A stretch of DNA of 64,000 bases from an uncultured Candidatus Saccharibacteria bacterium (GTDB lineage Bacteria > Patescibacteriota > Minisyncoccia > UBA6257 > 1-14-0-10-44-23). The translations under genes and the position numbers were made by a program. The notes beneath the pieces are model-generated. The model ran no database searches. It was not told the origin of the DNA and saw nothing but the letters and a program-made list of their open reading frames with translations. The stretch lies in contig CAZXKC010000001.1 of assembly GCA_964641225.1 (NCBI GenBank), positions 23,268 through 87,267 of the forward strand. The letters are read 5' to 3'. Shown here in pieces: positions 1-64,000 of the stretch; positions within the stretch are counted from its first letter, which is position 1, and every line of letters begins with the position of its first letter.

Positions 1-690
1 CGCGGAAAAATTCTCAACGTTGAAAAGAGCCGCATCGACAAGATGCTGCTCAACAAAGAAATCAAATCGCTTGTGATTGCGCTCGGTACGGCGATCGCAG
101 AGTCGTTTGATCTGACCAAATTGCGGTACCACAAGATCATCATCATGACCGACGCTGACGTGGACGGTAGTCACATTCGAACGTTGCTTTTGACGCTCTT
201 CTATCGCTACTTCCCGCAACTCGTTGAGCAGGGGCACATTTATGCTGCCCAGCCGCCACTATACATGATTAATAAAGGAAAGGAGATTCGCTATGCTTAT
301 AAAGAGGCGGATAAGGATAAGATCATCAAAGAGTTGCTCGCGCTAAAAGCTGCGGCAAAGGCAGAGAAAAAGGCTAAGGCTGCAAAAGGTGAAGAAAAGA
401 CTGAAGAGGTAGCCGAAGAAATTCTCTCTGAAGCGGCATCCGCAGAATCAGTTGGTGAGGGAGAGCTTAAGGGTATTAAGCTCCAGCGCTTTAAGGGTCT
501 TGGAGAAATGAACGCCGACCAGCTTGGTGATACAACGATGAACCCGGAGAATCGCAAGCTCAAACAGATCACGATTGCTGACGCAAAAGATGCTGATCAC
601 TTGTTTGATATTTTGATGGGTGAGGAGGTTGCCCCGCGTGCAAAGTTTATTCAGAGCCACGCTCAGTACGTAAAAAATTTGGATATCTAG
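1..690 (+). CDS. gyrB: DNA gyrase subunit B, C-terminal part (5' partial). Carries a lineage-specific K/E/A-rich insertion before the GLGEMN motif.
   Basis: Translation from nt 1 gives [16 protein letters not shown]...[42 protein letters not shown]...KGLGEMN, the conserved Toprim and C-terminal GyrB motifs. The frame is open from the window edge. Confidence 0.85.
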
Positions 691-845
691 TAAACCGCCC
701 GCATTTGGCGCATTTCTTTGTTGCTGCGCTGTGGCTCTCCTTCGTCGTACCCATGTGTACGCCTCAGTCGTTCCTCGCTTGCGCCTTGAACTGCATCCAA
801 ATGCGGGCGGTTTTAAACAGCGAGAGGGCGGCGCGACGGTCTTCG

Positions 846-1112
846 TCACGCAGCCCTCTCAAGTGCTTCTTCGGCCTCTTCCCGCATGTGATTGCGCATT
901 TCCTCGTCATCATCGAAGTACGGACGTTCGCAGTGTTGGTGGAATCTCCACACCCACGCGTGGCTACCTCGAGCCCAGACCTCTCGGATGTATCTTTCTC
1001 CGGGATAGATAGAGTCAGGGCAGTTCCAGCACTCGTACACTTTTCGTGCTACCGCCTCATACCACCAAAGGAGGCGGCTATATGGTTCACGCGTAACTCG
1101 CGGCTTGCGCAT
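846..1112 (-). CDS. Small Cys/His-containing hypothetical protein (88 aa) in a GC-elevated segment, convergent with gyrB.
   Basis: ORF with an AAAGGAGG-like RBS 6 nt upstream of the ATG (reverse complement of 1113-1125). CxxC and HxxC pairs. The overlapping plus-strand ORFs 705-1202 and 731-1012 lack an RBS and show no recognisable similarity. Confidence 0.45.
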   Translation of the reverse strand: MRKPRVTREPYSRLLWWYEAVARKVYECWNCPDSIYPGERYIREVWARGSHAWVWRFHQHCERPYFDDDEEMRNHMREEAEEALERAA

Positions 1113-1239
1113 GCGCGCCTCCTTTCGGGAGTTAGCTTATCGTATCTACCGGATTTTGACAATTTTTTCAGCTTCCTTTATAATCCCTGTAACGGACTGT
1201 GAGCTTAATCCCTCGCAGTTTTTTAAAACCCACAGAATT

Positions 1240-1425
1240 ATGAACAAGATCGCTGCATATTTTGCCGGTGCGCAACAGGAGTTTAAGCTCATTAAGTGGC
1301 CGACATTCATCGAGACCCGCAATTTAACGATTGTTGTTATCGGTGTTTCGCTCCTTATCGCTGTATTTTTGGGAATTTTTGATTATTTATTTACAACCGG
1401 GCTTACACAGGTAATTATTCAGTAA
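1240..1425 (+). CDS. secE: Preprotein translocase subunit SecE
   Basis: Single-TM 61-aa protein MNKIAAYFAGAQQEFKLIKWPTF...VVIGVSLLIAVFLGIFDYLF. It sits immediately upstream of nusG in the canonical order. Confidence 0.7.
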   Translation: MNKIAAYFAGAQQEFKLIKWPTFIETRNLTIVVIGVSLLIAVFLGIFDYLFTTGLTQVIIQ

Positions 1426-1426
1426 T

Positions 1427-1993
1427 ATGGAACCGCAGAACGAAGAAAAAGCAAAAATAAAACCGGCTCCGCGTCACTGGTATGCAGTGCACACGTATTC
1501 GGGTTATGAAGATGCTGTCACGCGTTACTTAAAGCAGCGCGTTGAGTCTTTAGAGATGGGCGACAAGATTTTTAATGTTATCGTTCCGAAAGAGAAAAAG
1601 ATCAAGATCAACAACGGGCGCCGCAAGGAGGTTGAAGAGAAGGTATACCCTGGATATGTTCTGGTAGACATGCTTCTGACTGATGATTCGTGGTACGTTG
1701 TGCGTAATACGCCGCGCGTAACCGGATTCGTTGGATCAGACAGCACCACGCCGACGCCGCTTTCACAGGCTGAGGTGGATGCGCTGATGGCAAAGATGGG
1801 CGGAGGCGACAAGAAGTTTACCGTTGATCTTAAGATTGGGGATATGGTCAAGATCACCGACGGTCCATTTAAGGATTATGACGGTAAGGTCAGTCAGGTG
1901 GACGAGAAGAGCGGCATGATCAAGGTGGTTATCGCAATTTTCGGTCGCGACACCGTGATGGAGCTCGACTCCTTGCAAGTTCACAAGCTTTAA
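1427..1993 (+). CDS. nusG: Transcription termination/antitermination factor NusG
   Basis: NGN domain (WYAVHTYSGYE) and a C-terminal KOW motif (KIGDMVKITDGPFKDYDGKV). Confidence 0.9.
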   Translation: MEPQNEEKAKIKPAPRHWYAVHTYSGYEDAVTRYLKQRVESLEMGDKIFNVIVPKEKKIKINNGRRKEVEEKVYPGYVLVDMLLTDDSWYVVRNTPRVTGFVGSDSTTPTPLSQAEVDALMAKMGGGDKKFTVDLKIGDMVKITDGPFKDYDGKVSQVDEKSGMIKVVIAIFGRDTVMELDSLQVHKL

Positions 1994-2017
1994 AGTAATA
2001 TAGTAACTCTTAAACGT

Positions 2018-2443
2018 ATGGCCGCTAAACCAGTAAAAGCAGTTGTAAAGCTCCACATCGAAGCCGGCAAGGCAAATCCTGCGCCGCCGATTGGTACCGC
2101 GCTTGGTCCGCAGGGTATTAACATCATGAATTTTTGTAAGGAGTTTAATGCTGCCACTGCAAAAATGTCTGGTGATGTGATCCCAGCTGTAATCACGATC
2201 TATGAAGACCGCAGCTTTACCTTTATCACCAAGACTCCGCCGGCTTCATCTCTCTTGAAGAAGCTTGCCGGAATCGAAAAGGGTGCCGGTAACCCGCTCC
2301 TTAACAAGGTGGGTAAGGTCACTAAGGCGCAGCTCCGCCAGATTGCCGAACAGAAGCTCGTTGACCTGAACACGACTGATATTGATAAGGCGATGAGGAC
2401 GATCGCAGGAACGGCGAAGAACATGGGAATAGAGGTTGTGTAG
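2018..2443 (+). CDS. rplK: 50S ribosomal protein L11
   Basis: [44 protein letters not shown] is the L11 signature. Confidence 0.9.
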
Positions 2444-2477
2444 TCGCTACGAAATACGAACAATATACGAAAGTACA

Positions 2478-2516
2478 AAAACACAAACGGCGCCGGAAGG
2501 CGCCGTTTGTGTTTCA
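2478..2516 (+). terminator. Rho-independent terminator after rplK (16-bp GC-rich stem, GGAA loop).
   Basis: aaacacaaacggcgcc-ggaa-ggcgccgtttgtgttt is a perfect stem followed by a T-rich tract. Confidence 0.7.
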
Positions 2517-2545
2517 AGAAGAAATTGCTAGAATAGATGCACTAT

Positions 2546-3250
2546 ATGGCCAAGGGTAAGTTTATCGTAATTGAAGGAACGGACGGTTCAGGCAAGGCAA
2601 CGCAGACGCGGATGCTTGCAGAGCGTTTGGAGGCGGCAGGTTACCCTGTGCAGATATTTGATTTTCCGCAGTATTTTAAAACTTCGTCTGATTTCGTAAA
2701 AGCCTACCTGCAGGGCCGCTATGGAAGTATCAAGGAGGTGAGCGCTCAAAAGGCCTCTCTTTTGTACGCACTCGACCGGTTTGAGGCGGCTGCAGATATT
2801 CGTCGTGCACTTGATGAGGGCAAGATTGTCCTTGCTAACCGGTATGTCGCTTCAAACATGGGCCATCAGGGTGCAAAAATAAAATCAGCCGATGAACGGA
2901 TGCGATTTTTCCTGTGGGTGCAGGATTTAGAATTTAAAATTTTGGAAATTCCAAAGCCTGATTTAAATATCGTTTTGCATGTGCCCGCCATGGTCGCACA
3001 GGCGCTCGTTGATCAAAAAGTCGGCGAGGAGCGCGCCTATACCAAGGGCAAGGTGCGCGATATGCACGAATCAAATCTTCCGCATCTTAAAAAAGCTGAA
3101 ATGGTGTATCTTGAACTTGTGCGCCTGTTTCCAAAACAATTTACGATGCTTGAGTGCTATCGCCAGCAAAAGATGCTTTCAATGCAGCAGATTAATGAAA
3201 ATATCGTTGGCTTGGTGCGCAGCCGGCTCGGTATACAATTAGAAGTATGA
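2546..3250 (+). CDS. tmk: Thymidylate-kinase-family P-loop nucleoside/nucleotide kinase
   Basis: FIVIEGTDGSGKATQ P-loop in the dTMP-kinase pattern, plus lid-region arginines. The in-frame Met at 2546 was preferred over the ORF start at 2537. Confidence 0.6.
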   Translation: MAKGKFIVIEGTDGSGKATQTRMLAERLEAAGYPVQIFDFPQYFKTSSDFVKAYLQGRYGSIKEVSAQKASLLYALDRFEAAADIRRALDEGKIVLANRYVASNMGHQGAKIKSADERMRFFLWVQDLEFKILEIPKPDLNIVLHVPAMVAQALVDQKVGEERAYTKGKVRDMHESNLPHLKKAEMVYLELVRLFPKQFTMLECYRQQKMLSMQQINENIVGLVRSRLGIQLEV

Positions 3251-4707
3251 CGCTTATCCCAGTAATAGGACTTGAGGTACACGCGGAATTGAAGACGCGT
3301 ACAAAAATGTTTTGTGCGTGTTTAAACGATCCGAATGAAACCCAGCCAAACGTGAATATCTGTCCAGTGTGCATGGCGTACCCGGGTGCATTGCCCGTGG
3401 CTAACAGGGCGGCGATTGAGAGCATGGTTAAGATTGGTATGGCTGTTGGCGGCGAGATTCCGGCGCTGTCTAAGTTTGACCGTAAAAATTATTTCTATCC
3501 CGATATTCCAAAGGGCTATCAGATTTCACAATATGACGTGCCCTTTGTATTTGGCGGTAGCTTGAAGGGGGTGAAGCTCACGCGCGTGCATTTGGAGGAG
3601 GATACAGCCAGCTCAACGCACCAGAAGGATGCCAGCGGCAAAGAGGTGACGCTCGTTGATTTTAACCGCGCCGGGTTACCACTAATGGAGCTCGTCACTG
3701 AGCCGGATATTCGGGATACGAAAAAAATAGGGGAGTTTGGGCGCGAGCTGCAGTTGTTGCTGCGCTACCTTGGCGTGTCTGATGCAGATATGGAAAAGGG
3801 GCAGATGCGTGTGGAGGTGAACTTGTCGCTCGGTACGATTGTGGACGGCGAGTTAAAATTTGGTACGAAAGTGGAGGTTAAAAATATCGCCTCATTTAAT
3901 ATGGCCGAACGCGCTGCGGAATATGAGATTAAACGACAGACTGAAATTTTAGAGGCGGGTGGAAAGATTGAACAAGAGACGCGCGGCTGGGACGATCCTC
4001 GTCAGAGAACGGTCAGCCAGCGCAAAAAAGAGAGCAGTCATGATTACCGCTATTTTCCGGAGCCTGATTTGCCGCCAGTTGATTTAGCTCAATTTGATTT
4101 TAAGGCGCTACGACTCTCTTTGCCGGAATTGCCCCCGGCAAAACGCGTGCGACTTGCGAGTGAATATGGTTTGAGTGCTGAGCAGATTGAGGTGCTTGTA
4201 TTTGATCGCGCGATCGCAGGGTTTTTTGAAAGTGTCGTTTCAGAATTAAAAGAAGAGTTAAAGGAGGCATTTAATCCGAAAAAGCATGTATCGTTGGCCG
4301 TAAATTATCTAACAAGCGACTTGAAAGGATTAATGGTGGCTGCAGAGGTTACTGATCCGGCAATGACTAAAGTTGCAGCTGAGAATCTTGCTGATCTTGT
4401 GATTTTGGTGGCATCGGACAAAATCACGAGCCGAGTAGCTAAGGATGTTCTTAAAAAAATGTTTGAGACGGGTGGCGACCCCAACGTCATCATTAAGGAG
4501 CAAGGCCTTGAACAAGTTTCCGATGAAGCGAGCCTTATTCCGGTCTGTCAGCAACTTATTGATGCAAACCCGGGCCCAGCGGCTGATTTTAAGGCCGGTA
4601 AAGAGGCGGCACTGATGTTTTTTGTCGGCCGTGCTATGGGCCAGCTCAAGGGCAAGGGTAACCCAGCCGTTCTTCAAAAGCTCTTTAGAGAACTGCTGAG
4701 TAAATAA
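3247..4707 (+). CDS. gatB: Asp/Glu-tRNA(Asn/Gln) amidotransferase subunit B
   Basis: N-terminal IGLEVHAELKTRTKMFC...CPVCMAYPGALP and the C-terminal GatB/YqeY helical domain. Confidence 0.9.
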   Translation: MTLIPVIGLEVHAELKTRTKMFCACLNDPNETQPNVNICPVCMAYPGALPVANRAAIESMVKIGMAVGGEIPALSKFDRKNYFYPDIPKGYQISQYDVPFVFGGSLKGVKLTRVHLEEDTASSTHQKDASGKEVTLVDFNRAGLPLMELVTEPDIRDTKKIGEFGRELQLLLRYLGVSDADMEKGQMRVEVNLSLGTIVDGELKFGTKVEVKNIASFNMAERAAEYEIKRQTEILEAGGKIEQETRGWDDPRQRTVSQRKKESSHDYRYFPEPDLPPVDLAQFDFKALRLSLPELPPAKRVRLASEYGLSAEQIEVLVFDRAIAGFFESVVSELKEELKEAFNPKKHVSLAVNYLTSDLKGLMVAAEVTDPAMTKVAAENLADLVILVASDKITSRVAKDVLKKMFETGGDPNVIIKEQGLEQVSDEASLIPVCQQLIDANPGPAADFKAGKEAALMFFVGRAMGQLKGKGNPAVLQKLFRELLSK

Positions 4708-4711
4708 GTTT

Positions 4712-4912
4712 CTAAAACAGGGACTGGTAGCTGGTCAGCGTCCCTATAAATTTAGGTATTGCAAATACAAGTCCGAGAAGTGGTAAGACGATTACGGCTA
4801 TGCTGATGATCATTGTCCAGAGGAGATATTTACGTGTTTTGTTTGCAGCCGCATAGGTTGCGTCGATTTTTTGTTCAAGCGTCGTTAGGCGCTGCTGAAG
4901 TTCTGGGTCCAT
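4712..4912 (-). CDS. Small membrane protein (66 aa), hypothetical
   Basis: ORF with one strongly hydrophobic helix (LLWTMIISIAVIVLPLLGLVFAI). Confidence 0.35.
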   Translation of the reverse strand: MDPELQQRLTTLEQKIDATYAAANKTRKYLLWTMIISIAVIVLPLLGLVFAIPKFIGTLTSYQSLF

Positions 4913-4932
4913 GTGTTTAGTGTAGCTCTGTT

Positions 4933-5439
4933 TTATAGATTACGCGAATCAATTGCCCAGTGCAGAAGAGCTTGTCGTTGGCGTGGCCTGCAAGAAAAGT
5001 CGCCGGGCCGGCACGCGTTAGTTAGTTGTGCGATATGACGTCCGATCGCCTTCCAGCGTTTAATCTGCCGCATATCGTCAGCGCCGCGTCTACCCATGTA
5101 ATACCGGCAATACCACTGAAACCAGCCGCGTGGATCATCGGGGTGAATCCAGTGTTTCTTACGCCAGATATCAAGTGGCTGCGAGGCGCGCACTTTAAAA
5201 AAGTTAATCTTTGGATCGTGTTTGAGCGGAGAGAGTTTCGCGTGCGTAAACCAATTTTTTGGAAATTCGTCTGCGCAATCAGTCATGTATTTACCGCCAA
5301 ATACGCCAAGGGCAAGCATCTCTGGTGGCGTTAGGTGTGGCTTAAATTGGGGATCAAAATGTGTACCAACCGGCACTGTGCGGTAGTAGACATATTGTTG
5401 TTGCATCAAGTCGTGTACAACGACTTTGACTGGTTTCAT
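4933..5439 (-). CDS. Conserved hypothetical protein (168 aa)
   Basis: Long ORF in a Trp/His-rich, non-low-complexity sequence. Family not recognised. Confidence 0.45.
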   Translation of the reverse strand: MKPVKVVVHDLMQQQYVYYRTVPVGTHFDPQFKPHLTPPEMLALGVFGGKYMTDCADEFPKNWFTHAKLSPLKHDPKINFFKVRASQPLDIWRKKHWIHPDDPRGWFQWYCRYYMGRRGADDMRQIKRWKAIGRHIAQLTNACRPGDFSCRPRQRQALLHWAIDSRNL

Positions 5440-5735
5440 CGGTGCTTATTTTCTTTAGCGAATTTTTTCTGAGCCTCTTGTGCGATTGCGATGCATTCTT
5501 CGGGATCGTAGCCCAGGTCATCACACCAGCGAATCGTTGAGAAAATCATATTGCCAAGTTCTTTTTTTAGGTCTGCATCAGTATGAGTTGTCGCATCTTT
5601 TTCTGCACCACGCTCCCAGCGACACATATCACCAAGGTTTTTACCCATGCGGACGATAATCTGGGCGAGAGTTAATTTTTCGTTGTCCCAAATATCCCGC
5701 GATTCTTTGAGTAATCCTTTGATATCCATGTGCAC
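5436..5735 (-). CDS. MazG-like nucleotide pyrophosphohydrolase (small single-domain type)
   Basis: ~100 aa all-alpha protein with EExGE/D-rich helices (LGDMCRWERGAEKD...ELGNMIFSTIRWCDDLGYDPEEC), typical of the MazG/HisE fold. Start overlaps the next gene. Confidence 0.55.
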   Translation of the reverse strand: MHMDIKGLLKESRDIWDNEKLTLAQIIVRMGKNLGDMCRWERGAEKDATTHTDADLKKELGNMIFSTIRWCDDLGYDPEECIAIAQEAQKKFAKENKHR

Positions 5736-5995
5736 TACTTTTTGTCTTTGCTGATAACGCGATCTATTAAGAAAAGAGCTACTCCGATGATAATTGTTAG
5801 AACAACTGCATAAACAAATTTTGCGAGGATTGAATCGGCGCCATCTGGAAAGAGAGATTTAATCAAAGAGGAGATTGCATCATTCCACGCCAGACCGATT
5901 ACCAATCCAAGAGCAGTGCCGATATACGTGAACATTCGACGTTGAACATCTTTCCGGGCCTCTGCGAGCGTACTTGTTTGTTTTTGTTCATCCAT
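5735..5995 (-). CDS. Small two-TM membrane protein (86 aa), hypothetical
   Basis: Two hydrophobic helices. Translationally coupled to the MazG-like gene. Confidence 0.4.
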   Translation of the reverse strand: MDEQKQTSTLAEARKDVQRRMFTYIGTALGLVIGLAWNDAISSLIKSLFPDGADSILAKFVYAVVLTIIIGVALFLIDRVISKDKK

Positions 5996-6180
5996 ATGTA
6001 GGTTAGTATAGCATTTTGCTTTGCCTATTGAAAAAAGCCCTTTCTAGTAGTACTATTGAGCAACAATTTAATATTCCGTCGTAAGCCCGTCGGGCTTTGC
6101 CCGAATCGGGGCGGGTTTGTCACTATCAGTTGCGGCTCCGCCGCTTTGTAGCCGTCCGCCAAAGGCGGACCGTGATAGTT

Positions 6181-6215
6181 CAGGTAGAACGCCTCGCTGC
6201 GGATTTCGGCTTTTT
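6181..6215 (+). other. Degenerate tRNA-Asn 5'-half-like fragment immediately upstream of the intact tRNA
   Basis: gatagttcaggtagaacgcctcgctg repeats the D arm and the 5' anticodon stem of the adjacent tRNA with a 1-nt deletion, then diverges. Confidence 0.4.
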
Positions 6216-6226
6216 ATTTTTTACAT

Positions 6227-6299
6227 TCCGGAGTAGTTCAGTGGTAGAACGCCTCGCTGTTAACGAGGATGTCGTAGGTTCGATCCCTACCTCCGGAGC
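6227..6299 (+). tRNA. tRNA-Asn (anticodon GTT)
   Basis: Cloverleaf read directly: acceptor tccggag/ctccgga, D arm tagttcagtggtagaac, anticodon stem cctcg/cgagg with loop ctGTTaa, T arm ggttcgatccc. CCA is not encoded. Confidence 0.8.
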
Positions 6300-7768
6300 C
6301 CGATAGTTAAGTCAGCGGTAGAAAGGATGGTATTAAAGGGTTTTCGCAAGGAAAACACTAGCTTTTTGCCGTCTAGCGACGGGTTCTGAAGTAAGAAGTT
6401 CAAAAATTGCCGTTTTTCAGGCACATCAGAACTCTTAAATATCTCAAGTGCCCGTTTTGCTAGGTTGAATATAGTGTTTGCCGTGATGTAGAACTCTTCG
6501 TCAGCATCGGAATGAATACGCATATCAGTAAGCAGTTCGGCTTGGCGGTCCTTGAACTCGCGGAACTTCTTGTCATACATTTCAGCGGTAATACAGCCGT
6601 CCAGCTTGTCATTGTACATTTTGCTGATGCGGTCCTCTATCGTGTCGTATTCTTTTTTCAAGTTGGTCATACTGACCTTGTGAAATGATGCCTCGCTATT
6701 GCCCATAGACCGCAGCCCTTCGGTTATTTCTTTGATACGCTCATCTGGCATCTGAATGTTGCCCAAAATCTCGTAGATGGGTTTCAGGAGCTCGCTTTCA
6801 GGCACATACGCACGCTTACACTGCTTTCGGTAATTAGTGCAGCTGTAGTAAATAAATGTGCGTCCGCTCTTTTTTGTTTTCATTTCAGGGCTGACGCCAC
6901 AGCCACATTTTGCACATTTAATTAGGCCACGGAAAATGAACGGCTTAGCAGCGAATTGAAATGGCTTTTTGTTCCAACTCTTACGTACCTCTTCGCACTT
7001 CTCAAAAAGCTCTCTAGCAATCAGATTGCCGTAGTTATGTGTATTCTCTCGTCCTTTATATCGCATCAGGCCACAGCAGAAAGGGTCTTGCAAGATATGT
7101 GCGACCATACTGATTGATAATGGCGTATCTTGAGCACTTTTCAGGCCGAGCTTAAACATCGCTTTGCGAATGATGTGATGCGAGCTATTACCCGTTGCAT
7201 ACATCTCAAACATTTTTGCAACGAGTGGGCCATCGTGTTCATCTATCTCAATAGTATGCTTGCCATCAACGCTAACAACATTTTTGTATCCTCTAGGAGC
7301 TTTGCTCGGCCATTCGTGATTATCAAACTTCTGCGTTAAGCTACGCTTCACGTCATCTGATAAGCGATTAAGGTACTGCTTAGCAAGAAATACCTTTGCT
7401 TCCCACATAAACATCTGGTTGCCCGTGGCTTCTTTATTGATGAAGAAACCATCTTTGACGAAGTGGATTTCTAGTCCCTCGTCTCGTCGCATCACGTCTA
7501 GGTCTACGGCATCCTTAAAATTGCGGGTAGCTCGGTCTACGTTTTCGCAGAGCAGGACCTTGATATTGTGTTTGCGAATATAGGCGATGACTTCTTCAAA
7601 CTTCTTACGGATTTTTGGGCCAGCACTTTCCGAGAAGCAAAACTCTTTAACTACTTCAAAGCCCTTTTTGGCGGCATACTTTCGCAAACTATCAATCTGG
7701 GCGGGCAGCGAGCGTCCCGTTTCTTCCTGCTCTTTCGTTGATACTCTCGCTAGAATGATTGCTTTCAT
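6287..7768 (-). CDS. Large serine recombinase (resolvase/invertase-type catalytic domain, recombinase domain and zinc ribbon)
   Basis: N-terminal MKAIILARVSTKEQ...GRSLPAQ is the catalytic Ser motif. A long C-terminal extension carries a CxxC...C cluster. The 3' end overlaps the tRNA-Asn 3' end by ~12 nt on the opposite strand. Confidence 0.85.
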   Translation of the reverse strand: MKAIILARVSTKEQEETGRSLPAQIDSLRKYAAKKGFEVVKEFCFSESAGPKIRKKFEEVIAYIRKHNIKVLLCENVDRATRNFKDAVDLDVMRRDEGLEIHFVKDGFFINKEATGNQMFMWEAKVFLAKQYLNRLSDDVKRSLTQKFDNHEWPSKAPRGYKNVVSVDGKHTIEIDEHDGPLVAKMFEMYATGNSSHHIIRKAMFKLGLKSAQDTPLSISMVAHILQDPFCCGLMRYKGRENTHNYGNLIARELFEKCEEVRKSWNKKPFQFAAKPFIFRGLIKCAKCGCGVSPEMKTKKSGRTFIYYSCTNYRKQCKRAYVPESELLKPIYEILGNIQMPDERIKEITEGLRSMGNSEASFHKVSMTNLKKEYDTIEDRISKMYNDKLDGCITAEMYDKKFREFKDRQAELLTDMRIHSDADEEFYITANTIFNLAKRALEIFKSSDVPEKRQFLNFLLQNPSLDGKKLVFSLRKPFNTILSTADLTIGLRR

Positions 7769-7771
7769 AAT

Positions 7772-7948
7772 TTATTTTGTACTGACTTTTTTCAAGAACC
7801 CGTCAAACTCTTTTTTTCCGATACGAAACTCTTTGCCGATTTTATACGCTTTAAGCTTGCCTGCTTTGATATAGCGGTAGATTGTCATCACGTTAACGCG
7901 TAGTTTTGCTGCAAGTTCTTCTGCGAGATAAAAGTCGTGTTTAGTCAT
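7772..7948 (-). CDS. Helix-turn-helix excisionase/AlpA-like DNA-binding protein (58 aa), not in the ORF track because it is under 60 aa
   Basis: Reverse-strand translation gives MTKHDFYLAEELAAKLRVNVMTIYRYIKAGKLKAYKIGKEFRIGKKEFDGFLKKVSTK, a classic HTH_17/excisionase pattern. It lies directly upstream of the recombinase. Confidence 0.55.
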   Translation of the reverse strand: MTKHDFYLAEELAAKLRVNVMTIYRYIKAGKLKAYKIGKEFRIGKKEFDGFLKKVSTK

Positions 7949-8181
7949 AGCTTATTTGGTTTAATTATACTTTACAATGCTTTACAGTGCAAATCTAAGA
8001 AGTGGACAACCGTTTCCTTGCAATTCCCATTTTGATTAACCTAGAGCGTTGCCTGCTATATTCTAACGCTAGCTCTTTTTTCACGCCTTCCATAAAGAAA
8101 TCTACCGTCAAGACCTTCTTAGCTCGTTGTTGTTTTTTGTTCATAGTCGTCAATAATTATTGTTTAATGCTCCCATCCCTT

Positions 8182-9333
8182 CTATGGAGGGTGTCGCCAA
8201 GAGGACGGCGTTTCTATTGGACCAGCTCGTATGCGGAACGGCTTAAAACCATTAAGACTGTTGGCCACCTGCTTTACCCAGCCGTCATAGTTTTTATTTG
8301 AAATATCATCAATGAACTGAAGGTCTTTCGCGATGCGATACCACGTGCGGGTTGCTGCATACTTCTCAACGATTGCCCGCGTCTCTCGTATTCCTTCCTT
8401 GCTTAACGCTCGCAGCCCGACCAGATAGACTGCTTCCCTTGGTTTAATATTTGGTCTGTTTTTGAAAATCCGTTCCAAAGTTTTTTTTGGACTGCTGGCT
8501 ATATCAAACAGGAACATATTTTTGCCCGCTATAAGCTCCTGCCAATAGCTCAGTAGCACCTTCTGGCAAAGGGCCTCGTTGAACACATCCCTAAACGTTG
8601 GATTTTCCTTTAGGCCGAGCTGCTTCAGCACAGCATTGAGCTTTACCTTTTTCGCGAGCCGAACCTCAATCCGTAAAAGCTCTTTGTGCTCGCTCTTCGC
8701 TAGAACATCAAAGAGCGAACGCTGGACTTTATTTTGGTCCTTATCCATCGCTCGCTTCTCAGGCTTCTTGAGGTCTTGCACCTTGTCGTATATCACTAAT
8801 GAATGTGAGTTGGCATAAAACTGTAGCGATTGTCCGTCGTTGCGGAAGCTATCGCGGTTAAGGTCTAACTTCTTACTTACATCAACCTTATTTAATTCTT
8901 TAATAACAAAGGCCGACGTGTAGCCGTTGGTCAGTGGTATATTTTTTGAGGGATGGAATGCGGAGACCGAACCAGCTTCAATGTTCTTTTTCAGCACGTG
9001 TACGCCCATCTCAAAGAGTGCGTGTGTTAAGCACTCAACGACGGCATCAAAGTCGCTCTCTTGGACCTCATCCACGTTGTTGCCAAAGACCATTTTTGCG
9101 ACAGAAAACTCAATTTTGAGCGGTATTTGAATACCGTTTTCTGTCATCCTTTTCATCAGGGTCATTCGTGGCCGATACTTGCCCTTTTTCTTGTCCGAGG
9201 CGGTTGGGTTGTTCATACACTTCACTAGAAAATTACCTGAGCTATTAAGGATGTCGGCGTTAGGAGCAAACATATTCGGCTTAAGGATGCGATATTGGCC
9301 TTTAGGGATTGTGAGGATAACGGTGTCTAGCAT
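8182..9333 (-). CDS. Hypothetical protein (383 aa). Possibly the replication or mobilisation protein of the integrative element.
   Basis: Long ORF in island context next to the recombinase and excisionase. No motif was securely recognised, so the function is inference only. Confidence 0.45.
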   Translation of the reverse strand: MLDTVILTIPKGQYRILKPNMFAPNADILNSSGNFLVKCMNNPTASDKKKGKYRPRMTLMKRMTENGIQIPLKIEFSVAKMVFGNNVDEVQESDFDAVVECLTHALFEMGVHVLKKNIEAGSVSAFHPSKNIPLTNGYTSAFVIKELNKVDVSKKLDLNRDSFRNDGQSLQFYANSHSLVIYDKVQDLKKPEKRAMDKDQNKVQRSLFDVLAKSEHKELLRIEVRLAKKVKLNAVLKQLGLKENPTFRDVFNEALCQKVLLSYWQELIAGKNMFLFDIASSPKKTLERIFKNRPNIKPREAVYLVGLRALSKEGIRETRAIVEKYAATRTWYRIAKDLQFIDDISNKNYDGWVKQVANSLNGFKPFRIRAGPIETPSSWRHPP

Positions 9334-9539
9334 ACGGGTAAGTCATCGTCTGTTCGCTTGTATCGGTCAGGATTGACCCGCTTATCAACCTTTAACGCCA
9401 AAGCAAAGAAGCCGAGCAGGTTGCGGCGTTCATCTTCGGTTAGGTCTTTAACGGACCAATCCGTTGGATTTTTTTCGGGTAGAGCGGACATAAAATAGCC
9501 TGATGGGTTCAGGCTACTGTATGCCTCACTTAAGTTTGC

Positions 9540-10811
9540 TTAATTTTTGACTACGTACTTTGGATTGAGCCGAGCAGAATGCTTCGTAAGCTCAAAGAGA
9601 TTTTCAACTTGCGGGATGTGTAGTTTCACTTTTCGGTTGAACTGATAAATCGCGTTTTTGACTGCCGTGTCATCCACGTCGTCGCCTAAAATCATTTCGC
9701 TAATTTCGCCCAAACTCCAGTCCGAATAAGTATTTTTTGGGTTATCAAAAATGACCCTAAGGACTTCTTTTTGGACCTGTCCCTGTATCCGTATCTTGTG
9801 CTCTTTCGCATCTTGGTCAGTTAAAATCAACATCCCGCTCTGGGACTGAAAACTTAAGTTCAGCTTAATCTCTTCGCTTTCGGCGGTATTTATGGTATTG
9901 CTCGCCATCTTTTCTTGCCCCGTCAGCGAACTCAACGTTATTGGCGTTGAGTGGAACTTCACGTTCCAAAGCTCTTTGTCGTTCCAATTACGCACCTTCA
10001 GCCGTCCCTCTTGCTCCAAATACGAAAGCACTTTTATTACCTCAAAATCTTCATTGGCTAGCGAAGTGAAGGGTATGTTGACGCTACCATCAATAAGCGG
10101 AAGCTCTTTGACAAACTTGTAGAAGTTTTCTAACTGCTTAGAAAAATATGACCTTTTCTTTTTGTAAATGGGTGGTTTGTCAACAAAATCATCGGCAGCA
10201 AACGATGCTAAGAAATCAGCGATTTTTTCGTTGAGCTTTTTTGCTTCGGCATCAATAAAAGTGAGTTCAAACTCAATATGCGGTGCGGCAATGTCAGAGA
10301 TGTTACTCAAGCTTTTAGCTGCTTCGCTTAACGAGGCGAAATCAATTCTGTCTCTCATCCTCGGAAAATCATTTTTGAAATCAAACTTTTTTTCTTTGTC
10401 ATTGATAGCTGCGTCCAATCTTGCCTCAGACATTTTCTTTAAGTCATAAATCTCGCCGAAAACGTACGTATAGTAACCAACATTTTCATCAGTTGGATTT
10501 TCAGTCATCACTGCTTCTCTTACGGCTCGCTCCAATAAATCAGAGAGGTTGATAACGCTGAGCCGTCTTATCTTGCCTATACTAAAAACTTCAATCATAT
10601 CAAAGACCTGATGGAGCACGAGGTGCTCTACTGAGCCGTGGTCATTTGTGTCTGTAATTTCGCTCTTGATTTCATCAATCTTCCAATAATTTCCTTTCAA
10701 AAATTGGTCTAAAGTAAAAACGTTTTGCCCGCGGTAAAAGCCCTCTAGCAAAATGTGCAGGGCCAGCAGGTTCAAATCGCGATTGAAGTAGTCAAAATGG
10801 TCTTCTTCCAT
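9540..10811 (-). CDS. Hypothetical protein (423 aa)
   Basis: Long ORF with an acidic/coiled middle and a possible winged-helix-like C-terminus. No recognisable family. Confidence 0.45.
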   Translation of the reverse strand: MEEDHFDYFNRDLNLLALHILLEGFYRGQNVFTLDQFLKGNYWKIDEIKSEITDTNDHGSVEHLVLHQVFDMIEVFSIGKIRRLSVINLSDLLERAVREAVMTENPTDENVGYYTYVFGEIYDLKKMSEARLDAAINDKEKKFDFKNDFPRMRDRIDFASLSEAAKSLSNISDIAAPHIEFELTFIDAEAKKLNEKIADFLASFAADDFVDKPPIYKKKRSYFSKQLENFYKFVKELPLIDGSVNIPFTSLANEDFEVIKVLSYLEQEGRLKVRNWNDKELWNVKFHSTPITLSSLTGQEKMASNTINTAESEEIKLNLSFQSQSGMLILTDQDAKEHKIRIQGQVQKEVLRVIFDNPKNTYSDWSLGEISEMILGDDVDDTAVKNAIYQFNRKVKLHIPQVENLFELTKHSARLNPKYVVKN

Positions 10812-10920
10812 AGGTCTTATAGCTTACTTTAGTTTACATCCTATGACAATTCAAACGGGTCGCTTATATGACTTTGATTAACAAGAAAAAAGTGCTAAAT
10901 TATATGCACAACTTAATATG

Positions 10921-11100
10921 GCCTAACCCTCGTGGGCAACTGCGAGGTATGGCGTTAGAAACTGTTCAGGTACATTAAGCTCGTCGTCAGAGCACCTGAA
11001 CAGTCGTATTCCGAAAGGGGTACGGGTGGCCGTAAGGTCATCGCTGGCGGCGAGCTTTGTGCTTCGCTGCTTGCAAAGGCATTACAAAACTGTTCAGGTA
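10921..11100 (+). ncRNA. Candidate structured RNA / leader element, copy A, directly upstream of the C5-methyltransferase start codon
   Basis: Multi-hairpin element with GNRA loops: ctcgtgg-GCAA-ctgcgag, cgtattcc-GAAA-ggggtacg and ggcc-GTAA-ggtc, plus a long-range 10-bp stem actgttcagg/cctgaacagt. A paralogous copy at 23766-23900 preserves every helix with compensatory changes. Confidence 0.4.
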
Positions 11101-12098
11101 TGCCCAAAAAAACAAAAGGGCGGTCAAAGCACCGCGTCGTTTCTCTATTTGCAGGTTCAGGCGGTCTTGATTTAGGTTTTCATCAGGCGGGTTTTGATAT
11201 TATTTGGGCGAATGACTACGACCATTGGTCCTGCGAAACGCTCAAGAAAAACTTTCATCATACGGTTGTTGAGAAGAGCGTCGTTGATGTAACCAATGAC
11301 GAAGTGCCTGAATGCGATGTCATTTTGGGCGGTTTTCCTTGTCAGGATTTTTCTATGATTTGGAAGCGTGGCGGGATTACGACCGACCGCGGAAATCTCT
11401 ATAAGCAATTTGTCAGACTGGTGAAAGCCAAGAAGCCAAAACTTTTTATCGGCGAGAATGTCCGAGGTCTGCTGACTGCGAACGGCGGTAAGGCGTTGGA
11501 GCAGATAGTTAAAGATTTTGCCGAGGTCGGCTATGACGTTGAAGTGAACAAGGTGAACTTCGCAGACTATGGAGCTCCGCAACTACGGCAGCGGGTTTTG
11601 ATAATTGGAGTGCGTCGTGATTTGGGACGTAAATATAAGCTGCCACCTGCGACGCATACGCCTGATACTTACGTCTCTGCAAAACAAGCTTTGGCGGGCG
11701 TTGAGAAAGCCCTCTACAACAATGAGCACCTCAACGTGCAACCGAAAACAGTGCAAATGTTGAAGCTCATACCAGCAGGTGGGAACTTCACTTCAATCCC
11801 TAAAAACTCGCCTTATTACGTCAAAGGGATGATTAGCCACGTTTACCGCAGGTTGCACCCAGATAAGCCGTCTACGACGATTATAGCGGGCGGTGGAGGC
11901 GGTACGTGGGGCTATCACTACAAGGAGCATCGGCCTTTAACCAACCGCGAAAGAGCCCGTTTATTTGGTTACCCAGACGATTATATTTTCATCGGCTCTA
12001 CGACCGAGGTACGCCGACAAATCGGCAACTCTGTCCCGACTGCGGGCATACGGCCGATTGCCGAAAGCATCCGTAAGTTCCTAGACGAAACCAATTAA
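11100..12098 (+). CDS. DNA (cytosine-5)-methyltransferase
   Basis: Motif I FAGSGGLDLGF, PCQ motif (GGFPCQDFS) and ENVRGL motif. Confidence 0.9.
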   Translation: MPKKTKGRSKHRVVSLFAGSGGLDLGFHQAGFDIIWANDYDHWSCETLKKNFHHTVVEKSVVDVTNDEVPECDVILGGFPCQDFSMIWKRGGITTDRGNLYKQFVRLVKAKKPKLFIGENVRGLLTANGGKALEQIVKDFAEVGYDVEVNKVNFADYGAPQLRQRVLIIGVRRDLGRKYKLPPATHTPDTYVSAKQALAGVEKALYNNEHLNVQPKTVQMLKLIPAGGNFTSIPKNSPYYVKGMISHVYRRLHPDKPSTTIIAGGGGGTWGYHYKEHRPLTNRERARLFGYPDDYIFIGSTTEVRRQIGNSVPTAGIRPIAESIRKFLDETN

Positions 12099-12099
12099 A

Positions 12100-13119
12100 A
12101 TGATTTATTCAAACGATAAACATTTTGGTGGGCCGATGATGGAAACCGTGAAGCGTGAGATGCAGCACTCAAGCAATGTTGCGATTGCCAGCGGGTACGT
12201 TTCAGGTGATGTACTCGGTCAGTTTGAAAATGATTTTTATCGCATTGCTGAAAGCGGAGGTACTGTGAAGCTTTTGGTTGGAATGGCCTTCTACGAAGGG
12301 CTTACGGGCAAAAACTTACAACGACTTCAGACGATAGAAAACCGACTACGTACAACGAACGGTCAGAGCGGTATATTCGTATGTTACTCGCGACCATTCC
12401 ACGGAAAAATCTACAGGTTCAAAAATGGGGGCGACTTTTCAACCTATGTCGGCTCTTCTAACTTTTCGCGTAGCGGACTGTCTGAAAATCTTGAGTGCAC
12501 GGCCGAGGTCAAAGACACCGAAACAGAAGCGGGTGTTGAGGGTTATCTTGATTTCCTTTTTGCCCCTGAAAATGCCGTCTCGGTCCTGAAGGCGGACATT
12601 ACCGTACACGGGTCAAAAGAGTACCTTGAAAGGGTTTCACTACGGACGCTGGATGACCTGCAAAAGTACGACCCGAAAACGATTGATAAGAAGACGCTGC
12701 CAGAGTTTGATTATCCGCTTTCTCGCATCGTTGGCTCTGAAAAATCAAGCTTGAATGTTTATTTCGGCAAAGGGCGTTGGGCTCGTAGTACGGGCAAGGT
12801 TGCCCCGCGACCGTGGTACGAGGTTGAGCTCATCGCGTTAAAAGCGATGACAGAAAACCCTTTGTATCCAAAGGGCGATTTTAAGGCGTTTACTGACGAC
12901 GGGTATGTTATCCCAATGCGGACCAGTGGCGACTACTTTAAGAACATTCGGTCCAAAGGAAACCTACAAATCCTCGGTCAGTGGATTAAGGGCAAGCTTC
13001 AAAAAGCTAACGCTCTCATTCCTCTGACCCCTGTTACGCAGGAAACTTTGGACAAATACGGCAACGACACAATCCGTTTCTATAAAATACGCGATGGCGA
13101 GTATTATGTTGAGTTCTAA
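12100..13119 (+). CDS. PLD-family (HKD nuclease, NgoFVII-like) restriction endonuclease, cognate to the upstream methyltransferase
   Basis: HKD motif FHGKIYRF...YVGSSNFSRSG. Starts 2 nt after the methyltransferase stop. Confidence 0.65.
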   Translation: MIYSNDKHFGGPMMETVKREMQHSSNVAIASGYVSGDVLGQFENDFYRIAESGGTVKLLVGMAFYEGLTGKNLQRLQTIENRLRTTNGQSGIFVCYSRPFHGKIYRFKNGGDFSTYVGSSNFSRSGLSENLECTAEVKDTETEAGVEGYLDFLFAPENAVSVLKADITVHGSKEYLERVSLRTLDDLQKYDPKTIDKKTLPEFDYPLSRIVGSEKSSLNVYFGKGRWARSTGKVAPRPWYEVELIALKAMTENPLYPKGDFKAFTDDGYVIPMRTSGDYFKNIRSKGNLQILGQWIKGKLQKANALIPLTPVTQETLDKYGNDTIRFYKIRDGEYYVEF

Positions 13120-13130
13120 AATCTTGAGCT

Positions 13131-13319
13131 ATGATTTCTGAAAAAGCATTGGCAGAATATAAGGCAATTTATCGCAAGGAGTACGGCAAGGACATTTCAG
13201 ACGCCGAGGCGTTAGAGCAAGCCACGAACCTACTGAACTTAATGAACGTAGTTTATAGACCAGTAAAAAAGGAGTGGCTGACAGAGCTTGATGAAAAAGA
13301 AAAAGGCAAAGCAAAGTGA
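13131..13319 (+). CDS. Small hypothetical protein (62 aa)
   Basis: ORF only. Lys/Glu-rich. Confidence 0.3.
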   Translation: MISEKALAEYKAIYRKEYGKDISDAEALEQATNLLNLMNVVYRPVKKEWLTELDEKEKGKAK

Positions 13320-13475
13320 GTTAAAAATCATCTACGCGGAAGCCGAAGATATTTCCAGCGAAGAGGCACAGCGTAGGGTAGACGCAGCTTTTGACATTCT
13401 ATTTGAGGAGGTCCTTAAGCATAGGCATTAGTTTGCCTGAACGCTTTATATGCTGGTACACTTCAGCTAGATAAT

Positions 13476-13901
13476 ATGCTTAATTTCGGCGAAAAAGTTG
13501 AAGGCGTTGAGTATCGTGAGTTGCCCTGTGCTCGTGCTGTTATTCGTAATGACGAAGGCAAGTTTGCCTTTGTAGAAGTGAACGGGCAATACTTCTTGCT
13601 CGGTGGCGGGATGGAAAAAGACGAGACGCCAGAGCAAACGATTATCCGCGAATGTCTTGAAGAAGCAGGTGCTAGGGTTACCATTAGCCGAAAAATTGGA
13701 ACAGCTGGTGATTATCTATTCGCAAAAAAGGAGCAGGCGTATTTTCACAAAGTCGGCGAGTTTTTTGAAGCGAAAATAGAAGCGATAGTCCAAGATGGCG
13801 TTGAGACTGACCATAAGCTCGTATGGAGCACGCTGGAAGCAGCGAGGCCTTTTATTAAACAAAAAAGTCAGGAGTGGGCAGTTGAGCAACTTACTAAATA
13901 A
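13476..13901 (+). CDS. NUDIX hydrolase
   Basis: Nudix box GGGMEKDETPEQTIIRECLEEAG. Confidence 0.8.
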   Translation: MLNFGEKVEGVEYRELPCARAVIRNDEGKFAFVEVNGQYFLLGGGMEKDETPEQTIIRECLEEAGARVTISRKIGTAGDYLFAKKEQAYFHKVGEFFEAKIEAIVQDGVETDHKLVWSTLEAARPFIKQKSQEWAVEQLTK

Positions 13902-13904
13902 TTT

Positions 13905-14594
13905 ATGCAGCGACCCTACACAACACTCTTTATGCTCGTCTCGGTAGACGGCAAAATCTCTACGGGCGATACCGACCTATTGGATGTAGACAAAGATTTT
14001 CCGAAAATCGCAGGCCTCAAAGAGGGCTTGCAGCAGTATTACGATATTGAAAAGACAACCGATTTTTTCTCGCTAAACACGGGACGAGTTTTTGCGAAAG
14101 TCGGAATGAACACGAGAAAGGACGAACCAAAGCAGATACCCGTTACGTTCGTGCTCATTGATAACAAACCACACCTGACGAAGAATGGCGTCGTATATTT
14201 GTCCAAGAAAGCCCAGCGAACGCTTATTGTTACAACCAACCCCAAGCACGCAGCGTTGAAGCTTAATTTGCCCAATGTTGAGGTTATCAGCTACAAAGGC
14301 GAGGTTAATCTCAAGGACCTTTTTAAGAGGCTAGCGAAGAAATACGGGGCGAAGCGAATGACAATTCAATCTGGTGGAACGCTTAATGCAACACTAGTCC
14401 GTGAGGGGCTGATTGATAAGGTGCTGCTCGTTGTTGCCCCTGCGATGATTGGTGGAAAAAATACTTCTACGTTGATGGACGGACAGTCGCTACACTCAGC
14501 GAAGGAACTGGCGAAAATAAAAACGCTTAAGTTGATTAAGGCAGAGCCCCTTAAAAACTCATACCTACTTTTAGAGTATGAGGTTATCAAGTAG
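13905..14594 (+). CDS. RibD C-terminal / DHFR-like reductase family protein
   Basis: The N-terminal LFMLVSVDGKIS pattern and overall size match the RibD_C/dihydrofolate-reductase-like fold. Confidence 0.6.
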   Translation: MQRPYTTLFMLVSVDGKISTGDTDLLDVDKDFPKIAGLKEGLQQYYDIEKTTDFFSLNTGRVFAKVGMNTRKDEPKQIPVTFVLIDNKPHLTKNGVVYLSKKAQRTLIVTTNPKHAALKLNLPNVEVISYKGEVNLKDLFKRLAKKYGAKRMTIQSGGTLNATLVREGLIDKVLLVVAPAMIGGKNTSTLMDGQSLHSAKELAKIKTLKLIKAEPLKNSYLLLEYEVIK

Positions 14595-14610
14595 CACATC
14601 TAAACCAGTT

Positions 14611-15348
14611 ATGCCCGAAGAAGAAAAGAAAACACTATATATTTTCATAGATGAGTCGGGCAATTTTGATTTTTCGGAAAATGGAACGAAGTATTTTGCC
14701 CTTACCGCTGTTAGCAGCTTAACCCCGCTCAAATCAAGGGATGCTCTTTTAGCAAAAGTATACGCGACAAAATATAAGGGTTGGAATGAGGGGCGGGATG
14801 ATTATTATTTCCACGCGACCGAGGATAAACAGGAGGTCCGCGACTGGGTCTTCGCTGCTATCAAGCAGCTAGACGACATCGCAGTTGATGTCATAGTCGC
14901 ACAAAAAAATAAGGCAAATCCATCACTCTATATTGAGCGTGAATTGCAACCTAACTTTTCAGTAAAGACCGTCCGCTACGAAGAGAAGTTTTACGAAAAA
15001 ATCTCGCAGATGCTGCTACAATATATTTGCAACCGTTATCAAAACAAAGCAGATATTGGAAAGGTGGTAGTCATCCTCGGCTCTCTATTTACTGATAGAA
15101 AACGTGGCTATGTCCTTAAGAGCTTAAAGCAGTATTTGAGGGAGCATTTTTCTAAGCCCTCGTATATTTATTTCCACGACACATCATCTGACATTAACTG
15201 CCAGATTGCTGACTACTGCGGATGGGCTGCTTTCGTGAGAGCTGAACGAAACGAGCAAAGACCGTGGGCTGAAATTAAGGGCAAAGTGAAGAGCTGCTTT
15301 AACGTTTTTGATACTGGGACAACGGAGTATTACCAATATAAAAAATGA
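14611..15348 (+). CDS. DUF3800-family protein
   Basis: N-terminal LYIFIDESGNFDF is the DUF3800 signature. The Met at 14611 is preferred because the ORF start at 14578 overlaps the previous gene. Confidence 0.55.
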   Translation: MPEEEKKTLYIFIDESGNFDFSENGTKYFALTAVSSLTPLKSRDALLAKVYATKYKGWNEGRDDYYFHATEDKQEVRDWVFAAIKQLDDIAVDVIVAQKNKANPSLYIERELQPNFSVKTVRYEEKFYEKISQMLLQYICNRYQNKADIGKVVVILGSLFTDRKRGYVLKSLKQYLREHFSKPSYIYFHDTSSDINCQIADYCGWAAFVRAERNEQRPWAEIKGKVKSCFNVFDTGTTEYYQYKK

Positions 15349-15476
15349 CCAACCCGCCTATCCTTTCGGAAGAGCCCGAGGGCTCTTATCAGCGGGTTGG
15401 AACCTTTACTAGGAGTATACCTTATTTTCGCCAGAGAAGCAATCATTGTGTAAAAGGTCTATACTAATATAAACGT

Positions 15477-15716
15477 ATGAATATACCATTTCTTACAGAG
15501 CAGAAAGATGCAGCCTTAAAGGAATTAGGGGCAATATCAGGCAGCGAAAATCAAAAAAAGGAACGGATTTCAATCATTATCCAGTATCTTGCCTCGCTCC
15601 TTGAGCCAGATAGTTTTACCGAAGCTCAACGAGAGGATTTACGTAAACTATCCCTTGAGTTAGGTTTCAAGGAAGACACAGTATTTGCCGATTGGGTTAA
15701 GATTATCGCTCCTTAG
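15477..15716 (+). CDS. Small hypothetical protein (79 aa)
   Basis: ORF only. Confidence 0.35.
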   Translation: MNIPFLTEQKDAALKELGAISGSENQKKERISIIIQYLASLLEPDSFTEAQREDLRKLSLELGFKEDTVFADWVKIIAP

Positions 15717-15740
15717 CTAGGAGAGAAAAGTGATACGTCA

Positions 15741-16259
15741 ATGGGAAAACTTTTAATTATTTGTGGGCAAGAAGGTACTGGCAAATCCACGATTGCTAAA
15801 GCAATACTTCCTCATCTCAAAAATGGTGCTGCTTTTGATGCTGAGAATATCCTACAAGTAAACCCCTTTGAGTTTGATGAAAAGTTTAAGCAGCTAGCGA
15901 TTGATAATTCTGCCGTCCTTATCAACAGTTTTTTTGGACACGGCTGCGAAAGAGTAGTTGCTGGCAGCTTTATTGGCGATAGAGCGGGCTATGATGCCTT
16001 TAAGACGAAGCTGGAACATAGCCCAAAGGTTTTTATCGTTATGCTAGTCGCGTCTCAAGAAGTTCGCGACAAGAGGCGTATGGAAAGGGCAAAGCCGACT
16101 ACCAAAGAATGGAGGGACATAGCTGACGCAAAAGCCCCGAAAGATACGACGCTAGGTGCAGCTAAAGACGAGTATGACTATTACGAGATTGATAACAGTG
16201 GACTTACCGTTGATGAGACGATTGCCGAAGTCAAAAAGAAAATCCCTGATTTTTTCTAA
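15741..16259 (+). CDS. P-loop kinase (AAA_33 / chloramphenicol-phosphotransferase-like small-molecule kinase family)
   Basis: Walker A LIICGQEGTGKST at the N-terminus. Size of 172 aa. Confidence 0.6.
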   Translation: MGKLLIICGQEGTGKSTIAKAILPHLKNGAAFDAENILQVNPFEFDEKFKQLAIDNSAVLINSFFGHGCERVVAGSFIGDRAGYDAFKTKLEHSPKVFIVMLVASQEVRDKRRMERAKPTTKEWRDIADAKAPKDTTLGAAKDEYDYYEIDNSGLTVDETIAEVKKKIPDFF

Positions 16260-16264
16260 CTGAT

Positions 16265-17464
16265 ATGTCCTTAGAAGATAGCTACAATAAAATATATTCG
16301 CATAATGAAACTGTTTTTGGTGGCGAGCCAGAGCAAGTAGTTCGGAACGTGGTTAAATACCGTACAGCTGGCTCAGCCGTTGAATTAGGGGCTGGCGAAG
16401 GCAGAAACTCTTTATTTCTGGCAAGTAATGGTTTTGAAGTTTCGGCGTACGATATATCTAAAGTTGGCATAGGCAAAATTGCCAAGCGGGCAGCCGAGCT
16501 CAAACTTAATGTGCAAGCAGAGGTCGCAGATGTTCGTGCCTTAAATCTACAACGTAATTTTGACGTTGTAGCGTCCACGTATATGCTTCATCATCTCTCG
16601 CGAGAAGAAGCACTGGCGTTGGTCAAACGAATGCAAGAACATACCAACCCTGAAGGGTTAAATGCAATTACTGTTTTTACTAAAAGTGGCGATTTTTACA
16701 AAGGTAATCCCGAAACTGACCGATTTTATCCAGACGCAGGCGAATTAAAAAGTTTATATGCTGAATGGGATATTTTAGAGTATGAGGAGCTTGAAGTTCC
16801 AGCTGTTGATACAAAACCAGATGGAAGTCAGATGTCTAATGTGGCTGCCCGATTGCTGGCGAGGAAAATGCAAAAAAGCCCCATTGAACATAGTTCAAAT
16901 AATGAGAAGTCGGCAGCCTTTGAAACGCTCTATCAAGGTATGCTTGCTCAAGATGGAGGGTTTGTTGAGTATTCCTTACCGTACCCTAAATATGATTTTC
17001 TCAATTTCTTAGTAAGAGAAAAGGGCGTTCTTTTGCACGGTTCAAATCAGCCAGATATTCGCGAGCTTGAGCCAAAGCAGGCGAATTGTAAGTCAAAAAA
17101 GTTTGGCAATATGCAAGCAGTATATGCTACCCAAGACAGCATCCTACCACTTTTTTTCGCTGTTAGAGACAGGAGTAAGATGCGTGGCAGAACTGAAAGT
17201 GGTTACAGAGAAGAATATGTTGATGGTCAGCAGAAAAAAACATACGGCTTCGCGGTAAGTAGTCAGGCAGTGCTTAATTCAAATCCTTGGTTGGATGGCG
17301 TTGTCTATATTCTTCCAAGTGATAGTTTTGAACAGGGCACTGACGATGAAGGGCATCAAATTGATGAGTTCGTGAGCCGTACGCCAGTGAAAGCAATAGC
17401 AAGGTTGCGAGTTGGGCCAGAAGATTTCCCTTACTTAGATAAAGTTACCATAAAGGAGAGTTAG
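16265..17464 (+). CDS. SAM-dependent methyltransferase (TehB-like N-terminal domain) fused to a ~200-aa C-terminal domain of unknown function
   Basis: VELGAGEGRNSLFLASNGFEVSAYDIS is methyltransferase motif I, followed by an acidic motif II. The C-terminal half was not recognised. Confidence 0.55.
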   Translation: MSLEDSYNKIYSHNETVFGGEPEQVVRNVVKYRTAGSAVELGAGEGRNSLFLASNGFEVSAYDISKVGIGKIAKRAAELKLNVQAEVADVRALNLQRNFDVVASTYMLHHLSREEALALVKRMQEHTNPEGLNAITVFTKSGDFYKGNPETDRFYPDAGELKSLYAEWDILEYEELEVPAVDTKPDGSQMSNVAARLLARKMQKSPIEHSSNNEKSAAFETLYQGMLAQDGGFVEYSLPYPKYDFLNFLVREKGVLLHGSNQPDIRELEPKQANCKSKKFGNMQAVYATQDSILPLFFAVRDRSKMRGRTESGYREEYVDGQQKKTYGFAVSSQAVLNSNPWLDGVVYILPSDSFEQGTDDEGHQIDEFVSRTPVKAIARLRVGPEDFPYLDKVTIKES

Positions 17465-17479
17465 CCTAGAAACAGCCCT

Positions 17480-18538
17480 ATGAATTACACCGAGACAGAA
17501 GAATATCAGCGTCAAATCAAGGAGCAGTATAGCTCGCGGGTTAAAAAGTTCGCTCCAGTTGATGTTGAGAAGGTCCTGCATACTTTGGGCATTGAGGTCG
17601 GAAAGGATGACCTTAAGCCAATCACAAAGGGCAATATGAACGCTACCTACGTAGCACCCGCTTTGGTTGTAAAAATTAACGAGGATAAAAAGACGGCAGA
17701 CTATGCAGCGTATGTTGTAGCCTCGTCGCTAGCTGATAAGCATCCGATACCGAAGGTTTTGGCGTATGACCACTTTGATAAAACGGCATACGAAGTACTT
17801 GTAACGACCAGATTATCAGGTCAGACACTCATTGATACCATTTTTGACCTTGACCAAGCTGCTCGTGAGAAGCTCTTTAGCCAGATGCTTGATGTCGTAG
17901 ACGGACTTTTTACTATGAGGTTTGATAGCGTCGGGCACTTTCGTAACCCAGAGGAAAAGTTTGCAACATACAGCGAGTACCTTCGGCACAGCTTAATGCA
18001 ATCCGCTGACCAGATTAAACGGCAGAAAACGTGGGATGCCAGTGATATAGATAAAATCGTTGCCTATGCCAGCAAGCATCTCAACGTATTTGATGACGAG
18101 AAAGAGTGCACCTTTGTACATACGGATTTGCATATGGGCAATATCCTGCACGAAGGCGATAAGCTAACAGGCCTGATTGATTTTGACAGTGCCTTTCGTG
18201 GCCCACGCGTTGCCTCATTGCCGATGATTTTGGGGTTTGTCTTCAATCCGCAGCAATACACCGAGGGAAGCGACTACTTCCCGAAATACAAAGGGCAGCA
18301 ATTCCTGTATTTCCTGCCAATCCTGAAAGCTCGCTGGCCCGCTGTTTTCAGCGACCCGCAACTACTACGAAAACTCAACCTGCTTAATATCATTGAAAAT
18401 CTGGGCTGGGTTGCCGACAACTGGTCAAAAGAGTGGAACAAGCAACTTATTGATATGTTCTTCGCTACAGAAATTGATAAGGACCTTAAAGTTTCGTACT
18501 TCGGGCAGCGACTGGAAAGTGGTTCTTACGTCGGTTAA
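17480..18538 (+). CDS. Aminoglycoside/choline-kinase-fold phosphotransferase (APH family)
   Basis: Catalytic loop FVHTDLHMGNILH and the metal-binding IDFDSA motif. Confidence 0.75.
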   Translation: MNYTETEEYQRQIKEQYSSRVKKFAPVDVEKVLHTLGIEVGKDDLKPITKGNMNATYVAPALVVKINEDKKTADYAAYVVASSLADKHPIPKVLAYDHFDKTAYEVLVTTRLSGQTLIDTIFDLDQAAREKLFSQMLDVVDGLFTMRFDSVGHFRNPEEKFATYSEYLRHSLMQSADQIKRQKTWDASDIDKIVAYASKHLNVFDDEKECTFVHTDLHMGNILHEGDKLTGLIDFDSAFRGPRVASLPMILGFVFNPQQYTEGSDYFPKYKGQQFLYFLPILKARWPAVFSDPQLLRKLNLLNIIENLGWVADNWSKEWNKQLIDMFFATEIDKDLKVSYFGQRLESGSYVG

Positions 18539-18673
18539 CGCTTCAGGGGCATCAATTGCCGTAATCTCAAAAGACCGCTAAACTCAAGTTCTTCACGAAT
18601 ATGCTTCCAATCAAGGGTTCTAAACTTGTTCAATAGAGGGAGCCAATGTTTCTTGTGAATCCGACCCGTCTCT

Positions 18674-19735
18674 ATGAAAGACGCGCGTGTTAATCCTTCC
18701 GAGGCAATAGAGATATTTTCTCTATTAAAAATAGAGATTGAGGGTTATACTAATTCAGTGTATACCAAGAACTTATATCTCAGTTCGGTGACTCGCAGCC
18801 TTGTCATGCTTACTGATTATTTAAAGCTTTCCTCTTCGATATCGTTAACAGATGCGAATAAGCTTAGCGAAGATTTTTTTTGTGGTTTATTGAATCTTAT
18901 TTTTGGATACAATCTCCAGAACTTAAATTCCGGTAAGCAGAATTATCCCGCAATTGATCTTGGGGATAAAGACAGAAAACTTTCAGTGCAAGTTACTATT
19001 GATAATTCGAGCGAAAAAATCAAAAAAACACTTTCGATTTTTGATGCAAATAATGTTGGAAAAGAATACCAGCGTGTTATTGTGTTTATCGCGGGATATA
19101 AGCAGAAACGTTACAGCGTTGAATTTACAAGTTCGAACATAAATTTTTCAAAAGGTGATGATATTCTAGATCTGAATGATCTAGTTAAATCGATCGCAGC
19201 AAGCGATACTAAAAAAATTTGCGAAATTGATAAATATCTAGAGAAGGAGCTTGTTTCAAAAATTCAAGGATCCAATATTGATCCTACGCGTTTGCTGGAT
19301 GAAGATATTCGAGATATCTTAGGGGCAATATCGGATTTTATTGAGAATAAAAATGAAAAAGTCATTCACAATGAAACTGTTATCGTGCGAGATGAAAATT
19401 TTATTGAAAGAAAAAACGAATTAAATAATATATCGGAAATATTGTTCAATAACGAGATAACGCCCAGCCTAATTTATTCAGAGCAGGTCAAAAATTTTCT
19501 AATTAATCCTATCAATAAAAATCACTTAGCAAAATATCTGTCAATAACTCATAGGATCCAAGTCGATTACAAACGAGGGATGGCGGATCGAAAAATTGAA
19601 GGCGTCGAGTTCGTATTTAGAAAAATTTTCGAAGGTTTGACTGGGCAATATAATAATCGTCATTTAGACAGCACAAAAATCCTTATTGTGCTTCATAATA
19701 TGTATTTTAATTGCGATATCGGGCTGAATCCTTAG
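18674..19735 (+). CDS. Putative effector component of an ABC-three-component (ABC-3C) system, possibly SMEK-domain type
   Basis: 353 aa, AT-rich. First gene of a tightly packed three-gene operon. Domain assignment is from recollection of operon architecture and is tentative. Confidence 0.45.
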   Translation: MKDARVNPSEAIEIFSLLKIEIEGYTNSVYTKNLYLSSVTRSLVMLTDYLKLSSSISLTDANKLSEDFFCGLLNLIFGYNLQNLNSGKQNYPAIDLGDKDRKLSVQVTIDNSSEKIKKTLSIFDANNVGKEYQRVIVFIAGYKQKRYSVEFTSSNINFSKGDDILDLNDLVKSIAASDTKKICEIDKYLEKELVSKIQGSNIDPTRLLDEDIRDILGAISDFIENKNEKVIHNETVIVRDENFIERKNELNNISEILFNNEITPSLIYSEQVKNFLINPINKNHLAKYLSITHRIQVDYKRGMADRKIEGVEFVFRKIFEGLTGQYNNRHLDSTKILIVLHNMYFNCDIGLNP

Positions 19736-19739
19736 TTTT

Positions 19740-19976
19740 ATGCTCAAGCCGACAAAATATACTAATCTTCAAACCTCAGTAGTCTCTCTGGCAGCAGAGA
19801 TTTTGAAGATATTTTCTCATAACAAAGTTTTGCAGTATGATGATCTTTTCAGAAAAATCATTGATAGGAAAGGCAAAGAAGCGAAGGAGAACTTTCTTCT
19901 CGCTCTTAATTTCTTATTTTTGTTAGGCAAAATCGAGTATTACCAAAAGGGTGATTTATTTGAATACCGAAAATGA
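19740..19976 (+). CDS. ABC-3C middle component (small ~78-aa protein)
   Basis: Small ORF sandwiched between the effector and the ATPase. Its stop overlaps the next start in an ATGA junction. Confidence 0.45.
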   Translation: MLKPTKYTNLQTSVVSLAAEILKIFSHNKVLQYDDLFRKIIDRKGKEAKENFLLALNFLFLLGKIEYYQKGDLFEYRK

Positions 19977-21739
19977 AGATTAAGAAAATTTATTCAAACA
20001 ACATAGCAATGCGCCCCATTTTATTTAATGAGGGTTTTTGTGTAGTGTATGGCGATGTTGAAAAGCGCAATGATAGAAACGAACATAATCTTGGCAAGAC
20101 TTCATTGGTGCATTTGATCGATTTTTTGCTTTTAAAAAAGGGCGGGGAAAAGCACAACATTTTTAATAAATATAAAAATAAATTTTCTGGATGGATATTT
20201 TTCATTGAACTTGATTTGGGCAACAGTCAGTATTTAACTATAAAAAGAGGGGTAGATAAATCGAGCGAGGTTTCTTTCAAATCGCATAGTAATTCTAACC
20301 AAGATTTTTCCACAGAGACTAGCTGGGATCGCAAAGATACTAAGCTTTATGCAAAAAAAGAAGAAAATTCTGTAGCGATTTTAGAAGAATATTTAAATTT
20401 TGATGTCGCGGCAGATTATGGGTATAGACATTTTTTGGCATATCTCCTAAGAACACAATATGATTACGTAGATGTTTTTAAGATGAACCAATTTGAAGGT
20501 AAGGACGTTGACTGGAAACCCCACCTTTTTAGTCTTCTGGGGTATTCCGATCAGAATGTATTAAAAAAATATCGAATTGATATTGAAATCGGCAACATCA
20601 GAAATATTTTAAAAACAATTGTTGGGGGATCTGATTTTATAAATCAGACATATACGATAAAGGCTGCTATCGCTGAAAGAGAGAAAGAGAAGAAGCAAGC
20701 GCAAGATAGTTTAGATAAATTTGATTTCTATATGAGAGAGGCGAAGCTCAACAAGGAGTTAATTGAAGAAATCGAATCTGGCATATCAAGATTCAACTCT
20801 GAAAGATATAGGATTGAATACGAAATCAATAAAATTAAAGTTTCTTTAGAAAATGGCCCCACTTTTTCATTGGAAGAAATAAAAAAGGTGTTTGATGAAA
20901 CTAAGCTATATTTTCCTGATGATCTTAAGAAGGGTTATCAAGAAGTTATCGAATTTAACACTAATCTTTCCGCTGAGCGATCCAAGTATCTGAAGGAGAT
21001 GCTAAAGAACAATTTAGATTATTTGTCGGAGATTAAAGCAAAGCTCGAAGATCTTAACAAAAACAGGCAGCAGGTTCTGGCTGTTTTAAGAGAGGGCGAT
21101 ACTTTCAAAAAGTATAAGGCATTGCAAGAAAACATCGGCAAGATTAATGAACAAATTCATCAGTATGGAGAAAAATTAAAGAGTCTCGACACTGCCGAAA
21201 ATTATAACCAGAAAAAATCTCTTTTAAGAGATGAGTCGAAGCAAGCTGCAAAGTTAGTCAAGGAAACTATTGATCAGGGAAGTGAAATTTTTGATTCTAT
21301 AAAACAGCTGTTTACGGAAATTTATAAAGATACTATGGAAAACACTGCCGTGCTAGTCGTTCGACCAAACTCAGAGGGTAATCCAGAATTCGAAGCAAAG
21401 ACCTTAGGCGAAGATCCTGATCAATTGACCGGTAAAAGCGAAGGATACACATCTACGAAAGTACAATGCGCAGCTTTTGTTCTAGCCATTTTAGCCGTCT
21501 ATTCTTCTTTGGGTAAAAGATTTTTTAAATTCGCCTATTATGATGGCTTATTCGAGGGATGGGGCGATAATCCGAAAATTAAATTTATCGAGACTATAAG
21601 AGATTTTTCTGATAAGTATGATATCCAATACATCGTTAGTATGATTAAAAGTGATGTACCCGTAGGTTTTGAGTTTAATGAAGGAGAAGAAATAGCAAAA
21701 TTAGATACCGAGCATACTCTCTTTGGTATTAATTTTTAA
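19973..21739 (+). CDS. ABC-3C system ABC-type ATPase with a long coiled-coil insertion (SMC/Rad50-like architecture, DUF2326-like)
   Basis: Degenerate N-terminal P-loop (NLGKTSLVHL), a ~250-aa E/K-rich coiled-coil middle, and a C-terminal segment with a Walker-B-like hhhhDG motif (KFAYYDGLFEGW). Confidence 0.55.
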   Translation: MKIKKIYSNNIAMRPILFNEGFCVVYGDVEKRNDRNEHNLGKTSLVHLIDFLLLKKGGEKHNIFNKYKNKFSGWIFFIELDLGNSQYLTIKRGVDKSSEVSFKSHSNSNQDFSTETSWDRKDTKLYAKKEENSVAILEEYLNFDVAADYGYRHFLAYLLRTQYDYVDVFKMNQFEGKDVDWKPHLFSLLGYSDQNVLKKYRIDIEIGNIRNILKTIVGGSDFINQTYTIKAAIAEREKEKKQAQDSLDKFDFYMREAKLNKELIEEIESGISRFNSERYRIEYEINKIKVSLENGPTFSLEEIKKVFDETKLYFPDDLKKGYQEVIEFNTNLSAERSKYLKEMLKNNLDYLSEIKAKLEDLNKNRQQVLAVLREGDTFKKYKALQENIGKINEQIHQYGEKLKSLDTAENYNQKKSLLRDESKQAAKLVKETIDQGSEIFDSIKQLFTEIYKDTMENTAVLVVRPNSEGNPEFEAKTLGEDPDQLTGKSEGYTSTKVQCAAFVLAILAVYSSLGKRFFKFAYYDGLFEGWGDNPKIKFIETIRDFSDKYDIQYIVSMIKSDVPVGFEFNEGEEIAKLDTEHTLFGINF

Positions 21740-21768
21740 AGTTACCCAATTCTTTAAATCAGAAATAT

Positions 21769-23121
21769 TTATGCCTGGATTCGCATGCAGATCAACTTGT
21801 CCTTGACCTCGATCTTGCTTTTGATGCAGGCAATAATCTCCCTCTTTTCGTCCTTTGTTCCGTTAAGAAGGGTATGCTTTACGTAGTTTCGGACATCGGC
21901 ATCGCACGTTGCCCGATCAAATTCAGTTTCACGGCCAAGCACCGTGTAGCTGAACTTTTTATAATGGTTGATTTCTTTCTCAATTTTTTCTTTGATCGCA
22001 ATTTCGTCTACGTCAATTTTATCAATCAGGCGGACAAGCTGCTGCGCTAGATCCTCCTCGCGGATCGGTTTCTGTTTACAGTAGCGGTCACGCGATTTGG
22101 TGCAGTGATAGTAGACATATCGATTCTGGCCACCATCTTTAAGCTTTTTGAATTTTTCCTCTGCTGTTATCCCTGACTCGCAGCCACCGCAATAAAACAA
22201 GCGGGTAAAGTTAAATTCATTCGTGCCAGGGTGCCGCCGTGCTGGCATAAGCATGTTAGCCCTCGCTTTTAGGTAGAGATCTTTATCAATAATCGGATCA
22301 TGCGCTCCCTTATACCATTTGCCGCTTCCAACAGGGTATTCGAACTCTCCGTAGTAGAAGGTATCTTGGAGAATTCTGAAAATCCCGCTCAATGCAATCC
22401 TTTTGCCGGATCGAGTCGTAATATTTTTTTCTTGCGTTAGCCAAGTGTATAAATCCCTGCCACTCGCATTTTCGTAAGCCACCTTCTCAAACATCTCCTT
22501 TACTATCGGTCCACGAATCGGATCAATCGTCATTTTCTTTTGACCCTTATCCGCAAACTTATCGTGCAGATACCCAATAGGTGGCAATCCTGGCCGCCAC
22601 CCCATTTCGCACTTTGCTCGTAGTCCTCGCTTCACATTTTCACCTTTATGGTCATTTTCCAATTTTGCCTGACTGCACAGAATCATAAGCAAGAATTTTT
22701 CGTTCGGTGAATTCGTAAATCTTTGGCCATGAGTTCTGATATCAACTAGAGCTTTTTGGTCCATCAGATCAACGATACTGCCAAGGTCGCCCGCATTTCT
22801 GCTAATACGAGATGGATCCCACGCGATAATACCGTTGAACATACCCTTGCGGATATCAACGATCATCTGTTGGAATACAGGTCGTTGTCCTGACTCTTTT
22901 GCCGAATGAGATTCGCGGCGCACCTCGGCAACCTCGATACCTTCGCGCGCTGCCATCGCTAACATTTCGTTGATCTGCGAATCAATGGAGAGAGCCTGTA
23001 ATTCGTCCTGTTCGCTAGATTTTCTGGCATACAGGCAATACCTGACGTTTATTTGAGGTTGTTCCTTCCTTTGGACGCCAACTCCCGGCACATCTTTTAA
23101 TTGTGTATTTTCCATATACAC
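21769..23121 (-). CDS. Large serine recombinase (paralog of the 30660-32258 gene)
   Basis: YARKSSEQDELQALSIDSQ catalytic motif. Shares FYYGEFEYP and YYHCTK motifs with the third recombinase. Confidence 0.85.
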   Translation of the reverse strand: MYMENTQLKDVPGVGVQRKEQPQINVRYCLYARKSSEQDELQALSIDSQINEMLAMAAREGIEVAEVRRESHSAKESGQRPVFQQMIVDIRKGMFNGIIAWDPSRISRNAGDLGSIVDLMDQKALVDIRTHGQRFTNSPNEKFLLMILCSQAKLENDHKGENVKRGLRAKCEMGWRPGLPPIGYLHDKFADKGQKKMTIDPIRGPIVKEMFEKVAYENASGRDLYTWLTQEKNITTRSGKRIALSGIFRILQDTFYYGEFEYPVGSGKWYKGAHDPIIDKDLYLKARANMLMPARRHPGTNEFNFTRLFYCGGCESGITAEEKFKKLKDGGQNRYVYYHCTKSRDRYCKQKPIREEDLAQQLVRLIDKIDVDEIAIKEKIEKEINHYKKFSYTVLGRETEFDRATCDADVRNYVKHTLLNGTKDEKREIIACIKSKIEVKDKLICMRIQA

Positions 23122-23181
23122 AATGAATGACGCAGCGCATCTACGAAGTCTAGACCCGTCCCATCTCCGTCAGTTGGTAAC

Positions 23182-23616
23182 TTATTTCTTCCAGAAAACG
23201 CGCCCTGTGATTACAAACGAAAGGATTCCAATTGGAGCTGTCAAAATTAAGAGTAGCGATACAACTAACGGCAAACTAAGCCATGCAGTAAGGCCGGCAT
23301 TCTTATGAATGGTGATGAGCAGAATCGGAAAAATGAAAACTCCAATTCCAAAAAGAAGCGATCTATTAATTAGTTTCAGAAAATCAGTTCGTATTTTTTC
23401 TTTGAAGATTTCAAAAAGAAAGTACGTTGCAATATACATTCCAGCGACTAGGGACCAATCAAGTAGCGTGTTATTTGATTTTGTGGGGTCATTTTTTGCT
23501 ATCTCAGATAATGCGACAACAAGACCCGGGAAAAAGACCGCAACCACCAATGCGAGATTGAGTCTATTCTGTACTTCATTAACTAATTCTTGGTGCTTTT
23601 TGGCAACTTTATCCAT
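23182..23616 (-). CDS. Four-TM membrane protein (144 aa), hypothetical
   Basis: Multiple hydrophobic helices. Confidence 0.45.
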   Translation of the reverse strand: MDKVAKKHQELVNEVQNRLNLALVVAVFFPGLVVALSEIAKNDPTKSNNTLLDWSLVAGMYIATYFLFEIFKEKIRTDFLKLINRSLLFGIGVFIFPILLITIHKNAGLTAWLSLPLVVSLLLILTAPIGILSFVITGRVFWKK

Positions 23617-23765
23617 GGGGACGATAATACGCTGGAAACAAGCTATAGTCTAGAAATACTAGCTTGTTGGTAACTAAGGCTTCGCAAGCCTCCGATACTA
23701 AGCTAGGGTACTGGCAGCGCAACAGGTTTCGCGCTAAAATCTCATTAACAACTTAATAGGAAGAG

Positions 23766-23900
23766 CAGCCTAACCCGCGTGGGCAACCACGCGGTATGGC
23801 TCAAAATCGTTGAACACAAAAAGCTCCTAGTCAGAGCGTGTTCAACGTCGTACGCCGAAAGGTGTACGGGCCCGCAAGGGTATCTGGCTGGGGGCTTTTT
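23766..23900 (+). ncRNA. Candidate structured RNA / leader element, copy B, upstream of the zinc-ribbon membrane protein gene
   Basis: Same architecture as copy A: cgcgtgg-GCAA-ccacgcg, long-range stem cgttgaacac/gtgttcaacg, cgtacgcc-GAAA-ggtgtacg and gccc-GCAA-gggt. Ends in ggctgggggcttttt. Confidence 0.4.
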
Positions 23901-23937
23901 ATTTCCCTCAGTTAATTATTCATTAATCATTAACCGT

Positions 23938-24459
23938 ATGGATCAGAAAACTAAGCAGTGTCCGAAGTGCAAGATGGAGATTCCGTTCAAGGCAACAAGA
24001 TGCCCTCATTGCAGAGCTGGTCAGCACAGTAAATTAGCCGTCATATTGGCAGTTATTATTTTCGGGTCGCTCTTCATCCTTTTCCTCAGCGACATGTTCT
24101 CAAGTGATACGCCCGCCCCAACGCCAACTATTCCTGAGTTTGTAGAAACTGTTTCTGCGATACGACTCATGAATGCCTATAAGGAAAACGAAGTAGCTGC
24201 GGACAGCCAATATAAGGGCCACCTTGTCGAAGTTCACGGCACTATCGATACCATCGGGAAGGATATCTTGGACACACCGTATGTGAGCCTCAAAGCAAGC
24301 TACAATCAGTACGACTTTGGTACAGTACAGTGCATGTTCGACAAGAACAGCCAATCCCAGCTCGCCTCGCTTTCCAAGGGCACTGAAATCACCCTCCATG
24401 GACGCGTCAGTGGCAAGCTGGGAAATGTCATCGTTCGGGACTGCTCTATAGTCCCTTAA
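23938..24459 (+). CDS. Zinc-ribbon plus single-TM protein with a C-terminal OB-fold-like extracytoplasmic domain
   Basis: N-terminal CPKC...CPHC zinc ribbon, a TM helix (LAVILAVIIFGSLFILFL), then a ~120-aa domain. The Met at 23938 was chosen because the upstream part of the ORF is the RNA element. Confidence 0.5.
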   Translation: MDQKTKQCPKCKMEIPFKATRCPHCRAGQHSKLAVILAVIIFGSLFILFLSDMFSSDTPAPTPTIPEFVETVSAIRLMNAYKENEVAADSQYKGHLVEVHGTIDTIGKDILDTPYVSLKASYNQYDFGTVQCMFDKNSQSQLASLSKGTEITLHGRVSGKLGNVIVRDCSIVP

Positions 24460-24947
24460 TCTTCCGTTTCTGAGTCTTCCGCAATCTTGTCATCCCCAAG
24501 CTCTGACCAATCTTCATTCTTAGCGGTACCCATAATACTGGCGAATGCTTTGACTGCTCGCTGAATCTCTTCTAGTCGTTCAGGAGACAGCGGTTTATTC
24601 AGGCGTACCAACTCATCAAATCGTTCGCGCTCTTCCTTTGCCAGTGGTTCCATGAAGATTGAACGCACCGGGATATACCGCTTGTCGTTATGGATCAAGA
24701 AAAACTTAATCGCAGCCATATTGCCGTCTTTAACATTCTTCAGGAGAGCCGACTCAGCCATGTCGACCCAGACGGAACGGCCAACGAGAATTGCATCATC
24801 AACTCGCACCTTAAAGAGCTCATCCTCCTTCATCCACCTATATACGGTGGTACGTCCAATACCTGATTTCTTGCAGGCGTAGTTGATCTGCGGAGCCTCC
24901 TCAAGTATTTCAAGAAACTTGAGTTTCTCCTTTGCGCTCTTTGCCAT
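24456..24947 (-). CDS. HTH DNA-binding protein resembling a phage terminase small subunit / Psq-type HTH
   Basis: LKFLEILEEAPQINYACKKSGIGRTTVYRWMKEDELF helix-turn-helix at the N-terminus, with an acidic C-terminal tail. Confidence 0.45.
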   Translation of the reverse strand: MAKSAKEKLKFLEILEEAPQINYACKKSGIGRTTVYRWMKEDELFKVRVDDAILVGRSVWVDMAESALLKNVKDGNMAAIKFFLIHNDKRYIPVRSIFMEPLAKEERERFDELVRLNKPLSPERLEEIQRAVKAFASIMGTAKNEDWSELGDDKIAEDSETED

Positions 24948-26265
24948 ATATCTTCACACGCTTCTTACCTGAATACTTCTCCCAACGGTGCATGATGACC
25001 TCTGCGTACGTTGGTGATTTCTCCATGATGAAGCAACGACGCCCGATCATGTTGGAGGCAATTAAAGTGCTACCGCTACCACCAAACGGCTCTAAGACGA
25101 GCTGACCCCGCTTGGTAAGGACCTTGATATATGGGATGAGAATCTCAGTGGGCTTTACGCCAAAGATGATAGCCTGGCCCGATGACTTCTCATCTGCGGC
25201 ATTGAAATCTACGAAGTCAGTTGGGCAGTACTTCTTACCTTTGCCATACGCTTCCCAGTGCGGACTGCCTGAGATGGCAAAAAGCGCCGTCTGATATTCG
25301 TTCATCACCAGCTCGTTTTCGTCCTGTAGATTGAGTCCTGAATGAGGTTCGCTGGTACCGACCATAGCGATGTCGTGTTTGGAGAAGAGCTTGTGCTTGC
25401 CGGAGTAGCCCTGATTTCGATTAGGCAGCCGCCAAACAATCATGTTGCGGACTTTCCAGTGTTTCTCGATCTCACCCCAGATCTCTCTAAGGTTCTTCCA
25501 GTTCTCGTAACAGATGATGGAGAAATCTTTAGCCTGCACCTTCGCCACGTTATTCATCCAGAGAGTCGTGAAGTCTTCAGGTAAGACATCAGTTTCTAGA
25601 TAACGGCGGTTTTTCTTGGTACCAAAACCAACCGTCGGCTTACCGTTACGGGTTTTACCTTTTAAGTAATCGAGGCGGTACGGAGGATCAGTCATGACCA
25701 TATCCGCCTTCTCATTACCCATGAGTGCGAGCATGTCAGCCTCTATGGTGCTGTCACCGACCATGAGGCGAGAACCATCCAGATCGTATATGTCACCCTT
25801 CTGTGCGGCGATGCTGGTGATGTTAAGCTTGTCGAGCTCCTCCTGCAGATCAAATTCCTGTTCAACTTTCTCTTCTTCAAAGATTCCATCCAGTTCTTCA
25901 GAACCAAAGCCGACGTCAGCCAAGAATGACTCATCAAACTCAGCAAGTAACTCAAGGTCAAATTCACCCTGGTTTTTGTTGAGACGAAGATTGAGCTCCT
26001 TCTCCTTGGCGAGGTCAGGAATATTCACGAACACTACGGGTACCTCTGCGTATCCAAGCTCTTGGAGAACAGAGAGTCGAAAGTTTCCGCCGATCAAGAT
26101 ATTCTCTCGACCCTTGCCGTTATTCACGATGAGTGGGTCAACGACGCCAAAGCGTTTAATGCTCTCCTGTAAGCCAGCAGCCTGCTCTTTGTTGTGCTTA
26201 CGTGGATTGTACTCGGCTGGCTTCAACTGCGAGAGCGGGACGTACACTACTTCTAATTTTTGCAT
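24910..26265 (-). CDS. ParB-like nuclease domain fused to a DNA N6-adenine/N4-cytosine methyltransferase (phage-type orphan MTase)
   Basis: N-terminal ParB box (LKPAEYNPRKH...GNFRL). Methyltransferase motif IV DPPY (MVMTDPPYRLDY) and motif I FGGSGSTLIAS. Confidence 0.8.
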   Translation of the reverse strand: MQKLEVVYVPLSQLKPAEYNPRKHNKEQAAGLQESIKRFGVVDPLIVNNGKGRENILIGGNFRLSVLQELGYAEVPVVFVNIPDLAKEKELNLRLNKNQGEFDLELLAEFDESFLADVGFGSEELDGIFEEEKVEQEFDLQEELDKLNITSIAAQKGDIYDLDGSRLMVGDSTIEADMLALMGNEKADMVMTDPPYRLDYLKGKTRNGKPTVGFGTKKNRRYLETDVLPEDFTTLWMNNVAKVQAKDFSIICYENWKNLREIWGEIEKHWKVRNMIVWRLPNRNQGYSGKHKLFSKHDIAMVGTSEPHSGLNLQDENELVMNEYQTALFAISGSPHWEAYGKGKKYCPTDFVDFNAADEKSSGQAIIFGVKPTEILIPYIKVLTKRGQLVLEPFGGSGSTLIASNMIGRRCFIMEKSPTYAEVIMHRWEKYSGKKRVKIYGKERKGETQVS

Positions 26266-26536
26266 ACCTAAAATAGCTGATTATTTTTTTAATCAATTTA
26301 GGTCGCAGTTTCGGTAGTCAAAATAAAAACGGCTGCGAGCTACAGAGTGGGAAGGCCAATGATCGACGCGCCTTACTCTTTGCTTTCAACCGTTACGGTA
26401 CAAACTAGGAATTGCTTTAATTTTAGTCCTTTTAATTATTCTGTCAATTTATCCGGATCAGCTTTTTTTCAAAATACCAGCTTCGAGGTAGTTCATTGAA
26501 AATATTGAGGAAAACGGAGATAATGAGGTTACTTAT

Positions 26537-26878
26537 ATGGGTGTTTTTGACGAATTAAAATCCGTTGGCAAAGTTCTTCAGGAGGCTGGTAAAATTGAGC
26601 AATATCAGCAGATTTTGGATGCGCAGCAGAAAATGCTTGAAATGCAAAAGAAAGTTGCTGATCTTGAACAGGAAAATAGAGGGCTAAAAGAAAGATTGAA
26701 TCTTAAGGAGCAGCTTGTTCATAGGGCAGAGGTTTATTACATTAAAAAAGCGAATTCAGAAGAAGGTCCTTTCTGCGCTAAATGCTTCGATGTAGACGAA
26801 AAATTGGTTCACATGACGCAATGGAATGAAAAATGCAAGAAGTGCCCCAATTGCGATAAGGTATTTCAGATTATGTAA
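26537..26878 (+). CDS. Coiled-coil protein with a C-terminal zinc ribbon (113 aa), hypothetical
   Basis: Heptad-rich N-terminus and C-terminal CAKC...CPNC. Confidence 0.4.
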   Translation: MGVFDELKSVGKVLQEAGKIEQYQQILDAQQKMLEMQKKVADLEQENRGLKERLNLKEQLVHRAEVYYIKKANSEEGPFCAKCFDVDEKLVHMTQWNEKCKKCPNCDKVFQIM

Positions 26879-26880
26879 TT

Positions 26881-27438
26881 ATGAAAATTCCTTGGTCAGA
26901 TCGCAAAAAAGCTTTGATCGTGGTTGATGTGCAGCCTGGTTTCATGAACGCTCGCGACAGTGGGAATATTTTGGTAGTTGGATTTGCCAGACCAGATGAA
27001 GAAATCCCTAAGCGGTTTGAAGAAGAAAAAGCTCGCATATTGCAGCGAGTAGGCGACAGAAAGATTACTGTTATACTTGCTTCAACGAACAATCTTATTG
27101 ATCAAGCAAAACAGGCTCACGCTATAGATATCATCGGCGGTGAAACCGAGAAACTAATGGAAACCTTAAAGCGATTTCCTGATTTTACTGAAGCTATTAA
27201 AGGGAAAACAGTTGGGGGATCCTCAGCCGGTGCGTATATACTCTCCAGGTATTATCATTCTGCGTCGAGTGATACCGTTTATGAAGGCTTTGGGTTAGTG
27301 CCTGTTCGCGTAATCTGTCATTATGGGAGCGATAAGTTCGAAACGAGAGGTAATCCTATGGAGCAGATGAAAAAATATCCTGAGAATTTAGAACTTGTTA
27401 CATTGCGAGACTGCGAATGGCGAGTTTTTAATATCTAA
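26881..27438 (+). CDS. Peptidase S51-like / class-I glutamine-amidotransferase-like hydrolase
   Basis: KITVILAST...IIGGET...GGSSAGAYI...ICHYG matches the dipeptidase-E nucleophile-elbow pattern. Tentative. Confidence 0.4.
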   Translation: MKIPWSDRKKALIVVDVQPGFMNARDSGNILVVGFARPDEEIPKRFEEEKARILQRVGDRKITVILASTNNLIDQAKQAHAIDIIGGETEKLMETLKRFPDFTEAIKGKTVGGSSAGAYILSRYYHSASSDTVYEGFGLVPVRVICHYGSDKFETRGNPMEQMKKYPENLELVTLRDCEWRVFNI

Positions 27439-27456
27439 GATTTACATATTACTTAT

Positions 27457-28044
27457 ATGGCAGAGATAAAGGTTTTAATTGAAGGATACGCTAAGAAACT
27501 CCAAAACGGCTGGGTAGCCAGTTCGACAGTTTGCTTGATTGCCGCAAATGGTAAGAGGATTATTACCGACCCTGGTTGTAACCGTTTTAAATTGCTCGAA
27601 GCTTTGGAGAAAGAGAATTTTAAAACTGGCGATATAGATTATGTTTTTATATCACACGCTCACCCCGATCACTCGTTACTCGCAGGAATTTTTGAAAATG
27701 CTAAATCAGTCACCTATGATTCAAATTTGATCTACGATAACGATTCATTGTCTGAATTTAATGAAAATTCATTAGGCCCTGATATTAAAATTGTGCAAAC
27801 GCCCGGGCACATGCTTGAACATATTTCTTTACTTGTCACCACTGAACAAGGAAAAGTAGCGATTGCGGGCGATGCCATCTGGTGGCTTGATGGCGAAGAG
27901 CAAAAATTCTCCGTTGATCAACCAGATCATTCGCAGGCCAAGGGTATGAACATGGAAACTTTAATCGAAAGCAGAAAAAAACTTATTGCGCTTGCTGACT
28001 ATGTTATTCCTGGTCACGGGAAAATGTTTAAGATAAGCAAATAA
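27457..28044 (+). CDS. MBL-fold metallo-hydrolase
   Basis: HxHxDH motif (ISHAHPDHS) plus downstream His and Asp ligands. Confidence 0.7.
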   Translation: MAEIKVLIEGYAKKLQNGWVASSTVCLIAANGKRIITDPGCNRFKLLEALEKENFKTGDIDYVFISHAHPDHSLLAGIFENAKSVTYDSNLIYDNDSLSEFNENSLGPDIKIVQTPGHMLEHISLLVTTEQGKVAIAGDAIWWLDGEEQKFSVDQPDHSQAKGMNMETLIESRKKLIALADYVIPGHGKMFKISK

Positions 28045-28048
28045 ATAA

Positions 28049-29011
28049 ATGAAAGCTATTCGTATTCATGAGTATGGCGGATTAGATGTTCTTCAGTATG
28101 AAGACGCGCCCATTCCTGAATTTGGAGCCGATGAAGTTTTGATAAAAGTTTGCGCTGCCGGCGTTAACCCTATCGACTGGAAGACTCGTGAAGGTGGATT
28201 GAAAAAGATGCGGCCGTATCCTATGCCTGTTATTCTGGGTTGGGATGTTTCTGGTACTATTGATCGCATTGGTGCTGCAGTTACCGGTTTTAAGGTGGGC
28301 GATAAAGTTTTTGCTAAGCTCGATAGTAGTCGCAACGGCGGATATGCCGAGTATGCGGTGTCGAAAGGCACTGATGTGGCTCACGCGCCTAAAAGCATTC
28401 CGCTAGAGCACGCGGCCGGCATTCCGCTGGCTTGCCAGACAGCGTGGACAGGATTATTCGATAAAGCGAATTTGCAGGCAGGTCAGATGATTTTAATTCA
28501 TGCCGCCTCTGGCGGGGTAGGACACTTTGCTGTTCAACTGGCAAAAAATGCTGGCGCACGAGTGATTGCTACTACCTCCACTGCGAATGTCGATTTAGTT
28601 AAGTCGCTTGGCGCGGACGAGGTGATAGATTATAAGAAAGAAGATTTCAGTCAGCGAGTTAAAGATGTTGACGTAGTCTTCGATATGCTTGGTGGCGAAA
28701 GCCGTGCTAAGTCATGGCAGTGTCTCAAGAAGAGCGGTATTTTGGTATCCGTTGTAGCTCGCCAGGACCCATTTGATGCAGAGGTAGTAAAAAAGTTTGC
28801 GGTCCGAGCCGAACCGGTAGCGATGATAGCCAGTGGTGAGCGCTTACAAAAAATAGCTGACCTAGTTGATGCGGGTAAGCTTAAGGTGGTTATCGCCAAG
28901 GAATTTCCGTTGTCAGAAGTAAAAGCAGCGCACGAGTTAAGTGAATCGGGACATGTGGTCGGGAAGATTATTTTGAGTATATCGTTAGCTCCGGTTGAGC
29001 AACGACAGTGA
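28049..29011 (+). CDS. Zinc-independent MDR-family NADPH:quinone oxidoreductase / alcohol dehydrogenase-like
   Basis: GroES-like N-terminus (GVNPIDWKTREG) and Rossmann motif AASGGVGHFAVQLAK. Confidence 0.8.
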   Translation: MKAIRIHEYGGLDVLQYEDAPIPEFGADEVLIKVCAAGVNPIDWKTREGGLKKMRPYPMPVILGWDVSGTIDRIGAAVTGFKVGDKVFAKLDSSRNGGYAEYAVSKGTDVAHAPKSIPLEHAAGIPLACQTAWTGLFDKANLQAGQMILIHAASGGVGHFAVQLAKNAGARVIATTSTANVDLVKSLGADEVIDYKKEDFSQRVKDVDVVFDMLGGESRAKSWQCLKKSGILVSVVARQDPFDAEVVKKFAVRAEPVAMIASGERLQKIADLVDAGKLKVVIAKEFPLSEVKAAHELSESGHVVGKIILSISLAPVEQRQ

Positions 29012-29588
29012 GCCAGGCGTTAACAAAGGTCTTTTTTGATACTGTAAATTTCGGTCCGACAAGCGGATCGTGTAAATAGACGTAATCTTTGTTTGCATCG
29101 AGTACTACGACTTGATGCAGACTGAACCCTGTTAAACCGCGTAGGCTTCGTGAATCAAGTACGACCGCACAAACTTTGTTTTCCGCGAGTGCGTTCGTAA
29201 GCTGCTCGTATGTTGGTTTCTCTCGGTGATGCAGGAAGTTTTTATGCTTTATGACTTCTTTGATTTGTTCGGGATAGACAGTAATATCTTTTGCGTTCTT
29301 GATATAAAAATTAAATTCATTATCTGAAACTGATTTTCGTAAACCTTCTGTGCCTTTTTCGGCCCAAAGCTTGTAATCAATGAGCTCGTATTCTTCAATC
29401 TTGATCCCACGATCCATAATCCATTTCCAAAACTTAAAAGCCCAGACTACGTAATTGGGTTGCCAGTCTGCAATTTTTTTCATCTCTTCCGAAGTTACTT
29501 CAGGAAAGAAGTATTTTGCCACCATTGTGTAACAGGCAAGAGCACAAGCTCTGTCGTCGATTTGTTTTTCGTAGGGAATTTGAAGCAT
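28968..29588 (-). CDS. Papain-like (C39-like) cysteine peptidase family protein
   Basis: Q...C (QIDDRACALACY) near the N-terminus and His/Asp in the C-terminal half (SLHQVVVLD, YLHDP). Tentative. Confidence 0.45.
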   Translation of the reverse strand: MLQIPYEKQIDDRACALACYTMVAKYFFPEVTSEEMKKIADWQPNYVVWAFKFWKWIMDRGIKIEEYELIDYKLWAEKGTEGLRKSVSDNEFNFYIKNAKDITVYPEQIKEVIKHKNFLHHREKPTYEQLTNALAENKVCAVVLDSRSLRGLTGFSLHQVVVLDANKDYVYLHDPLVGPKFTVSKKTFVNAWLTVVAQPELTIYSK

Positions 29589-29591
29589 TTA

Positions 29592-30155
29592 CTAAATCAG
29601 ATTTGCTAACAATTCTGGAAATTGATCGGTCTTCATGCTTCCAAGAGTGAAGTGTTTTTTTCCTTTAAATTCTTGGAATTTGGCATTCTTTATTTTCGAT
29701 CTAAGCGCTTCAACGCTTTTCAGCACATCAGCATAGTCATCGGTCGAATACATGATTGTAAGCCCTTCTGTTTTTGCAACCAGATTTTCGTCTATTTCAA
29801 ATTTGAAAAAGTTGGGATCAATCATATGTTCTGGGTCAAGCCATGGGGCTACCAAAACAACCCTCCCAACTTTTACATTGTTTTCGCTCAAGTAGCGCAC
29901 GAGAAAACCGCCGCCACAGCTATGTCCTACAAGCATGGTGTTTTCATTGAGATCAAATCTCTCAAGCATCTTTTTCCATGCTTCATAGTTTGGCTGATAG
30001 AAACCGGGCATTTCCGGAGCTTGCGCTTCGATGCCTTTCAAGAGGAGCTGTCTTTGAATCCATGCTATCCAATGATCATTGGACGCTGCTGGGCGAGCGG
30101 CATCAAAGTATTCAGCCTTATCATTATAGCCGTGGATGATGATTGCTGTTTTCAT
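29592..30155 (-). CDS. Alpha/beta-hydrolase (YdeN/RBBP9-like serine hydrolase)
   Basis: Nucleophile elbow GHSCG and size of ~185 aa. Confidence 0.65.
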   Translation of the reverse strand: MKTAIIIHGYNDKAEYFDAARPAASNDHWIAWIQRQLLLKGIEAQAPEMPGFYQPNYEAWKKMLERFDLNENTMLVGHSCGGGFLVRYLSENNVKVGRVVLVAPWLDPEHMIDPNFFKFEIDENLVAKTEGLTIMYSTDDYADVLKSVEALRSKIKNAKFQEFKGKKHFTLGSMKTDQFPELLANLI

Positions 30156-30490
30156 GTCTTTTTTAAAAATTCTATCTTGTTACCGTCTGGGTCAAGGATT
30201 GCAAAGTTTTTACCCCAGCTTTCTTCAGTTATTTCTTTATATATAGGTACACCCTTACTTCTTAAAGATTTATAGAGAGTATCGACATCATCAACTTCAA
30301 TGATAACGGTCTGATGGCCAGGGATCTCTCTTTCGTGTTCTTTCAGTTTTATACCTAGAAGAGCCTCTCCGATTTTAAAAGCTAGAAATTTTTCGTCTCC
30401 AAAAGCGAGCTCCCAGTTCATGGTTTCTCGATAGAATTTTCCAATCGAATCTACATTGTTCGTGTAGAAGATGCCGTAAGCAAGTTTCAT
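30152..30490 (-). CDS. Glyoxalase/bleomycin-resistance (VOC) family protein
   Basis: betaalphabetabetabeta modules with metal-ligand His and Glu (GHQTVIIEVDDVD...FAILDPDGNKIEF). The internal Met at 30490 is preferred over the ORF start at 30622, which would run into the palindromic recombinase-flank region. Confidence 0.6.
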   Translation of the reverse strand: MKLAYGIFYTNNVDSIGKFYRETMNWELAFGDEKFLAFKIGEALLGIKLKEHEREIPGHQTVIIEVDDVDTLYKSLRSKGVPIYKEITEESWGKNFAILDPDGNKIEFLKKT

Positions 30491-30659
30491 GAGTAAAGTA
30501 TGACTGAATTCAATGGAATTGCAAAAATGTCTTTCTGTGTACCATTTGTGCCATTTCCCGTATAATCCGGTTGATCTGAAGCGACCCGTTTCTATCCAAT
30601 TAATCGACTTCAGGGATCCCAAGGATCCTTATGGGGCCTAGGCGCCTAAGGTTCTGAAC

Positions 30660-32258
30660 CTATACGGGGAGCCTAGTGACAAAATTCGAGTAACTTTTAG
30701 CTAAGACCCTTTTATCCATGGGCTTCTTAAGAGGTTCTAACCTTGCGTGTATTCGTTTTACCTCTTTAGCCGCCTTTTCGATCAATAAAAGTGGCGCAGC
30801 CACATGAATGCTCAATTTATTATCTTTTAGTAAGAGGTTCGAACCTAGTACGAAAACAATATTCCGTTTTTCCCTAAGTGTTGCGCTCGCGTAGCGTTTC
30901 GGGGCGCTCTCTGCAAAAGTGAAAACCTGCTCAGCTTTTTCTAGCCAGTTGTCTACGCGGCCATCAGTATCTTTTAATAATTCCTGTAAACGAACCTTCT
31001 CTTTTGAGAATTCCGATTTTTTACGCGCAAACTCCTCTTCGTTGAGCTCTCCCGCAGCTCGCATATCTATCAATGCATCTATCCGTTGTACGCAGGCGTT
31101 GTAATCGCGCTGGAGATTAGCCAGAATCTTATTCCGGTCCTCGACTTCGAACCTGCTTTCAGTCTTTAATTGATCGATTGCCCATTCTTTGAACTCTGGT
31201 GGGATTTCTATGGTGCCCAAAATGGCATTAATTTGAGACTCTAAGTCTTCTTGTCGGATATTCTTTTGTGAGCAAGCACGGTTTTTCTTTTTGGTGCAGT
31301 GGTAATAGGTGTACTGATGAACATTGCCATTTTTTTGGGTCTTAATCTTTTTTTCGGCGGTAATCATGGAATTGCACTCTGCGCAATGAATGAGGCCAGT
31401 ATAAGCGAACTCTTTAGTGTGTGGGCGCTGCTTGCCCTTGTCGCCGAGGATAACTTGAATTTTTTCGTATTCATCTTCAGTGATCATTGCCTCGTGTTGC
31501 CCCTTGTACCAATTACCACTATTTTTTGGAAATTCAAATGAGCCGTAATAAAAAGGGTCATTAAACATTCTGTAAATGTTACTCTCCGAAATTTTATTGC
31601 CAAGTCTGGAATGAAGTCCCCATTCGCTCGTGGCGATTTTTAAAATTTTAGGGGCGGTGTATTGGCCGGTCAACATTAAATCGAACATCTTACGAACCAA
31701 GTCGAATTTTTCAGGGTCTTTGATAATCTCTTTTTCGCCCTTTCGTTTAAAGGGATGATTCATGTATCCAAGGCTCGCAGGGGCAGGGTACCAACCTCGT
31801 TCTGCCTTTGCTCGTAATCCTCGTTTAGTATTAACACTTAAATCACGAATAAACTGGTTCGCCATACCAAACTCAACGCTCATCATTAGAACATTGTCGC
31901 CAGGATAATAACTTCGCTCAAATGTCTGGATGTGTTGGATAGAGCCTTGCTGCAACATCCAGCTGATCCGCCCGCCGTCTATAGGGTTGCGTGCTAACCG
32001 GTCGAGCTTCCAGCAGATAATGCCTTGTGCTTTGCCGCCTTGGACCGCATTAAGCATTTCATCGAAAACAGGCCGCCCAGGCTCTTTGGCGGATTGAGCT
32101 TCTGAATAGACCTTAAGAATCTCTAAGTCGCGTTGTTTGGCTAGTCTTGTCAGCTCATCGATTTGAGAATCGATTGAGGCGACTTGCTTATCCTCGCTCT
32201 CTGACGATTTCCGAGCGTATAGAAAGTACTTGATATCGCCTTGTTTAACAGGTGCCAT
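30660..32258 (-). CDS. Large serine recombinase
   Basis: YARKSSESEDKQVASIDSQ catalytic motif, a recombinase domain, zinc-ribbon cysteines and a coiled-coil C-terminus. Confidence 0.85.
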   Translation of the reverse strand: MAPVKQGDIKYFLYARKSSESEDKQVASIDSQIDELTRLAKQRDLEILKVYSEAQSAKEPGRPVFDEMLNAVQGGKAQGIICWKLDRLARNPIDGGRISWMLQQGSIQHIQTFERSYYPGDNVLMMSVEFGMANQFIRDLSVNTKRGLRAKAERGWYPAPASLGYMNHPFKRKGEKEIIKDPEKFDLVRKMFDLMLTGQYTAPKILKIATSEWGLHSRLGNKISESNIYRMFNDPFYYGSFEFPKNSGNWYKGQHEAMITEDEYEKIQVILGDKGKQRPHTKEFAYTGLIHCAECNSMITAEKKIKTQKNGNVHQYTYYHCTKKKNRACSQKNIRQEDLESQINAILGTIEIPPEFKEWAIDQLKTESRFEVEDRNKILANLQRDYNACVQRIDALIDMRAAGELNEEEFARKKSEFSKEKVRLQELLKDTDGRVDNWLEKAEQVFTFAESAPKRYASATLREKRNIVFVLGSNLLLKDNKLSIHVAAPLLLIEKAAKEVKRIHARLEPLKKPMDKRVLAKSYSNFVTRLPV

Positions 32259-32406
32259 ATGCCTTAATTATACCTCCATTCTCTTTAGGGACCTTTGAAA
32301 TTAGCTGAACAGGGTTTACGTACAAAATTCTATTAATTTCCATGGTTTTCCATGATTTTTGGTCAGAATCCAATAGCCTAAAACCTTAGCATTCCTTAAC
32401 ATCTTC

Positions 32407-32628
32407 TTATGTTTTTAGGGGTAGTATCCTCGCTAGTTCATCTTGGACAGATTCCAAGGCCTTGGACATTCTTTGCCAATCAAGATGCGAGCCAATCTTT
32501 CTTGCATAAGCATCACCATAGCCCGCCTTAAGGGCAGACCGCCGAAGATTACTATAGGTATAGGCACTTTTATCCAGGTAGTAGGCGATGAATCGTATTT
32601 GCCGAACGAATTGTTGATTTGAAGTCAT
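32407..32628 (-). CDS. Small hypothetical protein (73 aa), possible DNA-binding accessory protein of the recombinase
   Basis: ORF only. Position is analogous to the excisionase of island 1. Confidence 0.3.
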   Translation of the reverse strand: MTSNQQFVRQIRFIAYYLDKSAYTYSNLRRSALKAGYGDAYARKIGSHLDWQRMSKALESVQDELARILPLKT

Positions 32629-32751
32629 ATAACTTTATAAGATAATTTCCGCATAAAATTACTTTCTGATATTCACTGTTAGTACGCTGTTATGCAGTTA
32701 AGCATATTTTTTAACGAGTCGAAAAATACACCAATAAATATCAGCAGGAAA

Positions 32752-33336
32752 TTAAGGGCTGTTATTCTTCCGGGCCCTTTCCTTCAAGAGGCGAATTGCC
32801 TCTGAGTCCCTCCAGGGATATAAAGATTCTTCATTCTTTAAAGTTTCTTTCTCTTTCTTTAAAGGTTCTTTAGAGTCGGCGGCTCGTTCGGTAGGCCGAA
32901 CACTTTGAGTACGAAAAAGTCCTGCTTTCATCTTTTTGAAATCATCGTTTAGTTCGGCTATCCGAACGCCTTGTTCGGTAGAGTGGACACTTCGTTCGGC
33001 AGATTGAACGGCTTGTTCGAGTTTCTTGATACTTTTGATATAGAAAATCTCAGGATAGGGGATGCCAAATTGCGTTCGGCTGTACTGCCTTAACCCACCA
33101 TTTTCTACCATTTTCTTACGAACTTCGGAGAGCTTACCCGTAGACCAGCCTGGCAGAAATTGTTCTTTAATCTCACGGATGGAGATATCTGATTTCCCAA
33201 AATTGACATGATCCTGGTCCCAATCACAATTTCCGCGATAAACCATTAAAAGGCGGTACTCCTGGTCCGTTAAGTTCTTGTCCTTCTCGAAATACTTTCT
33301 CAAAAAGTGGAAACTACCTTTCATTTTCATACTCAT
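32752..33336 (-). CDS. Hypothetical protein (194 aa)
   Basis: ORF only. Confidence 0.4.
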   Translation of the reverse strand: MSMKMKGSFHFLRKYFEKDKNLTDQEYRLLMVYRGNCDWDQDHVNFGKSDISIREIKEQFLPGWSTGKLSEVRKKMVENGGLRQYSRTQFGIPYPEIFYIKSIKKLEQAVQSAERSVHSTEQGVRIAELNDDFKKMKAGLFRTQSVRPTERAADSKEPLKKEKETLKNEESLYPWRDSEAIRLLKERARKNNSP

Positions 33337-33507
33337 AGTTACTGCCTGTTATTTGCTGGTTTTTAGTGGATTGGGGGCATATATCAATCGGACTAGCTCA
33401 ACTAGTCGCAGACCCTTTTCTGTCGCCTCTTGGGCGCTAATATCAACCCCAAAACGGGCTTTATAAAGCTCTTGGAAACGTTTTATTTGGGTTTCGGCGA
33501 GTTGCAT

Positions 33508-33783
33508 TTATTCGTTGTATAAACGAGCTTTAATTGCCTTCAGGGAAGCAAAATACGCCTGCGGCGAGACTCGCAAAGAACCATCCCAAAAGCCCTCTAT
33601 AAGGGCGTCTAAGCCCGCCGTTCGTTTGAATACAAAGTAAGCACGCCCGTGGCCGTCTGGCTTATCGATGCTCCAAAGAGGAACGAATAGATTTAGGGTT
33701 GCCGATAGGGGTAGATCGCTGCTGCGGTATAGGTTTTCTTCGGGAACGATTTCTGTTTTTATACTCATAAATTTAAAAGCCAT
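33508..33783 (-). CDS. Hypothetical protein (91 aa)
   Basis: ORF only. Confidence 0.35.
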   Translation of the reverse strand: MAFKFMSIKTEIVPEENLYRSSDLPLSATLNLFVPLWSIDKPDGHGRAYFVFKRTAGLDALIEGFWDGSLRVSPQAYFASLKAIKARLYNE

Positions 33784-33828
33784 AGCTCTTCTGCTATGAC
33801 CTTATACTCCGAACCAAAATAGCCTATC

Positions 33829-34629
33829 TCAAGATTTAGACCCGAATCTCTTTCTATAGCGGCTTCTCGTATTTTGAATTTTTTTTCGCCTTTTTTTCTC
33901 AATAGGGCCGAAATTAGTACCTCTGATTTCGCCGAAAATCTTCTCCTGCTTTTCCCAATCAGAGAGTTTGTCAGTGTTCGTATCAAGCGCAAATAGCTTA
34001 CCAGCAATATTGATATTTTTTAGTGGGTAGAATCTTGCCCTCCCAAAATAAAAAGTTCTTGCACGCTCAATAAACTTCCATCCTTTTTTAATATCATCTA
34101 GCGAGGTGTCGTTGAAAATTTGCAGAGATAAACCCATCTTATCATCTGTCCAAATAGTAAAATTCTGGCTATCTAAATTTTCTCTGGGATCAATAAAATC
34201 GTGGGCGCCTATGCCAAGATGCTCTAATTGAGCATTGGCTTGAGCAAACGAAAAAATATGGTGAAAGACCAAAGAATCAATTTGCTGCTCCCAATATTTT
34301 ATCGGTTTCAATTCGTATTTTTTAACGATCGATAAAATTGTAGGGCGTATATCGGGATTCTTATCTTTTGCCCTATGATGATTGATTATTATCGGCCATA
34401 CTTCCTTTGCTTCTTCTACGCGCTTTCGCGGATACTTTTCTCTATAGGCACTTATTTCTTTGTCTACTTCCATTGCTCCGATATGCAATTCTTTAAATTT
34501 TTTCCGCACAGAAACAATGTCTTGTCGAAAATTTGGATTAGCTAATAACAATCTCATTTTTTGACCAATCTTTTTATTGACAATTTTTGCTTCTAAATCT
34601 GCGGTTTTTCTATCATCCTTCATACTCAT
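33829..34629 (-). CDS. Hypothetical protein (266 aa)
   Basis: ORF only. Basic C-terminus. Confidence 0.4.
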   Translation of the reverse strand: MSMKDDRKTADLEAKIVNKKIGQKMRLLLANPNFRQDIVSVRKKFKELHIGAMEVDKEISAYREKYPRKRVEEAKEVWPIIINHHRAKDKNPDIRPTILSIVKKYELKPIKYWEQQIDSLVFHHIFSFAQANAQLEHLGIGAHDFIDPRENLDSQNFTIWTDDKMGLSLQIFNDTSLDDIKKGWKFIERARTFYFGRARFYPLKNINIAGKLFALDTNTDKLSDWEKQEKIFGEIRGTNFGPIEKKRRKKIQNTRSRYRKRFGSKS

Positions 34630-34692
34630 TTCTCATAAGCCTAGCGCCAATCCCTAGCTTTCTCAAGCAGAAAAGAATATGGTGAGAGCAAC

Positions 34693-35475
34693 ATGCCTGA
34701 CCCGCGCGAATTGGTTATATATACTGACGGTTCAGCTCTACAGAACCCTGGTGGTCCAGGCGGTATAGCAGGAGTAGTTGAATTTCCTGAAAAATTTGCC
34801 ACCGAACCCAAAATCATTTTTCAGGAAGGATACGAAACGACAACGAATAATCGTATGGAGTTGTTAGGAGTTATTAAATCATTGCAATATGCAGCTACTC
34901 GGGCGCCTGCGTTTTCACCTATGCGTATTATTATTGTCACCGACTCAGACTACGTATATGGCAACTTAAATAGAGCCTTTGTCTGGAAAAAGCAGAAGTG
35001 GGTTAACGCGGATGGTAGGCCAATCGAAAATCACGACCTATGGGAAAAACTCTTACAAGTTCGCGCCAAAACTAGCGCAACGATTTCTTGGCAAAAAGGT
35101 AAAACTTCTGCGATTTTGAAAATGGTTGATAAGGCAGCGAAAGCAGCAGTAAAAATGGCGATATTAAAGACCGACTCTGGCTATAAAGGCGGGAAAGTCG
35201 CCCCCTCAAAGAATCACGGAGGGACCGCTTCAATGTTCTCACTACCACAAAAAAACGCTGTAGTTAGACTCTATCGCAAGCAGTATTCTGGAAAAGGTAT
35301 GTACAAAGTTTTTTTCGATTTTTACCGTGAGGAGGAATCACGCTACGATGGAAAGTATTATGCCTATATCAGCGACAAAAAACTCAGCGAGCTGCATCGC
35401 CAGCATCGCTTCCGAGTCACCTTCGTTAATAACCAAAAATACCCCGTCATTCAAGATATTGAACCTCTCTTGTAA
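34693..35475 (+). CDS. RNase H (type 1) domain protein with a ~110-aa C-terminal extension
   Basis: VIYTDGSA...ETTTNNRMELLGVIKSL...IIVTDSDYV gives the DEDD catalytic residues in RNase HI order. Confidence 0.7.
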   Translation: MPDPRELVIYTDGSALQNPGGPGGIAGVVEFPEKFATEPKIIFQEGYETTTNNRMELLGVIKSLQYAATRAPAFSPMRIIIVTDSDYVYGNLNRAFVWKKQKWVNADGRPIENHDLWEKLLQVRAKTSATISWQKGKTSAILKMVDKAAKAAVKMAILKTDSGYKGGKVAPSKNHGGTASMFSLPQKNAVVRLYRKQYSGKGMYKVFFDFYREEESRYDGKYYAYISDKKLSELHRQHRFRVTFVNNQKYPVIQDIEPLL

Positions 35476-35575
35476 TCGTGTCTCCTGAGCGAGTATTGGT
35501 TCGCGCCAATATCACTCGCCTTACAAGGGATTTGGTTGTATATTCAAAGTGATAAGAAGCTTAAATATTGTTTTT

Positions 35576-35950
35576 ATGGATAGAGAATTACAAAAATTAA
35601 TACTCGAAATTATTGCTGCAAATAATGGGATTGCAGAATGGAAGCATATCCGTGATAAGGTGTTAACGAGGAAATGGCGTAATGTCTCAGAACAAGAAAG
35701 AGGAGTTGCTAAGGTAACTATTAAACACCAGATGGACCTCATGGAGGGAGAAGGTGTCGTCATGCGTAAAGAACAAATACCTGATATTTATTACATTATG
35801 ACATCTTCGGGGCATAGAATTTTATGGGGTTTAATCCAAAGGAGCTGGTATTTTATTATTTTCAATAAGGAGCATAATGTTTTTTCTGTAATAGCCCTCG
35901 CGGTAAGCATTATTTCTTTAGTCGTTGGGTTCATTGCTTTATACCGTTGA
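35576..35950 (+). CDS. Winged-helix-like N-terminal domain plus two C-terminal TM helices, hypothetical
   Basis: ORF. Hydrophobic C-terminus (VFSVIALAVSIISLVVGFIALY). Confidence 0.35.
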   Translation: MDRELQKLILEIIAANNGIAEWKHIRDKVLTRKWRNVSEQERGVAKVTIKHQMDLMEGEGVVMRKEQIPDIYYIMTSSGHRILWGLIQRSWYFIIFNKEHNVFSVIALAVSIISLVVGFIALYR

Positions 35951-36017
35951 TTTTTAGTTCTCTTCAGCCGAGCACTTATTCACTCATAATCAATTATGAG
36001 TGTGCTAAAGTGAATAG

Positions 36018-39000
36018 GTGAAATCATATGCTCAAACGCCGAGCACTTTCCGTAGATTTTTAACTGCTTCTTTAATTTTTGTACTTACCCTCGCGCCGAT
36101 TGGCCCTGCGCTTGCGCAACAAGCTTCTAGTACTCCTCCTGCGCAATCCAGCGAAGATTTTTCCTCATCAAGCACTGCTGATCCAGATCATCCCATTTTA
36201 AGCGGGTCACTTTCTGATGTGGCAGAGCAATCTTCTGAAATATCGGCAGAATCAGAAGAAGAAATATCAGAAGGCAATGAAGAGGAGCCACCGCAATCCT
36301 CGATGGCGATGTCAGGATCAGGAGATATTTCTGGCGGTGCCGACGGCAGTCCAAATACTATCAAGCAGGTTATTCCCGGTGTTGATCAAACTACGGGCGC
36401 TTTGACGTATACCTATCCGCTCAAGATGCCGCCTGGTAGAAATGGAATGCAGCCAGACCTTAGTTTGAGTTATAACAGCTTGTCCGCTGATTCAAATTCA
36501 ATTGTTGGATACGGATGGAGTCTCAATATTCCCTATATAAAACGCATTAATAAAGATGGCGTCAATAAACTTTATTCTGAGAATTATTTTGAATCTTCAC
36601 TTTCAGGCGAGCTTGTTCCGTACCCGACGAGTTCAACGAGTATTTTCAGATCAAAGGTTGATAACGGGGAGTTTTTAAACTACACCTTCGCTAGTAATAC
36701 ATGGACGGTTACTGATAAATCAGGGAAAACCTATACCTTCGGTAATAGCTCTAGTACTCAATTAGTAGATGATGCAAGCTCGACTCGCATATTTGCTTGG
36801 ATGCTTAATGAGGTGCGCGACCTCAATGGTAATTACATGACCTATGAGTATTACAAAGCATATGGTCAAATTTATCCAAATAAAATTTATTATACCCAAT
36901 ACGGAACAAGCACGGCTCCGTTTGAGATAGAGTTTTCACGAGAATCGCGATCGGATGGGTATGTGAAATATGATATGGGTTTTGCGGCCAGTTCGACGTA
37001 TCGTATCAAAGAAATTACGGCAAAGCATAATGGTACATGGACTAAAAAATATACGCTTGGATATGCAACTTCTACGACAGGTATTCGGTCTCTTCTAGAT
37101 ACTATTACTGAATCCGGTTTTAGTGATGCTAGCGCTACTACGACCCTGCCCGCGACCGATTTTGATTATCAGAGTAATTTACCGACGGGTGTTAGTACTT
37201 TGTTTGAGACTCAAACTATTTATGACGTCACGTGCCCCGCCAATATTAATACGACTCAGGGCGTAATTATTTCAGATGTTAATAGTGACGGCCTGCCTGA
37301 TATCTTGGAGGCAAATAACAGCGAAACCGCGACTTATCTTAATACAGGGATTTTTGATGGGACCTCAACCTGGGCGACTAGTACTATGTTTAATTCGCCA
37401 CTTCTTTTTAGCAATGCCTCTTCGACAGACTTGGGTGTTCGTTTGGCTGATATTAATGGTGACGGTAGAATAGACCTTGTTAAAAGGGTAAATTCGAGTT
37501 CAACTATTTATTTCAATACCTCCTCTGGCTGGAGTTTGCATACGTCGACTTCTACCTGGGTCATCCCTGAAGATACTGCTAATAGCGATGGGAGTGACAA
37601 CGGAGTCAGGTTAGTTGATCTTACAGGTGACGGATTGCCTGATTTTATACAAACAACAACGGGCGGAGGTTCTAATACTCATGTTTGGGTAAATAATGGT
37701 AGTAATTGGGTGAGCGACTCTGGTTGGGATACTTTTCCCCAAGGGATTCTTCAAGATCATCCGATGTTTGTTGATCTTAACAACGACGGATTAATGGATG
37801 ACATTCAGAGTTCTGTTAGCGGTGTAAATTGGCATCATTGGGCGTATTTAAATAATGGTAAGGGAGGTTGGGTTGCGGCATCTCAATATGATCCTGCTGC
37901 AATGTATTATTTCAACTATAATGGTAATGATTGGGGGACTCGAGAGGCGGATATTAACGGTGACGGCTTCTCGGATCTTTTGCAAGGTAAGAATTTACTA
38001 GGAACAGCAGCACACGTTAATACCGGATTAGGGTGGAGTACGAGCTCTTGGAGTGGTTTAGAGTTTGTTGATAATGGATCCCATGACAATGGGTATCGTT
38101 TCGCAGACTATAACGGCGATGGGATGGTAGATATTTTAAATTGTAAAACAGGAGGAAGCGCAGATATTTTTCTTAAAAATCAGCAACTTAAACCAGATTT
38201 GCTGACGCGAATTAAATTGCCGACTGGTGGCTCTACGGCCGTTGCCTATCAACCAACTACAAAATACGTTACTGGTGCGAGTAGCACGCTACTTAATGCG
38301 AATCTTCCCTTTGTTATTGACACGGTAAGCACTATCACTAAGTCTGATAATGTGAGTCCAACTTCAACGCAAACATTTAGTTATGAAGGTGGTCAGCAAT
38401 ACTTTGCAGGTGCGCTTGATCGTAAAATGGCTGGGTTTGCGAAAGTTGTCAGCACTGATACAGCCAGTAACACCACGAGCGTGTTTTATCACCAGGGTGA
38501 CAGTAGTAGTTCGAGCACCGGAGAATATAACGACGACGTTTTTAAAATTGGTAAGGTTTATCGTACAGAAGTCGCAGACAGCTCTGGCAATATCTACAGC
38601 AAAACTATCAATAAATGGGACGAGGCGACCTCGACAACATCATCTAGTACGTTTGTAAATCTCGCACAAACTATTTCATTCTCGTATGACGGTGATGCAG
38701 ATCATAAAGAGAAAGCTGAAAGTTATACCTATAGCACTTCAACTAGCAATCTGCTTACGAAGACCCAGTGGGGTGAGGTCACTGGCAGCAATGACGGTAC
38801 TTTTTCGGATACTGGGAGTGATAAATTCATAACAACGTATACCTACGCTTCTAGCACAGCCTCTTCGACGACGAGTTCTACGGTCGAGCTTTATACGACA
38901 TCTTTTTATAGTGATTCGAGTCTGATTGCGTATTGGCGTCTTGAAGGAGGCCTAAGTGATTCAAAGGGTTCTAGTAACGGGACTAATCATTCTGTCACAT

Positions 39001-42000
39001 TTGCTACATCAACCGGTAAATTCAATCAAGGCGGTCATTTTGCTAGCGGTTCATATTTCAATGGTTCAATTACTCAGCCAACTTCTTCGTATTCTGTTAG
39101 TGCGTGGCTCTCGCATAGTTCTGCTAGTAACGATAACAATGAAGGTATCTGGGACACCCAAAATCCTGTTCAAGCCTATTGGGAGACTGGCATGACGTTT
39201 GCCTACAACCCTTCTATTGGTAAATTCCGCGTCTATCACGGCAATGGTTCTTGGCAGGATAGCAATGACGTAGGTTCAACTTTTGAAGATGGTTTAATGC
39301 ATCACGTCGTTGTCACTTGGACTGGCACCACCTCTACGTTCTATTTAGATGGTTCGTCTATAGGTTCCACTTCTCACTCGCGTGCAATGAATAATGATGG
39401 CAGTTATCAGATTGGGCAGAGGACTACTAATGATCAACCCTGGTACGGCAATATGGACGATATCGCTATATTTTCGCGAGCGCTGACTTCTGGCGAGGTG
39501 CACGATATTTACAGTATCTTTGTTTCGTCGCCATCAAATTTTTCTCTACTCGCTTCAGAATCAACTGTCGATGCTAGTTCGACTAAAGTAAAAGAGTCGC
39601 GCGTATATTACGATAGTCTTGCTCTGGGTTCTGTGAGTAAGGGCAATTCCACCAAACAAGAATCTTGGAAGAGCAGCAGTGATTACGCCAGCAGCACTAA
39701 GGTCTATAACAGTTATGGTTTGGTCACAAGTGCAACTGATCCACGAGGTAAAACTACGACCTATAGTTACGATACGTTTAACCTTTACGTTGCTACTTCA
39801 ACGAATCCACTGTCTCAAACTACCGGCTATCTGTATGACTACAGTCTGGGTAAACCAAAACAAATCACTGACGCCAACGGCTTGGTATCCCAAACAGTTT
39901 TCGATGGCGTTGACCGCGTCACTGAAGAAAAGCAACCGGACTTAGCAAGCCCGAGCAGTCTCGTGACAAAAGCTACATATGCGTACACCTATCAAAGCCC
40001 CGTCGGCTTAATGGTTAAGCAGTCGCAATATCTTGATGGCAGCAATATCGTTGATCGGTATACCTATACCGATGGATTCGGGCGCACTATTCAAACTCGT
40101 CAAGAAACTGAAGATAGTTTTGCGGTGAGCGACATTGTGTACAACAATATTGATAAAGTACTCAAAGAAAGTTTGCCGTACTTTAGTTCTGGCGCAAGCT
40201 CAACAACAGCAACTGCAGTCGCAACGCTATATACAAACTATACCTACGATTCGCTCTACCGCGTCAGTACCACTACAAATAGCGTTGGTACCACTACCAT
40301 GGCCTACGATGATTGGAAGACAACGATTATCGACCCGATGGGTACACCAAAGTCACTGTATAAAGATGCGTATGGCAATCTCAAGCAAGTCGATGAAACA
40401 ATTGGCACGAGCACGGTCTCAACGGCCTACACGTACAACTATCTGCAAAATCTAACCGGTATTACGGATGCGCTCGGCAATATTCGCAGCTTTACGTACG
40501 ATGGCCTTGGCCGTCGTCTGACCGCGCAAGACTTACACGTCTCCGGAGATGGTACGTATGGCAGTTATACATACACATATGATGACGCAGGCAATCTTAC
40601 TCAACAGGTTGATCCAACCAGTCAGACGGTTAACTTTACCTACGACGATCTCAGCCGTCCGCTCACCGAAGATTATACGGGAGCCTCCAGTACAGAAATT
40701 ACTTATACCTACGACAGCTGTACGTACGGCGTCGGGCGGCTCTGTTCAACTTCATCAACAGATGTTTTAGCGACTAGTACCTATAACGCGCTTGGTTTGG
40801 TGGCAACCTCGACCAAATCTATTTCCGGCACGGCCTACTCGACAACATATAGCTACGACAGAGTTGGCAATGTTCTTGAAACGATTAATCCTGATGTCAG
40901 CCGAGTTAAGAATACTTACAATGCTGGCGGTTTTTTGGAAACTATTCAACGTAAAGAGTCTACTGATGGTGACTACATTGATGTCGTAACTGACTTTGAC
41001 TACGGTCCGCACGGAAAAGTAACTGAGATTGATTATGAAAATGGAGCCATTACCGAGAACACGTATGATTCAAGCAAGCAGTATCGCTTGCTTAGAAAGC
41101 TCACCACCGTACCCGCAGGAGAGAGCATGATGCGTTCGTTTTCGATGATCGAGCCTGACGTTGAATTGTTAGAATCGAAGGAGGGGTCGACTAGTACCTT
41201 AGAAATGTCATCAAGTACTCCTGAAGAAGCTTCGAGTATTCTTGAAGAGTCGACGAGCACAGTTTTTGAGGCCACTTCAACGAGTGAACAGGCCGAAGCG
41301 ACTTCGACGATGGAAAGCTCTGAGTCTGCTCAATCCGCAGAGTCGGCCACTCCGACAGAGGAGGAACAACAGGAAGAGGCTAGCTCAACTCCGACTTCAT
41401 TCCTGCCTCGCTACACAGGTCTGACGCTGCGCGATGTTTTTTCGATACTTGCTGAAGTCTTTACTATCAAAACTGCTCTTGCGTCTGGCCCCATAGAACT
41501 CTACGATACGTCGTTATATAACGACGGCAACCTTCTTAATTATTATCGGCTTGAAGGTAACGTAAATGACTCTAAGGGTTCTAGTAACGGCACAAACCAC
41601 TCTGTTACGTTTAGTACCTCTACGGGCATGTTTGGTCAAGGCGGTCATTTTGCTAGCGGTACATATTTTAACGGCTCAACTACTCAGCCCACCTCTACGT
41701 ACAGTATTAGTGTCTGGCTTTCGCACTCTTCCGCCTCAAACGACAACAACGAGGCGATTTGGGACACTCAGCATCCGACTGAGTGGGAAACTGGTATTAC
41801 GACCGCCTACAATCCCTATCTTGGTAAGTTCCGTGTTTACCACGGCAATGGTTCCTGGCAAGACAGCAGCAACGTAGGCACGTACTTCGAAGACGGAGTC
41901 ATGCACCACCTCGTCATCACTTGGACCGGCTCTGTCACCACCTTCTACCTCGACGGCTCCAATATTGGCTCTGGGTCCTACACCCGTGCCGTCTACAACG

Positions 42001-43649
42001 ACGGAAGCTTTCAGATAGGTCAGCGAACTGCCAACGACCAGCCTTGGTACGGTAACATGGATGACTTTGCTATCTTTAGTAGAGCTCTATCCGAAGAAGA
42101 AGTCGCTGATTTATATTACGGCACCGAGGGAGTCCCCATCCAAGATCTCAACTATACCTACGATGCAAACGGAAATATCACGAAGATAATAGACAGTTCA
42201 GAGACTGATACCTACAAAGTTACTGATTACACGTACGATACACTGAACAGGCTCACGAACGCTTCAAGCTCATTAGCTGCAACTTCAACGAACTACAATT
42301 ACACGTATGTGTATAACGCCATCGGCAATATTACAAGTTCGACGCCGAGCGGGGTATATCTGTATCCAACCACCACGAGCGGATACGTAAATCCTCATGG
42401 AGCAGTGAGTATCGGAGGAGCTACATACGCATATGACAATAACGGAAACTTAACGAGTGATGGAACTTGGACACACAGTTGGGATTACAGGAACAGACTC
42501 ACGCAGTCTTCTTCTAGCGTGAAGTTAATTTCGTACAATTACGATGCAAGTAATAGCCGGGTTAAAATGGTAACTCCAAGTTCAACGACAATTATTCCGT
42601 TCCCAACATATTCAACTGAAGCAGGAAGTGCGGTAAAATATATCTCTGCGAATGGTCAGTTGATTGCGACGATCAGAGGGAGCACAACAACAGCTGCGGT
42701 GTATTATACGCATCCGGATCACTTGGGGAGTCAGGAGAAGACGACGGATTCGGATACGACTGTAAGCGAGCTGTCGAGTTATGATCCCTTTGGTGCGGTA
42801 AGACTGAATGAGTCAACGGTTCACGACCGCCGATCGTTTTTGGGCAAAGATCTGGATTTAGATACTGGCTTATCGCAACTCGAAGCACGTTTTTATAAAG
42901 GAGCAGTAGGAAGATTTATTAGTCAGGATCCGATGTTTTGGGAACTGAAACAAAATTTACAGGATCCGCAAAGTTTGAATTCGTATGGTTATGCCGGTAA
43001 TAATCCAATAAGGTTTAGTGACCCAACAGGAAGAGATTACCTCGAACTTTCATTCTCAGGCACATATTTTTTTGTTAGCGGTGGAGCAGGCTTACGTCTT
43101 GATCAGAATGGCATTGACTGGTTTGTTTTCGGCGGCCCAGCTTTAGCGACGCCAGGGGGTTACTTGGAAGGTCGATATTCAAATGGTAATTTAACTCATC
43201 AATCTGAAACAACCGTGTCGCGAACTGGAAAAGCTGCCGCCGGTCTTGGATTTTCGATATCTAGCGAAGGTGAGTACGATTCGAGTGATCCTCTCGGTGG
43301 CGGGAGGAATCGTACTACTGAGTCCGCTTTCATATTAGGGGGCGGAGTATCGATTTCGCAAGATTATAGTTATTCGCATAAGATGAAGATTTGGGGTAAT
43401 ACATTTGAAGAAGGTCCATATATTGGCCCCTTCAGTACCCAGGAATATAAAAACCGTGATACTATATCTCGTCAGGGGAATACAACGCTTTCCAGTTATA
43501 GGGCACCTGCATCTCAATCATCAGGTAGTCAAAGGACAACTGGTTCCGCGTCCTATCAGCAACAGCAAATTAATATTATTACGCAGCTTATCGGATTGTA
43601 TCAGCAAGTTTTGAATATACAAACGGGGCAACCGGGAGGTAAAAGATAA
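36018..43649 (+). CDS. Giant secreted RHS/YD-repeat polymorphic toxin-like protein (2543 aa) with a Tc-toxin-like architecture
   Basis: In order along the protein:
- Signal-peptide-like N-terminus.
- SpvB-like motif (PGVDQTTGALTYTYPLKMPPGRNGMQPDLSLSY).
- Repeated FG-GAP/integrin-like DxNxDGxxD loops (DVNSDGLPDIL, DINGDGRIDLV, DLTGDGLPDFI, DYNGDGMVDIL).
- Two ~195-aa LamG-like modules.
- YD repeats (YTYDxxGN).
- RHS core ending DPxG (FSDPTGRDY).
- A ~200-aa C-terminal tip. Confidence 0.85.
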   Translation: MKSYAQTPSTFRRFLTASLIFVLTLAPIGPALAQQASSTPPAQSSEDFSSSSTADPDHPILSGSLSDVAEQSSEISAESEEEISEGNEEEPPQSSMAMSGSGDISGGADGSPNTIKQVIPGVDQTTGALTYTYPLKMPPGRNGMQPDLSLSYNSLSADSNSIVGYGWSLNIPYIKRINKDGVNKLYSENYFESSLSGELVPYPTSSTSIFRSKVDNGEFLNYTFASNTWTVTDKSGKTYTFGNSSSTQLVDDASSTRIFAWMLNEVRDLNGNYMTYEYYKAYGQIYPNKIYYTQYGTSTAPFEIEFSRESRSDGYVKYDMGFAASSTYRIKEITAKHNGTWTKKYTLGYATSTTGIRSLLDTITESGFSDASATTTLPATDFDYQSNLPTGVSTLFETQTIYDVTCPANINTTQGVIISDVNSDGLPDILEANNSETATYLNTGIFDGTSTWATSTMFNSPLLFSNASSTDLGVRLADINGDGRIDLVKRVNSSSTIYFNTSSGWSLHTSTSTWVIPEDTANSDGSDNGVRLVDLTGDGLPDFIQTTTGGGSNTHVWVNNGSNWVSDSGWDTFPQGILQDHPMFVDLNNDGLMDDIQSSVSGVNWHHWAYLNNGKGGWVAASQYDPAAMYYFNYNGNDWGTREADINGDGFSDLLQGKNLLGTAAHVNTGLGWSTSSWSGLEFVDNGSHDNGYRFADYNGDGMVDILNCKTGGSADIFLKNQQLKPDLLTRIKLPTGGSTAVAYQPTTKYVTGASSTLLNANLPFVIDTVSTITKSDNVSPTSTQTFSYEGGQQYFAGALDRKMAGFAKVVSTDTASNTTSVFYHQGDSSSSSTGEYNDDVFKIGKVYRTEVADSSGNIYSKTINKWDEATSTTSSSTFVNLAQTISFSYDGDADHKEKAESYTYSTSTSNLLTKTQWGEVTGSNDGTFSDTGSDKFITTYTYASSTASSTTSSTVELYTTSFYSDSSLIAYWRLEGGLSDSKGSSNGTNHSVTFATSTGKFNQGGHFASGSYFNGSITQPTSSYSVSAWLSHSSASNDNNEGIWDTQNPVQAYWETGMTFAYNPSIGKFRVYHGNGSWQDSNDVGSTFEDGLMHHVVVTWTGTTSTFYLDGSSIGSTSHSRAMNNDGSYQIGQRTTNDQPWYGNMDDIAIFSRALTSGEVHDIYSIFVSSPSNFSLLASESTVDASSTKVKESRVYYDSLALGSVSKGNSTKQESWKSSSDYASSTKVYNSYGLVTSATDPRGKTTTYSYDTFNLYVATSTNPLSQTTGYLYDYSLGKPKQITDANGLVSQTVFDGVDRVTEEKQPDLASPSSLVTKATYAYTYQSPVGLMVKQSQYLDGSNIVDRYTYTDGFGRTIQTRQETEDSFAVSDIVYNNIDKVLKESLPYFSSGASSTTATAVATLYTNYTYDSLYRVSTTTNSVGTTTMAYDDWKTTIIDPMGTPKSLYKDAYGNLKQVDETIGTSTVSTAYTYNYLQNLTGITDALGNIRSFTYDGLGRRLTAQDLHVSGDGTYGSYTYTYDDAGNLTQQVDPTSQTVNFTYDDLSRPLTEDYTGASSTEITYTYDSCTYGVGRLCSTSSTDVLATSTYNALGLVATSTKSISGTAYSTTYSYDRVGNVLETINPDVSRVKNTYNAGGFLETIQRKESTDGDYIDVVTDFDYGPHGKVTEIDYENGAITENTYDSSKQYRLLRKLTTVPAGESMMRSFSMIEPDVELLESKEGSTSTLEMSSSTPEEASSILEESTSTVFEATSTSEQAEATSTMESSESAQSAESATPTEEEQQEEASSTPTSFLPRYTGLTLRDVFSILAEVFTIKTALASGPIELYDTSLYNDGNLLNYYRLEGNVNDSKGSSNGTNHSVTFSTSTGMFGQGGHFASGTYFNGSTTQPTSTYSISVWLSHSSASNDNNEAIWDTQHPTEWETGITTAYNPYLGKFRVYHGNGSWQDSSNVGTYFEDGVMHHLVITWTGSVTTFYLDGSNIGSGSYTRAVYNDGSFQIGQRTANDQPWYGNMDDFAIFSRALSEEEVADLYYGTEGVPIQDLNYTYDANGNITKIIDSSETDTYKVTDYTYDTLNRLTNASSSLAATSTNYNYTYVYNAIGNITSSTPSGVYLYPTTTSGYVNPHGAVSIGGATYAYDNNGNLTSDGTWTHSWDYRNRLTQSSSSVKLISYNYDASNSRVKMVTPSSTTIIPFPTYSTEAGSAVKYISANGQLIATIRGSTTTAAVYYTHPDHLGSQEKTTDSDTTVSELSSYDPFGAVRLNESTVHDRRSFLGKDLDLDTGLSQLEARFYKGAVGRFISQDPMFWELKQNLQDPQSLNSYGYAGNNPIRFSDPTGRDYLELSFSGTYFFVSGGAGLRLDQNGIDWFVFGGPALATPGGYLEGRYSNGNLTHQSETTVSRTGKAAAGLGFSISSEGEYDSSDPLGGGRNRTTESAFILGGGVSISQDYSYSHKMKIWGNTFEEGPYIGPFSTQEYKNRDTISRQGNTTLSSYRAPASQSSGSQRTTGSASYQQQQINIITQLIGLYQQVLNIQTGQPGGKR
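38922..39512 (+). repeat. Internal duplicated LamG-like module, copy 1 (the partner is at 41533-42119)
   Basis: ~80% amino-acid identity between the two segments (SSNGTNHSVTF.STSTG.F.QGGHFASG.YFNGS.TQPTS.YS.S.WLSHSSASNDNNE.IWDTQ...GNMDD.AIFSRAL). Confidence 0.8.
41533..42119 (+). repeat. Internal duplicated LamG-like module, copy 2
   Basis: See copy 1. Confidence 0.8.
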
Positions 43650-43664
43650 AATAATTTTAAAGAC

Positions 43665-43916
43665 ATGAATATATTTTTCGCAATAGTTTTGGCGGCGTTA
43701 GGACTAACCTTCATACTTATGAGAAAGAAAATTGCTAAGCCTTGGTTTAAGGCGACTGCGTTTTCTATGAAAAAATGGGCGCCAGGATCATTGGGTTCAA
43801 GATTTTTCGGAATTGAAAATCCGGAGAGTAAGGGGTGGATAGCTTTTTTGAGTTGGGGTTTAGTCTTCGTTGGAATTGTACTTTTGTTTGCTGCTTATAC
43901 TTTATTGCGAGAATAA
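43665..43916 (+). CDS. Small two-TM protein (83 aa), candidate immunity protein for the upstream toxin tip
   Basis: Starts 16 nt after the RHS gene stop. Two hydrophobic helices. Confidence 0.4.
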   Translation: MNIFFAIVLAALGLTFILMRKKIAKPWFKATAFSMKKWAPGSLGSRFFGIENPESKGWIAFLSWGLVFVGIVLLFAAYTLLRE

Positions 43917-44028
43917 TATTTTGACAATTCATCGTAAGCAAAGTTGGGCAGAATGTAATCGGGAAAAGTAAAAATATCTTTTGCGGATACTATGAGTAGC
44001 TTGATAGGCCTTCGATCATCTGATCAGG

Positions 44029-44058
44029 CAGGTTCTAATCTCCTTCATCAGCCGGAGC
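44029..44058 (+). promoter_or_regulatory. Copy 1 of a 30-nt upstream motif caggttctaatctccttcatcagccggagc, with a degenerate second half-repeat at 44063-44086
   Basis: Near-identical 30-mers at 44029, 45021 and 46686. Each lies 35-90 nt upstream of a start codon. Confidence 0.45.
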
Positions 44059-44116
44059 CAAAGTTCTAATTTCCTTCACTGCGGGGTATACTTTGGGCAT
44101 ATTTCCTCTGCCCAGC

Positions 44117-44980
44117 ATGAACAAGAAAACTCTTAAAAATGGCTTCTTTCTCCCCGACATTGGACTTGGCACAGGAGGCCCTAGCTCTAAAATTGTTAAT
44201 GAAGCATCTTGGAAACAGGCCATTCACGAAGCATTAGAAATTGGCTACCAGCACATTGACTGCGCTCCGACGTATTCAGACGGCCTTGCCGAGAAACTGG
44301 TAGGCGAAATTATCCAAAACACAGACTTATCAAAACTGGTTATATCAACAAAAGTCTCCCCAAAAGATCTCGCCCGTAAGGACTTCATTAATTCCGTAGA
44401 GAGCAGTTTGAAACGACTTAAAATAAATTCTATCGATTTACTTTACATTCACGCGTCCAATCCAAATATCCCCCTAAAAGAAACCATGAAGGCGCTAGAT
44501 GAATGCGTCACAAGAGGTCTTGCAAAGCATATTGCGGTTAGCAACTTCAACACCACGCTCCTCAAAGAGGCGCAGTCCCTTACGAACAACAAAATAGTAG
44601 CAAATCAAATTGAATACAACTTATCTACGCGCGAACAAAGTCATTGTGAGGGGTGCGATAATATGGAGTCAGAAATATTACCCTACTGCCAAGCGAACGA
44701 TATTCTTGTAGTCGCATATAGGCCAGTTGATAGAGGTGCGTTATTAGAGCCTAACCCTCTCCTTGATGAACTCACAAAAAAATATAACAAGACAAGAGCT
44801 CAGCTTGCCATTAATTGGCTCATATCTCAGAAAAATGTCGTTACTATTCCAAGGTCAGACAAGAAAGAGCATCTTGTCGAAAACTTCGAAGCTGGCGGCT
44901 GGTATATGGAAAAAACAGATGTCGAGAGGTTGCGCCGAGAATATCCTCAACAGAAAGTAACTCAATATCGATACTATTAG
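44117..44980 (+). CDS. Aldo/keto reductase
   Basis: AKR motifs IDCAPTYSDG and YIHASNP, with the catalytic Tyr, Lys and His pattern. Confidence 0.8.
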   Translation: MNKKTLKNGFFLPDIGLGTGGPSSKIVNEASWKQAIHEALEIGYQHIDCAPTYSDGLAEKLVGEIIQNTDLSKLVISTKVSPKDLARKDFINSVESSLKRLKINSIDLLYIHASNPNIPLKETMKALDECVTRGLAKHIAVSNFNTTLLKEAQSLTNNKIVANQIEYNLSTREQSHCEGCDNMESEILPYCQANDILVVAYRPVDRGALLEPNPLLDELTKKYNKTRAQLAINWLISQKNVVTIPRSDKKEHLVENFEAGGWYMEKTDVERLRREYPQQKVTQYRYY

Positions 44981-45020
44981 CCCACTTTTCAGGAGTAATG
45001 ATCTATTTTAGATACTCAAG

Positions 45021-45050
45021 CAGGTTCTAATCTCCTTCATCGGCCGGAGC
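45021..45050 (+). promoter_or_regulatory. Copy 2 of the 30-nt upstream motif
   Basis: caggttctaatctccttcatcggccggagc, preceded by atactcaag as in copy 3. Confidence 0.45.
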
Positions 45051-45109
45051 ACATAGCATTTCATGGGATTTCTTGGGATAATGTGAGGGTGGCAAAGGGC
45101 GCTTATAAA

Positions 45110-45385
45110 ATGAAATCCAAGGTGCTGGTATACCCAGGTATGGCCGCCTGGAGATTTTTGGTTCTACCAAAGAAAGAGGGTGCGGAAATAAAGGAGAAAT
45201 ATGGAAAGTCAGCTAAGGGTTGGGGTTCGTTGCCTGTTTCCGCTAGCATCGGAAAGACAGAATGGAAGACATCTATTTTCCCAGATAAAAAATCTGGAAC
45301 CTATTTACTTCCCCTCAAGGCAAAGATACGAAAAGCAGAAGGTATTGATGACGATGATAGTGTTCAATTTATTATTAAGTTATAA
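45110..45385 (+). CDS. DUF1905-family small protein
   Basis: MKSKVLVYPGMAAWRFLVLPKK...KGWGSLPVSASIGKTEWKTSIF matches the DUF1905 pattern. Confidence 0.5.
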   Translation: MKSKVLVYPGMAAWRFLVLPKKEGAEIKEKYGKSAKGWGSLPVSASIGKTEWKTSIFPDKKSGTYLLPLKAKIRKAEGIDDDDSVQFIIKL

Positions 45386-45393
45386 AGCGAAAT

Positions 45394-45612
45394 ATGACTA
45401 AAACATTTACATGCAAGGAGTTGGGCGGCATTTGTGACGAAAAGTTTTCTGGAGAAACATTCATGGATGTTGTGAATAAGGGCATGGGACATATGATGTC
45501 TGATGCAGCGCACAAGGAAAAGATTATGAATATGGAGCAGTCGACTGGAGAAACGAAAGAGCAATGGATGGAACGGATGCAAAAGGAGTTCGATGCAAGG
45601 TCTGCTGACTAA
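45394..45612 (+). CDS. DUF1059-family small metal-binding protein
   Basis: MTKTFTCKELGGICDEKFSGETFMDV...GMGHMMSDAAH. Confidence 0.55.
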   Translation: MTKTFTCKELGGICDEKFSGETFMDVVNKGMGHMMSDAAHKEKIMNMEQSTGETKEQWMERMQKEFDARSAD

Positions 45613-45624
45613 ATTACCACCAAT

Positions 45625-45996
45625 ATGACAACCTTCTATTTTCTTTCATTCGCATATCTAGTCATTTCTTTTATCCTTGGTGCCGTGTGGCATGTCGTAC
45701 TGTTTAAGGAGTACTATAGAAAACTTGCTATATATTCCAACATTGAAAAGCCGCGATTTGCTTTCGGTTTTTCTGCGATGCTACTTCAAGCATTTGTGTT
45801 CGCGTATTTATATCCCATAATCAACAATCTTTGGCTGTTTGGTGTAGGACTCTTTCTTATCCTCCTAAGTTTTATGGTGTTTGCAGAAGCAGGCAAACAA
45901 AATACAACCTCTTTGTCTGGTTTCGTACTAATTCAGACGGCATTTTGTGCAATCCAAGCCATCCTAGTTACTTTGGCTTTTGGGCTGATTGGATAG
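45625..45996 (+). CDS. Four-TM membrane protein (123 aa), hypothetical
   Basis: Hydrophobic helices throughout. Confidence 0.45.
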   Translation: MTTFYFLSFAYLVISFILGAVWHVVLFKEYYRKLAIYSNIEKPRFAFGFSAMLLQAFVFAYLYPIINNLWLFGVGLFLILLSFMVFAEAGKQNTTSLSGFVLIQTAFCAIQAILVTLAFGLIG

Positions 45997-46150
45997 AGCG
46001 TAACCGTCTCTTGTTGAGTTATATACCAGGAACGTAGACCCTATTCGCGATGAAGAAGGTTCGAAGATTAGAAGCCCAGGGGAGCAGATTTGACATAAAG
46101 CACTATGTGTGTTATTTTTTATTTGTCCCCAAACCACGAAAGGAGATGGG

Positions 46151-46594
46151 ATGAACAAGCAAAGCGCAGCGATGGAGATCGACCCGCAGATGGTGGACGC
46201 GGCTTTCCGAGGCTGCCTCTACACCGAGGACGAGCTGCGGACGCTCCCGAAGAACGAAAAGGGTGTCCCCAAGGGCACCGTCCTCGTCGAGGGCGTCGCG
46301 CACTCGTTCGGCCTGCATCCTCAACGTCTCGAGGCCACACGAGAGCAGGTGACGGAGTGGCTCAAGCTGCTCCCGCATCAGTTCCGCACGAAGGCGTGCG
46401 GTGGTGGCGACGGCTGGTCGTTCCTCAACGCCTGCGTGCAGGAGGACGGCAACCAGTGGACCGGTGAGCACCGCGGCGTGGAGCAGCTCTTCTGCCTCGG
46501 CATGGGTCTCGGTCTCGCCAAGCTCATTGCTCCCCGTGAGACGTGGAGCATCATGCCCGGCGGCATGCCCTACTACTCCATCTCGGTGAAGTAG
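46151..46594 (+). CDS. Hypothetical protein (147 aa) encoded by a strongly GC-rich (~65%) segment; likely horizontally acquired
   Basis: AAAGGAG RBS 7 nt upstream of the ATG at 46151. GC-rich third codon positions in this frame. A GC-rich hairpin terminator at 46620-46670. The overlapping minus-strand ORFs are GC artefacts. Confidence 0.55.
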   Translation: MNKQSAAMEIDPQMVDAAFRGCLYTEDELRTLPKNEKGVPKGTVLVEGVAHSFGLHPQRLEATREQVTEWLKLLPHQFRTKACGGGDGWSFLNACVQEDGNQWTGEHRGVEQLFCLGMGLGLAKLIAPRETWSIMPGGMPYYSISVK

Positions 46595-46685
46595 ACCTCG
46601 CCGCCAAGTTCCTCGCAAGAGCCCGACAGAACGTGACCCGATGGTCGCGACATACTGTCGGGCTCACGTTTTTTAAATACTCAAA

Positions 46686-46715
46686 CAGGTTCTAATCTCC
46701 CTCATCAGCCGGAGC
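46686..46715 (+). promoter_or_regulatory. Copy 3 of the 30-nt upstream motif
   Basis: caggttctaatctccctcatcagccggagc, directly after the terminator of the GC-rich gene. Confidence 0.45.
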
Positions 46716-46752
46716 AATGTTGAACGAAGGGTTACGAAAATACTAATCCTGA

Positions 46753-47106
46753 GTGTATACTTTAAGCATGTGGATCAGGAAACGCTATTTATACTTCGGC
46801 ATAGCATTTTCACTACCTTTTCTTATCGCAAACGTGCTAGTTGCGATGCAAGTGAAATTTTTCCTCTCATTCCTTCGTCCATTTGGGCAGACCACGAATT
46901 ACGAGCAAATCATTGTGCTCGTTCTTGTCGCATTCGTGGGTATCGGTGGTTTTGTATCACTGCTGCCGATTTTAAAAGAAAAACGTTTCTATATAGTCAA
47001 TGCTATTGTCGGTGTGGTGCTTGTTGTGTTCTCGCTTTTTGCCGGGTACGGACTAGGTGTCGACGTTTATCACTGTGACGTTCTGCGAATCCCGAATTGC
47101 GATTAG
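46753..47106 (+). CDS. Membrane protein (117 aa), hypothetical
   Basis: Three or four hydrophobic helices. Confidence 0.45.
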   Translation: MYTLSMWIRKRYLYFGIAFSLPFLIANVLVAMQVKFFLSFLRPFGQTTNYEQIIVLVLVAFVGIGGFVSLLPILKEKRFYIVNAIVGVVLVVFSLFAGYGLGVDVYHCDVLRIPNCD

Positions 47107-47200
47107 TGTAACATTAAAGCGATTGGAACCCTCTTGTATTAAGGTGTTAAGAGTCTTAACGGTTTGGAGTAAAGTAAATTTGTGGTGTTAGGATTAATCT

Positions 47201-47452
47201 ATGCCCAAAGAAATAATAGCTGCCGGTGTAGTACACGAGCTACCTGCTGATTTACGGGAGGCTCTTGTGTCTGCGCCAAAGGCGCTCGTAGTTTGGGAAG
47301 ATATTACACCGCTCGCGCGTAACGAATGGATTTGTTGGGTTACGTCCGGTAAAAAAGAAGAGACAAGGGGTATTCGTATTGAGAAGGCGCTTTCGAAACT
47401 TAAGGGTGGGATGCGTCGGCCTTGTTGTTGGGCGGGATGTCCGCACCGCTAA
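47201..47452 (+). CDS. YdeI/OmpD-associated family protein
   Basis: LPADLREAL...WEDITPLARNEWICWV...KKEETRGIRIEKALSKL. Confidence 0.55.
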   Translation: MPKEIIAAGVVHELPADLREALVSAPKALVVWEDITPLARNEWICWVTSGKKEETRGIRIEKALSKLKGGMRRPCCWAGCPHR

Positions 47453-47526
47453 ATAAGAAAGATCGTTCCTTGGATTGAGTTGTTTTTATTGCATTCCCAG
47501 GAGATCGGCGTTATATTGAAAATAAT

Positions 47527-47754
47527 ATGAAATATACTTACAAAATTGCTTCTTTCGTGCCAAAAGTCAAAGGTTGTGGCGCTCAGGACAACGGTTGGGA
47601 CCAGCAGCGTTGTGAGCAATTTCAGCTTTTTTTGAATAGTCATGCAGACGAGGGATGGAAGCTTCATTCTACTGAATATAGAAACGTAATCGTCAAAGGG
47701 TGCGGCGGAAAAAACGGTAATTTGTTAATCTGTACGTTCGAGAAACAGGCTTAA
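47527..47754 (+). CDS. Small DUF4177-like protein (75 aa)
   Basis: YTYK...GWKLHS pattern. Tentative. Confidence 0.35.
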   Translation: MKYTYKIASFVPKVKGCGAQDNGWDQQRCEQFQLFLNSHADEGWKLHSTEYRNVIVKGCGGKNGNLLICTFEKQA

Positions 47755-47966
47755 TGGCATGGCTCGCTAGACAATTAATTCTTTTTTATCAGCGGCATTT
47801 GCGAACGTTGCATAACCGGGAATGTATTTATTCTCCAACCTGTTCTGAGTATGCATTAATCGTGTTAAGAAAATATGGATTTTTTCACGGGATCTACTAT
47901 GCATATTTACGTATAAAGCGTTGTAACGGCGCTCTTTATCAAGGCGGCGAAGATTATCCTAATTAG
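47754..47966 (+). CDS. yidD: Membrane protein insertion efficiency factor YidD
   Basis: CIYSPTCSEYALIVLRKYG...RIKRCNG hemolytic-domain signature. TAATG overlap with the upstream gene. Confidence 0.65.
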   Translation: MAWLARQLILFYQRHLRTLHNRECIYSPTCSEYALIVLRKYGFFHGIYYAYLRIKRCNGALYQGGEDYPN

Positions 47967-48016
47967 GTGAGGTCGTGGCATAATTGAACCATCACTTTTT
48001 CGTCATATATAACCTA

Positions 48017-48220
48017 ATGAAGTACGTTAAATATCACAACGATGGCAGTGTCTGGGCTAAGGGCACTTTGGTCGAAGGGATCATGGAAGACAAGTGGGAA
48101 TGGTTTAGAAAAGATGGGACAAAGATGCGGGCCGGAAGTTTTAAGAAGGGTAAACAAATCGGAGAGTGGATTACGTATAATAAAAAAGGTGCGATAGTTA
48201 AGAAGACAATTATAAAATAA
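48017..48220 (+). CDS. MORN-variant (YwqK-like) repeat protein
   Basis: GxWxxYxxxG-type repeats (KWEWFRKDGTKMRAGSFKKGKQIGEWITYNKKG). Confidence 0.45.
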   Translation: MKYVKYHNDGSVWAKGTLVEGIMEDKWEWFRKDGTKMRAGSFKKGKQIGEWITYNKKGAIVKKTIIK

Positions 48221-48233
48221 TTTATATACCTAT

Positions 48234-48656
48234 ATGGATCCTGTAGTACATTTTGAAATGGGATACAATGATCGGGAGCGGGCGAAGAAATTTTATTCGA
48301 CAGCGTTTGGTTGGGAGATGCAGCAGATGGGAGCGGAGATGGGTAATTATGTTGTTGCTCACACGAGCGAGACCGACGCGAATGGCATGCTTAAGAAGCC
48401 CGGCATGATTAACGGCGGATTTTATGCAAAAACAGATAGCCCAGATTCGCAGGCGCCGTCTGTAGTGATTGCAGTTAAAGATATCAAGCAGTCCATGAAG
48501 GTGGTCGTTGAGGCTGGCGGTACGATTTTGGGCGGGATGGACCAGAAGGGTAATCGATCGATGGAGCCGCAGATGATTCCTGGTATTGGCCTGTGGATTT
48601 CTGCTATGGATACTGAGGGGAATCGTTTCTCGATCCTGCAACCTAATACCATGTAA
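48234..48656 (+). CDS. Glyoxalase/VOC family protein
   Basis: VHFEMGYND...FYSTAFGWEM and C-terminal EGNRFSIL. Confidence 0.6.
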   Translation: MDPVVHFEMGYNDRERAKKFYSTAFGWEMQQMGAEMGNYVVAHTSETDANGMLKKPGMINGGFYAKTDSPDSQAPSVVIAVKDIKQSMKVVVEAGGTILGGMDQKGNRSMEPQMIPGIGLWISAMDTEGNRFSILQPNTM

Positions 48657-48669
48657 TTAATAGATATTT

Positions 48670-49164
48670 ATGGCTCAAAAAATTACTCCGTTTCTGTGGT
48701 TTGATCGAAATTGTGAAGAGGCTTTGAATTTTTACGTATCGATTTTTAAGAACGCAAAGATTGTGAGCATAAAGCGTTATGAGCAGGATGTGCCGCAATC
48801 GGGCGTGACCGGGATGGTGGGCAAGGTGCTGACCGCTGTATTTGAGCTGGAGGGTCAGAGATTTATGGCGCTTGATGGTGGGCCGTACTTTAAACCAACA
48901 GCGGCAATTTCGTTGTATGTTGAATGCGCAGATCAGGCTGAGGTTGATCAGTATTGGGGTAAGTTGTCAGAAGGCGGCGATCCGAATGCGCAGCAGTGCG
49001 GATGGCTGATGGATAAGTTTGGTTTTTCGTGGCAGATTGTACCAAAGCGTCTACCTGAATTACTGAATGATCCGGATAAGGCAAAGGCGGGCCGGGCAAT
49101 GGCCGCGATGCTGCAGATGAAAAAAATTGATATTGCTACATTAGAAAAAGCTTTTGCTGGTTAG
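48670..49164 (+). CDS. PhnB-like / 3-demethylubiquinone-9 3-methyltransferase-domain (VOC superfamily) protein
   Basis: ITPFLWFDRNCEEALNFY is the family signature. Confidence 0.6.
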   Translation: MAQKITPFLWFDRNCEEALNFYVSIFKNAKIVSIKRYEQDVPQSGVTGMVGKVLTAVFELEGQRFMALDGGPYFKPTAAISLYVECADQAEVDQYWGKLSEGGDPNAQQCGWLMDKFGFSWQIVPKRLPELLNDPDKAKAGRAMAAMLQMKKIDIATLEKAFAG

Positions 49165-49170
49165 TCGCTT

Positions 49171-49965
49171 ATGAAACGATCATTTAGCATACTACTTGTT
49201 CTATTGATTCTTGGCATTATTGCATACGCTGTGATGTCTAAAAATGATTCCCAAAATCAAACTTCGCCGGTAACCGACACTCAGCCTGTTATGACATCAA
49301 TCGATGTCACTGCAATCTCTCACGCAACTGCCGTTTTAGATTGGGGCGGTACCAGTATTTATACTGATCCAGTTGGCGATGTAGCCGCATTCTCGGGCCA
49401 GTCGCGCCCAGACATTATTATGGTTACCGACATTCATGGTGACCACTTTAGTACAAGTACGCTCTCTGCTATCACTACGAGTTCAACACTACTTATTGTT
49501 CCTAAGGTGGTTGCTGATCAGCTACCAAAACAGCTGGCGAGTTCGACACGCGTACTTGCTAATGGCGAAATGGTATCGCGAAACGGTTTTACCATCACTG
49601 CTATCCCAATGTATAATCTGCCAGAAACCGCAGATGCCCGCCACACAAAAGGTCGCGGTAATGGCTACGTGATTGAGCGTGATGGTCGTCGCGTGTATGT
49701 TGCCGGTGATACTTCGGCAACTCCCGAAATGCAGGCTCTGCAGCATATTGAAATCGCATTTATTCCGATGAATATGCCGTTTACGATGAGTGTTGAGGAG
49801 GCAGCCGCTGGCGTGCTCGCATTTAAACCAGCCAAAGTGTATCCCTACCATTATCGCGGTCAGACTGGCTTGAGTGATATTAATAAGTTTAAACAACTTG
49901 TTAATGCCGGCGATCCAAATATCGAGGTTATTCTATTAAACTGGTATCCTGATAATGCGCAGTAA
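49171..49965 (+). CDS. Exported MBL-fold metal-dependent hydrolase
   Basis: N-terminal TM/signal segment. HGDH motif (DIIMVTDIHGDHFS). Confidence 0.55.
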   Translation: MKRSFSILLVLLILGIIAYAVMSKNDSQNQTSPVTDTQPVMTSIDVTAISHATAVLDWGGTSIYTDPVGDVAAFSGQSRPDIIMVTDIHGDHFSTSTLSAITTSSTLLIVPKVVADQLPKQLASSTRVLANGEMVSRNGFTITAIPMYNLPETADARHTKGRGNGYVIERDGRRVYVAGDTSATPEMQALQHIEIAFIPMNMPFTMSVEEAAAGVLAFKPAKVYPYHYRGQTGLSDINKFKQLVNAGDPNIEVILLNWYPDNAQ

Positions 49966-50070
49966 GAAGATCCTTAGAAAGGTTTGCAGCCGCGGACACA
50001 AATATAAAAGTCCTGGACCATGTCCGGTTTGTTGGCCCGGGCGCCTTAAAAAAATTAAGAAATAAAATAT

Positions 50071-50463
50071 ATGAGCTACGTTGATGGATTCGTAATAGTG
50101 CTTCCCAAGAAAAATATAGACGCCTATAAGGCAATGGCGACAGACGGCGCTAAGATTTGGCGTAAGCACGGTGCTCTTGATTACAAGGAGTGTGTTGGCG
50201 ACGATCTTCGTCCGCAGATGCCGGATATGCCTGATGTGCCTGGCATGAAGATGTGGAATTTCCCGGATATGGTCAAACTTAAAGAAGACGAGACGGTTGT
50301 GTTTTCCTATATTGTCTATAAAGACCGCGCTCACCGCGATGAGGTTAACGCAAAGGTTATGCAAGATCCGTATATGAACGATCCTGCGCAGAAAGATAAG
50401 CCAATGCCATTTGAAATGAACAAGATGGCCTACGGAGGTTTTACGGTGCTCGTTGAACAATAG
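50071..50463 (+). CDS. DUF1428-family protein
   Basis: MSYVDGFVIVLPKKNIDAYKAMA...FGGF pattern. Confidence 0.55.
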   Translation: MSYVDGFVIVLPKKNIDAYKAMATDGAKIWRKHGALDYKECVGDDLRPQMPDMPDVPGMKMWNFPDMVKLKEDETVVFSYIVYKDRAHRDEVNAKVMQDPYMNDPAQKDKPMPFEMNKMAYGGFTVLVEQ

Positions 50464-50467
50464 AGAG

Positions 50468-51283
50468 CTAACGACCTGCGTGCTTTCTAAATAATCGCGT
50501 TGCGATTGGTACTGCGATTATGATGATGCCGATACACCAAACGGCAGCGATCCAGCCGTGGTCACCAATCGGCTGTCCTGTCATGAGCGCACGAATTGCC
50601 TCGATCACGTGAGTAACCGGTTGATTTTCTGCGAAGAGGCGCAGAGCTTTTGGCATACTGGCAGTTGGCACGAAGGCGGCTGAGGCGAAGGTGAGCGGGA
50701 AGACAAGGAAGAATCCCATCCATTGAACTGCCTCGGCGCTTTTTGCGATCATTCCTAAGATTGCGGAGATCCAGGACATCGCGAGTGTGAACAGCAAGAT
50801 AATGCCAACAATCTCGAGCCACTGCAGAAGCGTTGCCTCCGGACGAAAGCCGACTAAAAAGCCGACGCTGATCATGATGACCGAGGCGATGATGTTGCGG
50901 AATAAGTCTGCCGTGATGTGACCGGTGATTACCGCCAGACTAAAGATCGGTAGCGATTTAAGTCGATCGATAATTCCTTTTTGCAGATCAGTAGCAACCG
51001 AGAGTGAGGTGGTGAGTGATCCAAACGCAACGGATTGCACGAGGATGCCGGCCATTAAAAAGTTTACATAGCTAATGCCGGTGTTAATTGCGCCGCCAAA
51101 TACATAACGGAACAAGAGCATAAACATGATCGGTTGGATCGTGAGCCCCAGCAGCTGGTCTTTATTTTTGAGGATGTGGGTGAGACTGCGTTTAATCAGT
51201 GTTACGCAGTCTATAAGCGTAAAGTAAAAACGCGAACCATGTTGAGGTTTAACCTCTCCCGTCATGTAGGGTTGTGTAGTCAT
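50468..51283 (-). CDS. ABC-2 type transporter permease
   Basis: Six predicted TM helices. Directly downstream of, and coupled to, the ABC ATPase. Confidence 0.7.
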   Translation of the reverse strand: MTTQPYMTGEVKPQHGSRFYFTLIDCVTLIKRSLTHILKNKDQLLGLTIQPIMFMLLFRYVFGGAINTGISYVNFLMAGILVQSVAFGSLTTSLSVATDLQKGIIDRLKSLPIFSLAVITGHITADLFRNIIASVIMISVGFLVGFRPEATLLQWLEIVGIILLFTLAMSWISAILGMIAKSAEAVQWMGFFLVFPLTFASAAFVPTASMPKALRLFAENQPVTHVIEAIRALMTGQPIGDHGWIAAVWCIGIIIIAVPIATRLFRKHAGR

Positions 51284-51284
51284 A

Positions 51285-52244
51285 TTATTTTGTCTCTTCG
51301 CTTATTTTTTCGGCCTTGTGTCCCGTTAAATTCAAAAATACGTCGTCAAGAGTCGGCTTGTGTAGTGATAGTGTTTCAATTTCAATTCCGCCAGCTGAAA
51401 CCTGGTCAAGGATTCGTTTAACCTCAGTGACGCTACCATCGGTAGCTAGGCTGATCGTTCGCTCCTGCGCGTTTTTTTGTATAGCTTCGCCCTTAATAAG
51501 GCCAATGGCTTTTTCAAAATCAGTAGAGGATTTAATAGTCAGCTCAAGTCGCTCTTTGCCAACGCGTGATTTTAATTCTGCCGCAGTGCCTTGTGCGATA
51601 ATTTTACCGCCATCGATAACTGCAATTTTGTCTGCAAGTTGATCCGCCTCTTCAAGATACTGAGTTGTCAGTAAGATGGTTACATCGGCCTCAACAAGTT
51701 TTTTGATAACAGACCACATTGCAAGCCGGCTGCGCGGATCAAGTCCTGTGGTTGGTTCGTCTAAAAAGATCACCGGAGGAGTGGCAATCAGTGAAAGCGC
51801 CAAATCAAGTCGGCGGCGCATACCACCGGAATACGTTTTAACCTGTCGATTTGCCGCATCAACAAGGTCGAACATTTCCAGTAGCTCTTGTGCTCTGCGT
51901 TTGGCGTCGGCCTTGCTGAGGTGATAGAGCCGGCCCATCATGTGTAGGTTTTCAGTCGCAGTCAGATACTCGTCGACGGCGGCGTATTGGCCGGTTAGAC
52001 CAATACTCTCGCGTACGTTGTGGGCCTGGGTGGCAACATTAAAGCCATTGACGGTCACTGTTCCTTCGTCTTGAGCGAGTAGCGTACTTAAGATACGGAT
52101 CGTGGTTGTCTTGCCGGCGCCGTTTGGCCCGAGGAGCGCCAACATCGTTCCGCGCTCGACCTCCAGATTAACTCCCTTTAACACGTCGTTATTCTTAAAA
52201 GATTTTTTAAGATTTTTAACGACGATTGCGTTATCGTGTGGCAT
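51285..52244 (-). CDS. ABC transporter ATP-binding protein (DrrA-like exporter ATPase)
   Basis: Walker A GPNGAGKTT, signature YSGGMRRRL and Walker B IFLDEPTTGLD. The Met at 52244 (MPHDNAIVVKNL) is preferred over the ORF start at 52283. Confidence 0.85.
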   Translation of the reverse strand: MPHDNAIVVKNLKKSFKNNDVLKGVNLEVERGTMLALLGPNGAGKTTTIRILSTLLAQDEGTVTVNGFNVATQAHNVRESIGLTGQYAAVDEYLTATENLHMMGRLYHLSKADAKRRAQELLEMFDLVDAANRQVKTYSGGMRRRLDLALSLIATPPVIFLDEPTTGLDPRSRLAMWSVIKKLVEADVTILLTTQYLEEADQLADKIAVIDGGKIIAQGTAAELKSRVGKERLELTIKSSTDFEKAIGLIKGEAIQKNAQERTISLATDGSVTEVKRILDQVSAGGIEIETLSLHKPTLDDVFLNLTGHKAEKISEETK

Positions 52245-52267
52245 AGTGAAAATTTTAAGATGAGGTC

Positions 52268-52346
52268 TAGTATACCCCCACACCTAAGATTTGGGTAGTT
52301 GCGTTTATTATTAATAGCTCCATGCCTTAGGTGTGGGGGTATACTA
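52268..52346. promoter_or_regulatory. Perfect 21-bp inverted repeat (tagtatacccccacacctaag ... cttaggtgtgggggtatacta) with a 37-nt spacer, between the DoxX-like gene and the ABC operon start
   Basis: Read directly. No flanking U-tract, so a protein operator or processing site is favoured over a simple terminator. Confidence 0.4.
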
Positions 52347-52396
52347 CTGACGCTCTATTTATGAAAGGCATTAGATTCTCGGGCCTTCAGAGGGGA

Positions 52397-52813
52397 TTAG
52401 TCCATCCCGTGTACCACTTCGCCTGCCGGTTCCTTGCGGGTTAGACAGTATATATCATCGCCAAATAGCGCCGTAGCCAGCGTGGCAAAACTAAGTCCAA
52501 AATCGCGTACACCAACTGCAGTGAGGCCGAGGTGTGAGGTGATTACAAAGAGGTGAATAGCAAGGAGGCCGGCGACCCAACGGACGTATATGCCGGTGCC
52601 AAGTAAAAGAGCGCATACTACCTCTAAGACTCCGTTGGCGTGCACGATATCAAGTGCGGTCAGGCCGGCTACTGCCGTGGCCCAGCTCGGTACAAGATTT
52701 ACCCAGGCGGCCCCATTAACAAGCTGGGATACGCCAAACCAGGTGAATACGGCCGTTAATCCAAGTCGGAGGACAATCGGCGCATACTGTGGCCATGTGT
52801 GAGTGTTGATCAT
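52397..52813 (-). CDS. DoxX-family membrane protein
   Basis: Four TM helices in a DoxX-like pattern. Confidence 0.5.
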   Translation of the reverse strand: MINTHTWPQYAPIVLRLGLTAVFTWFGVSQLVNGAAWVNLVPSWATAVAGLTALDIVHANGVLEVVCALLLGTGIYVRWVAGLLAIHLFVITSHLGLTAVGVRDFGLSFATLATALFGDDIYCLTRKEPAGEVVHGMD

Positions 52814-52818
52814 GGTAT

Positions 52819-53211
52819 TTATTTTTTAAGCACACCGATTTTAAATGACGCCAGCGCGCTTTCTGGTCCGCCTTGTCCGGCGTGTTGGTTATTGAAGGTT
52901 GAGGAGCCGTCTGTGCCGCACAATTTTATAATTGCAGATTCACCGCCTGGGTGCTGGGCGATCCAGGAGGTCAGGTCGTAGACTGAGCCGTTTACTGTCG
53001 TCCAACAACTTTTTGTATCTTTGTGTGTTGCAACTTGAGCCAGCGTGTAGGGCGTCGTTGGATTTACTACTGTTGCAGTCGAGGAGGCCGTCTGCGTACT
53101 GCCCGGCCTCCGCCCAGATCCGCTTGTCTGCGGTTGGCTGTAGGCTATGGTTGCTGATGCGGCGAAGACAATGAGTCCTAGCGTAAGACCAATAATTTTT
53201 TGTTTAGGCAT
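52819..53211 (-). CDS. Exported cytochrome b5-like heme-binding domain protein
   Basis: Signal peptide. HPGG motif in YTLAQVATHKDTKSCWTTVNGSVYDLTSWIAQHPGG. Confidence 0.55.
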   Translation of the reverse strand: MPKQKIIGLTLGLIVFAASATIAYSQPQTSGSGRRPGSTQTASSTATVVNPTTPYTLAQVATHKDTKSCWTTVNGSVYDLTSWIAQHPGGESAIIKLCGTDGSSTFNNQHAGQGGPESALASFKIGVLKK

Positions 53212-53328
53212 ATGCTTATATACTATACTACACGCTCGGTGAGCATGTATTTCATATGACGTTCTAAGTGTATCGATGATTATTCGTCAGGTATACTATC
53301 TGTAAGACCTACTAAATACAATTTATAT

Positions 53329-53730
53329 ATGGATAAAGTACAGCATTTTGAAATTCCGGCAGATGATCTTGCGCGCGCTCGAAAATTTTATGAAGCGGTA
53401 TTTGATTGGAAGACCTCAGATTTTCCAATGCCTGATGGCTCGCAGTATGTTGGCCTGCATACCGTGGAGGTTGATGAGAAGACCCATATGCCTAAAGAGG
53501 TTGCTTCTATTAATGGAGGTATGTTTAAGCGTGGCGGCACATTTCCGATTACGGCACCCACGGTCGCCGTTGTAGTGGCCGACATCAGCGCTGCAATCGA
53601 AAAAGTAAAATCAAACGGCGGCAGCGTGCTCATGGATGTTATGAATATGGCGGGAATGGGTCTGTATGCATACGTGAAAGATTCTGAGGGAAATATAATT
53701 GGCGTGTGGCAGGAATTAAAGAAATCGTAA
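53329..53730 (+). CDS. Glyoxalase/VOC family protein
   Basis: VQHFEIPADDLARARKFYEAVFDW and C-terminal DSEGNIIGV. Confidence 0.6.
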   Translation: MDKVQHFEIPADDLARARKFYEAVFDWKTSDFPMPDGSQYVGLHTVEVDEKTHMPKEVASINGGMFKRGGTFPITAPTVAVVVADISAAIEKVKSNGGSVLMDVMNMAGMGLYAYVKDSEGNIIGVWQELKKS

Positions 53731-53733
53731 TAT

Positions 53734-54357
53734 ATGAATCGAAAAACGCTTATCGGAATTATTGTTGTCCTGGTTGCTGCAGTTGGCTTCAGTATCTATC
53801 TCAAGCCGACTGTGCCGGCTGGTCAGGTGTGTACGATGGAGGCGAAGATGTGTCCGGATGGTAGTTATGTTGGCCGAACTGGTCCGATGTGTGAGTTTGC
53901 AGCCTGCCCCGCGGCCGGCTCAACCTCTGGAGTTCTGTGGAATACAACTACTGATGCTGCGCAGAAGATTACCTATCAATATCCAGATCATCTGCTGACT
54001 ACATTTATTGCGTCGGTTGATTGGCCACCCCAAGTTCGTATCACGAGCGGATCATTTTCGTGTCTTGAAGCCGGATCTGAAATAGGGCGGGCTGGTAAGA
54101 CTGAAAAGCGTATGGTGGGTAATCGTATGTATTGTCTGACGCGCGAAAGCGAGGGGGCTGCCGGTAGCGTGTATACCATGTATGCGTACATCACTGAAAA
54201 GCAGGGGAGGTTGATTACGCTTACATTTAGTCTGCGTGCGCCACAATGTGATAATTACGATGATCCGCAAAAAACTGAGTGTAAAAATGAGCGGGAAACC
54301 TTTGATATAGATGGCGTTGTTGATCGTATCGTTGAGAGTATTCAGTTCACACAGTAG
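53734..54357 (+). CDS. Exported Cys-rich protein (207 aa), hypothetical
   Basis: N-terminal signal/TM segment and eight or more cysteines. Confidence 0.4.
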   Translation: MNRKTLIGIIVVLVAAVGFSIYLKPTVPAGQVCTMEAKMCPDGSYVGRTGPMCEFAACPAAGSTSGVLWNTTTDAAQKITYQYPDHLLTTFIASVDWPPQVRITSGSFSCLEAGSEIGRAGKTEKRMVGNRMYCLTRESEGAAGSVYTMYAYITEKQGRLITLTFSLRAPQCDNYDDPQKTECKNERETFDIDGVVDRIVESIQFTQ

Positions 54358-54753
54358 AGGATCCCGAGCTTGGCTATCCGTTTTTAATTGCAAACGCAGG
54401 TTTTCCGGTTGTCGTGAGTCAATTCCATTGGTTATTTTCAATGATGATTCCGATATCATTTTTAGGTTCGCTGCTGATCTACCGAGGGATTCGTAGCGCA
54501 GCACTGCCGCAGGCAAAAAATATCGATATCTATCTTGCGGGTTGGTTTCTGCAGTTATTTCGACGTGGACGATACTGCATTATTCATCGCAATTTTGGTT
54601 TATTGCTGTGCTAACGACGGCCACGCTCTATGTGCTTAAAAGTACAAGCGTGATTCTTTTGACGTGCGCATTTGCCCTTGCGGGTCGCGGTCAGACCGTT
54701 AGGCAGCGGTAGGGCTTGACTCTTTTTATTAAAAAGGATACTATTGTATCCTT

Positions 54754-56052
54754 ATGGAAAATCAGGTTCCGCAGACAGAGGCTAATTTTTTCGGTCTTGG
54801 GATTGCTCCTAAGTTGTTAGAAATTCTTGCCAGTAAAAAATTTGTAACCCCAACGCCGATCCAGCAGCGTTCTATTCCGATTGCGCTTGAAGGAAAAGAT
54901 TTGGTTGGTATCGCGCAAACCGGCACCGGTAAAACTCTGGCGTTTGGTATTCCGCTGCTTCAGCGACTTGCGAGCATGAAAGGCGCTCGAGGGTTAATTT
55001 TGGTTCCTACGCGTGAACTTGCCTTGCAGGTAGATGAGTCGCTGCGCGCGCTGGCTACACCGCTGGGGGCTAAGACCTGTGTAGTAATTGGTGGAGCATC
55101 AATGTATAACCAGGTGATGCAGTTGCGCCGCAATCCGCATATTATTATCGCTACCCCAGGTCGGTTAAACGACCACCTTGAGTCAGGCAGCGTGAATCTC
55201 TCACAGGTAAAAATTCTCGTGCTTGATGAGGCGGACCGCATGCTCGACATGGGTTTTGAGCCTCAAATTAGTCGGATTTTGACGACGGTTTCCAAAGAGC
55301 GTCAGACGCTCTTGTTCTCGGCGACCATGCCAGACCAAATTGTAAAAATTGCGCAGAAATATATGCAGCTACCGCTACGTGTTGAGGTTGCGCGCGCCGG
55401 TACGGCTGCTGAAAAGGTGATTCAAGGATTATTTATTGTCCAAAAATTTGCTAAGACGCAATTGCTTGCCTCGCTACTCAGTCAGTATCGCGGTACCGTA
55501 CTCGTGTTCGTTCGCACAAAGCATGGTGCTCACCGGTTGACGCGTGATTTACACGCACTTGGGTATACCGCCGCAGAAATTCACGGCGACCGTTCGCTCT
55601 CTCAACGCAAAGAGGCGCTTTCTGGATTTAAGACAGGCAAGTATCGTATTTTGGTGGCGACTGATATTGCCGCGCGCGGTATTGATGTTAATGGAATCGA
55701 GCTGGTGCTTAACTTTGATCTGCCGACAAATCCGGAGGATTATGTGCACCGTATTGGCCGTACTGGCCGCGCCGGAATGGCCGGCCGCGCTATCTCGCTG
55801 GCTACACCGGATCAGCGCAATGATGTGCGTACGATTGAGCGACTCATGCGCATTGTCTTGCCGATTTTGAAATTACCTGCAGATATGCCGGCGCTTCCGC
55901 CGATGCCAAAACACGAATATATTGAAACACCAGCGCGCGGACCACGTCGTCCTTCATATGGCGGCGGTAATCGTTCGGGGGGATTTGGCCAACGCCGTTT
56001 CGGCGGCAGTGGGCCTTCTCGCGGCGGTAATCGCTTCGGTGGCCGCAGGTAG
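54754..56052 (+). CDS. DEAD-box ATP-dependent RNA helicase with a Gly/Arg-rich C-terminal tail
   Basis: Q motif (PTPIQ), motif I AQTGTGKT, DEAD, SAT, HRIGRTGR, and an RGG-type tail. Confidence 0.9.
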   Translation: MENQVPQTEANFFGLGIAPKLLEILASKKFVTPTPIQQRSIPIALEGKDLVGIAQTGTGKTLAFGIPLLQRLASMKGARGLILVPTRELALQVDESLRALATPLGAKTCVVIGGASMYNQVMQLRRNPHIIIATPGRLNDHLESGSVNLSQVKILVLDEADRMLDMGFEPQISRILTTVSKERQTLLFSATMPDQIVKIAQKYMQLPLRVEVARAGTAAEKVIQGLFIVQKFAKTQLLASLLSQYRGTVLVFVRTKHGAHRLTRDLHALGYTAAEIHGDRSLSQRKEALSGFKTGKYRILVATDIAARGIDVNGIELVLNFDLPTNPEDYVHRIGRTGRAGMAGRAISLATPDQRNDVRTIERLMRIVLPILKLPADMPALPPMPKHEYIETPARGPRRPSYGGGNRSGGFGQRRFGGSGPSRGGNRFGGRR

Positions 56053-56079
56053 ACAGTGTCTTTTTTTTGCGTTTTTCAA

Positions 56080-56119
56080 CATATCACTATCTAGGACGGC
56101 CGTCCTAGATAGTGATATG
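56080..56119. terminator. 40-nt perfect palindrome between the convergent helicase and trmH genes (probable bidirectional terminator)
   Basis: catatcactatctaggacggccgtcctagatagtgatatg, with a T-run on the upstream side. Confidence 0.5.
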
Positions 56120-56135
56120 TGTGCACAGTTTAATG

Positions 56136-56726
56136 TTAGCGTTTCTTGAAATCAGCCAGCAGTTTTGTGGCTTCTTTTTTAGAAAGTTGAAATTTATTGG
56201 CTCCTTGCGCAATTCGCTGGCGTACGATTTCGTAGAGAAAGATTGCCGCCGTGACCGATACATTGAAGCTTTGTACAAAGCCGGCCATGGGCAGATAGAG
56301 TTTGTAGTTGGCGAGCGTTGCCGCCTCGGGCGAGACGCCGCGGTGTTCATTGCCCATCACAAGGGCCATCTTTTGTGCTGCGAGATCTTTTGTGTAGAGA
56401 TTTTCTGCCTGCGAATCGAGAATTGTAACTGCGATCTTGTATCCTTTCTTTTTTAATTCTTTAAAACATTCTTTGGTTGAGGTGAATATATGGAAGGTGA
56501 GCCACTTGTTAGCCGAAGAGGATGAGACCTTGCCGACCCGGCGCGGATTGTAACGTTTTTCTTTGTCAAAAATAACATACACCTCCTGAATACCGAGCCC
56601 TTCTGCTGTGCGAAGCATGGCCGCCGCGTTATGCGGATCATGAATATCTTCAAGCACAAGGACGAGTCCGGACTGGCGGTGTTCGGCGACGGTGCGTAGT
56701 TTTTTGAGGCGTTTTTCAGAAAGCAT
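56136..56726 (-). CDS. SpoU/TrmH-family tRNA/rRNA 2'-O-methyltransferase
   Basis: LVLVLEDIHDPHNAAAMLRTAEGLG plus the C-terminal SPOUT knot motifs. Confidence 0.8.
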   Translation of the reverse strand: MLSEKRLKKLRTVAEHRQSGLVLVLEDIHDPHNAAAMLRTAEGLGIQEVYVIFDKEKRYNPRRVGKVSSSSANKWLTFHIFTSTKECFKELKKKGYKIAVTILDSQAENLYTKDLAAQKMALVMGNEHRGVSPEAATLANYKLYLPMAGFVQSFNVSVTAAIFLYEIVRQRIAQGANKFQLSKKEATKLLADFKKR

Positions 56727-56764
56727 ATGCGTAGTAAGACTATGCTATAGTAAAAGAACTTTTT

Positions 56765-57658
56765 ATGCCAATAGGCCCCTTACTGATCTTTATCGCCGCC
56801 GTGCTCTGGGGGATTGATGGTATATTGCGTCGTAGTCTGTATTCACTTCCGCCGATTACGATTGTGTTTTATGAACACATCATCGGCGCACTTTTGATTT
56901 TGCCGTTTTTCCTGCGCGTATATAAAAAGGAACGCCTTACGAGGCAGGAGTGGTTGGCCATGGGAACCGTTGCGTTGTTTAGCGGCTTACTTGGGACGCT
57001 CTTTTTCACAACTGCTTTGGCAAAAGTTAACTTTATTCCATTTTCAGTTGTATTTTTACTTCAAAAACTGCAACCGATTTTTACGGTTATCACGGCTTGG
57101 ATTGTGCTTAAAGAAAAGCCAACCAAACAGTATTGGCTCTGGGCTGCACTGGCTGTCGGCGCGGCATATTTTGTAACTTTCCCGGGCGGAGCCGTGAATG
57201 TAGCGACGGGCGTTGGAACGCTTGCTGCGGCTGGGTTTGCAGTACTTGCGGCGCTCTGTTGGGGATCAACCACGGCCTTTTCGCGCTACACGTTATTGAA
57301 TCACTCCAACACATTTGTCACCGGTCTGCGATTTTTTCTCACAATTCTCTTTGCAATTCCGGCGTTGTTTATTCTCGGTGCAACGCCGCAGGTTACTGAC
57401 GTGGGCGGCGGGGAGGTGCTGCGCTTGGTTGCCATCGCACTTTCGAGCGGGCTCGTCGCCCTTTGGATTTATTATCGAGGGCTTAAAACAACCAAGGCTT
57501 CTGTCGCAACCATCGTAGAGTTGGCCTTTCCATTAACCGCTGTTTTTATTGATTATTTTTTGTATCACACCACGCTTGCTCCGAGTCAGTATATTGCCGC
57601 TCTAGTGCTGTTGTTCGCGGTCTATAAGGTAAGCAGATTGAATAAGGCGACGGCTTAA
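56765..57658 (+). CDS. EamA/DMT-family transporter
   Basis: Ten TM helices in two EamA repeats. Confidence 0.7.
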   Translation: MPIGPLLIFIAAVLWGIDGILRRSLYSLPPITIVFYEHIIGALLILPFFLRVYKKERLTRQEWLAMGTVALFSGLLGTLFFTTALAKVNFIPFSVVFLLQKLQPIFTVITAWIVLKEKPTKQYWLWAALAVGAAYFVTFPGGAVNVATGVGTLAAAGFAVLAALCWGSTTAFSRYTLLNHSNTFVTGLRFFLTILFAIPALFILGATPQVTDVGGGEVLRLVAIALSSGLVALWIYYRGLKTTKASVATIVELAFPLTAVFIDYFLYHTTLAPSQYIAALVLLFAVYKVSRLNKATA

Positions 57659-57799
57659 AGGCTGTGAATCGGTCTTGATTAGGTGTTTTTATAATTTAAT
57701 AAGAGCAGTTCTTTGCTTTTATTGCATTTTTGCTTTAAAATATATTTCCGCGAAATTTGGTCGCTACTATTCTCAAACCCAGGAGAGATTGCTTTGGAA

Positions 57800-58198
57800 A
57801 TGGGCGTTTTGGAGACGTTGACGCTCGAGTTCATGGACAGCGCGCTGGCACAGGAGGCGGATTTTCTCGACAACCTCGAGAACATCATCGCTTTTCTGTT
57901 GAACAGGCGTATCACTGAGCTGCCCAAGGATTATTGTGGCGGCACTGTTGCCGCCGAGTTCTACGCTGCGCGTCTGCGGCCGGAGCTGATGAAGACGGGT
58001 GTTTCGCCTCGGACTATGCAGGTCAGCCTGCAGAGGTGGATCATCAAGATCAAGGATCTGCGTAGTCGGGCGCAGACCGAGGAGCCGGCTCGCGCATCTG
58101 AGTTGGCCTCGACCGTGACGGCGGCGCTGCCTGAATCGCCTACGGGTCAGCTTGATCGGTTCGTCGACGGGCGGGCCAACGAGTTCATGAAGCGGTAG
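57800..58198 (+). CDS. Hypothetical protein (132 aa) in a GC-elevated (~60%) segment; possible horizontal acquisition
   Basis: AGGAGAG RBS 12 nt upstream. Followed by a GC-rich hairpin. The overlapping minus-strand ORF is rejected. Confidence 0.45.
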   Translation: MGVLETLTLEFMDSALAQEADFLDNLENIIAFLLNRRITELPKDYCGGTVAAEFYAARLRPELMKTGVSPRTMQVSLQRWIIKIKDLRSRAQTEEPARASELASTVTAALPESPTGQLDRFVDGRANEFMKR

Positions 58199-58218
58199 TG
58201 TCTTTCGTCGCACTTAAC

Positions 58219-58248
58219 ACGGCCGACTCCTGCGCAGGAGTCGGCCGT
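58219..58248 (+). terminator. GC-rich hairpin after the 57800-58198 gene
   Basis: acggccgactcctgcgcaggagtcggccgt. Confidence 0.5.
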
Positions 58249-58555
58249 TAGAATTTGTATATTATTGACGCGCCTGATACTGGCGAGCCTGATCTTCGAG
58301 CGCTGCTTTGTCGCGGATAAGAAAGTGGTAGGAGCTCCAGACAAGAAGCACTAAGACCATAAAGCCGATTAAGACTTTAATAAAATGTTTGTGTTCAATA
58401 CTTTTTCGAAATCCGTCTCCAAGTGGTGCCATTGTAATAAGTATAGCCTATCTGCGTCTATCTATTAAAGGCTTGGTAGACGCGAGCCTTGTTATCTTTT
58501 TCTGGAATGATGTGTATTATACACATACACAGGGGCCTGTGATCTGTTTGTCTGT

Positions 58556-59095
58556 ATGCCTACATCCACTAAAAAGATTACTAAACCAGCTCTTAAGCTT
58601 CAATTTTCAGAGGCCTACGACCAGTATGCCGATGCGATTTTTCGGCATTGTTATTTTCGAGTCCGCGACAGGCAGGTAGCGCGGGATTTAATGCAGGAGA
58701 CCTTTACCAAGGCTTGGCTGTATGCCTCGAACGGACGCGGCGCGATCGCCAGTTTGCGGGCATTTTTGTATACCGTAGCTAACCATTTAATTATTGATCG
58801 GAGCCGCAAAAAGAAAGAGGCCTCACTCGAGGCGCTGGCTGAAAATGGATTTGATCCGGGCGAACGCGATACTGCGCTTGGTCGCGATCCGATTGCGGCT
58901 GATGCGGTTCGCGCTATTTTGGAGGATATTAATCCAAAGTATCGTCAAGCACTTCAGCTGCATTATTTTGATGATTTATCTCCGAAAGAGATCGCGCAGG
59001 TGCTTGGCATTAGTAAAAATAACGTCTCTGTCCGGTTGCATTACGGTATTAAGCAGTTGCGACAGCGTTATCCGGCGGCGTATGATCAGTCATAA
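58556..59095 (+). CDS. ECF (sigma-70 family group 4) RNA polymerase sigma factor
   Basis: Region 2 (IFRHCYFRVRDRQVARDLMQETF) and region 4 HTH (LSPKEIAQVLGISKNNVSVRLHYGIKQLR). Confidence 0.8.
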   Translation: MPTSTKKITKPALKLQFSEAYDQYADAIFRHCYFRVRDRQVARDLMQETFTKAWLYASNGRGAIASLRAFLYTVANHLIIDRSRKKKEASLEALAENGFDPGERDTALGRDPIAADAVRAILEDINPKYRQALQLHYFDDLSPKEIAQVLGISKNNVSVRLHYGIKQLRQRYPAAYDQS

Positions 59096-59103
59096 TCAAT
59101 TCT

Positions 59104-59328
59104 ATGCTTGAGGAATTTAAAAAAATTAAACTAACAGATCACGAGCGCGAGCAGGCGCGGGCTGCTTTGCGCGCCGCTATGGAGATGACGCCGGCGGAGT
59201 ATATGATGATGGTGCATAGCCGTGACGGTTCAACGCCGCCGGTATTTTCTGAAAAAGAACTTGAGAAGGTATTGCGTAAAATGACCGGCAAACCGGTCAG
59301 AAAACAAAAAAAACAGAGGCGTGCCTAG
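59104..59328 (+). CDS. Small hypothetical protein (74 aa) downstream of the ECF sigma (anti-sigma role unproven)
   Basis: ORF coupled to the sigma gene. No TM segment. Confidence 0.35.
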   Translation: MLEEFKKIKLTDHEREQARAALRAAMEMTPAEYMMMVHSRDGSTPPVFSEKELEKVLRKMTGKPVRKQKKQRRA

Positions 59329-59329
59329 T

Positions 59330-59361
59330 CTTTTGCTACTGAGCATGCTCAGTAGCAAAAG
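59330..59361 (+). terminator. Perfect 32-nt palindromic hairpin terminator
   Basis: cttttgctactgagcatgctcagtagcaaaag. Confidence 0.55.
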
Positions 59362-59468
59362 GGTTGCACCGTTAATTTACTCGAATATTCGCACTTCGCG
59401 CTGTGTGCGAGGTTGCATCGAGGGCAAAACACATAGCCGCGTCACCCCCTGGGTGACGCGGCATGGTG

Positions 59469-59948
59469 CTACGCGGCTAGACGACTGAGTGATCGACGGC
59501 GAATCTCGTTGCGGACCAAGATCGCTATCTTCCTGACCTCGTTTGCTCCTCTCGGACTATCCGGTTGCTCGAGGGTGTCTTTCTCCGCCGTCTCTGCCTC
59601 AACTATCTCCTCGATTAGGTTGTTGATGTCTTCGAAGAACAGATCAGTTGCGACGCCATTTTCTTCTTCGACGGCTTCTTTTCTTAGGCTTTCTATCTCC
59701 TCGGCGCTGAAAAACTTCGCCGGGTTGAGCTGTCCTCGCTCAATAGCATCTCTGACTTTGAGTCTCCCGCAGACTGTTTCGACGCCACACTCTTTGAGGT
59801 GCTCGGCCCAGTAGATCAGGTGAGTCAGCAGCGGTCCGCCCAAGACCAGGCCGATGACGCATAACAGGATTTCGTTTGGGGCAAAGCCGAACCAGGCGAA
59901 GATGATAATGTCCCAGATCAGCCAACAGATCCAACTGATCAGAGCCAC
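59469..59948 (-). CDS. Two-TM membrane protein with an acidic cytoplasmic tail, hypothetical
   Basis: ORF. A hairpin gccgcgtcaccccctgggtgacgcggc at 59436-59462 lies downstream on the minus strand. Confidence 0.4.
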   Translation of the reverse strand: MALISWICWLIWDIIIFAWFGFAPNEILLCVIGLVLGGPLLTHLIYWAEHLKECGVETVCGRLKVRDAIERGQLNPAKFFSAEEIESLRKEAVEEENGVATDLFFEDINNLIEEIVEAETAEKDTLEQPDSPRGANEVRKIAILVRNEIRRRSLSRLAA

Positions 59949-60187
59949 GGTTTTTCGTCGGACTCTGCCTTAAAGCCCTTGAGGGCCCAGAACAACTTCA
60001 ATTTCTTTCGAGTCAAAAACTTCATGGCGCACTCCTTTAGTGAGCCCTTCCATACTTACCTTAGACCAGCTGGCGGGATTTTTCAACTCCAAGTTTGGAT
60101 TTAATGAAAACACGGTGCCTGCGTCATATACCATGGGTGTTTCTATGACTATATTTTTTGCGGCGAGTCTTCGTGAGCACATGAAAA

Positions 60188-62683
60188 TTGACCGAGAGCG
60201 CGGTTGGCGCTATTTTGGGTATGAGTTTTAGTCTGACAGAAGCATCTATGCCACGCGCGAAAAAAACTGCTTTTTCAGCAGCTGCAAAAAAAGTTGAGGA
60301 GGTGTTGCATATGAAGCTCGGCGAAGACGATCCGCCGGAGACTCATTTTTTTGAGCATGTAATTAATAGTGCTACTGATGGAGTTTTTGCGTATGATACT
60401 GAATTTCGCTACACGCTGTGGAATCCTGCGATGGAGGAGCTCACGGGGTTCTTAAAAGAGGAGGTTCTTGGTAAAGAGATTTTTGAGATATTTCCACCGA
60501 ATCTTGAGCCGGAGCAGAGAAAGCTGTATGAAGATGTCTTAGAAGGACGCAATAGTAGTCTTGAGGAGTGGCCTATCGTCGTGCCGCGGACACAGCAACA
60601 GCGTCTGATTGAAATTTATTTTTCACCACTGCGGGCGCACAAAAAAATCATCGGAGGAGTTGGCGTTGTTCGTGATATTACGCAATATCAGGATTTTAGA
60701 AATGCGGCTCTTGTTGCTGAGCAGAGTTTGCGGTCGTTGTTTGATGCCTCCAGCGACGTGATGGCGATTGTCTCGCTTGATGGTATGTTTACCTCGCTTA
60801 ACCCGGCGTGGGAGGAGTTGACTGGTTGGAGTGTTGAAGAGGGTTTGAAGATGAAATTTATCTCTGTGGTGCATCCTGATGATCGGGCGCCTTTTTTAGA
60901 GGGATTTCAGGCGCTCATACAAGGAAAATCGGCGAAGCCTATTCATGTCAGGGCGCAGAGAAAAGAAGGAGGGCAGCGGCTTGTTGAGGTGGTCGCACGA
61001 TCAATCTCTAAAAATGGGCGTATTATGGGCGTGCTGGCCGTCTGTCGTGACGTAACCGACAAAAAAGCCGGCGAGGACATGTTGCGTACCTGGGCTCATA
61101 TTTTTAGAAATATGAATGTAGGTATAAAAATTGATGACGCTGAAGGTAAGACGGTGCGCATGGTTAACCCGGCGTATGCGTTTATGCATGGGTATACGCA
61201 GGAGGAGGTGATGAATACGCCGACTATTTTGCAGTATCCAAAGGAGCTTAAGCAGGAGCTTGCTAATCACCATGCGATTTTACGAAAAAATGGGTATCAC
61301 GTGTTTGACAGTATTCATGTGCGTAAAGACGGCAGCACCTTTCCGGTGTCTATTGAAGCGACACTGATTAAAGATCAGTTTGGTGTTCCGCAGTATAGAG
61401 CGCTGCTTGTGCGTGATATTACCTCGCGGCGTGAGCTGGAGTATAAGCTTAGCGATTATACGCGCGACCTTGAGCGGAAAATCGTTGAACGAACAAAAGA
61501 GCTTGAGGGTAAACTGGCTCAGGAGGCCCAAGAAAAAGCAGAGGACGAGGCGCTTCTATCAAGTATTGGTGAGGGGGTGATCGTCACCGATGAGCGTGGC
61601 CGAATTATCTTTATTAATCATCAGACTGAGCAATTGCTCGGGTGGGAGTCGCCGGCGGTTGTCGGCAAGAATTTTTCTTCTCTGTTGGTTATCACCGATC
61701 GCAACCACCGAAAATTGCCTGCGGATAGGCAGCCGATTAGATTGGCGCTTAAAGACAGAAAGAAGACCACGACCAGTGATTATTTTTATGTCCGCAGCGA
61801 TGGTACTGATTTCCCGGTGGCGCTTACAACATCACCGGTGACTCTGGGCGAAAAAATTATCGGTGCGATGACGGTGTTTCGCGATATTACTAAGGAAAAG
61901 GAGGTTGACCGGGTTAAGAGTGAGTTTGTCTCGCTGGCAAGTCATCAGTTGCGTACGCCGCTTTCTACGATTAATTGGTATGCAGAAAGTTTATTGAACG
62001 GGAAAATGGCTGCGGTTGATGCGCGGCAAAAGCGGTATATTGAACAAATTTATAATGCGAGCCGAAGAATGGTAAAGCTGATTCACGATCTCCTGCACGT
62101 CTCTCGGCTTGAGCTTGGTACCTTTGGTCTCAATCCTGAACGATTAAAAGTATCCGATGTTATTCATCAGGTGCTTAGCGAGACGGCGCTTCAGGTGAAG
62201 GCGCGGCATCTGAACGTGATTGAGCAGTATGATCGCAAGGCGCCTCTTATCGATATTGACCGACAACTTGCGCATATTGTTTTTGAGAATTTAATCACCA
62301 ATGCTATTAAGTACACCGATGACGGAGGAACAATAACGGTCGAAACGGCGTACTGGCCGAAAGGTCGGCCGGCCTGGGTACCGCCGCAGTGTCCGAATGC
62401 GCCGCTACTAATTTGTGCAGTTACTGATAGCGGGTACGGAATCCCAAAGGCCGTACAAGGACAGGTGTTTACGAAGTTTTTTAGAGCCGCTAATGTGAAG
62501 GAGAAAGACCAGGACGGTACTGGTTTAGGCCTGTATATTGTTAAATCACTGGTAACGCTACTTAAGGGGGCGATCTGGTTTGAATCGCCGGGTAGTACGC
62601 TCTCTGGCGAGAAAACTGGTAGTAAGAGAAAGGGCACGACGTTCTATGTTGCAATTCCGGTTGGGTCTCGAAAATTATTTTAA
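60188..62683 (+). CDS. Multi-PAS sensor histidine kinase
   Basis: Several PAS/PAC modules, HisKA (LASHQLRTPLSTI) and a HATPase_c G-box (DSGYGIP, GTGLGLYIVK). Confidence 0.85.
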   Translation: MTESAVGAILGMSFSLTEASMPRAKKTAFSAAAKKVEEVLHMKLGEDDPPETHFFEHVINSATDGVFAYDTEFRYTLWNPAMEELTGFLKEEVLGKEIFEIFPPNLEPEQRKLYEDVLEGRNSSLEEWPIVVPRTQQQRLIEIYFSPLRAHKKIIGGVGVVRDITQYQDFRNAALVAEQSLRSLFDASSDVMAIVSLDGMFTSLNPAWEELTGWSVEEGLKMKFISVVHPDDRAPFLEGFQALIQGKSAKPIHVRAQRKEGGQRLVEVVARSISKNGRIMGVLAVCRDVTDKKAGEDMLRTWAHIFRNMNVGIKIDDAEGKTVRMVNPAYAFMHGYTQEEVMNTPTILQYPKELKQELANHHAILRKNGYHVFDSIHVRKDGSTFPVSIEATLIKDQFGVPQYRALLVRDITSRRELEYKLSDYTRDLERKIVERTKELEGKLAQEAQEKAEDEALLSSIGEGVIVTDERGRIIFINHQTEQLLGWESPAVVGKNFSSLLVITDRNHRKLPADRQPIRLALKDRKKTTTSDYFYVRSDGTDFPVALTTSPVTLGEKIIGAMTVFRDITKEKEVDRVKSEFVSLASHQLRTPLSTINWYAESLLNGKMAAVDARQKRYIEQIYNASRRMVKLIHDLLHVSRLELGTFGLNPERLKVSDVIHQVLSETALQVKARHLNVIEQYDRKAPLIDIDRQLAHIVFENLITNAIKYTDDGGTITVETAYWPKGRPAWVPPQCPNAPLLICAVTDSGYGIPKAVQGQVFTKFFRAANVKEKDQDGTGLGLYIVKSLVTLLKGAIWFESPGSTLSGEKTGSKRKGTTFYVAIPVGSRKLF

Positions 62684-62702
62684 CGTAACTTTTATAAACA
62701 CT

Positions 62703-63086
62703 ATGGCACCTAAACCGAAAAAGATTTTGATCGTGGAAGATGAGGCACCGCTGCGCGAGGTACTGCGCGATAATTTGGAGCTCGACGGGTTTGCAGTTGT
62801 TGAGGCAAGTAACGGTATGGATGGCCTGAAAATGGCTGATAAGGAAAAGCCTGATTTGATTTTGCTCGATATTTTGATGCCGAAGATGGACGGTATGACG
62901 ATGATGGAAAAGTTCCGCACTACGAAGGGTGGCAATCGCGTCCCGATTATGCTGCTTACGAACGTTTCCGCCGATCGAAAAATTATCAAAAGCCTTATTA
63001 AGTACATGCCAGTGTACTACTTTGATAAATCAAGCCGCACTATCGGTGAAATTATCCTGCGCATTAAGTCGCGACTCGAGGAGTAA
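62703..63086 (+). CDS. Single-domain CheY-like response regulator receiver
   Basis: KILIVEDE...DLILLDILMP with the phospho-acceptor Asp and a conserved Lys. No output domain. Start at 62703 (MAPKPKK). Confidence 0.8.
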   Translation: MAPKPKKILIVEDEAPLREVLRDNLELDGFAVVEASNGMDGLKMADKEKPDLILLDILMPKMDGMTMMEKFRTTKGGNRVPIMLLTNVSADRKIIKSLIKYMPVYYFDKSSRTIGEIILRIKSRLEE

Positions 63087-63140
63087 AAGCCGACAGGCTT
63101 AGGTTTACAGCTCTGTGCTGTCCGTGTACGCTAGAAGGTA

Positions 63141-63812
63141 ATGGTTAGAGTTCGTACGAGTAAAAAAACGAATAGAGCTAAGACGTCGCACGCGCTGAGT
63201 GTTCCGAAATGGCTTGAATGTACGTGGCGAAGAATACCGTGTGGCAGCAAGAGTTGCCCGGTATGCTCTGTGCTTGCTCAAGAGCAAGAAAAGATGGTCG
63301 TAAGCGGTCGGATAGAGGAGGCGATTATCGACGCGCTGGATGATTTACGCTACAGTATCGCTGAATCATTTCTCGCGATTATTGATGGGGCACACGAGAT
63401 TCATCGTGGTCATGCGCGATCGCGCATTGCCGTGAAACGGCATGCGCCGCGTCGTTTTGCGCTCTATAAAACCTGTGATCTATGGCATGAGGCACTGCAC
63501 GAGGTGTGTGATGATGCAGAAGTCAGCGAAAGTATGTGGATCCAGAGTACGGATGCAGCGGACCTTGATTGGTATGTGCATGTGTTGCTTGATTATATTC
63601 ATCGGCACGCAGAATATGTTGCTTTGCATCGACACGGCGCTGCGGCTCAGTCTACCGCTGTTCAATATACCCGCGAGGTGATCAGTCAGACGGCTCAGGT
63701 GCTATACGAGGCGCTCTCTCGCCTGAGTCTTCTTAATTCAAGCGAAAAAGGAGCACTCATGGTGCTGATGGGTCGGTTTGAAAAGCTTAGAAAAGACATA
63801 GCACTACTATGA
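63141..63812 (+). CDS. Hypothetical protein (223 aa)
   Basis: ORF. Cys/His-containing N-terminus. Confidence 0.4.
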   Translation: MVRVRTSKKTNRAKTSHALSVPKWLECTWRRIPCGSKSCPVCSVLAQEQEKMVVSGRIEEAIIDALDDLRYSIAESFLAIIDGAHEIHRGHARSRIAVKRHAPRRFALYKTCDLWHEALHEVCDDAEVSESMWIQSTDAADLDWYVHVLLDYIHRHAEYVALHRHGAAAQSTAVQYTREVISQTAQVLYEALSRLSLLNSSEKGALMVLMGRFEKLRKDIALL

Positions 63813-64000
63813 CCACCAGTAGCGCTCAGCAGCTGCTGCGCAAGCATGCTGATCCTGCACGGGCAAAAATTTCGCGCGGTTTTTTTAAGACCGGACCTGG
63901 CCAGTACGGCGAGGGCGATGTATTTATCGGCGTTACTGTGCCTGCGATTCGGTCCGTGGCTCGCGAGAGTCTGCTGATGTCGCGTGTTGAGGTAAGGCAT
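63809..64000 (+). CDS. DNA alkylation repair (AlkD-like HEAT-repeat glycosylase) protein, 3' partial
   Basis: LLRKHADPARAKISRGFFKTGPGQYGEGDVFIGVTVPAIRSVA matches the AlkC/AlkD N-terminal pattern. Runs off the window. Confidence 0.55.
   Translation, partial: MTTSSAQQLLRKHADPARAKISRGFFKTGPGQYGEGDVFIGVTVPAIRSVARESLLMSRVEVRH

Follow-up and report, generated by a model that had tools for sequence, protein, structure and literature searches.

An operon of the Lamassu (ABC-three-component) family with a predicted restriction-enzyme-like nuclease as killing module in a Patescibacteria bacterium

ABC-three-component (ABC-3C) systems, which consist of an effector, a small middle component and an ABC ATPase, are type II Lamassu (10.1101/2025.06.23.660979; 10.1101/2025.03.14.643221), a family that has been tested with phages and plasmids and for which cryo-EM structures appeared in 2025 (10.1101/2025.06.23.660979; 10.1101/2025.03.14.643221). 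The published survey of Lamassu began from the ABC-3C predictions of Krishnan et al. (PMC12663957), an origin of the family from SbcCD/Rad50 has been proposed (PMC12663957), and SMEK is already among the effector types of its short form (PMC12663957). In type II, or short, Lamassu (LmuACB, that is, DdmABC of Vibrio cholerae, and LmuACB of Salmonella enterica; PDB 9uxh, 9hqu, 9hqx, 9NY5), the gene for the effector (LmuA) is followed by those for the middle component (LmuC) and an SMC-like ATPase (LmuB). Sequestration of the effector, sensing of DNA ends and tetramerization of the effector have been described (10.1101/2025.03.14.643221; PMC12663957), and the A1-B2-C1 complex, release and defence are known for the systems of V. 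cholerae, S. enterica, Escherichia coli (with a lipase) and Bacillus (10.1101/2025.03.14.643221; 10.1101/2025.06.23.660979; PMC12663957). As ABC-3C is thus a synonym of a family already tested and solved, the statement in the initial annotation of the present locus that such systems have essentially no experimental characterization is outdated for the family; in the literature, no experimental test of the subtype combining SMEK, CTD12 and MC8 was found.

The present locus lies in a window of 64,000 nucleotides, the whole stretch of DNA analysed, and shows the same order of effector, middle component and ATPase, in three co-directional open reading frames of 353, 78 and 588 aa on the forward strand. 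It is an ordinary member of the catalogued Lamassu (ABC-3C) family with a predicted restriction-enzyme-like nuclease as killing module, and we put the probability that it is a complete short Lamassu of the SMEK-effector subtype on a CPR/Patescibacteria chromosome at about 0.8. The stop codon of the first gene (19733-19735) is separated by 4 nt from the ATG of the second at 19740, and the third begins within the second, its ATG and the TGA of the latter together forming the ATGA at 19973-19976. The coordinates and coupling first read from the DNA are thus confirmed. The profile matches described below (SMEK_N and CTD12, MC8, and DUF2326, from Pfam and NCBIfam), together with a Rad50-like model of the ATPase, likewise bear out the original assignment to ABC-3C. 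The match of the three genes, judged by the profile E-values and by an effector(CTD12)-middle component-ATPase order in 77-80 of 80 related loci, which come from about 80 species of many phyla, is far beyond chance.

The effector gene, LmuA-like, occupies 18758..19735 of the forward strand, the longest open reading frame extending upstream to 18674. Its product had been regarded as possibly of SMEK type, and the match to SMEK_N is now firm (2.5e-41 in Pfam, 1.1e-27 in NCBIfam); the C-terminal part matches ABC-3C CTD12 at 1.4e-7 in Pfam and at 6e-51 with a local CTD12 HMM. The protein therefore has the N-terminal enzymatic domain and C-terminal ABC-3C domain required of LmuA, with the SMEK_N nuclease domain encoded at about 18788-19195 and CTD12, a predicted docking and oligomerization domain, at about 19286-19723. 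Membership of SMEK_N, a restriction-endonuclease fold and conserved acidic and lysine residues place the enzymatic part with SMEK or Mrr-like PD-(D/E)xK nucleases, with D95, Q106 and K115 as putative active-site residues, and every residue that is invariant in the alignment of the effector family is kept in the present copy. The LmuACB systems of V. cholerae and S. enterica carry Cap4 and CTD7 instead of an Mrr-like SMEK domain and CTD12, and in a structure comparison of the full-length effector model the C-terminal domain matched no solved LmuA.

Outside Lamassu, a homologous nuclease domain occurs in Kordia jejudonensis, in the SMEK/Mrr-APAZ protein that partners its short pAgo (PDB 26bh); the match is 1.4e-37 for the family profile and 1.9e-12 for the sequence alone. 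Work cited in PMC10810196 is reported there to describe a SMEK-APAZ/pAgo complex as DNA-cleaving. In both cases SMEK supplies the effector part of an immune system that a sensor controls; the Kordia sensor is a guide-loaded Argonaute acting via APAZ, whereas the predicted sensor of the operon is the ABC ATPase, acting via CTD12 and the middle component.

Because homologous effectors, of 321-329 aa, have their first residue (MYT...) where V29 stands, translation probably starts at GTG 18758, giving 325 aa, rather than at ATG 18674 (353 aa). Ahead of this GTG stands GAGGG at 18740-18744, a likely ribosome-binding site. It closes a non-coding stretch on the forward strand (18706..18744) in which repeats and a hairpin can also be read: AATAGAGA(T) occurs as direct copies at 18706-18714 and 18730-18738, and an inverted copy of AATAGAGA at 18719-26 yields an 8-bp hairpin or palindrome with a 5-nt loop. 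To judge from its sequence, this stretch may be an operator or leader; the repeat is not conserved upstream of 12 related SMEK loci.

The second gene (19740..19976, forward strand) encodes the LmuC-like protein of 78 aa. Lying between the effector and ATPase genes as proposed at the outset for a middle component, it is identified by Pfam as ABC-3C MC8 (5.9e-16), with weaker matches to MC6 and MC7. Of 81 loci, 80 have an open reading frame of 76-102 aa that ends at the start of the ATPase gene, for the most part overlapping it by 4 nt, and three of these equivalents from related loci were confirmed as MC8. The structurally characterized LmuC of V. cholerae belongs to MC3 instead. In type I Lamassu, represented by LmuAB of Bacillus cellulasensis (PDB 9ux7), a middle component is missing and the nuclease is Cap4, where the operon has an MC8 gene and a SMEK nuclease, but the C-terminal family of its effector, CTD12, is common to both (10.1101/2025.06.23.660979).

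The third gene (19973..21739, forward strand) encodes the LmuB-like ABC ATPase of 588 aa, a member of the DUF2326/YydD family (DUF2326 at 1.2e-13 in Pfam) whose homologues are named 'YydD (DUF2326 family)' by JGI. In an AlphaFold (AF2) model with a pLDDT of 86, two Rad50/SMC-like head halves (residues 1-190 and 456-588) are joined by helices at 194-455, which agrees with the split head and coiled coil anticipated from the sequence; the coiled coil, at about residues 194-455, is antiparallel and lacks a CxxC hook. Walker A (HNLGK42T) and the Q-loop residue Q162 fall in the N-terminal half. A signature-like motif at G491 is found in the C-terminal half together with Walker B at FAYYD524-G525, the segment already suspected to be Walker B-like, with E528 nearby. 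H38/G41/K42/T43, Q162, G491 and D524 are conserved in the family alignment. The P-loop had been called degenerate, a description that does not hold: GK42T is intact, the family shows no variation at H38, G41 or K42 and hardly any at T43, and the only departure is an insertion ahead of GKT.

Walker B has the form hhhhDG and lacks the catalytic glutamate, 23 of the 25 family members having Gly, and the other two Asp, after D524; E528, four residues on, is nearly invariant. Because of this missing glutamate, we read ATP hydrolysis as slow or absent and ATP binding as the probable switch, as in other LmuB proteins. The type II ATPases, too, measure about 600 aa and have a short coiled coil, and the V. 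cholerae protein likewise lacks a zinc hook; their Walker B also deviates, reading DQ rather than DG.

By fold, the best match to the ATPase model is Bacillus subtilis YydD (Foldseek, 1.5e-22, TM 0.56), another DUF2326 protein of the same Pfam family, known from an integrative model with YydB (PDB 9a6c); the two ATPases share 15% identity and the partner of YydD is YydB, not a SMEK protein. A functional study of B. subtilis YydD was not found in the literature. LmuB chains follow at 5e-14 to 6e-9 (5e-14 to 8e-11 for type II, 6e-9 for type I 9ux7), and YydD and the LmuB chains of V. cholerae, S. enterica and Bacillus rank above SMC, Rad50, RecN and JetC. Searches of the PDB by single sequence or profile returned coiled-coil noise only and no solved LmuB chain, so that the ATPase is linked to LmuB through its fold and a single PADLOC model. 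An exact look-up of the ATPase on public contigs gave no record.

That model, LmuB, scores 1.2e-10, whereas PADLOC PDC-M68B scores 3.3e-41 over the full length. This difference, with the better structural match to YydD and a Walker B outside the published short-Lamassu consensus hhhhD[Q/S/T/E] (PMC12663957), argues for a sister family of Lamassu, DUF2326/YydD-like and corresponding to PDC-M68, that has the same architecture and another trigger or logic, for example an ATP-binding-only sensor or a stabilizer of the adjacent serine-recombinase element (addiction or anti-plasmid) rather than phage defence. A 53%-identical recombinase beside the system in a second genome is in keeping with the latter, and so is the action of V. 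cholerae Lamassu on plasmids besides phages (10.1101/2025.03.14.643221). Such a sister family is nevertheless unlikely. CTD12 and MC8 are Pfam families established within ABC-3C, the original type I LmuA of Bacillus likewise ends in CTD12 (10.1101/2025.06.23.660979), so that this chassis is shared with validated Lamassu, SMEK effectors are listed in the Lamassu survey that grew out of the ABC-3C predictions (PMC12663957), and in most related loci there is no recombinase beside the system. PDC-M68 is itself a computational candidate; the effector and middle component of the operon match no PDC-M68 model, and no paper mentioning the name was found in the literature.

The relatives of the operon also speak for Lamassu. 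N-terminal effector domains are swapped on a chassis of CTD12, MC8 and ATPase, with SMEK_N in the 13 closest loci and, in the remaining related loci, Mrr_cat or no N-terminal domain on CTD12, all with MC8; exchange of effector domains on a common chassis is a hallmark of Lamassu/ABC-3C. Homologues on plasmids are named 'ABC-three component system protein / middle component 8 / DUF2326' by the NCBI pipeline, and a phage genome collection held no homologue of the system.

For the operon as a short Lamassu, a course of action can be proposed from its homology to Lamassu complexes of solved structure. Two 588-aa SMC/Rad50-like ATPases (LmuB) would fold their short coiled coils together and, with one 78-aa LmuC (MC8), would hold one effector (LmuA) via CTD12, keeping it monomeric and inactive. 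When the ATPase and middle component meet aberrant phage or plasmid DNA, such as free double-strand ends or hairpin or palindromic replication intermediates, ATP-dependent engagement of the heads would set the effector free. Freed effectors would then oligomerize via CTD12, so that their SMEK domains, of Mrr-like restriction-endonuclease fold, are joined as an active DNase that cuts DNA indiscriminately and aborts the infection. It is also conceivable, if quite improbable, that the DUF2326/MC8/CTD12 branch, with its conserved hhhhDG Walker B and its middle component of 78 aa, is mechanistically distinct from characterized Lamassu, for example as a non-hydrolysing ATP-binding switch with another nucleic-acid trigger, and that it moves with a serine-recombinase element in CPR episymbionts, where it would police DNA exchanged with the host bacterium rather than phage.

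A large serine recombinase (21769..23121, reverse strand; Pfam Resolvase, Recombinase and Zn_ribbon_recom) is convergent with the operon and lies 30 nt from its last gene. The 53%-identical recombinase of the second genome (locus L002) has the same convergent position downstream of a homologous system, and more distant recombinases occur near the system at L080 and L009. The gene is possibly what mobilizes the cassette; a search for att-like repeats flanking cassette and recombinase gave just short repeats at chance level. As a Patescibacteria relative has an orthologous recombinase in the same position, there are hints, read from sequence, that the cassette may be exchanged among CPR genomes.

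The AT-rich island noted at the outset is real, the operon segment having 34% GC and its flanks 44-45% (0.32-0.37 across 19001-22000, with flanks of about 0.44-0.45). The low GC beside a recombinase could be taken to mark a cassette that was acquired horizontally and is decaying into a non-functional remnant, to which may be added that the proteins are singletons in a collection of 15 billion proteins and that a promoter and terminator scan of the operon, itself uninformative, recognized nothing convincing and gave fewer sites than shuffled sequence. A remnant is very unlikely, however: none of the open reading frames is shortened against its homologues (588, 78 and about 325 aa) or interrupted by a frameshift, every invariant family residue is kept, and the gene overlap is preserved. 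Moreover, 11 of 12 related loci show a drop of 3-18 GC points from the flanks to the system, and the twelfth one of less than 1 point, so that low GC is a trait of the family and not a sign of decay. For the same reason, low GC was rejected as proof of recent transfer.

That the genes encode instead a housekeeping ATPase for DNA repair or chromosome maintenance (SbcC/Rad50, RecN or SMC) and proteins accessory to it is scarcely credible, and the outcome named at the start as refuting, a conventional SMC/RecN/SbcC protein beside its usual partners, did not arise: the fold search does return SMC, Rad50, SbcC, RecN and JetC heads at 1e-11 to 1e-7, as expected if Lamassu derives from SbcCD/Rad50 (PMC12663957), but no SMC (SMC_N), RecN or SbcC model of Pfam or NCBIfam matched, only DUF2326, the partners are an ABC-3C middle component (MC8) and a SMEK-CTD12 nuclease, not Mre11/SbcD or a kleisin, the protein is only 588 aa with a short coiled coil, and the system is patchy across phyla, found on conjugative plasmids and of atypical GC, which points to accessory, mobile DNA. 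With SbcCD or Mre11-Rad50 the operon has the fold of ABC head and coiled coil in common, but it has neither the Mre11/SbcD phosphoesterase nor a zinc hook, its coiled coil is much shorter, and it is accessory rather than core.

As a short Lamassu, the operon provides an intact case of the subtype with a SMEK effector, from a group (CPR/Patescibacteria) whose anti-phage repertoire is poorly explored. For the field as a whole the operon confirms what is known: family, domains and general mechanism have been described before and are annotated automatically. The host is an uncultivated ultra-small CPR/Patescibacteria bacterium, and the closest relatives of the system likewise come from Patescibacteria MAGs. 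The window also contains the restriction-modification pair that had been placed next to the operon, a C5 methylase (11100-12098) and an NgoFVII-type PLD endonuclease (12100-13119); the pair itself is genuine, but it is not adjacent, since six unrelated genes and 5.5 kb separate it from the operon, which is downstream.

The three genes at 18674-21739 constitute a type II, or short, Lamassu operon, namely an ABC-three-component (ABC-3C) system of a known family, in its SMEK subtype, and both the observation and the interpretation of the initial annotation are correct. All three ORFs were found on the + strand as described, at 18674-19735 (gene 1, 353 aa), 19740-19976 (gene 2, 78 aa) and 19973-21739 (gene 3, 588 aa), with just four bases separating the first two and an ATGA shared by genes 2 and 3 at 19973-19976. 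The profile matches of the three genes were positive for each predicted component. Gene 1, suggested to be a SMEK-type effector, matches SMEK_N (PF21941, 2.5e-41, residues 39-174; NCBIfam NF033859, 1.1e-27) and 'C-terminal domain 12 of the ABC-three component systems' (CTD12, PF20279, 1.4e-7, residues 205-350), gene 2 matches the ABC-3C middle component MC8 (PF20295, 5.9e-16) and, more weakly, MC6 and MC7, and gene 3, the ATPase, matches DUF2326 (PF10088, 1.2e-13, residues 449-588) rather than a conventional SMC, RecN or SbcC family. In PADLOC, the ATPase was recognized along its whole length by the candidate model PDC-M68B (3.3e-41) and by an LmuB model (1.2e-10), and the effector by an Argonaute-associated 'REase' model (1.1e-38).

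Among 5.8 billion proteins searched, 127 relatives of the ATPase were found, all of them DUF2326 proteins and named 'YydD (DUF2326 family)' by JGI; when cluster representatives were searched exhaustively, 909 clusters matched at E ≤ 1e-3, of which 279 at ≤ 1e-30. The nearest relatives are 65% and the next 54-58% identical, mostly from Patescibacteria MAGs. The P-loop had been regarded as degenerate, but it is intact, because aligning 25 members of the family shows Walker A residues H38, G41, K42 and T43 to be invariant or nearly so, with a variable insertion ahead of the motif. The same holds for Q162 (Q-loop), G491 (signature region), D524-G525 (Walker B, FAYYDG), E528 and Q552. It is Walker B that deviates, lacking the catalytic glutamate: the family has hhhhDG in 23 of the 25 sequences, whereas the published consensus of short Lamassu is hhhhD[Q/S/T/E] (PMC12663957), so that DG is a minor variant of something already known. 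The protein lacks a CxxC hook. The AlphaFold model (pLDDT 86, pTM 0.70) has the anticipated Rad50-like split head, with β/α halves at 1-190 and 456-588 linked by long helices at 194-455. Its best Foldseek match is the B. subtilis YydD model 9a6c (1.5e-22), and matches to LmuB chains include those of V. cholerae type II (9uxh_F, 5.4e-14), the Salmonella complex (9hqx, 9hqu) and Bacillus type I (9ux7_A, 6.2e-9), with SMC, Smc5/6, Rad50, SbcC, RecN and JetC heads interleaved among and below the YydD and LmuB matches. Sequence searches of the PDB with the single ATPase sequence or a profile returned coiled-coil noise only.

A scan for the ATPase in one genome per GTDB species yielded 172 relatives, from which 80 loci were kept. 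A CTD12-bearing ORF lies directly upstream of the ATPase in 77 of the 80, the exceptions including two whose contig is cut just upstream, and an ORF of 76-102 aa ends at the ATPase start in 80/81 loci, in most with a 4-nt overlap. SMEK_N is limited to 13 loci, those with an ATPase at least 42% identical; in the remaining effectors the N-terminal domain is another one, marked by a DGG.D...QAKH motif (Mrr_cat was detected in 2/4 tested), and some, of 186-188 aa, have no N-domain, all on the same CTD12 and all in loci with MC8. Such exchange of N-domains while CTD12, MC8 and the ATPase stay constant is what defines ABC-3C/Lamassu systems, and the pattern matches published Lamassu clades that have lost LmuC or the effector domain (PMC12663957). 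Homologues at 30-35% identity are carried by 38 plasmids, including 22 conjugative ones, under the PGAP names 'ABC-three component system protein', 'ABC-three component system middle component 8' and 'DUF2326 domain-containing protein'; none was found in the phage collection.

The effector probably starts at GTG 18758, which is preceded by GAGGG, and its homologues (321-329 aa) begin at the position of V29 (MYT...) of the long ORF. In the family, D95, L96, Q106, T108, K115, T119 and K143 are invariant, and D60, G97, D98 and D166 nearly so. Since cleavage of guided targets by the SMEK-APAZ/pAgo heterodimer of K. jejudonensis has been reported (cited in PMC10810196), the effector is best read as a DNase of the PD-(D/E)xK/Mrr-like class, with any assignment of catalytic residues being putative.

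The claim that these systems have essentially no experimental characterisation does not stand, as the structures and mechanism of Lamassu have been published. Two structural studies of 2025 (10.1101/2025.06.23.660979; 10.1101/2025.03.14.643221) equate type II Lamassu (LmuACB, DdmABC) with ABC-3C and describe CTD12 in Bacillus type I LmuA, and a CTD7-bearing LmuA with an MC3-type LmuC in V. cholerae. According to these and a PNAS study (PMC12663957), the LmuA1-LmuB2-LmuC1 complex keeps the monomeric effector sequestered, binds DNA ends and hydrolyzes ATP slowly, and released LmuA assembles through its CTD into a tetramer whose nuclease sites are active; SMEK, HNH and lipase effectors are specific to short Lamassu (PMC12663957). 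By homology, LmuB2 and MC8 would grip the effector via CTD12 until it is freed by ATP-driven head engagement together with DNA ends or hairpins that belong to an invading replicon, upon which CTD12 would oligomerise and the SMEK domains could cut DNA, aborting infection. No experiment on the SMEK/CTD12/MC8 subtype was found in the literature, and the interest of the operon is modest, residing in this subtype, in its CPR host, in the DG form of Walker B and in a possible serine-recombinase link.

The GatB encoded in the window shares 72% identity with proteins annotated as Candidatus Harrisonbacteria, its matches otherwise coming from Parcubacteria/Patescibacteria MAGs, and the host is therefore a CPR bacterium. 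The window also encodes NusG, Tmk and a tRNA-Asn. The AT-rich island of the initial annotation was recovered, with GC dropping to 0.32-0.37 over 19001-22000 and amounting to 0.337 in the operon versus 0.443 and 0.445 in its flanks. All 12 related SMEK loci likewise have a lower GC content in the system than in the flanking DNA (3-18 points lower in 11 loci), and low GC is therefore a family trait and not proof of recent transfer. Where GC drops, just upstream of the probable effector start, AATAGAGA(T) occurs at 18706-18738 in two direct copies and one inverted, forming a hairpin with an 8-bp stem; the repeat is not conserved in related loci. The restriction-modification pair said to adjoin the operon is real, a type II pair (11100-13119, +) made up of a C-5 cytosine methylase (PF00145, 1.3e-78) and a PLD-family endonuclease of the NgoFVII type that has a B3-like DNA-binding domain, but lies 5.5 kb away. 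The co-directional genes between them (13476-18538, +), possibly belonging to a defence or accessory island, encode NUDIX, RibD_C, DUF3800 (PADLOC DUF3800_VII, 1.6e-7), AAA_18/nSTAND3-like P-loop, TehB-like SAM methyltransferase (399 aa) and APH-family phosphotransferase proteins, in this order. On the other side, a ParB_N domain is fused to an N6/N4 DNA methylase (24910-26265, -, 451 aa), a kind of protein that mobile elements often encode, and this ORF overlaps a small HTH (IS630-like) ORF at 24456-24947. Further on, a giant ORF of 2543 aa (36018-43649, +) with SpvB, FG-GAP, RHS-repeat and two Laminin_G_3 domains encodes an Rhs/Tc-toxin-like polymorphic toxin or surface protein, which stands out in a reduced CPR genome.

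Large serine recombinases are encoded at 6287-7768 (-, 493 aa), 21769-23121 (-) and 30660-32258 (-), the latter two sharing 39% identity. The second stops 30 nt from the ATPase gene, and in a related locus of a Patescibacteria MAG a recombinase 53% identical to it (L002, 9115-10440, -) is placed in the same way, convergent with the homologous operon, which hints at co-mobility of recombinase and operon; a search for att repeats around the operon and this recombinase found none. The end of the first recombinase ORF overlaps the 3' end of tRNA-Asn(GTT) (6226-6301, +), and beyond it lie a Phage_CRI-like rolling-circle replication protein (8182-9333, a weak match of 3.3e-4) and a 423-aa ORF, an arrangement suggestive of a small element that has inserted at the tRNA. 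In another related locus, from a Parcubacteria MAG (L011), a sequence at about 180-320 resembles the 3' end of a tRNA gene (…GGGAGTTCGAATCTCCC…) and the homologous SMEK Lamassu operon starts ~70 nt on, which would fit integration at a tRNA.

Follow-up and report, generated by a model that had tools for sequence, protein, structure and literature searches.

A GC-rich gene of a phage protein family in a Parcubacteria-like genome, probably acquired horizontally as a single-gene cassette

A strongly GC-rich gene of 147 codons lies within a 64,000-nucleotide stretch of bacterial DNA (the window) of much lower GC content. The best explanation is probably a moron-like cassette of one gene that has phage ancestry and was taken up by horizontal transfer. 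According to this explanation, a Parcubacteria genome resembling Ca. Harrisonbacteria would have taken up a self-contained, monocistronic unit composed of a promoter-like site, a ribosome binding site, the ORF and a hairpin terminator. The donor would most likely have been a GC-rich phage or another mobile element, acting directly or via another Patescibacteria genome, and not an actinobacterial chromosome. Horizontal acquisition is the most economical reading because the composition of the gene is foreign, its distribution patchy and its synteny not conserved. The direction and the vehicle of the transfer, as well as the use of the promoter, are what we infer from these data.

The ORF starts with an ATG at position 46151 and ends with a TAG at 46592–46594. 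Its GC content amounts to 64.4%, compared with a mean of 44.9% for the window and 39–43% for the neighbours, and among stretches of 444 nt it represents the GC maximum of the 64 kb (z = 4.1). GC contents at the first, second and third codon positions are 64%, 43% and 85.8%, respectively. GC3 of the 65 other ORFs in the window was 0.47 ± 0.08 with a maximum of 0.70, which places the GC-rich gene at z = 4.9; its immediate neighbours have GC3 values of 0.38–0.47. Moreover, the tetranucleotide distance of a 530-nt segment comprising the gene (0.748) was the largest in the window (0.443 ± 0.053). An earlier note on this DNA had described a strongly GC-rich gene in a lower-GC background and suggested comparing GC3 and tetranucleotide usage; carried out within the window, both comparisons bear the description out. 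The change in composition is abrupt. GC content steps up at approximately 46148, at the start codon, and down at approximately 46670, about 75 nt past the stop codon. The 3′UTR has a GC content of 63%, whereas flanking intergenic DNA has 42–43%. A GC-rich 3′UTR and terminator are expected of an imported fragment.

Table 1. Coordinates of the GC-rich gene and its accompanying signals in the window.
Feature	Position	Strand	Basis
CDS, 147 aa, member of PHROG 26039	46151..46594	+	Sequence, composition, PHROG profile match
Promoter-like site: TTGACA, 17-nt spacer, TG-extended TATTTT (TGnTATTTT)	46090..46118	+	Consensus match at 10 of 12 positions
Shine-Dalgarno sequence AAAGGAG	46139..46145	+	Read off the sequence, 5 nt before the ATG
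Intrinsic-terminator-like hairpin (46619-46665) followed by T6 (46670-46675)	46619..46675	+	Fold, inverted repeats I1/I10
Compositionally foreign segment (ORF, 3′UTR and hairpin)	46148..46669	.	100-nt GC profiles, tetranucleotide distance

The signals around the ORF are listed in Table 1. The promoter-like site ends 33 nt upstream of the ATG; its position suggests that it may drive the gene. It is a consensus match only, and such sites are no more frequent in the stretch than the approximately two expected by chance. The hairpin downstream of the gene has a predicted folding energy of −32.7 kcal/mol (z −3.5). It was not called by a simple terminator scanner because its loop is branched. The AAAGGAG ribosome binding site and the hairpin terminator noted earlier are thus both present.

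The genome belongs to the ultra-small Patescibacteria (CPR), more precisely to a Ca. Harrisonbacteria-like lineage of the Parcubacteria rather than to the Saccharibacteria. GatB, encoded at 3247–4707, shares 72% identity with proteins that bear the name Ca. Harrisonbacteria and 83% with unnamed proteins, and further named matches come from Parcubacteria, Paceibacterota and Patescibacteria. Other genes of the window were best matched in Patescibacteria loci. Mobile DNA is abundant in the window, which contains three large serine recombinases (one adjoining a tRNA-Asn gene, all at least 14 kb from the GC-rich gene), an island of 33% GC and a ParB-methylase fusion. Single-gene horizontal transfers and genomic islands have been described in ultra-small genomes (PMC12455944). 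The window resembles that description in its serine recombinases and its low-GC island and differs from it in one respect, as no gene family systematically GC-richer than its host genomes is described there.

The GC-rich gene is located between two small membrane-protein genes within a co-oriented run of small accessory genes. The run begins with an aldo-keto reductase, DUF1905, DUF1059 and membrane-protein gene, continues with the GC-rich gene and the second membrane-protein gene, and proceeds with OmdA, DUF4177, YidD, glyoxalase, PhnB-like and MBL-fold genes. Phage genes were not found next to the GC-rich gene, and no prophage is evident around it. The borders of the cassette contain neither an integrase gene nor phage structural genes, and a search for insertion scars yielded direct and inverted flanking repeats of chance level only (9-12-mers, 9-nt inverted repeats included). 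The upstream neighbour encodes a 123-aa membrane protein that is 70–84% conserved in many Patescibacteria. Elsewhere in this group it precedes other genes, for example TfoX_N or DHFR, indicating that the position of the cassette is not ancestral. When the same neighbour was used to look for an unoccupied insertion site, it proved to be widespread with differing downstream genes, and no true empty site was found.

The ORF is a genuine protein-coding gene. An AlphaFold2 model of its product is compact, of alpha/beta type and confident (pLDDT 92.6, pTM 0.87), and dN/dS among related copies is 0.08–0.19, which demonstrates that purifying selection acts on them. The protein matches PHROG 26039 over its full length (E = 1.2e-27; residues 8–145 on profile positions 1–128 of 129), and this was the sole PHROG matched by the aligned family members (36/36). 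The entry for PHROG 26039 carries no functional annotation; its description covers neither the copies in Patescibacteria cells nor the GC anomaly that they show. Scans of the 147-aa protein against Pfam, NCBIfam and PADLOC gave no match, and when the 36 aligned members were all run against Pfam, only chance matches resulted. The earlier statement that the protein has no recognised family consequently holds for Pfam and NCBIfam and has to be corrected for PHROG. A word-indexed search among 5.8 billion proteins recovered 488 homologs with a best non-self identity of 64%. An HMM scan of 1.84 billion cluster representatives retrieved 1,854 family members, 1,488 of them at E ≤ 1e-10.

Conservation within the family is pronounced at single residues as well as in blocks. 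Invariant positions in the alignment are G48, R59, F78, G88, F91, L92, A94, C95, W103, H107, W132, G137, M139, P140 and Y141. The conserved blocks read GGGWSFLNAC, QWTGxH, MEQLFCLGxGLGL and PRxMWxxLPGGMPYY. Both motifs pointed out in the earlier note, GGGDGW and MGLGLAKL, are present and sit in the family-conserved blocks GGGWSFLNAC and CLGxGLGL. A Foldseek search against the PDB produced no significant match and no solved relative. One significant fold match, to an unnamed viral protein, was obtained in BFVD. Longer family members, inspected for domain fusions, carried YadA_head repeats in two proteins and nothing in eight.

Tailed phages, large and jumbo ones in particular, and prophages are the native setting of the family. 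Among 50,697 records of cultured phages, 19 carry the gene, all of them with proteobacterial hosts and none an actinophage; they include Variovorax and Stenotrophomonas phages, Xanthomonas phage XacN1, jumbo phages of Caulobacter and Klebsiella, and Salmonella phage Arash. In these genomes the gene is always annotated as hypothetical and located inside arrays of small ORFs. IMG/VR contributed 179 contigs with a relative, many of which exceed 100 kb and the longest of which measures 497 kb. Scanning of 185,579 species-representative genomes (one per species) revealed 70 loci, about 40 of them in Patescibacteria. The latter belong mostly to Saccharibacteria, the others to WWE3, Kuenen-, Magasanik-, Nomura-, Collier-, Woese- and Peregrinibacteria and to Paceibacterota. 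The remaining loci come from Bacteroidota, Clostridia, Proteobacteria and others. The Bacteroidota copies belong to prophage-like modules for DNA modification, which also encode an SNF2-methylase fusion, a C5-methylase and a PAPS-reductase-like protein. No neighbour gene was conserved across 75 cellular loci, where a given neighbour was shared by three to four at most, and none was conserved in the viral loci. Since a conserved partner gene is missing in cells and phages alike, the family protein probably acts alone.

In its viral context the gene follows the composition of its surroundings. The difference between gene GC and flank GC in 84 viral loci averaged +0.005 (sd approx. 0.03), and GC3 was described by −0.38 + 1.89 × flank GC (r = 0.95). 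The family is therefore at home in phages whatever their composition (25–69% GC). According to the same regression, a GC3 of 0.47 is expected at 45% GC. The window copy deviates from this by z = +5.2; on the regression line, its GC3 of 0.86 points to a genome of approx. 65% GC. As this value matches that of family members in genomes of about 65% GC, the donor would most likely have been GC-rich.

Comparison of Patescibacteria loci suggests that the gene moves on its own. In pairs of loci with unrelated flanks, DNA homology covers the gene and up to approx. 100 nt downstream only, with identities of 83% (L012/L026), 86% (L013/L029), 82% (L010/L018) and 72% (L008/L028). The only syntenic pair, L004/L007, is evidently vertical. 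An integron gene cassette was considered on the basis of gene spacing, recombinase type and hairpin shape, and rejected. Neighbouring genes are 9–18 nt apart, too tight for attC sites; the recombinases of the window are all of the serine type and at least 14 kb away; and the hairpin downstream of the gene consists of a stem followed by a T-run. Morons are defined by their own promoter and terminator and by a GC content unlike that of their neighbours (PMC3594210). With the morons of the HK97/HK022 concept (PMC3594210) the window gene shares its nature as a single extra gene, its deviant GC content and its horizontal spread. Its promoter-like site and terminator-like hairpin, recognised solely as consensus and fold matches, resemble the signals of a moron. 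Two features differ. Morons are placed between conserved phage or prophage genes, whereas the window gene lies between cellular accessory genes of a Patescibacteria chromosome. Furthermore, the family members in phages are embedded in packed arrays of small ORFs and are not set off by promoter and terminator as morons are.

The closest relatives of the window gene come from phage-like as well as Patescibacteria-type DNA. In a neighbor-joining tree it groups with phage-like contigs of 54–65% GC (L071/L079, L072/L078 and L102), and the same group contains the AT-rich viral contig L080 and the AT-rich Patescibacteria-type loci L001, L002 and L073/L074. The window protein is 52–58% identical to the members of this group. 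Four of the phage-like relatives (L071, L072, L078 and L079) are arrays of small ORFs at 54–61% GC. AT-rich Patescibacteria-type contigs among the nearest relatives comprise L158-L160 in addition to L001 and L002. The two best matches, P0002 (64% identity) and P0003 (59%), are encoded on contigs with flanks of 36–40% GC. P0002, on a contig of 713 bp, again displays a GC spike (58% versus 40%) and has its own promoter, ribosome binding site and terminator. GC3 of the window copy exceeds that of all its nearest viral relatives (0.64–0.80). When the nearest phage-like contigs were compared with cultured phages by blastn, nothing informative on their hosts emerged, and among 5.8 billion proteins no donor could be identified, the nearest being just 64% identical.

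The elevated GC content is not restricted to the window copy. The gene exceeds its flanks in GC content at 37 of the 39 Patescibacteria loci, with a mean difference of +0.102 and values up to +0.23. Other cellular loci average +0.021, and the excess of Patescibacteria over viral loci is highly significant (Mann-Whitney p = 1.5e-14). Another 76 metagenome contigs of the main Patescibacteria clade averaged +0.086, most of them showing the spike (the context comparison of metagenome and IMG/VR contigs covered the best 80). Profiles in 200-nt windows demonstrated that the spike is confined to the gene. The main clade consists of approx. 30 genome loci that are mutually closest relatives (65–93% amino acid identity); a few viral contigs are interspersed, and the nearest viral copies reach at most 72%. 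The same spike was observed in WWE3, Kuenen-, Magasanik-, Nomura- and Collierbacteria. This near-universal spike, which extends to pairs of copies that both keep a GC3 near 0.8 while differing by a dS of 0.7–1.3, sits awkwardly with a simple recent import.

These observations raise a second explanation, which is possible rather than probable. The gene may be a long-term resident of Patescibacteria that moves as a single gene and whose GC-rich synonymous sites are maintained by a gene-specific force. Such a force could consist in mRNA-level selection (for stability or structure) or in GC-biased gene conversion, for which a hypothesis in bacteria has been set out (PMC4450053). Conversion would be restricted to the one segment in which co-occurring genomes are homologous. 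Besides the recurrence of the spike, its confinement to the ORF, the mutual proximity of the Patescibacteria copies and the dS values given above, several observations favour maintenance. The GC3-richest copies (0.85–0.89) occur in AT-rich contexts, and clade members in GC-rich contexts have only 0.6–0.8. The window transcript folds better than shuffled versions (z −3.7). Ordinary expression-linked codon bias was rejected as the cause because ribosomal protein and housekeeping genes, at GC3 0.32–0.51, show no such excess.

Other data speak against maintenance. Copies of the vertical pair L004/L007 have a lower GC3 (0.58–0.63) than their sister copies (0.77–0.87), as predicted by decay after import, and the Patescibacteria copies span GC3 values from 0.32 to 0.89. 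Polarisation of synonymous changes by parsimony counted 40 S→W against 6 W→S changes, a count that is biased by the GC-rich outgroups. The non-coding 3′UTR of the window copy is GC-rich as well. Moreover, at 0.46 the dS of the L004/L007 gene does not fall clearly short of the values for its flanking genes (0.5–1.1), and we know of no documented effect of GC-biased gene conversion of this size in bacteria. Trio site patterns and S/S identity at four-fold sites fit decay and stationarity equally well. Import and decay, by which the Patescibacteria copies would derive through repeated import from an unsampled, very GC-rich pool and now be ameliorating, would fit the lower GC3 of L004/L007, the wide GC3 range, the GC-rich 3′UTR of the window copy and the (biased) S→W excess.

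Some relatives of the window gene are accompanied by candidate self-cleaving ribozymes. When L013 and L029 were aligned, a core of the form CUGAUGAG-hairpin-CGAAA proved to be conserved 3′ of the gene. A descriptor of the type III hammerhead gave nine matches in 5.6 Mb of sequence (loci and window), eight of which are located 95–124 nt past the stop codon of a family gene on the same strand. Relatives with such a hammerhead are L005, L006, L013, L022, L029, L281, L298 and L303. The candidates display covariation in all three stems, and base pairing seems to occur between a conserved box, UGUCUGCUUGUCAU, and the beginning of the spacer. The Rfam model Hammerhead_3 matched L298 and L029 over its full length with 34–35 bits (E approx. 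1e-5), below its gathering threshold of 48.5. Upstream of the gene, sub-threshold Rfam matches (26–33 bits) to RAGATH-10 were found in L029 and L297/L298; the corresponding region of L013 looked similar to the RAGATH-10-like sequence by eye in a pairwise alignment and had no Rfam match. Where cassettes carry a ribozyme, the spacer that separates it from the stop codon has the GC content of the genome (0.40–0.54) while GC3 of the gene is 0.62–0.89, a further point in favour of maintenance.

In the window copy, neither a hammerhead nor a RAGATH-10-like RNA was detected by an Rfam scan at gathering thresholds, by a scan of positions 45900–47000 at E ≤ 10 or by the descriptor. Genes flanked by hammerhead and RAGATH RNAs have been reported in work of 2015, as related in PMC11061315; to the extent covered by that account, a subset of the Patescibacteria relatives is alike and the window copy is not. 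The literature searched contained no link between hammerheads and Patescibacteria. Tentatively, one may picture a phage-derived cassette that circulates among Patescibacteria, with its GC3 (up to 0.89 in genomes of 37–48% GC) held up by a gene-specific force and with a subset of copies bracketed by RAGATH-10-like and hammerhead RNAs.

The preferred reading, acquisition from a GC-rich mobile element, departs from the earlier note in the nature of the donor. The note had inferred a high-GC donor and, supposing the genome to be that of an epibiont of Actinobacteria, favoured transfer from the host chromosome to the symbiont. A GC3 of 0.86 would indeed fit a donor of about 65% GC, and two actinobacterial connections were found. 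L072 (61% GC) encodes a Ku protein whose homologs in cultured phages are solely from mycobacteriophages (30–32% identity), a similarity too weak for assigning a host to L072, and a single distant plasmid match (39% identity) comes from Euzebya. Against this stand the absence of Actinobacteria from the 70 species-representative genome loci and of actinophages from the 19 phage records despite heavy sampling of actinophages. The GatB matches place the genome in a Parcubacteria/Harrisonbacteria-type lineage, for which we know of no actinobacterial host. The GC spike also occurs in WWE3, Kuenen-, Magasanik-, Nomura- and Collierbacteria; to our knowledge, these lineages have no actinobacterial hosts either. 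Finally, the closest homologs are found in AT-rich Patescibacteria-type contigs, and best matches outside high-GC taxa effectively refute the actinobacterial version, which we regard as very unlikely. The host-to-symbiont story is attractive yet unsupported. The proposal of horizontal acquisition was right in kind, given a foreign, patchy and non-syntenic gene, and wrong in its particulars.

An artefact, either a chimeric MAG contig or a contaminating GC-rich fragment, is highly improbable: the segment is short (approx. 520 bp), its composition changes abruptly and a Logan contig stops 126 nt into the gene, but this contig, from an independent assembly of the sister run SRR14271336, is 100% identical over 2.7 kb (43562–46276) and crosses the upstream AT-to-GC junction, which is thus no binning or assembly chimera. 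In addition, the host-like AT-rich promoter-like site and ribosome binding site directly abut the ORF, and more than 100 independent contigs, among them the closed genome CP006914 (L024), show the same architecture.

Concerning function, it is a doubtful guess that the protein serves as a nucleic-acid- or nucleotide-binding accessory factor of phage early or DNA-modification modules that acts alone and that Patescibacteria cells, under purifying selection, perhaps retain for use against phages. The guess draws on the gene context in phages, on a weak resemblance to winged-helix DNA-binding domains of the MarR/ArsR type and on the pattern of invariant residues, a Cys/His/Trp/Arg set accompanied by a Gly-rich loop.

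Taken alone, the window copy is an ordinary horizontally acquired gene without a characterised function. Its relatives connect an uncharacterised family that is widespread in jumbo phages with a niche in the cells of ultra-small bacteria. Kept alone, apparently expressed from its own predicted signals and under strong purifying selection, the gene offers a good entry point to function. The candidate self-cleaving ribozymes in related 3′UTRs link the family to the poorly understood ribozyme-associated genes. Many Patescibacteria classes share the gene-confined GC3 excess. Should it be maintained rather than inherited, it would offer a natural experiment of unusual clarity on GC-biased gene conversion or synonymous-site selection in bacteria, and the window copy would be an instance of a lineage-wide compositional phenomenon instead of a fresh import.

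Sequences resembling type III hammerhead ribozymes lie 95–124 nt downstream of homologs of the GC-rich gene at eight loci. Eight of the nine descriptor matches obtained in 5.6 Mb were these downstream sequences, and all three stems displayed covariation. Scores against Rfam RF00008, 34–35 bits for L298 and L029, are below the gathering score. A box, UGUCUGCUUGUCAU, is conserved 5′ of the hammerhead-like sequence in the homolog cassettes and seems to base-pair with the beginning of the 3′UTR spacer; a compensatory change in this putative pairing was observed in contig L006. Cassettes that also bear the hammerhead carry RAGATH-10-like matches immediately 5′ of the gene, with Rfam scores of 26–33 bits versus a gathering score of 41.2. 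Pairwise alignment inspected by eye displayed a similar upstream sequence in contig L013, for which Rfam gave no RAGATH-10 match.

Features of the window and of contigs bearing homologs or neighbour genes (L-numbers). Positions without an L-number are those of the window.
Feature	Position	Strand	Remark
tRNA-Asn	6226-6301		
Large serine recombinase	6287-7768	-	Resolvase + Recombinase + Zn_ribbon_recom
Large serine recombinase	21769-23121	-	Resolvase + Recombinase + Zn_ribbon_recom
Large serine recombinase	30660-32258	-	Resolvase + Recombinase + Zn_ribbon_recom
Low-GC island	18800-21700		31-37% GC vs 45% in window
Moderately GC-rich ORF	705-1202	+	GC3 within 0.62-0.70
Moderately GC-rich ORF	57713-58198	+	GC3 within 0.62-0.70
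Moderately GC-rich ORF	59469-59948	-	GC3 within 0.62-0.70
LOOT RNA motif	10920-11042	+	Rfam RF03000
LOOT RNA motif	23767-23882	+	Rfam RF03000
ParB N-terminal domain + N6/N4 DNA methylase fusion protein	24910-26265	-	
Giant ORF	36018-43649	+	2,543 aa
Gene pair	45394-45996; L319 3792-4381; L320 3805-4372; L321 2434-3001		
RAGATH-10-like RNA	L029 5856-5932; L298 522-599; L297 1923-2000		Sub-threshold Rfam match
Type III hammerhead-like	L029 6506-6560; L013 6422-6475; L005 2447-2495; L006 6188-6236; L022 4607-4663; L281 1460-1512; L298 1095-1149; L303 4694-4742	Same as gene homolog	

The gene pair neighbouring the cassette, encoding a 61–72-aa protein followed by a 123–126-aa membrane protein, was found in many Patescibacteria, across which the membrane protein shares 70–84% identity. 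Its contexts differ: the pair occurs beside ArsR-type HTH genes, beside DsbA/AhpC genes or 5′ of TfoX_N or DHFR.

Four homolog contigs (L015, L039, L073 and L074) belong to MAGs labelled Gammaproteobacteria or Deltaproteobacteria. Their flanks have 35–41% GC with the GC excess confined to the gene as in Patescibacteria, and their gene copies group with those of Patescibacteria; these contigs are possibly mis-binned. An independent assembly from sister run SRR14271336 (Logan contig SRR14271336_16887) is identical to window positions 43562–46276 and stops 126 nt into the GC-rich gene, which may stem from reduced coverage of GC-rich DNA or from differences between strains at the cassette. Two family members of 239–252 aa (P0504 and P0441) exhibit C-terminal YadA_head repeats, which occur in adhesins and phage fibres; these proteins represent either genuine but uncommon fusions or errors of gene calling.

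Both LOOT RNA copies score 78–79 bits, above the gathering score, and the second overlaps the beginning of an ORF at 23779. None of the three moderately GC-rich ORFs had a Pfam match; they may be further foreign genes or shadow ORFs on the wrong strand. The low-GC island encodes a 588-aa protein that carries DUF2326 at its C-terminus, and its tetranucleotide distance ranks second within the window. Furthermore, the end of the first serine recombinase lies within or beside tRNA-Asn, which suggests that integrated elements are present in this stretch of the genome.
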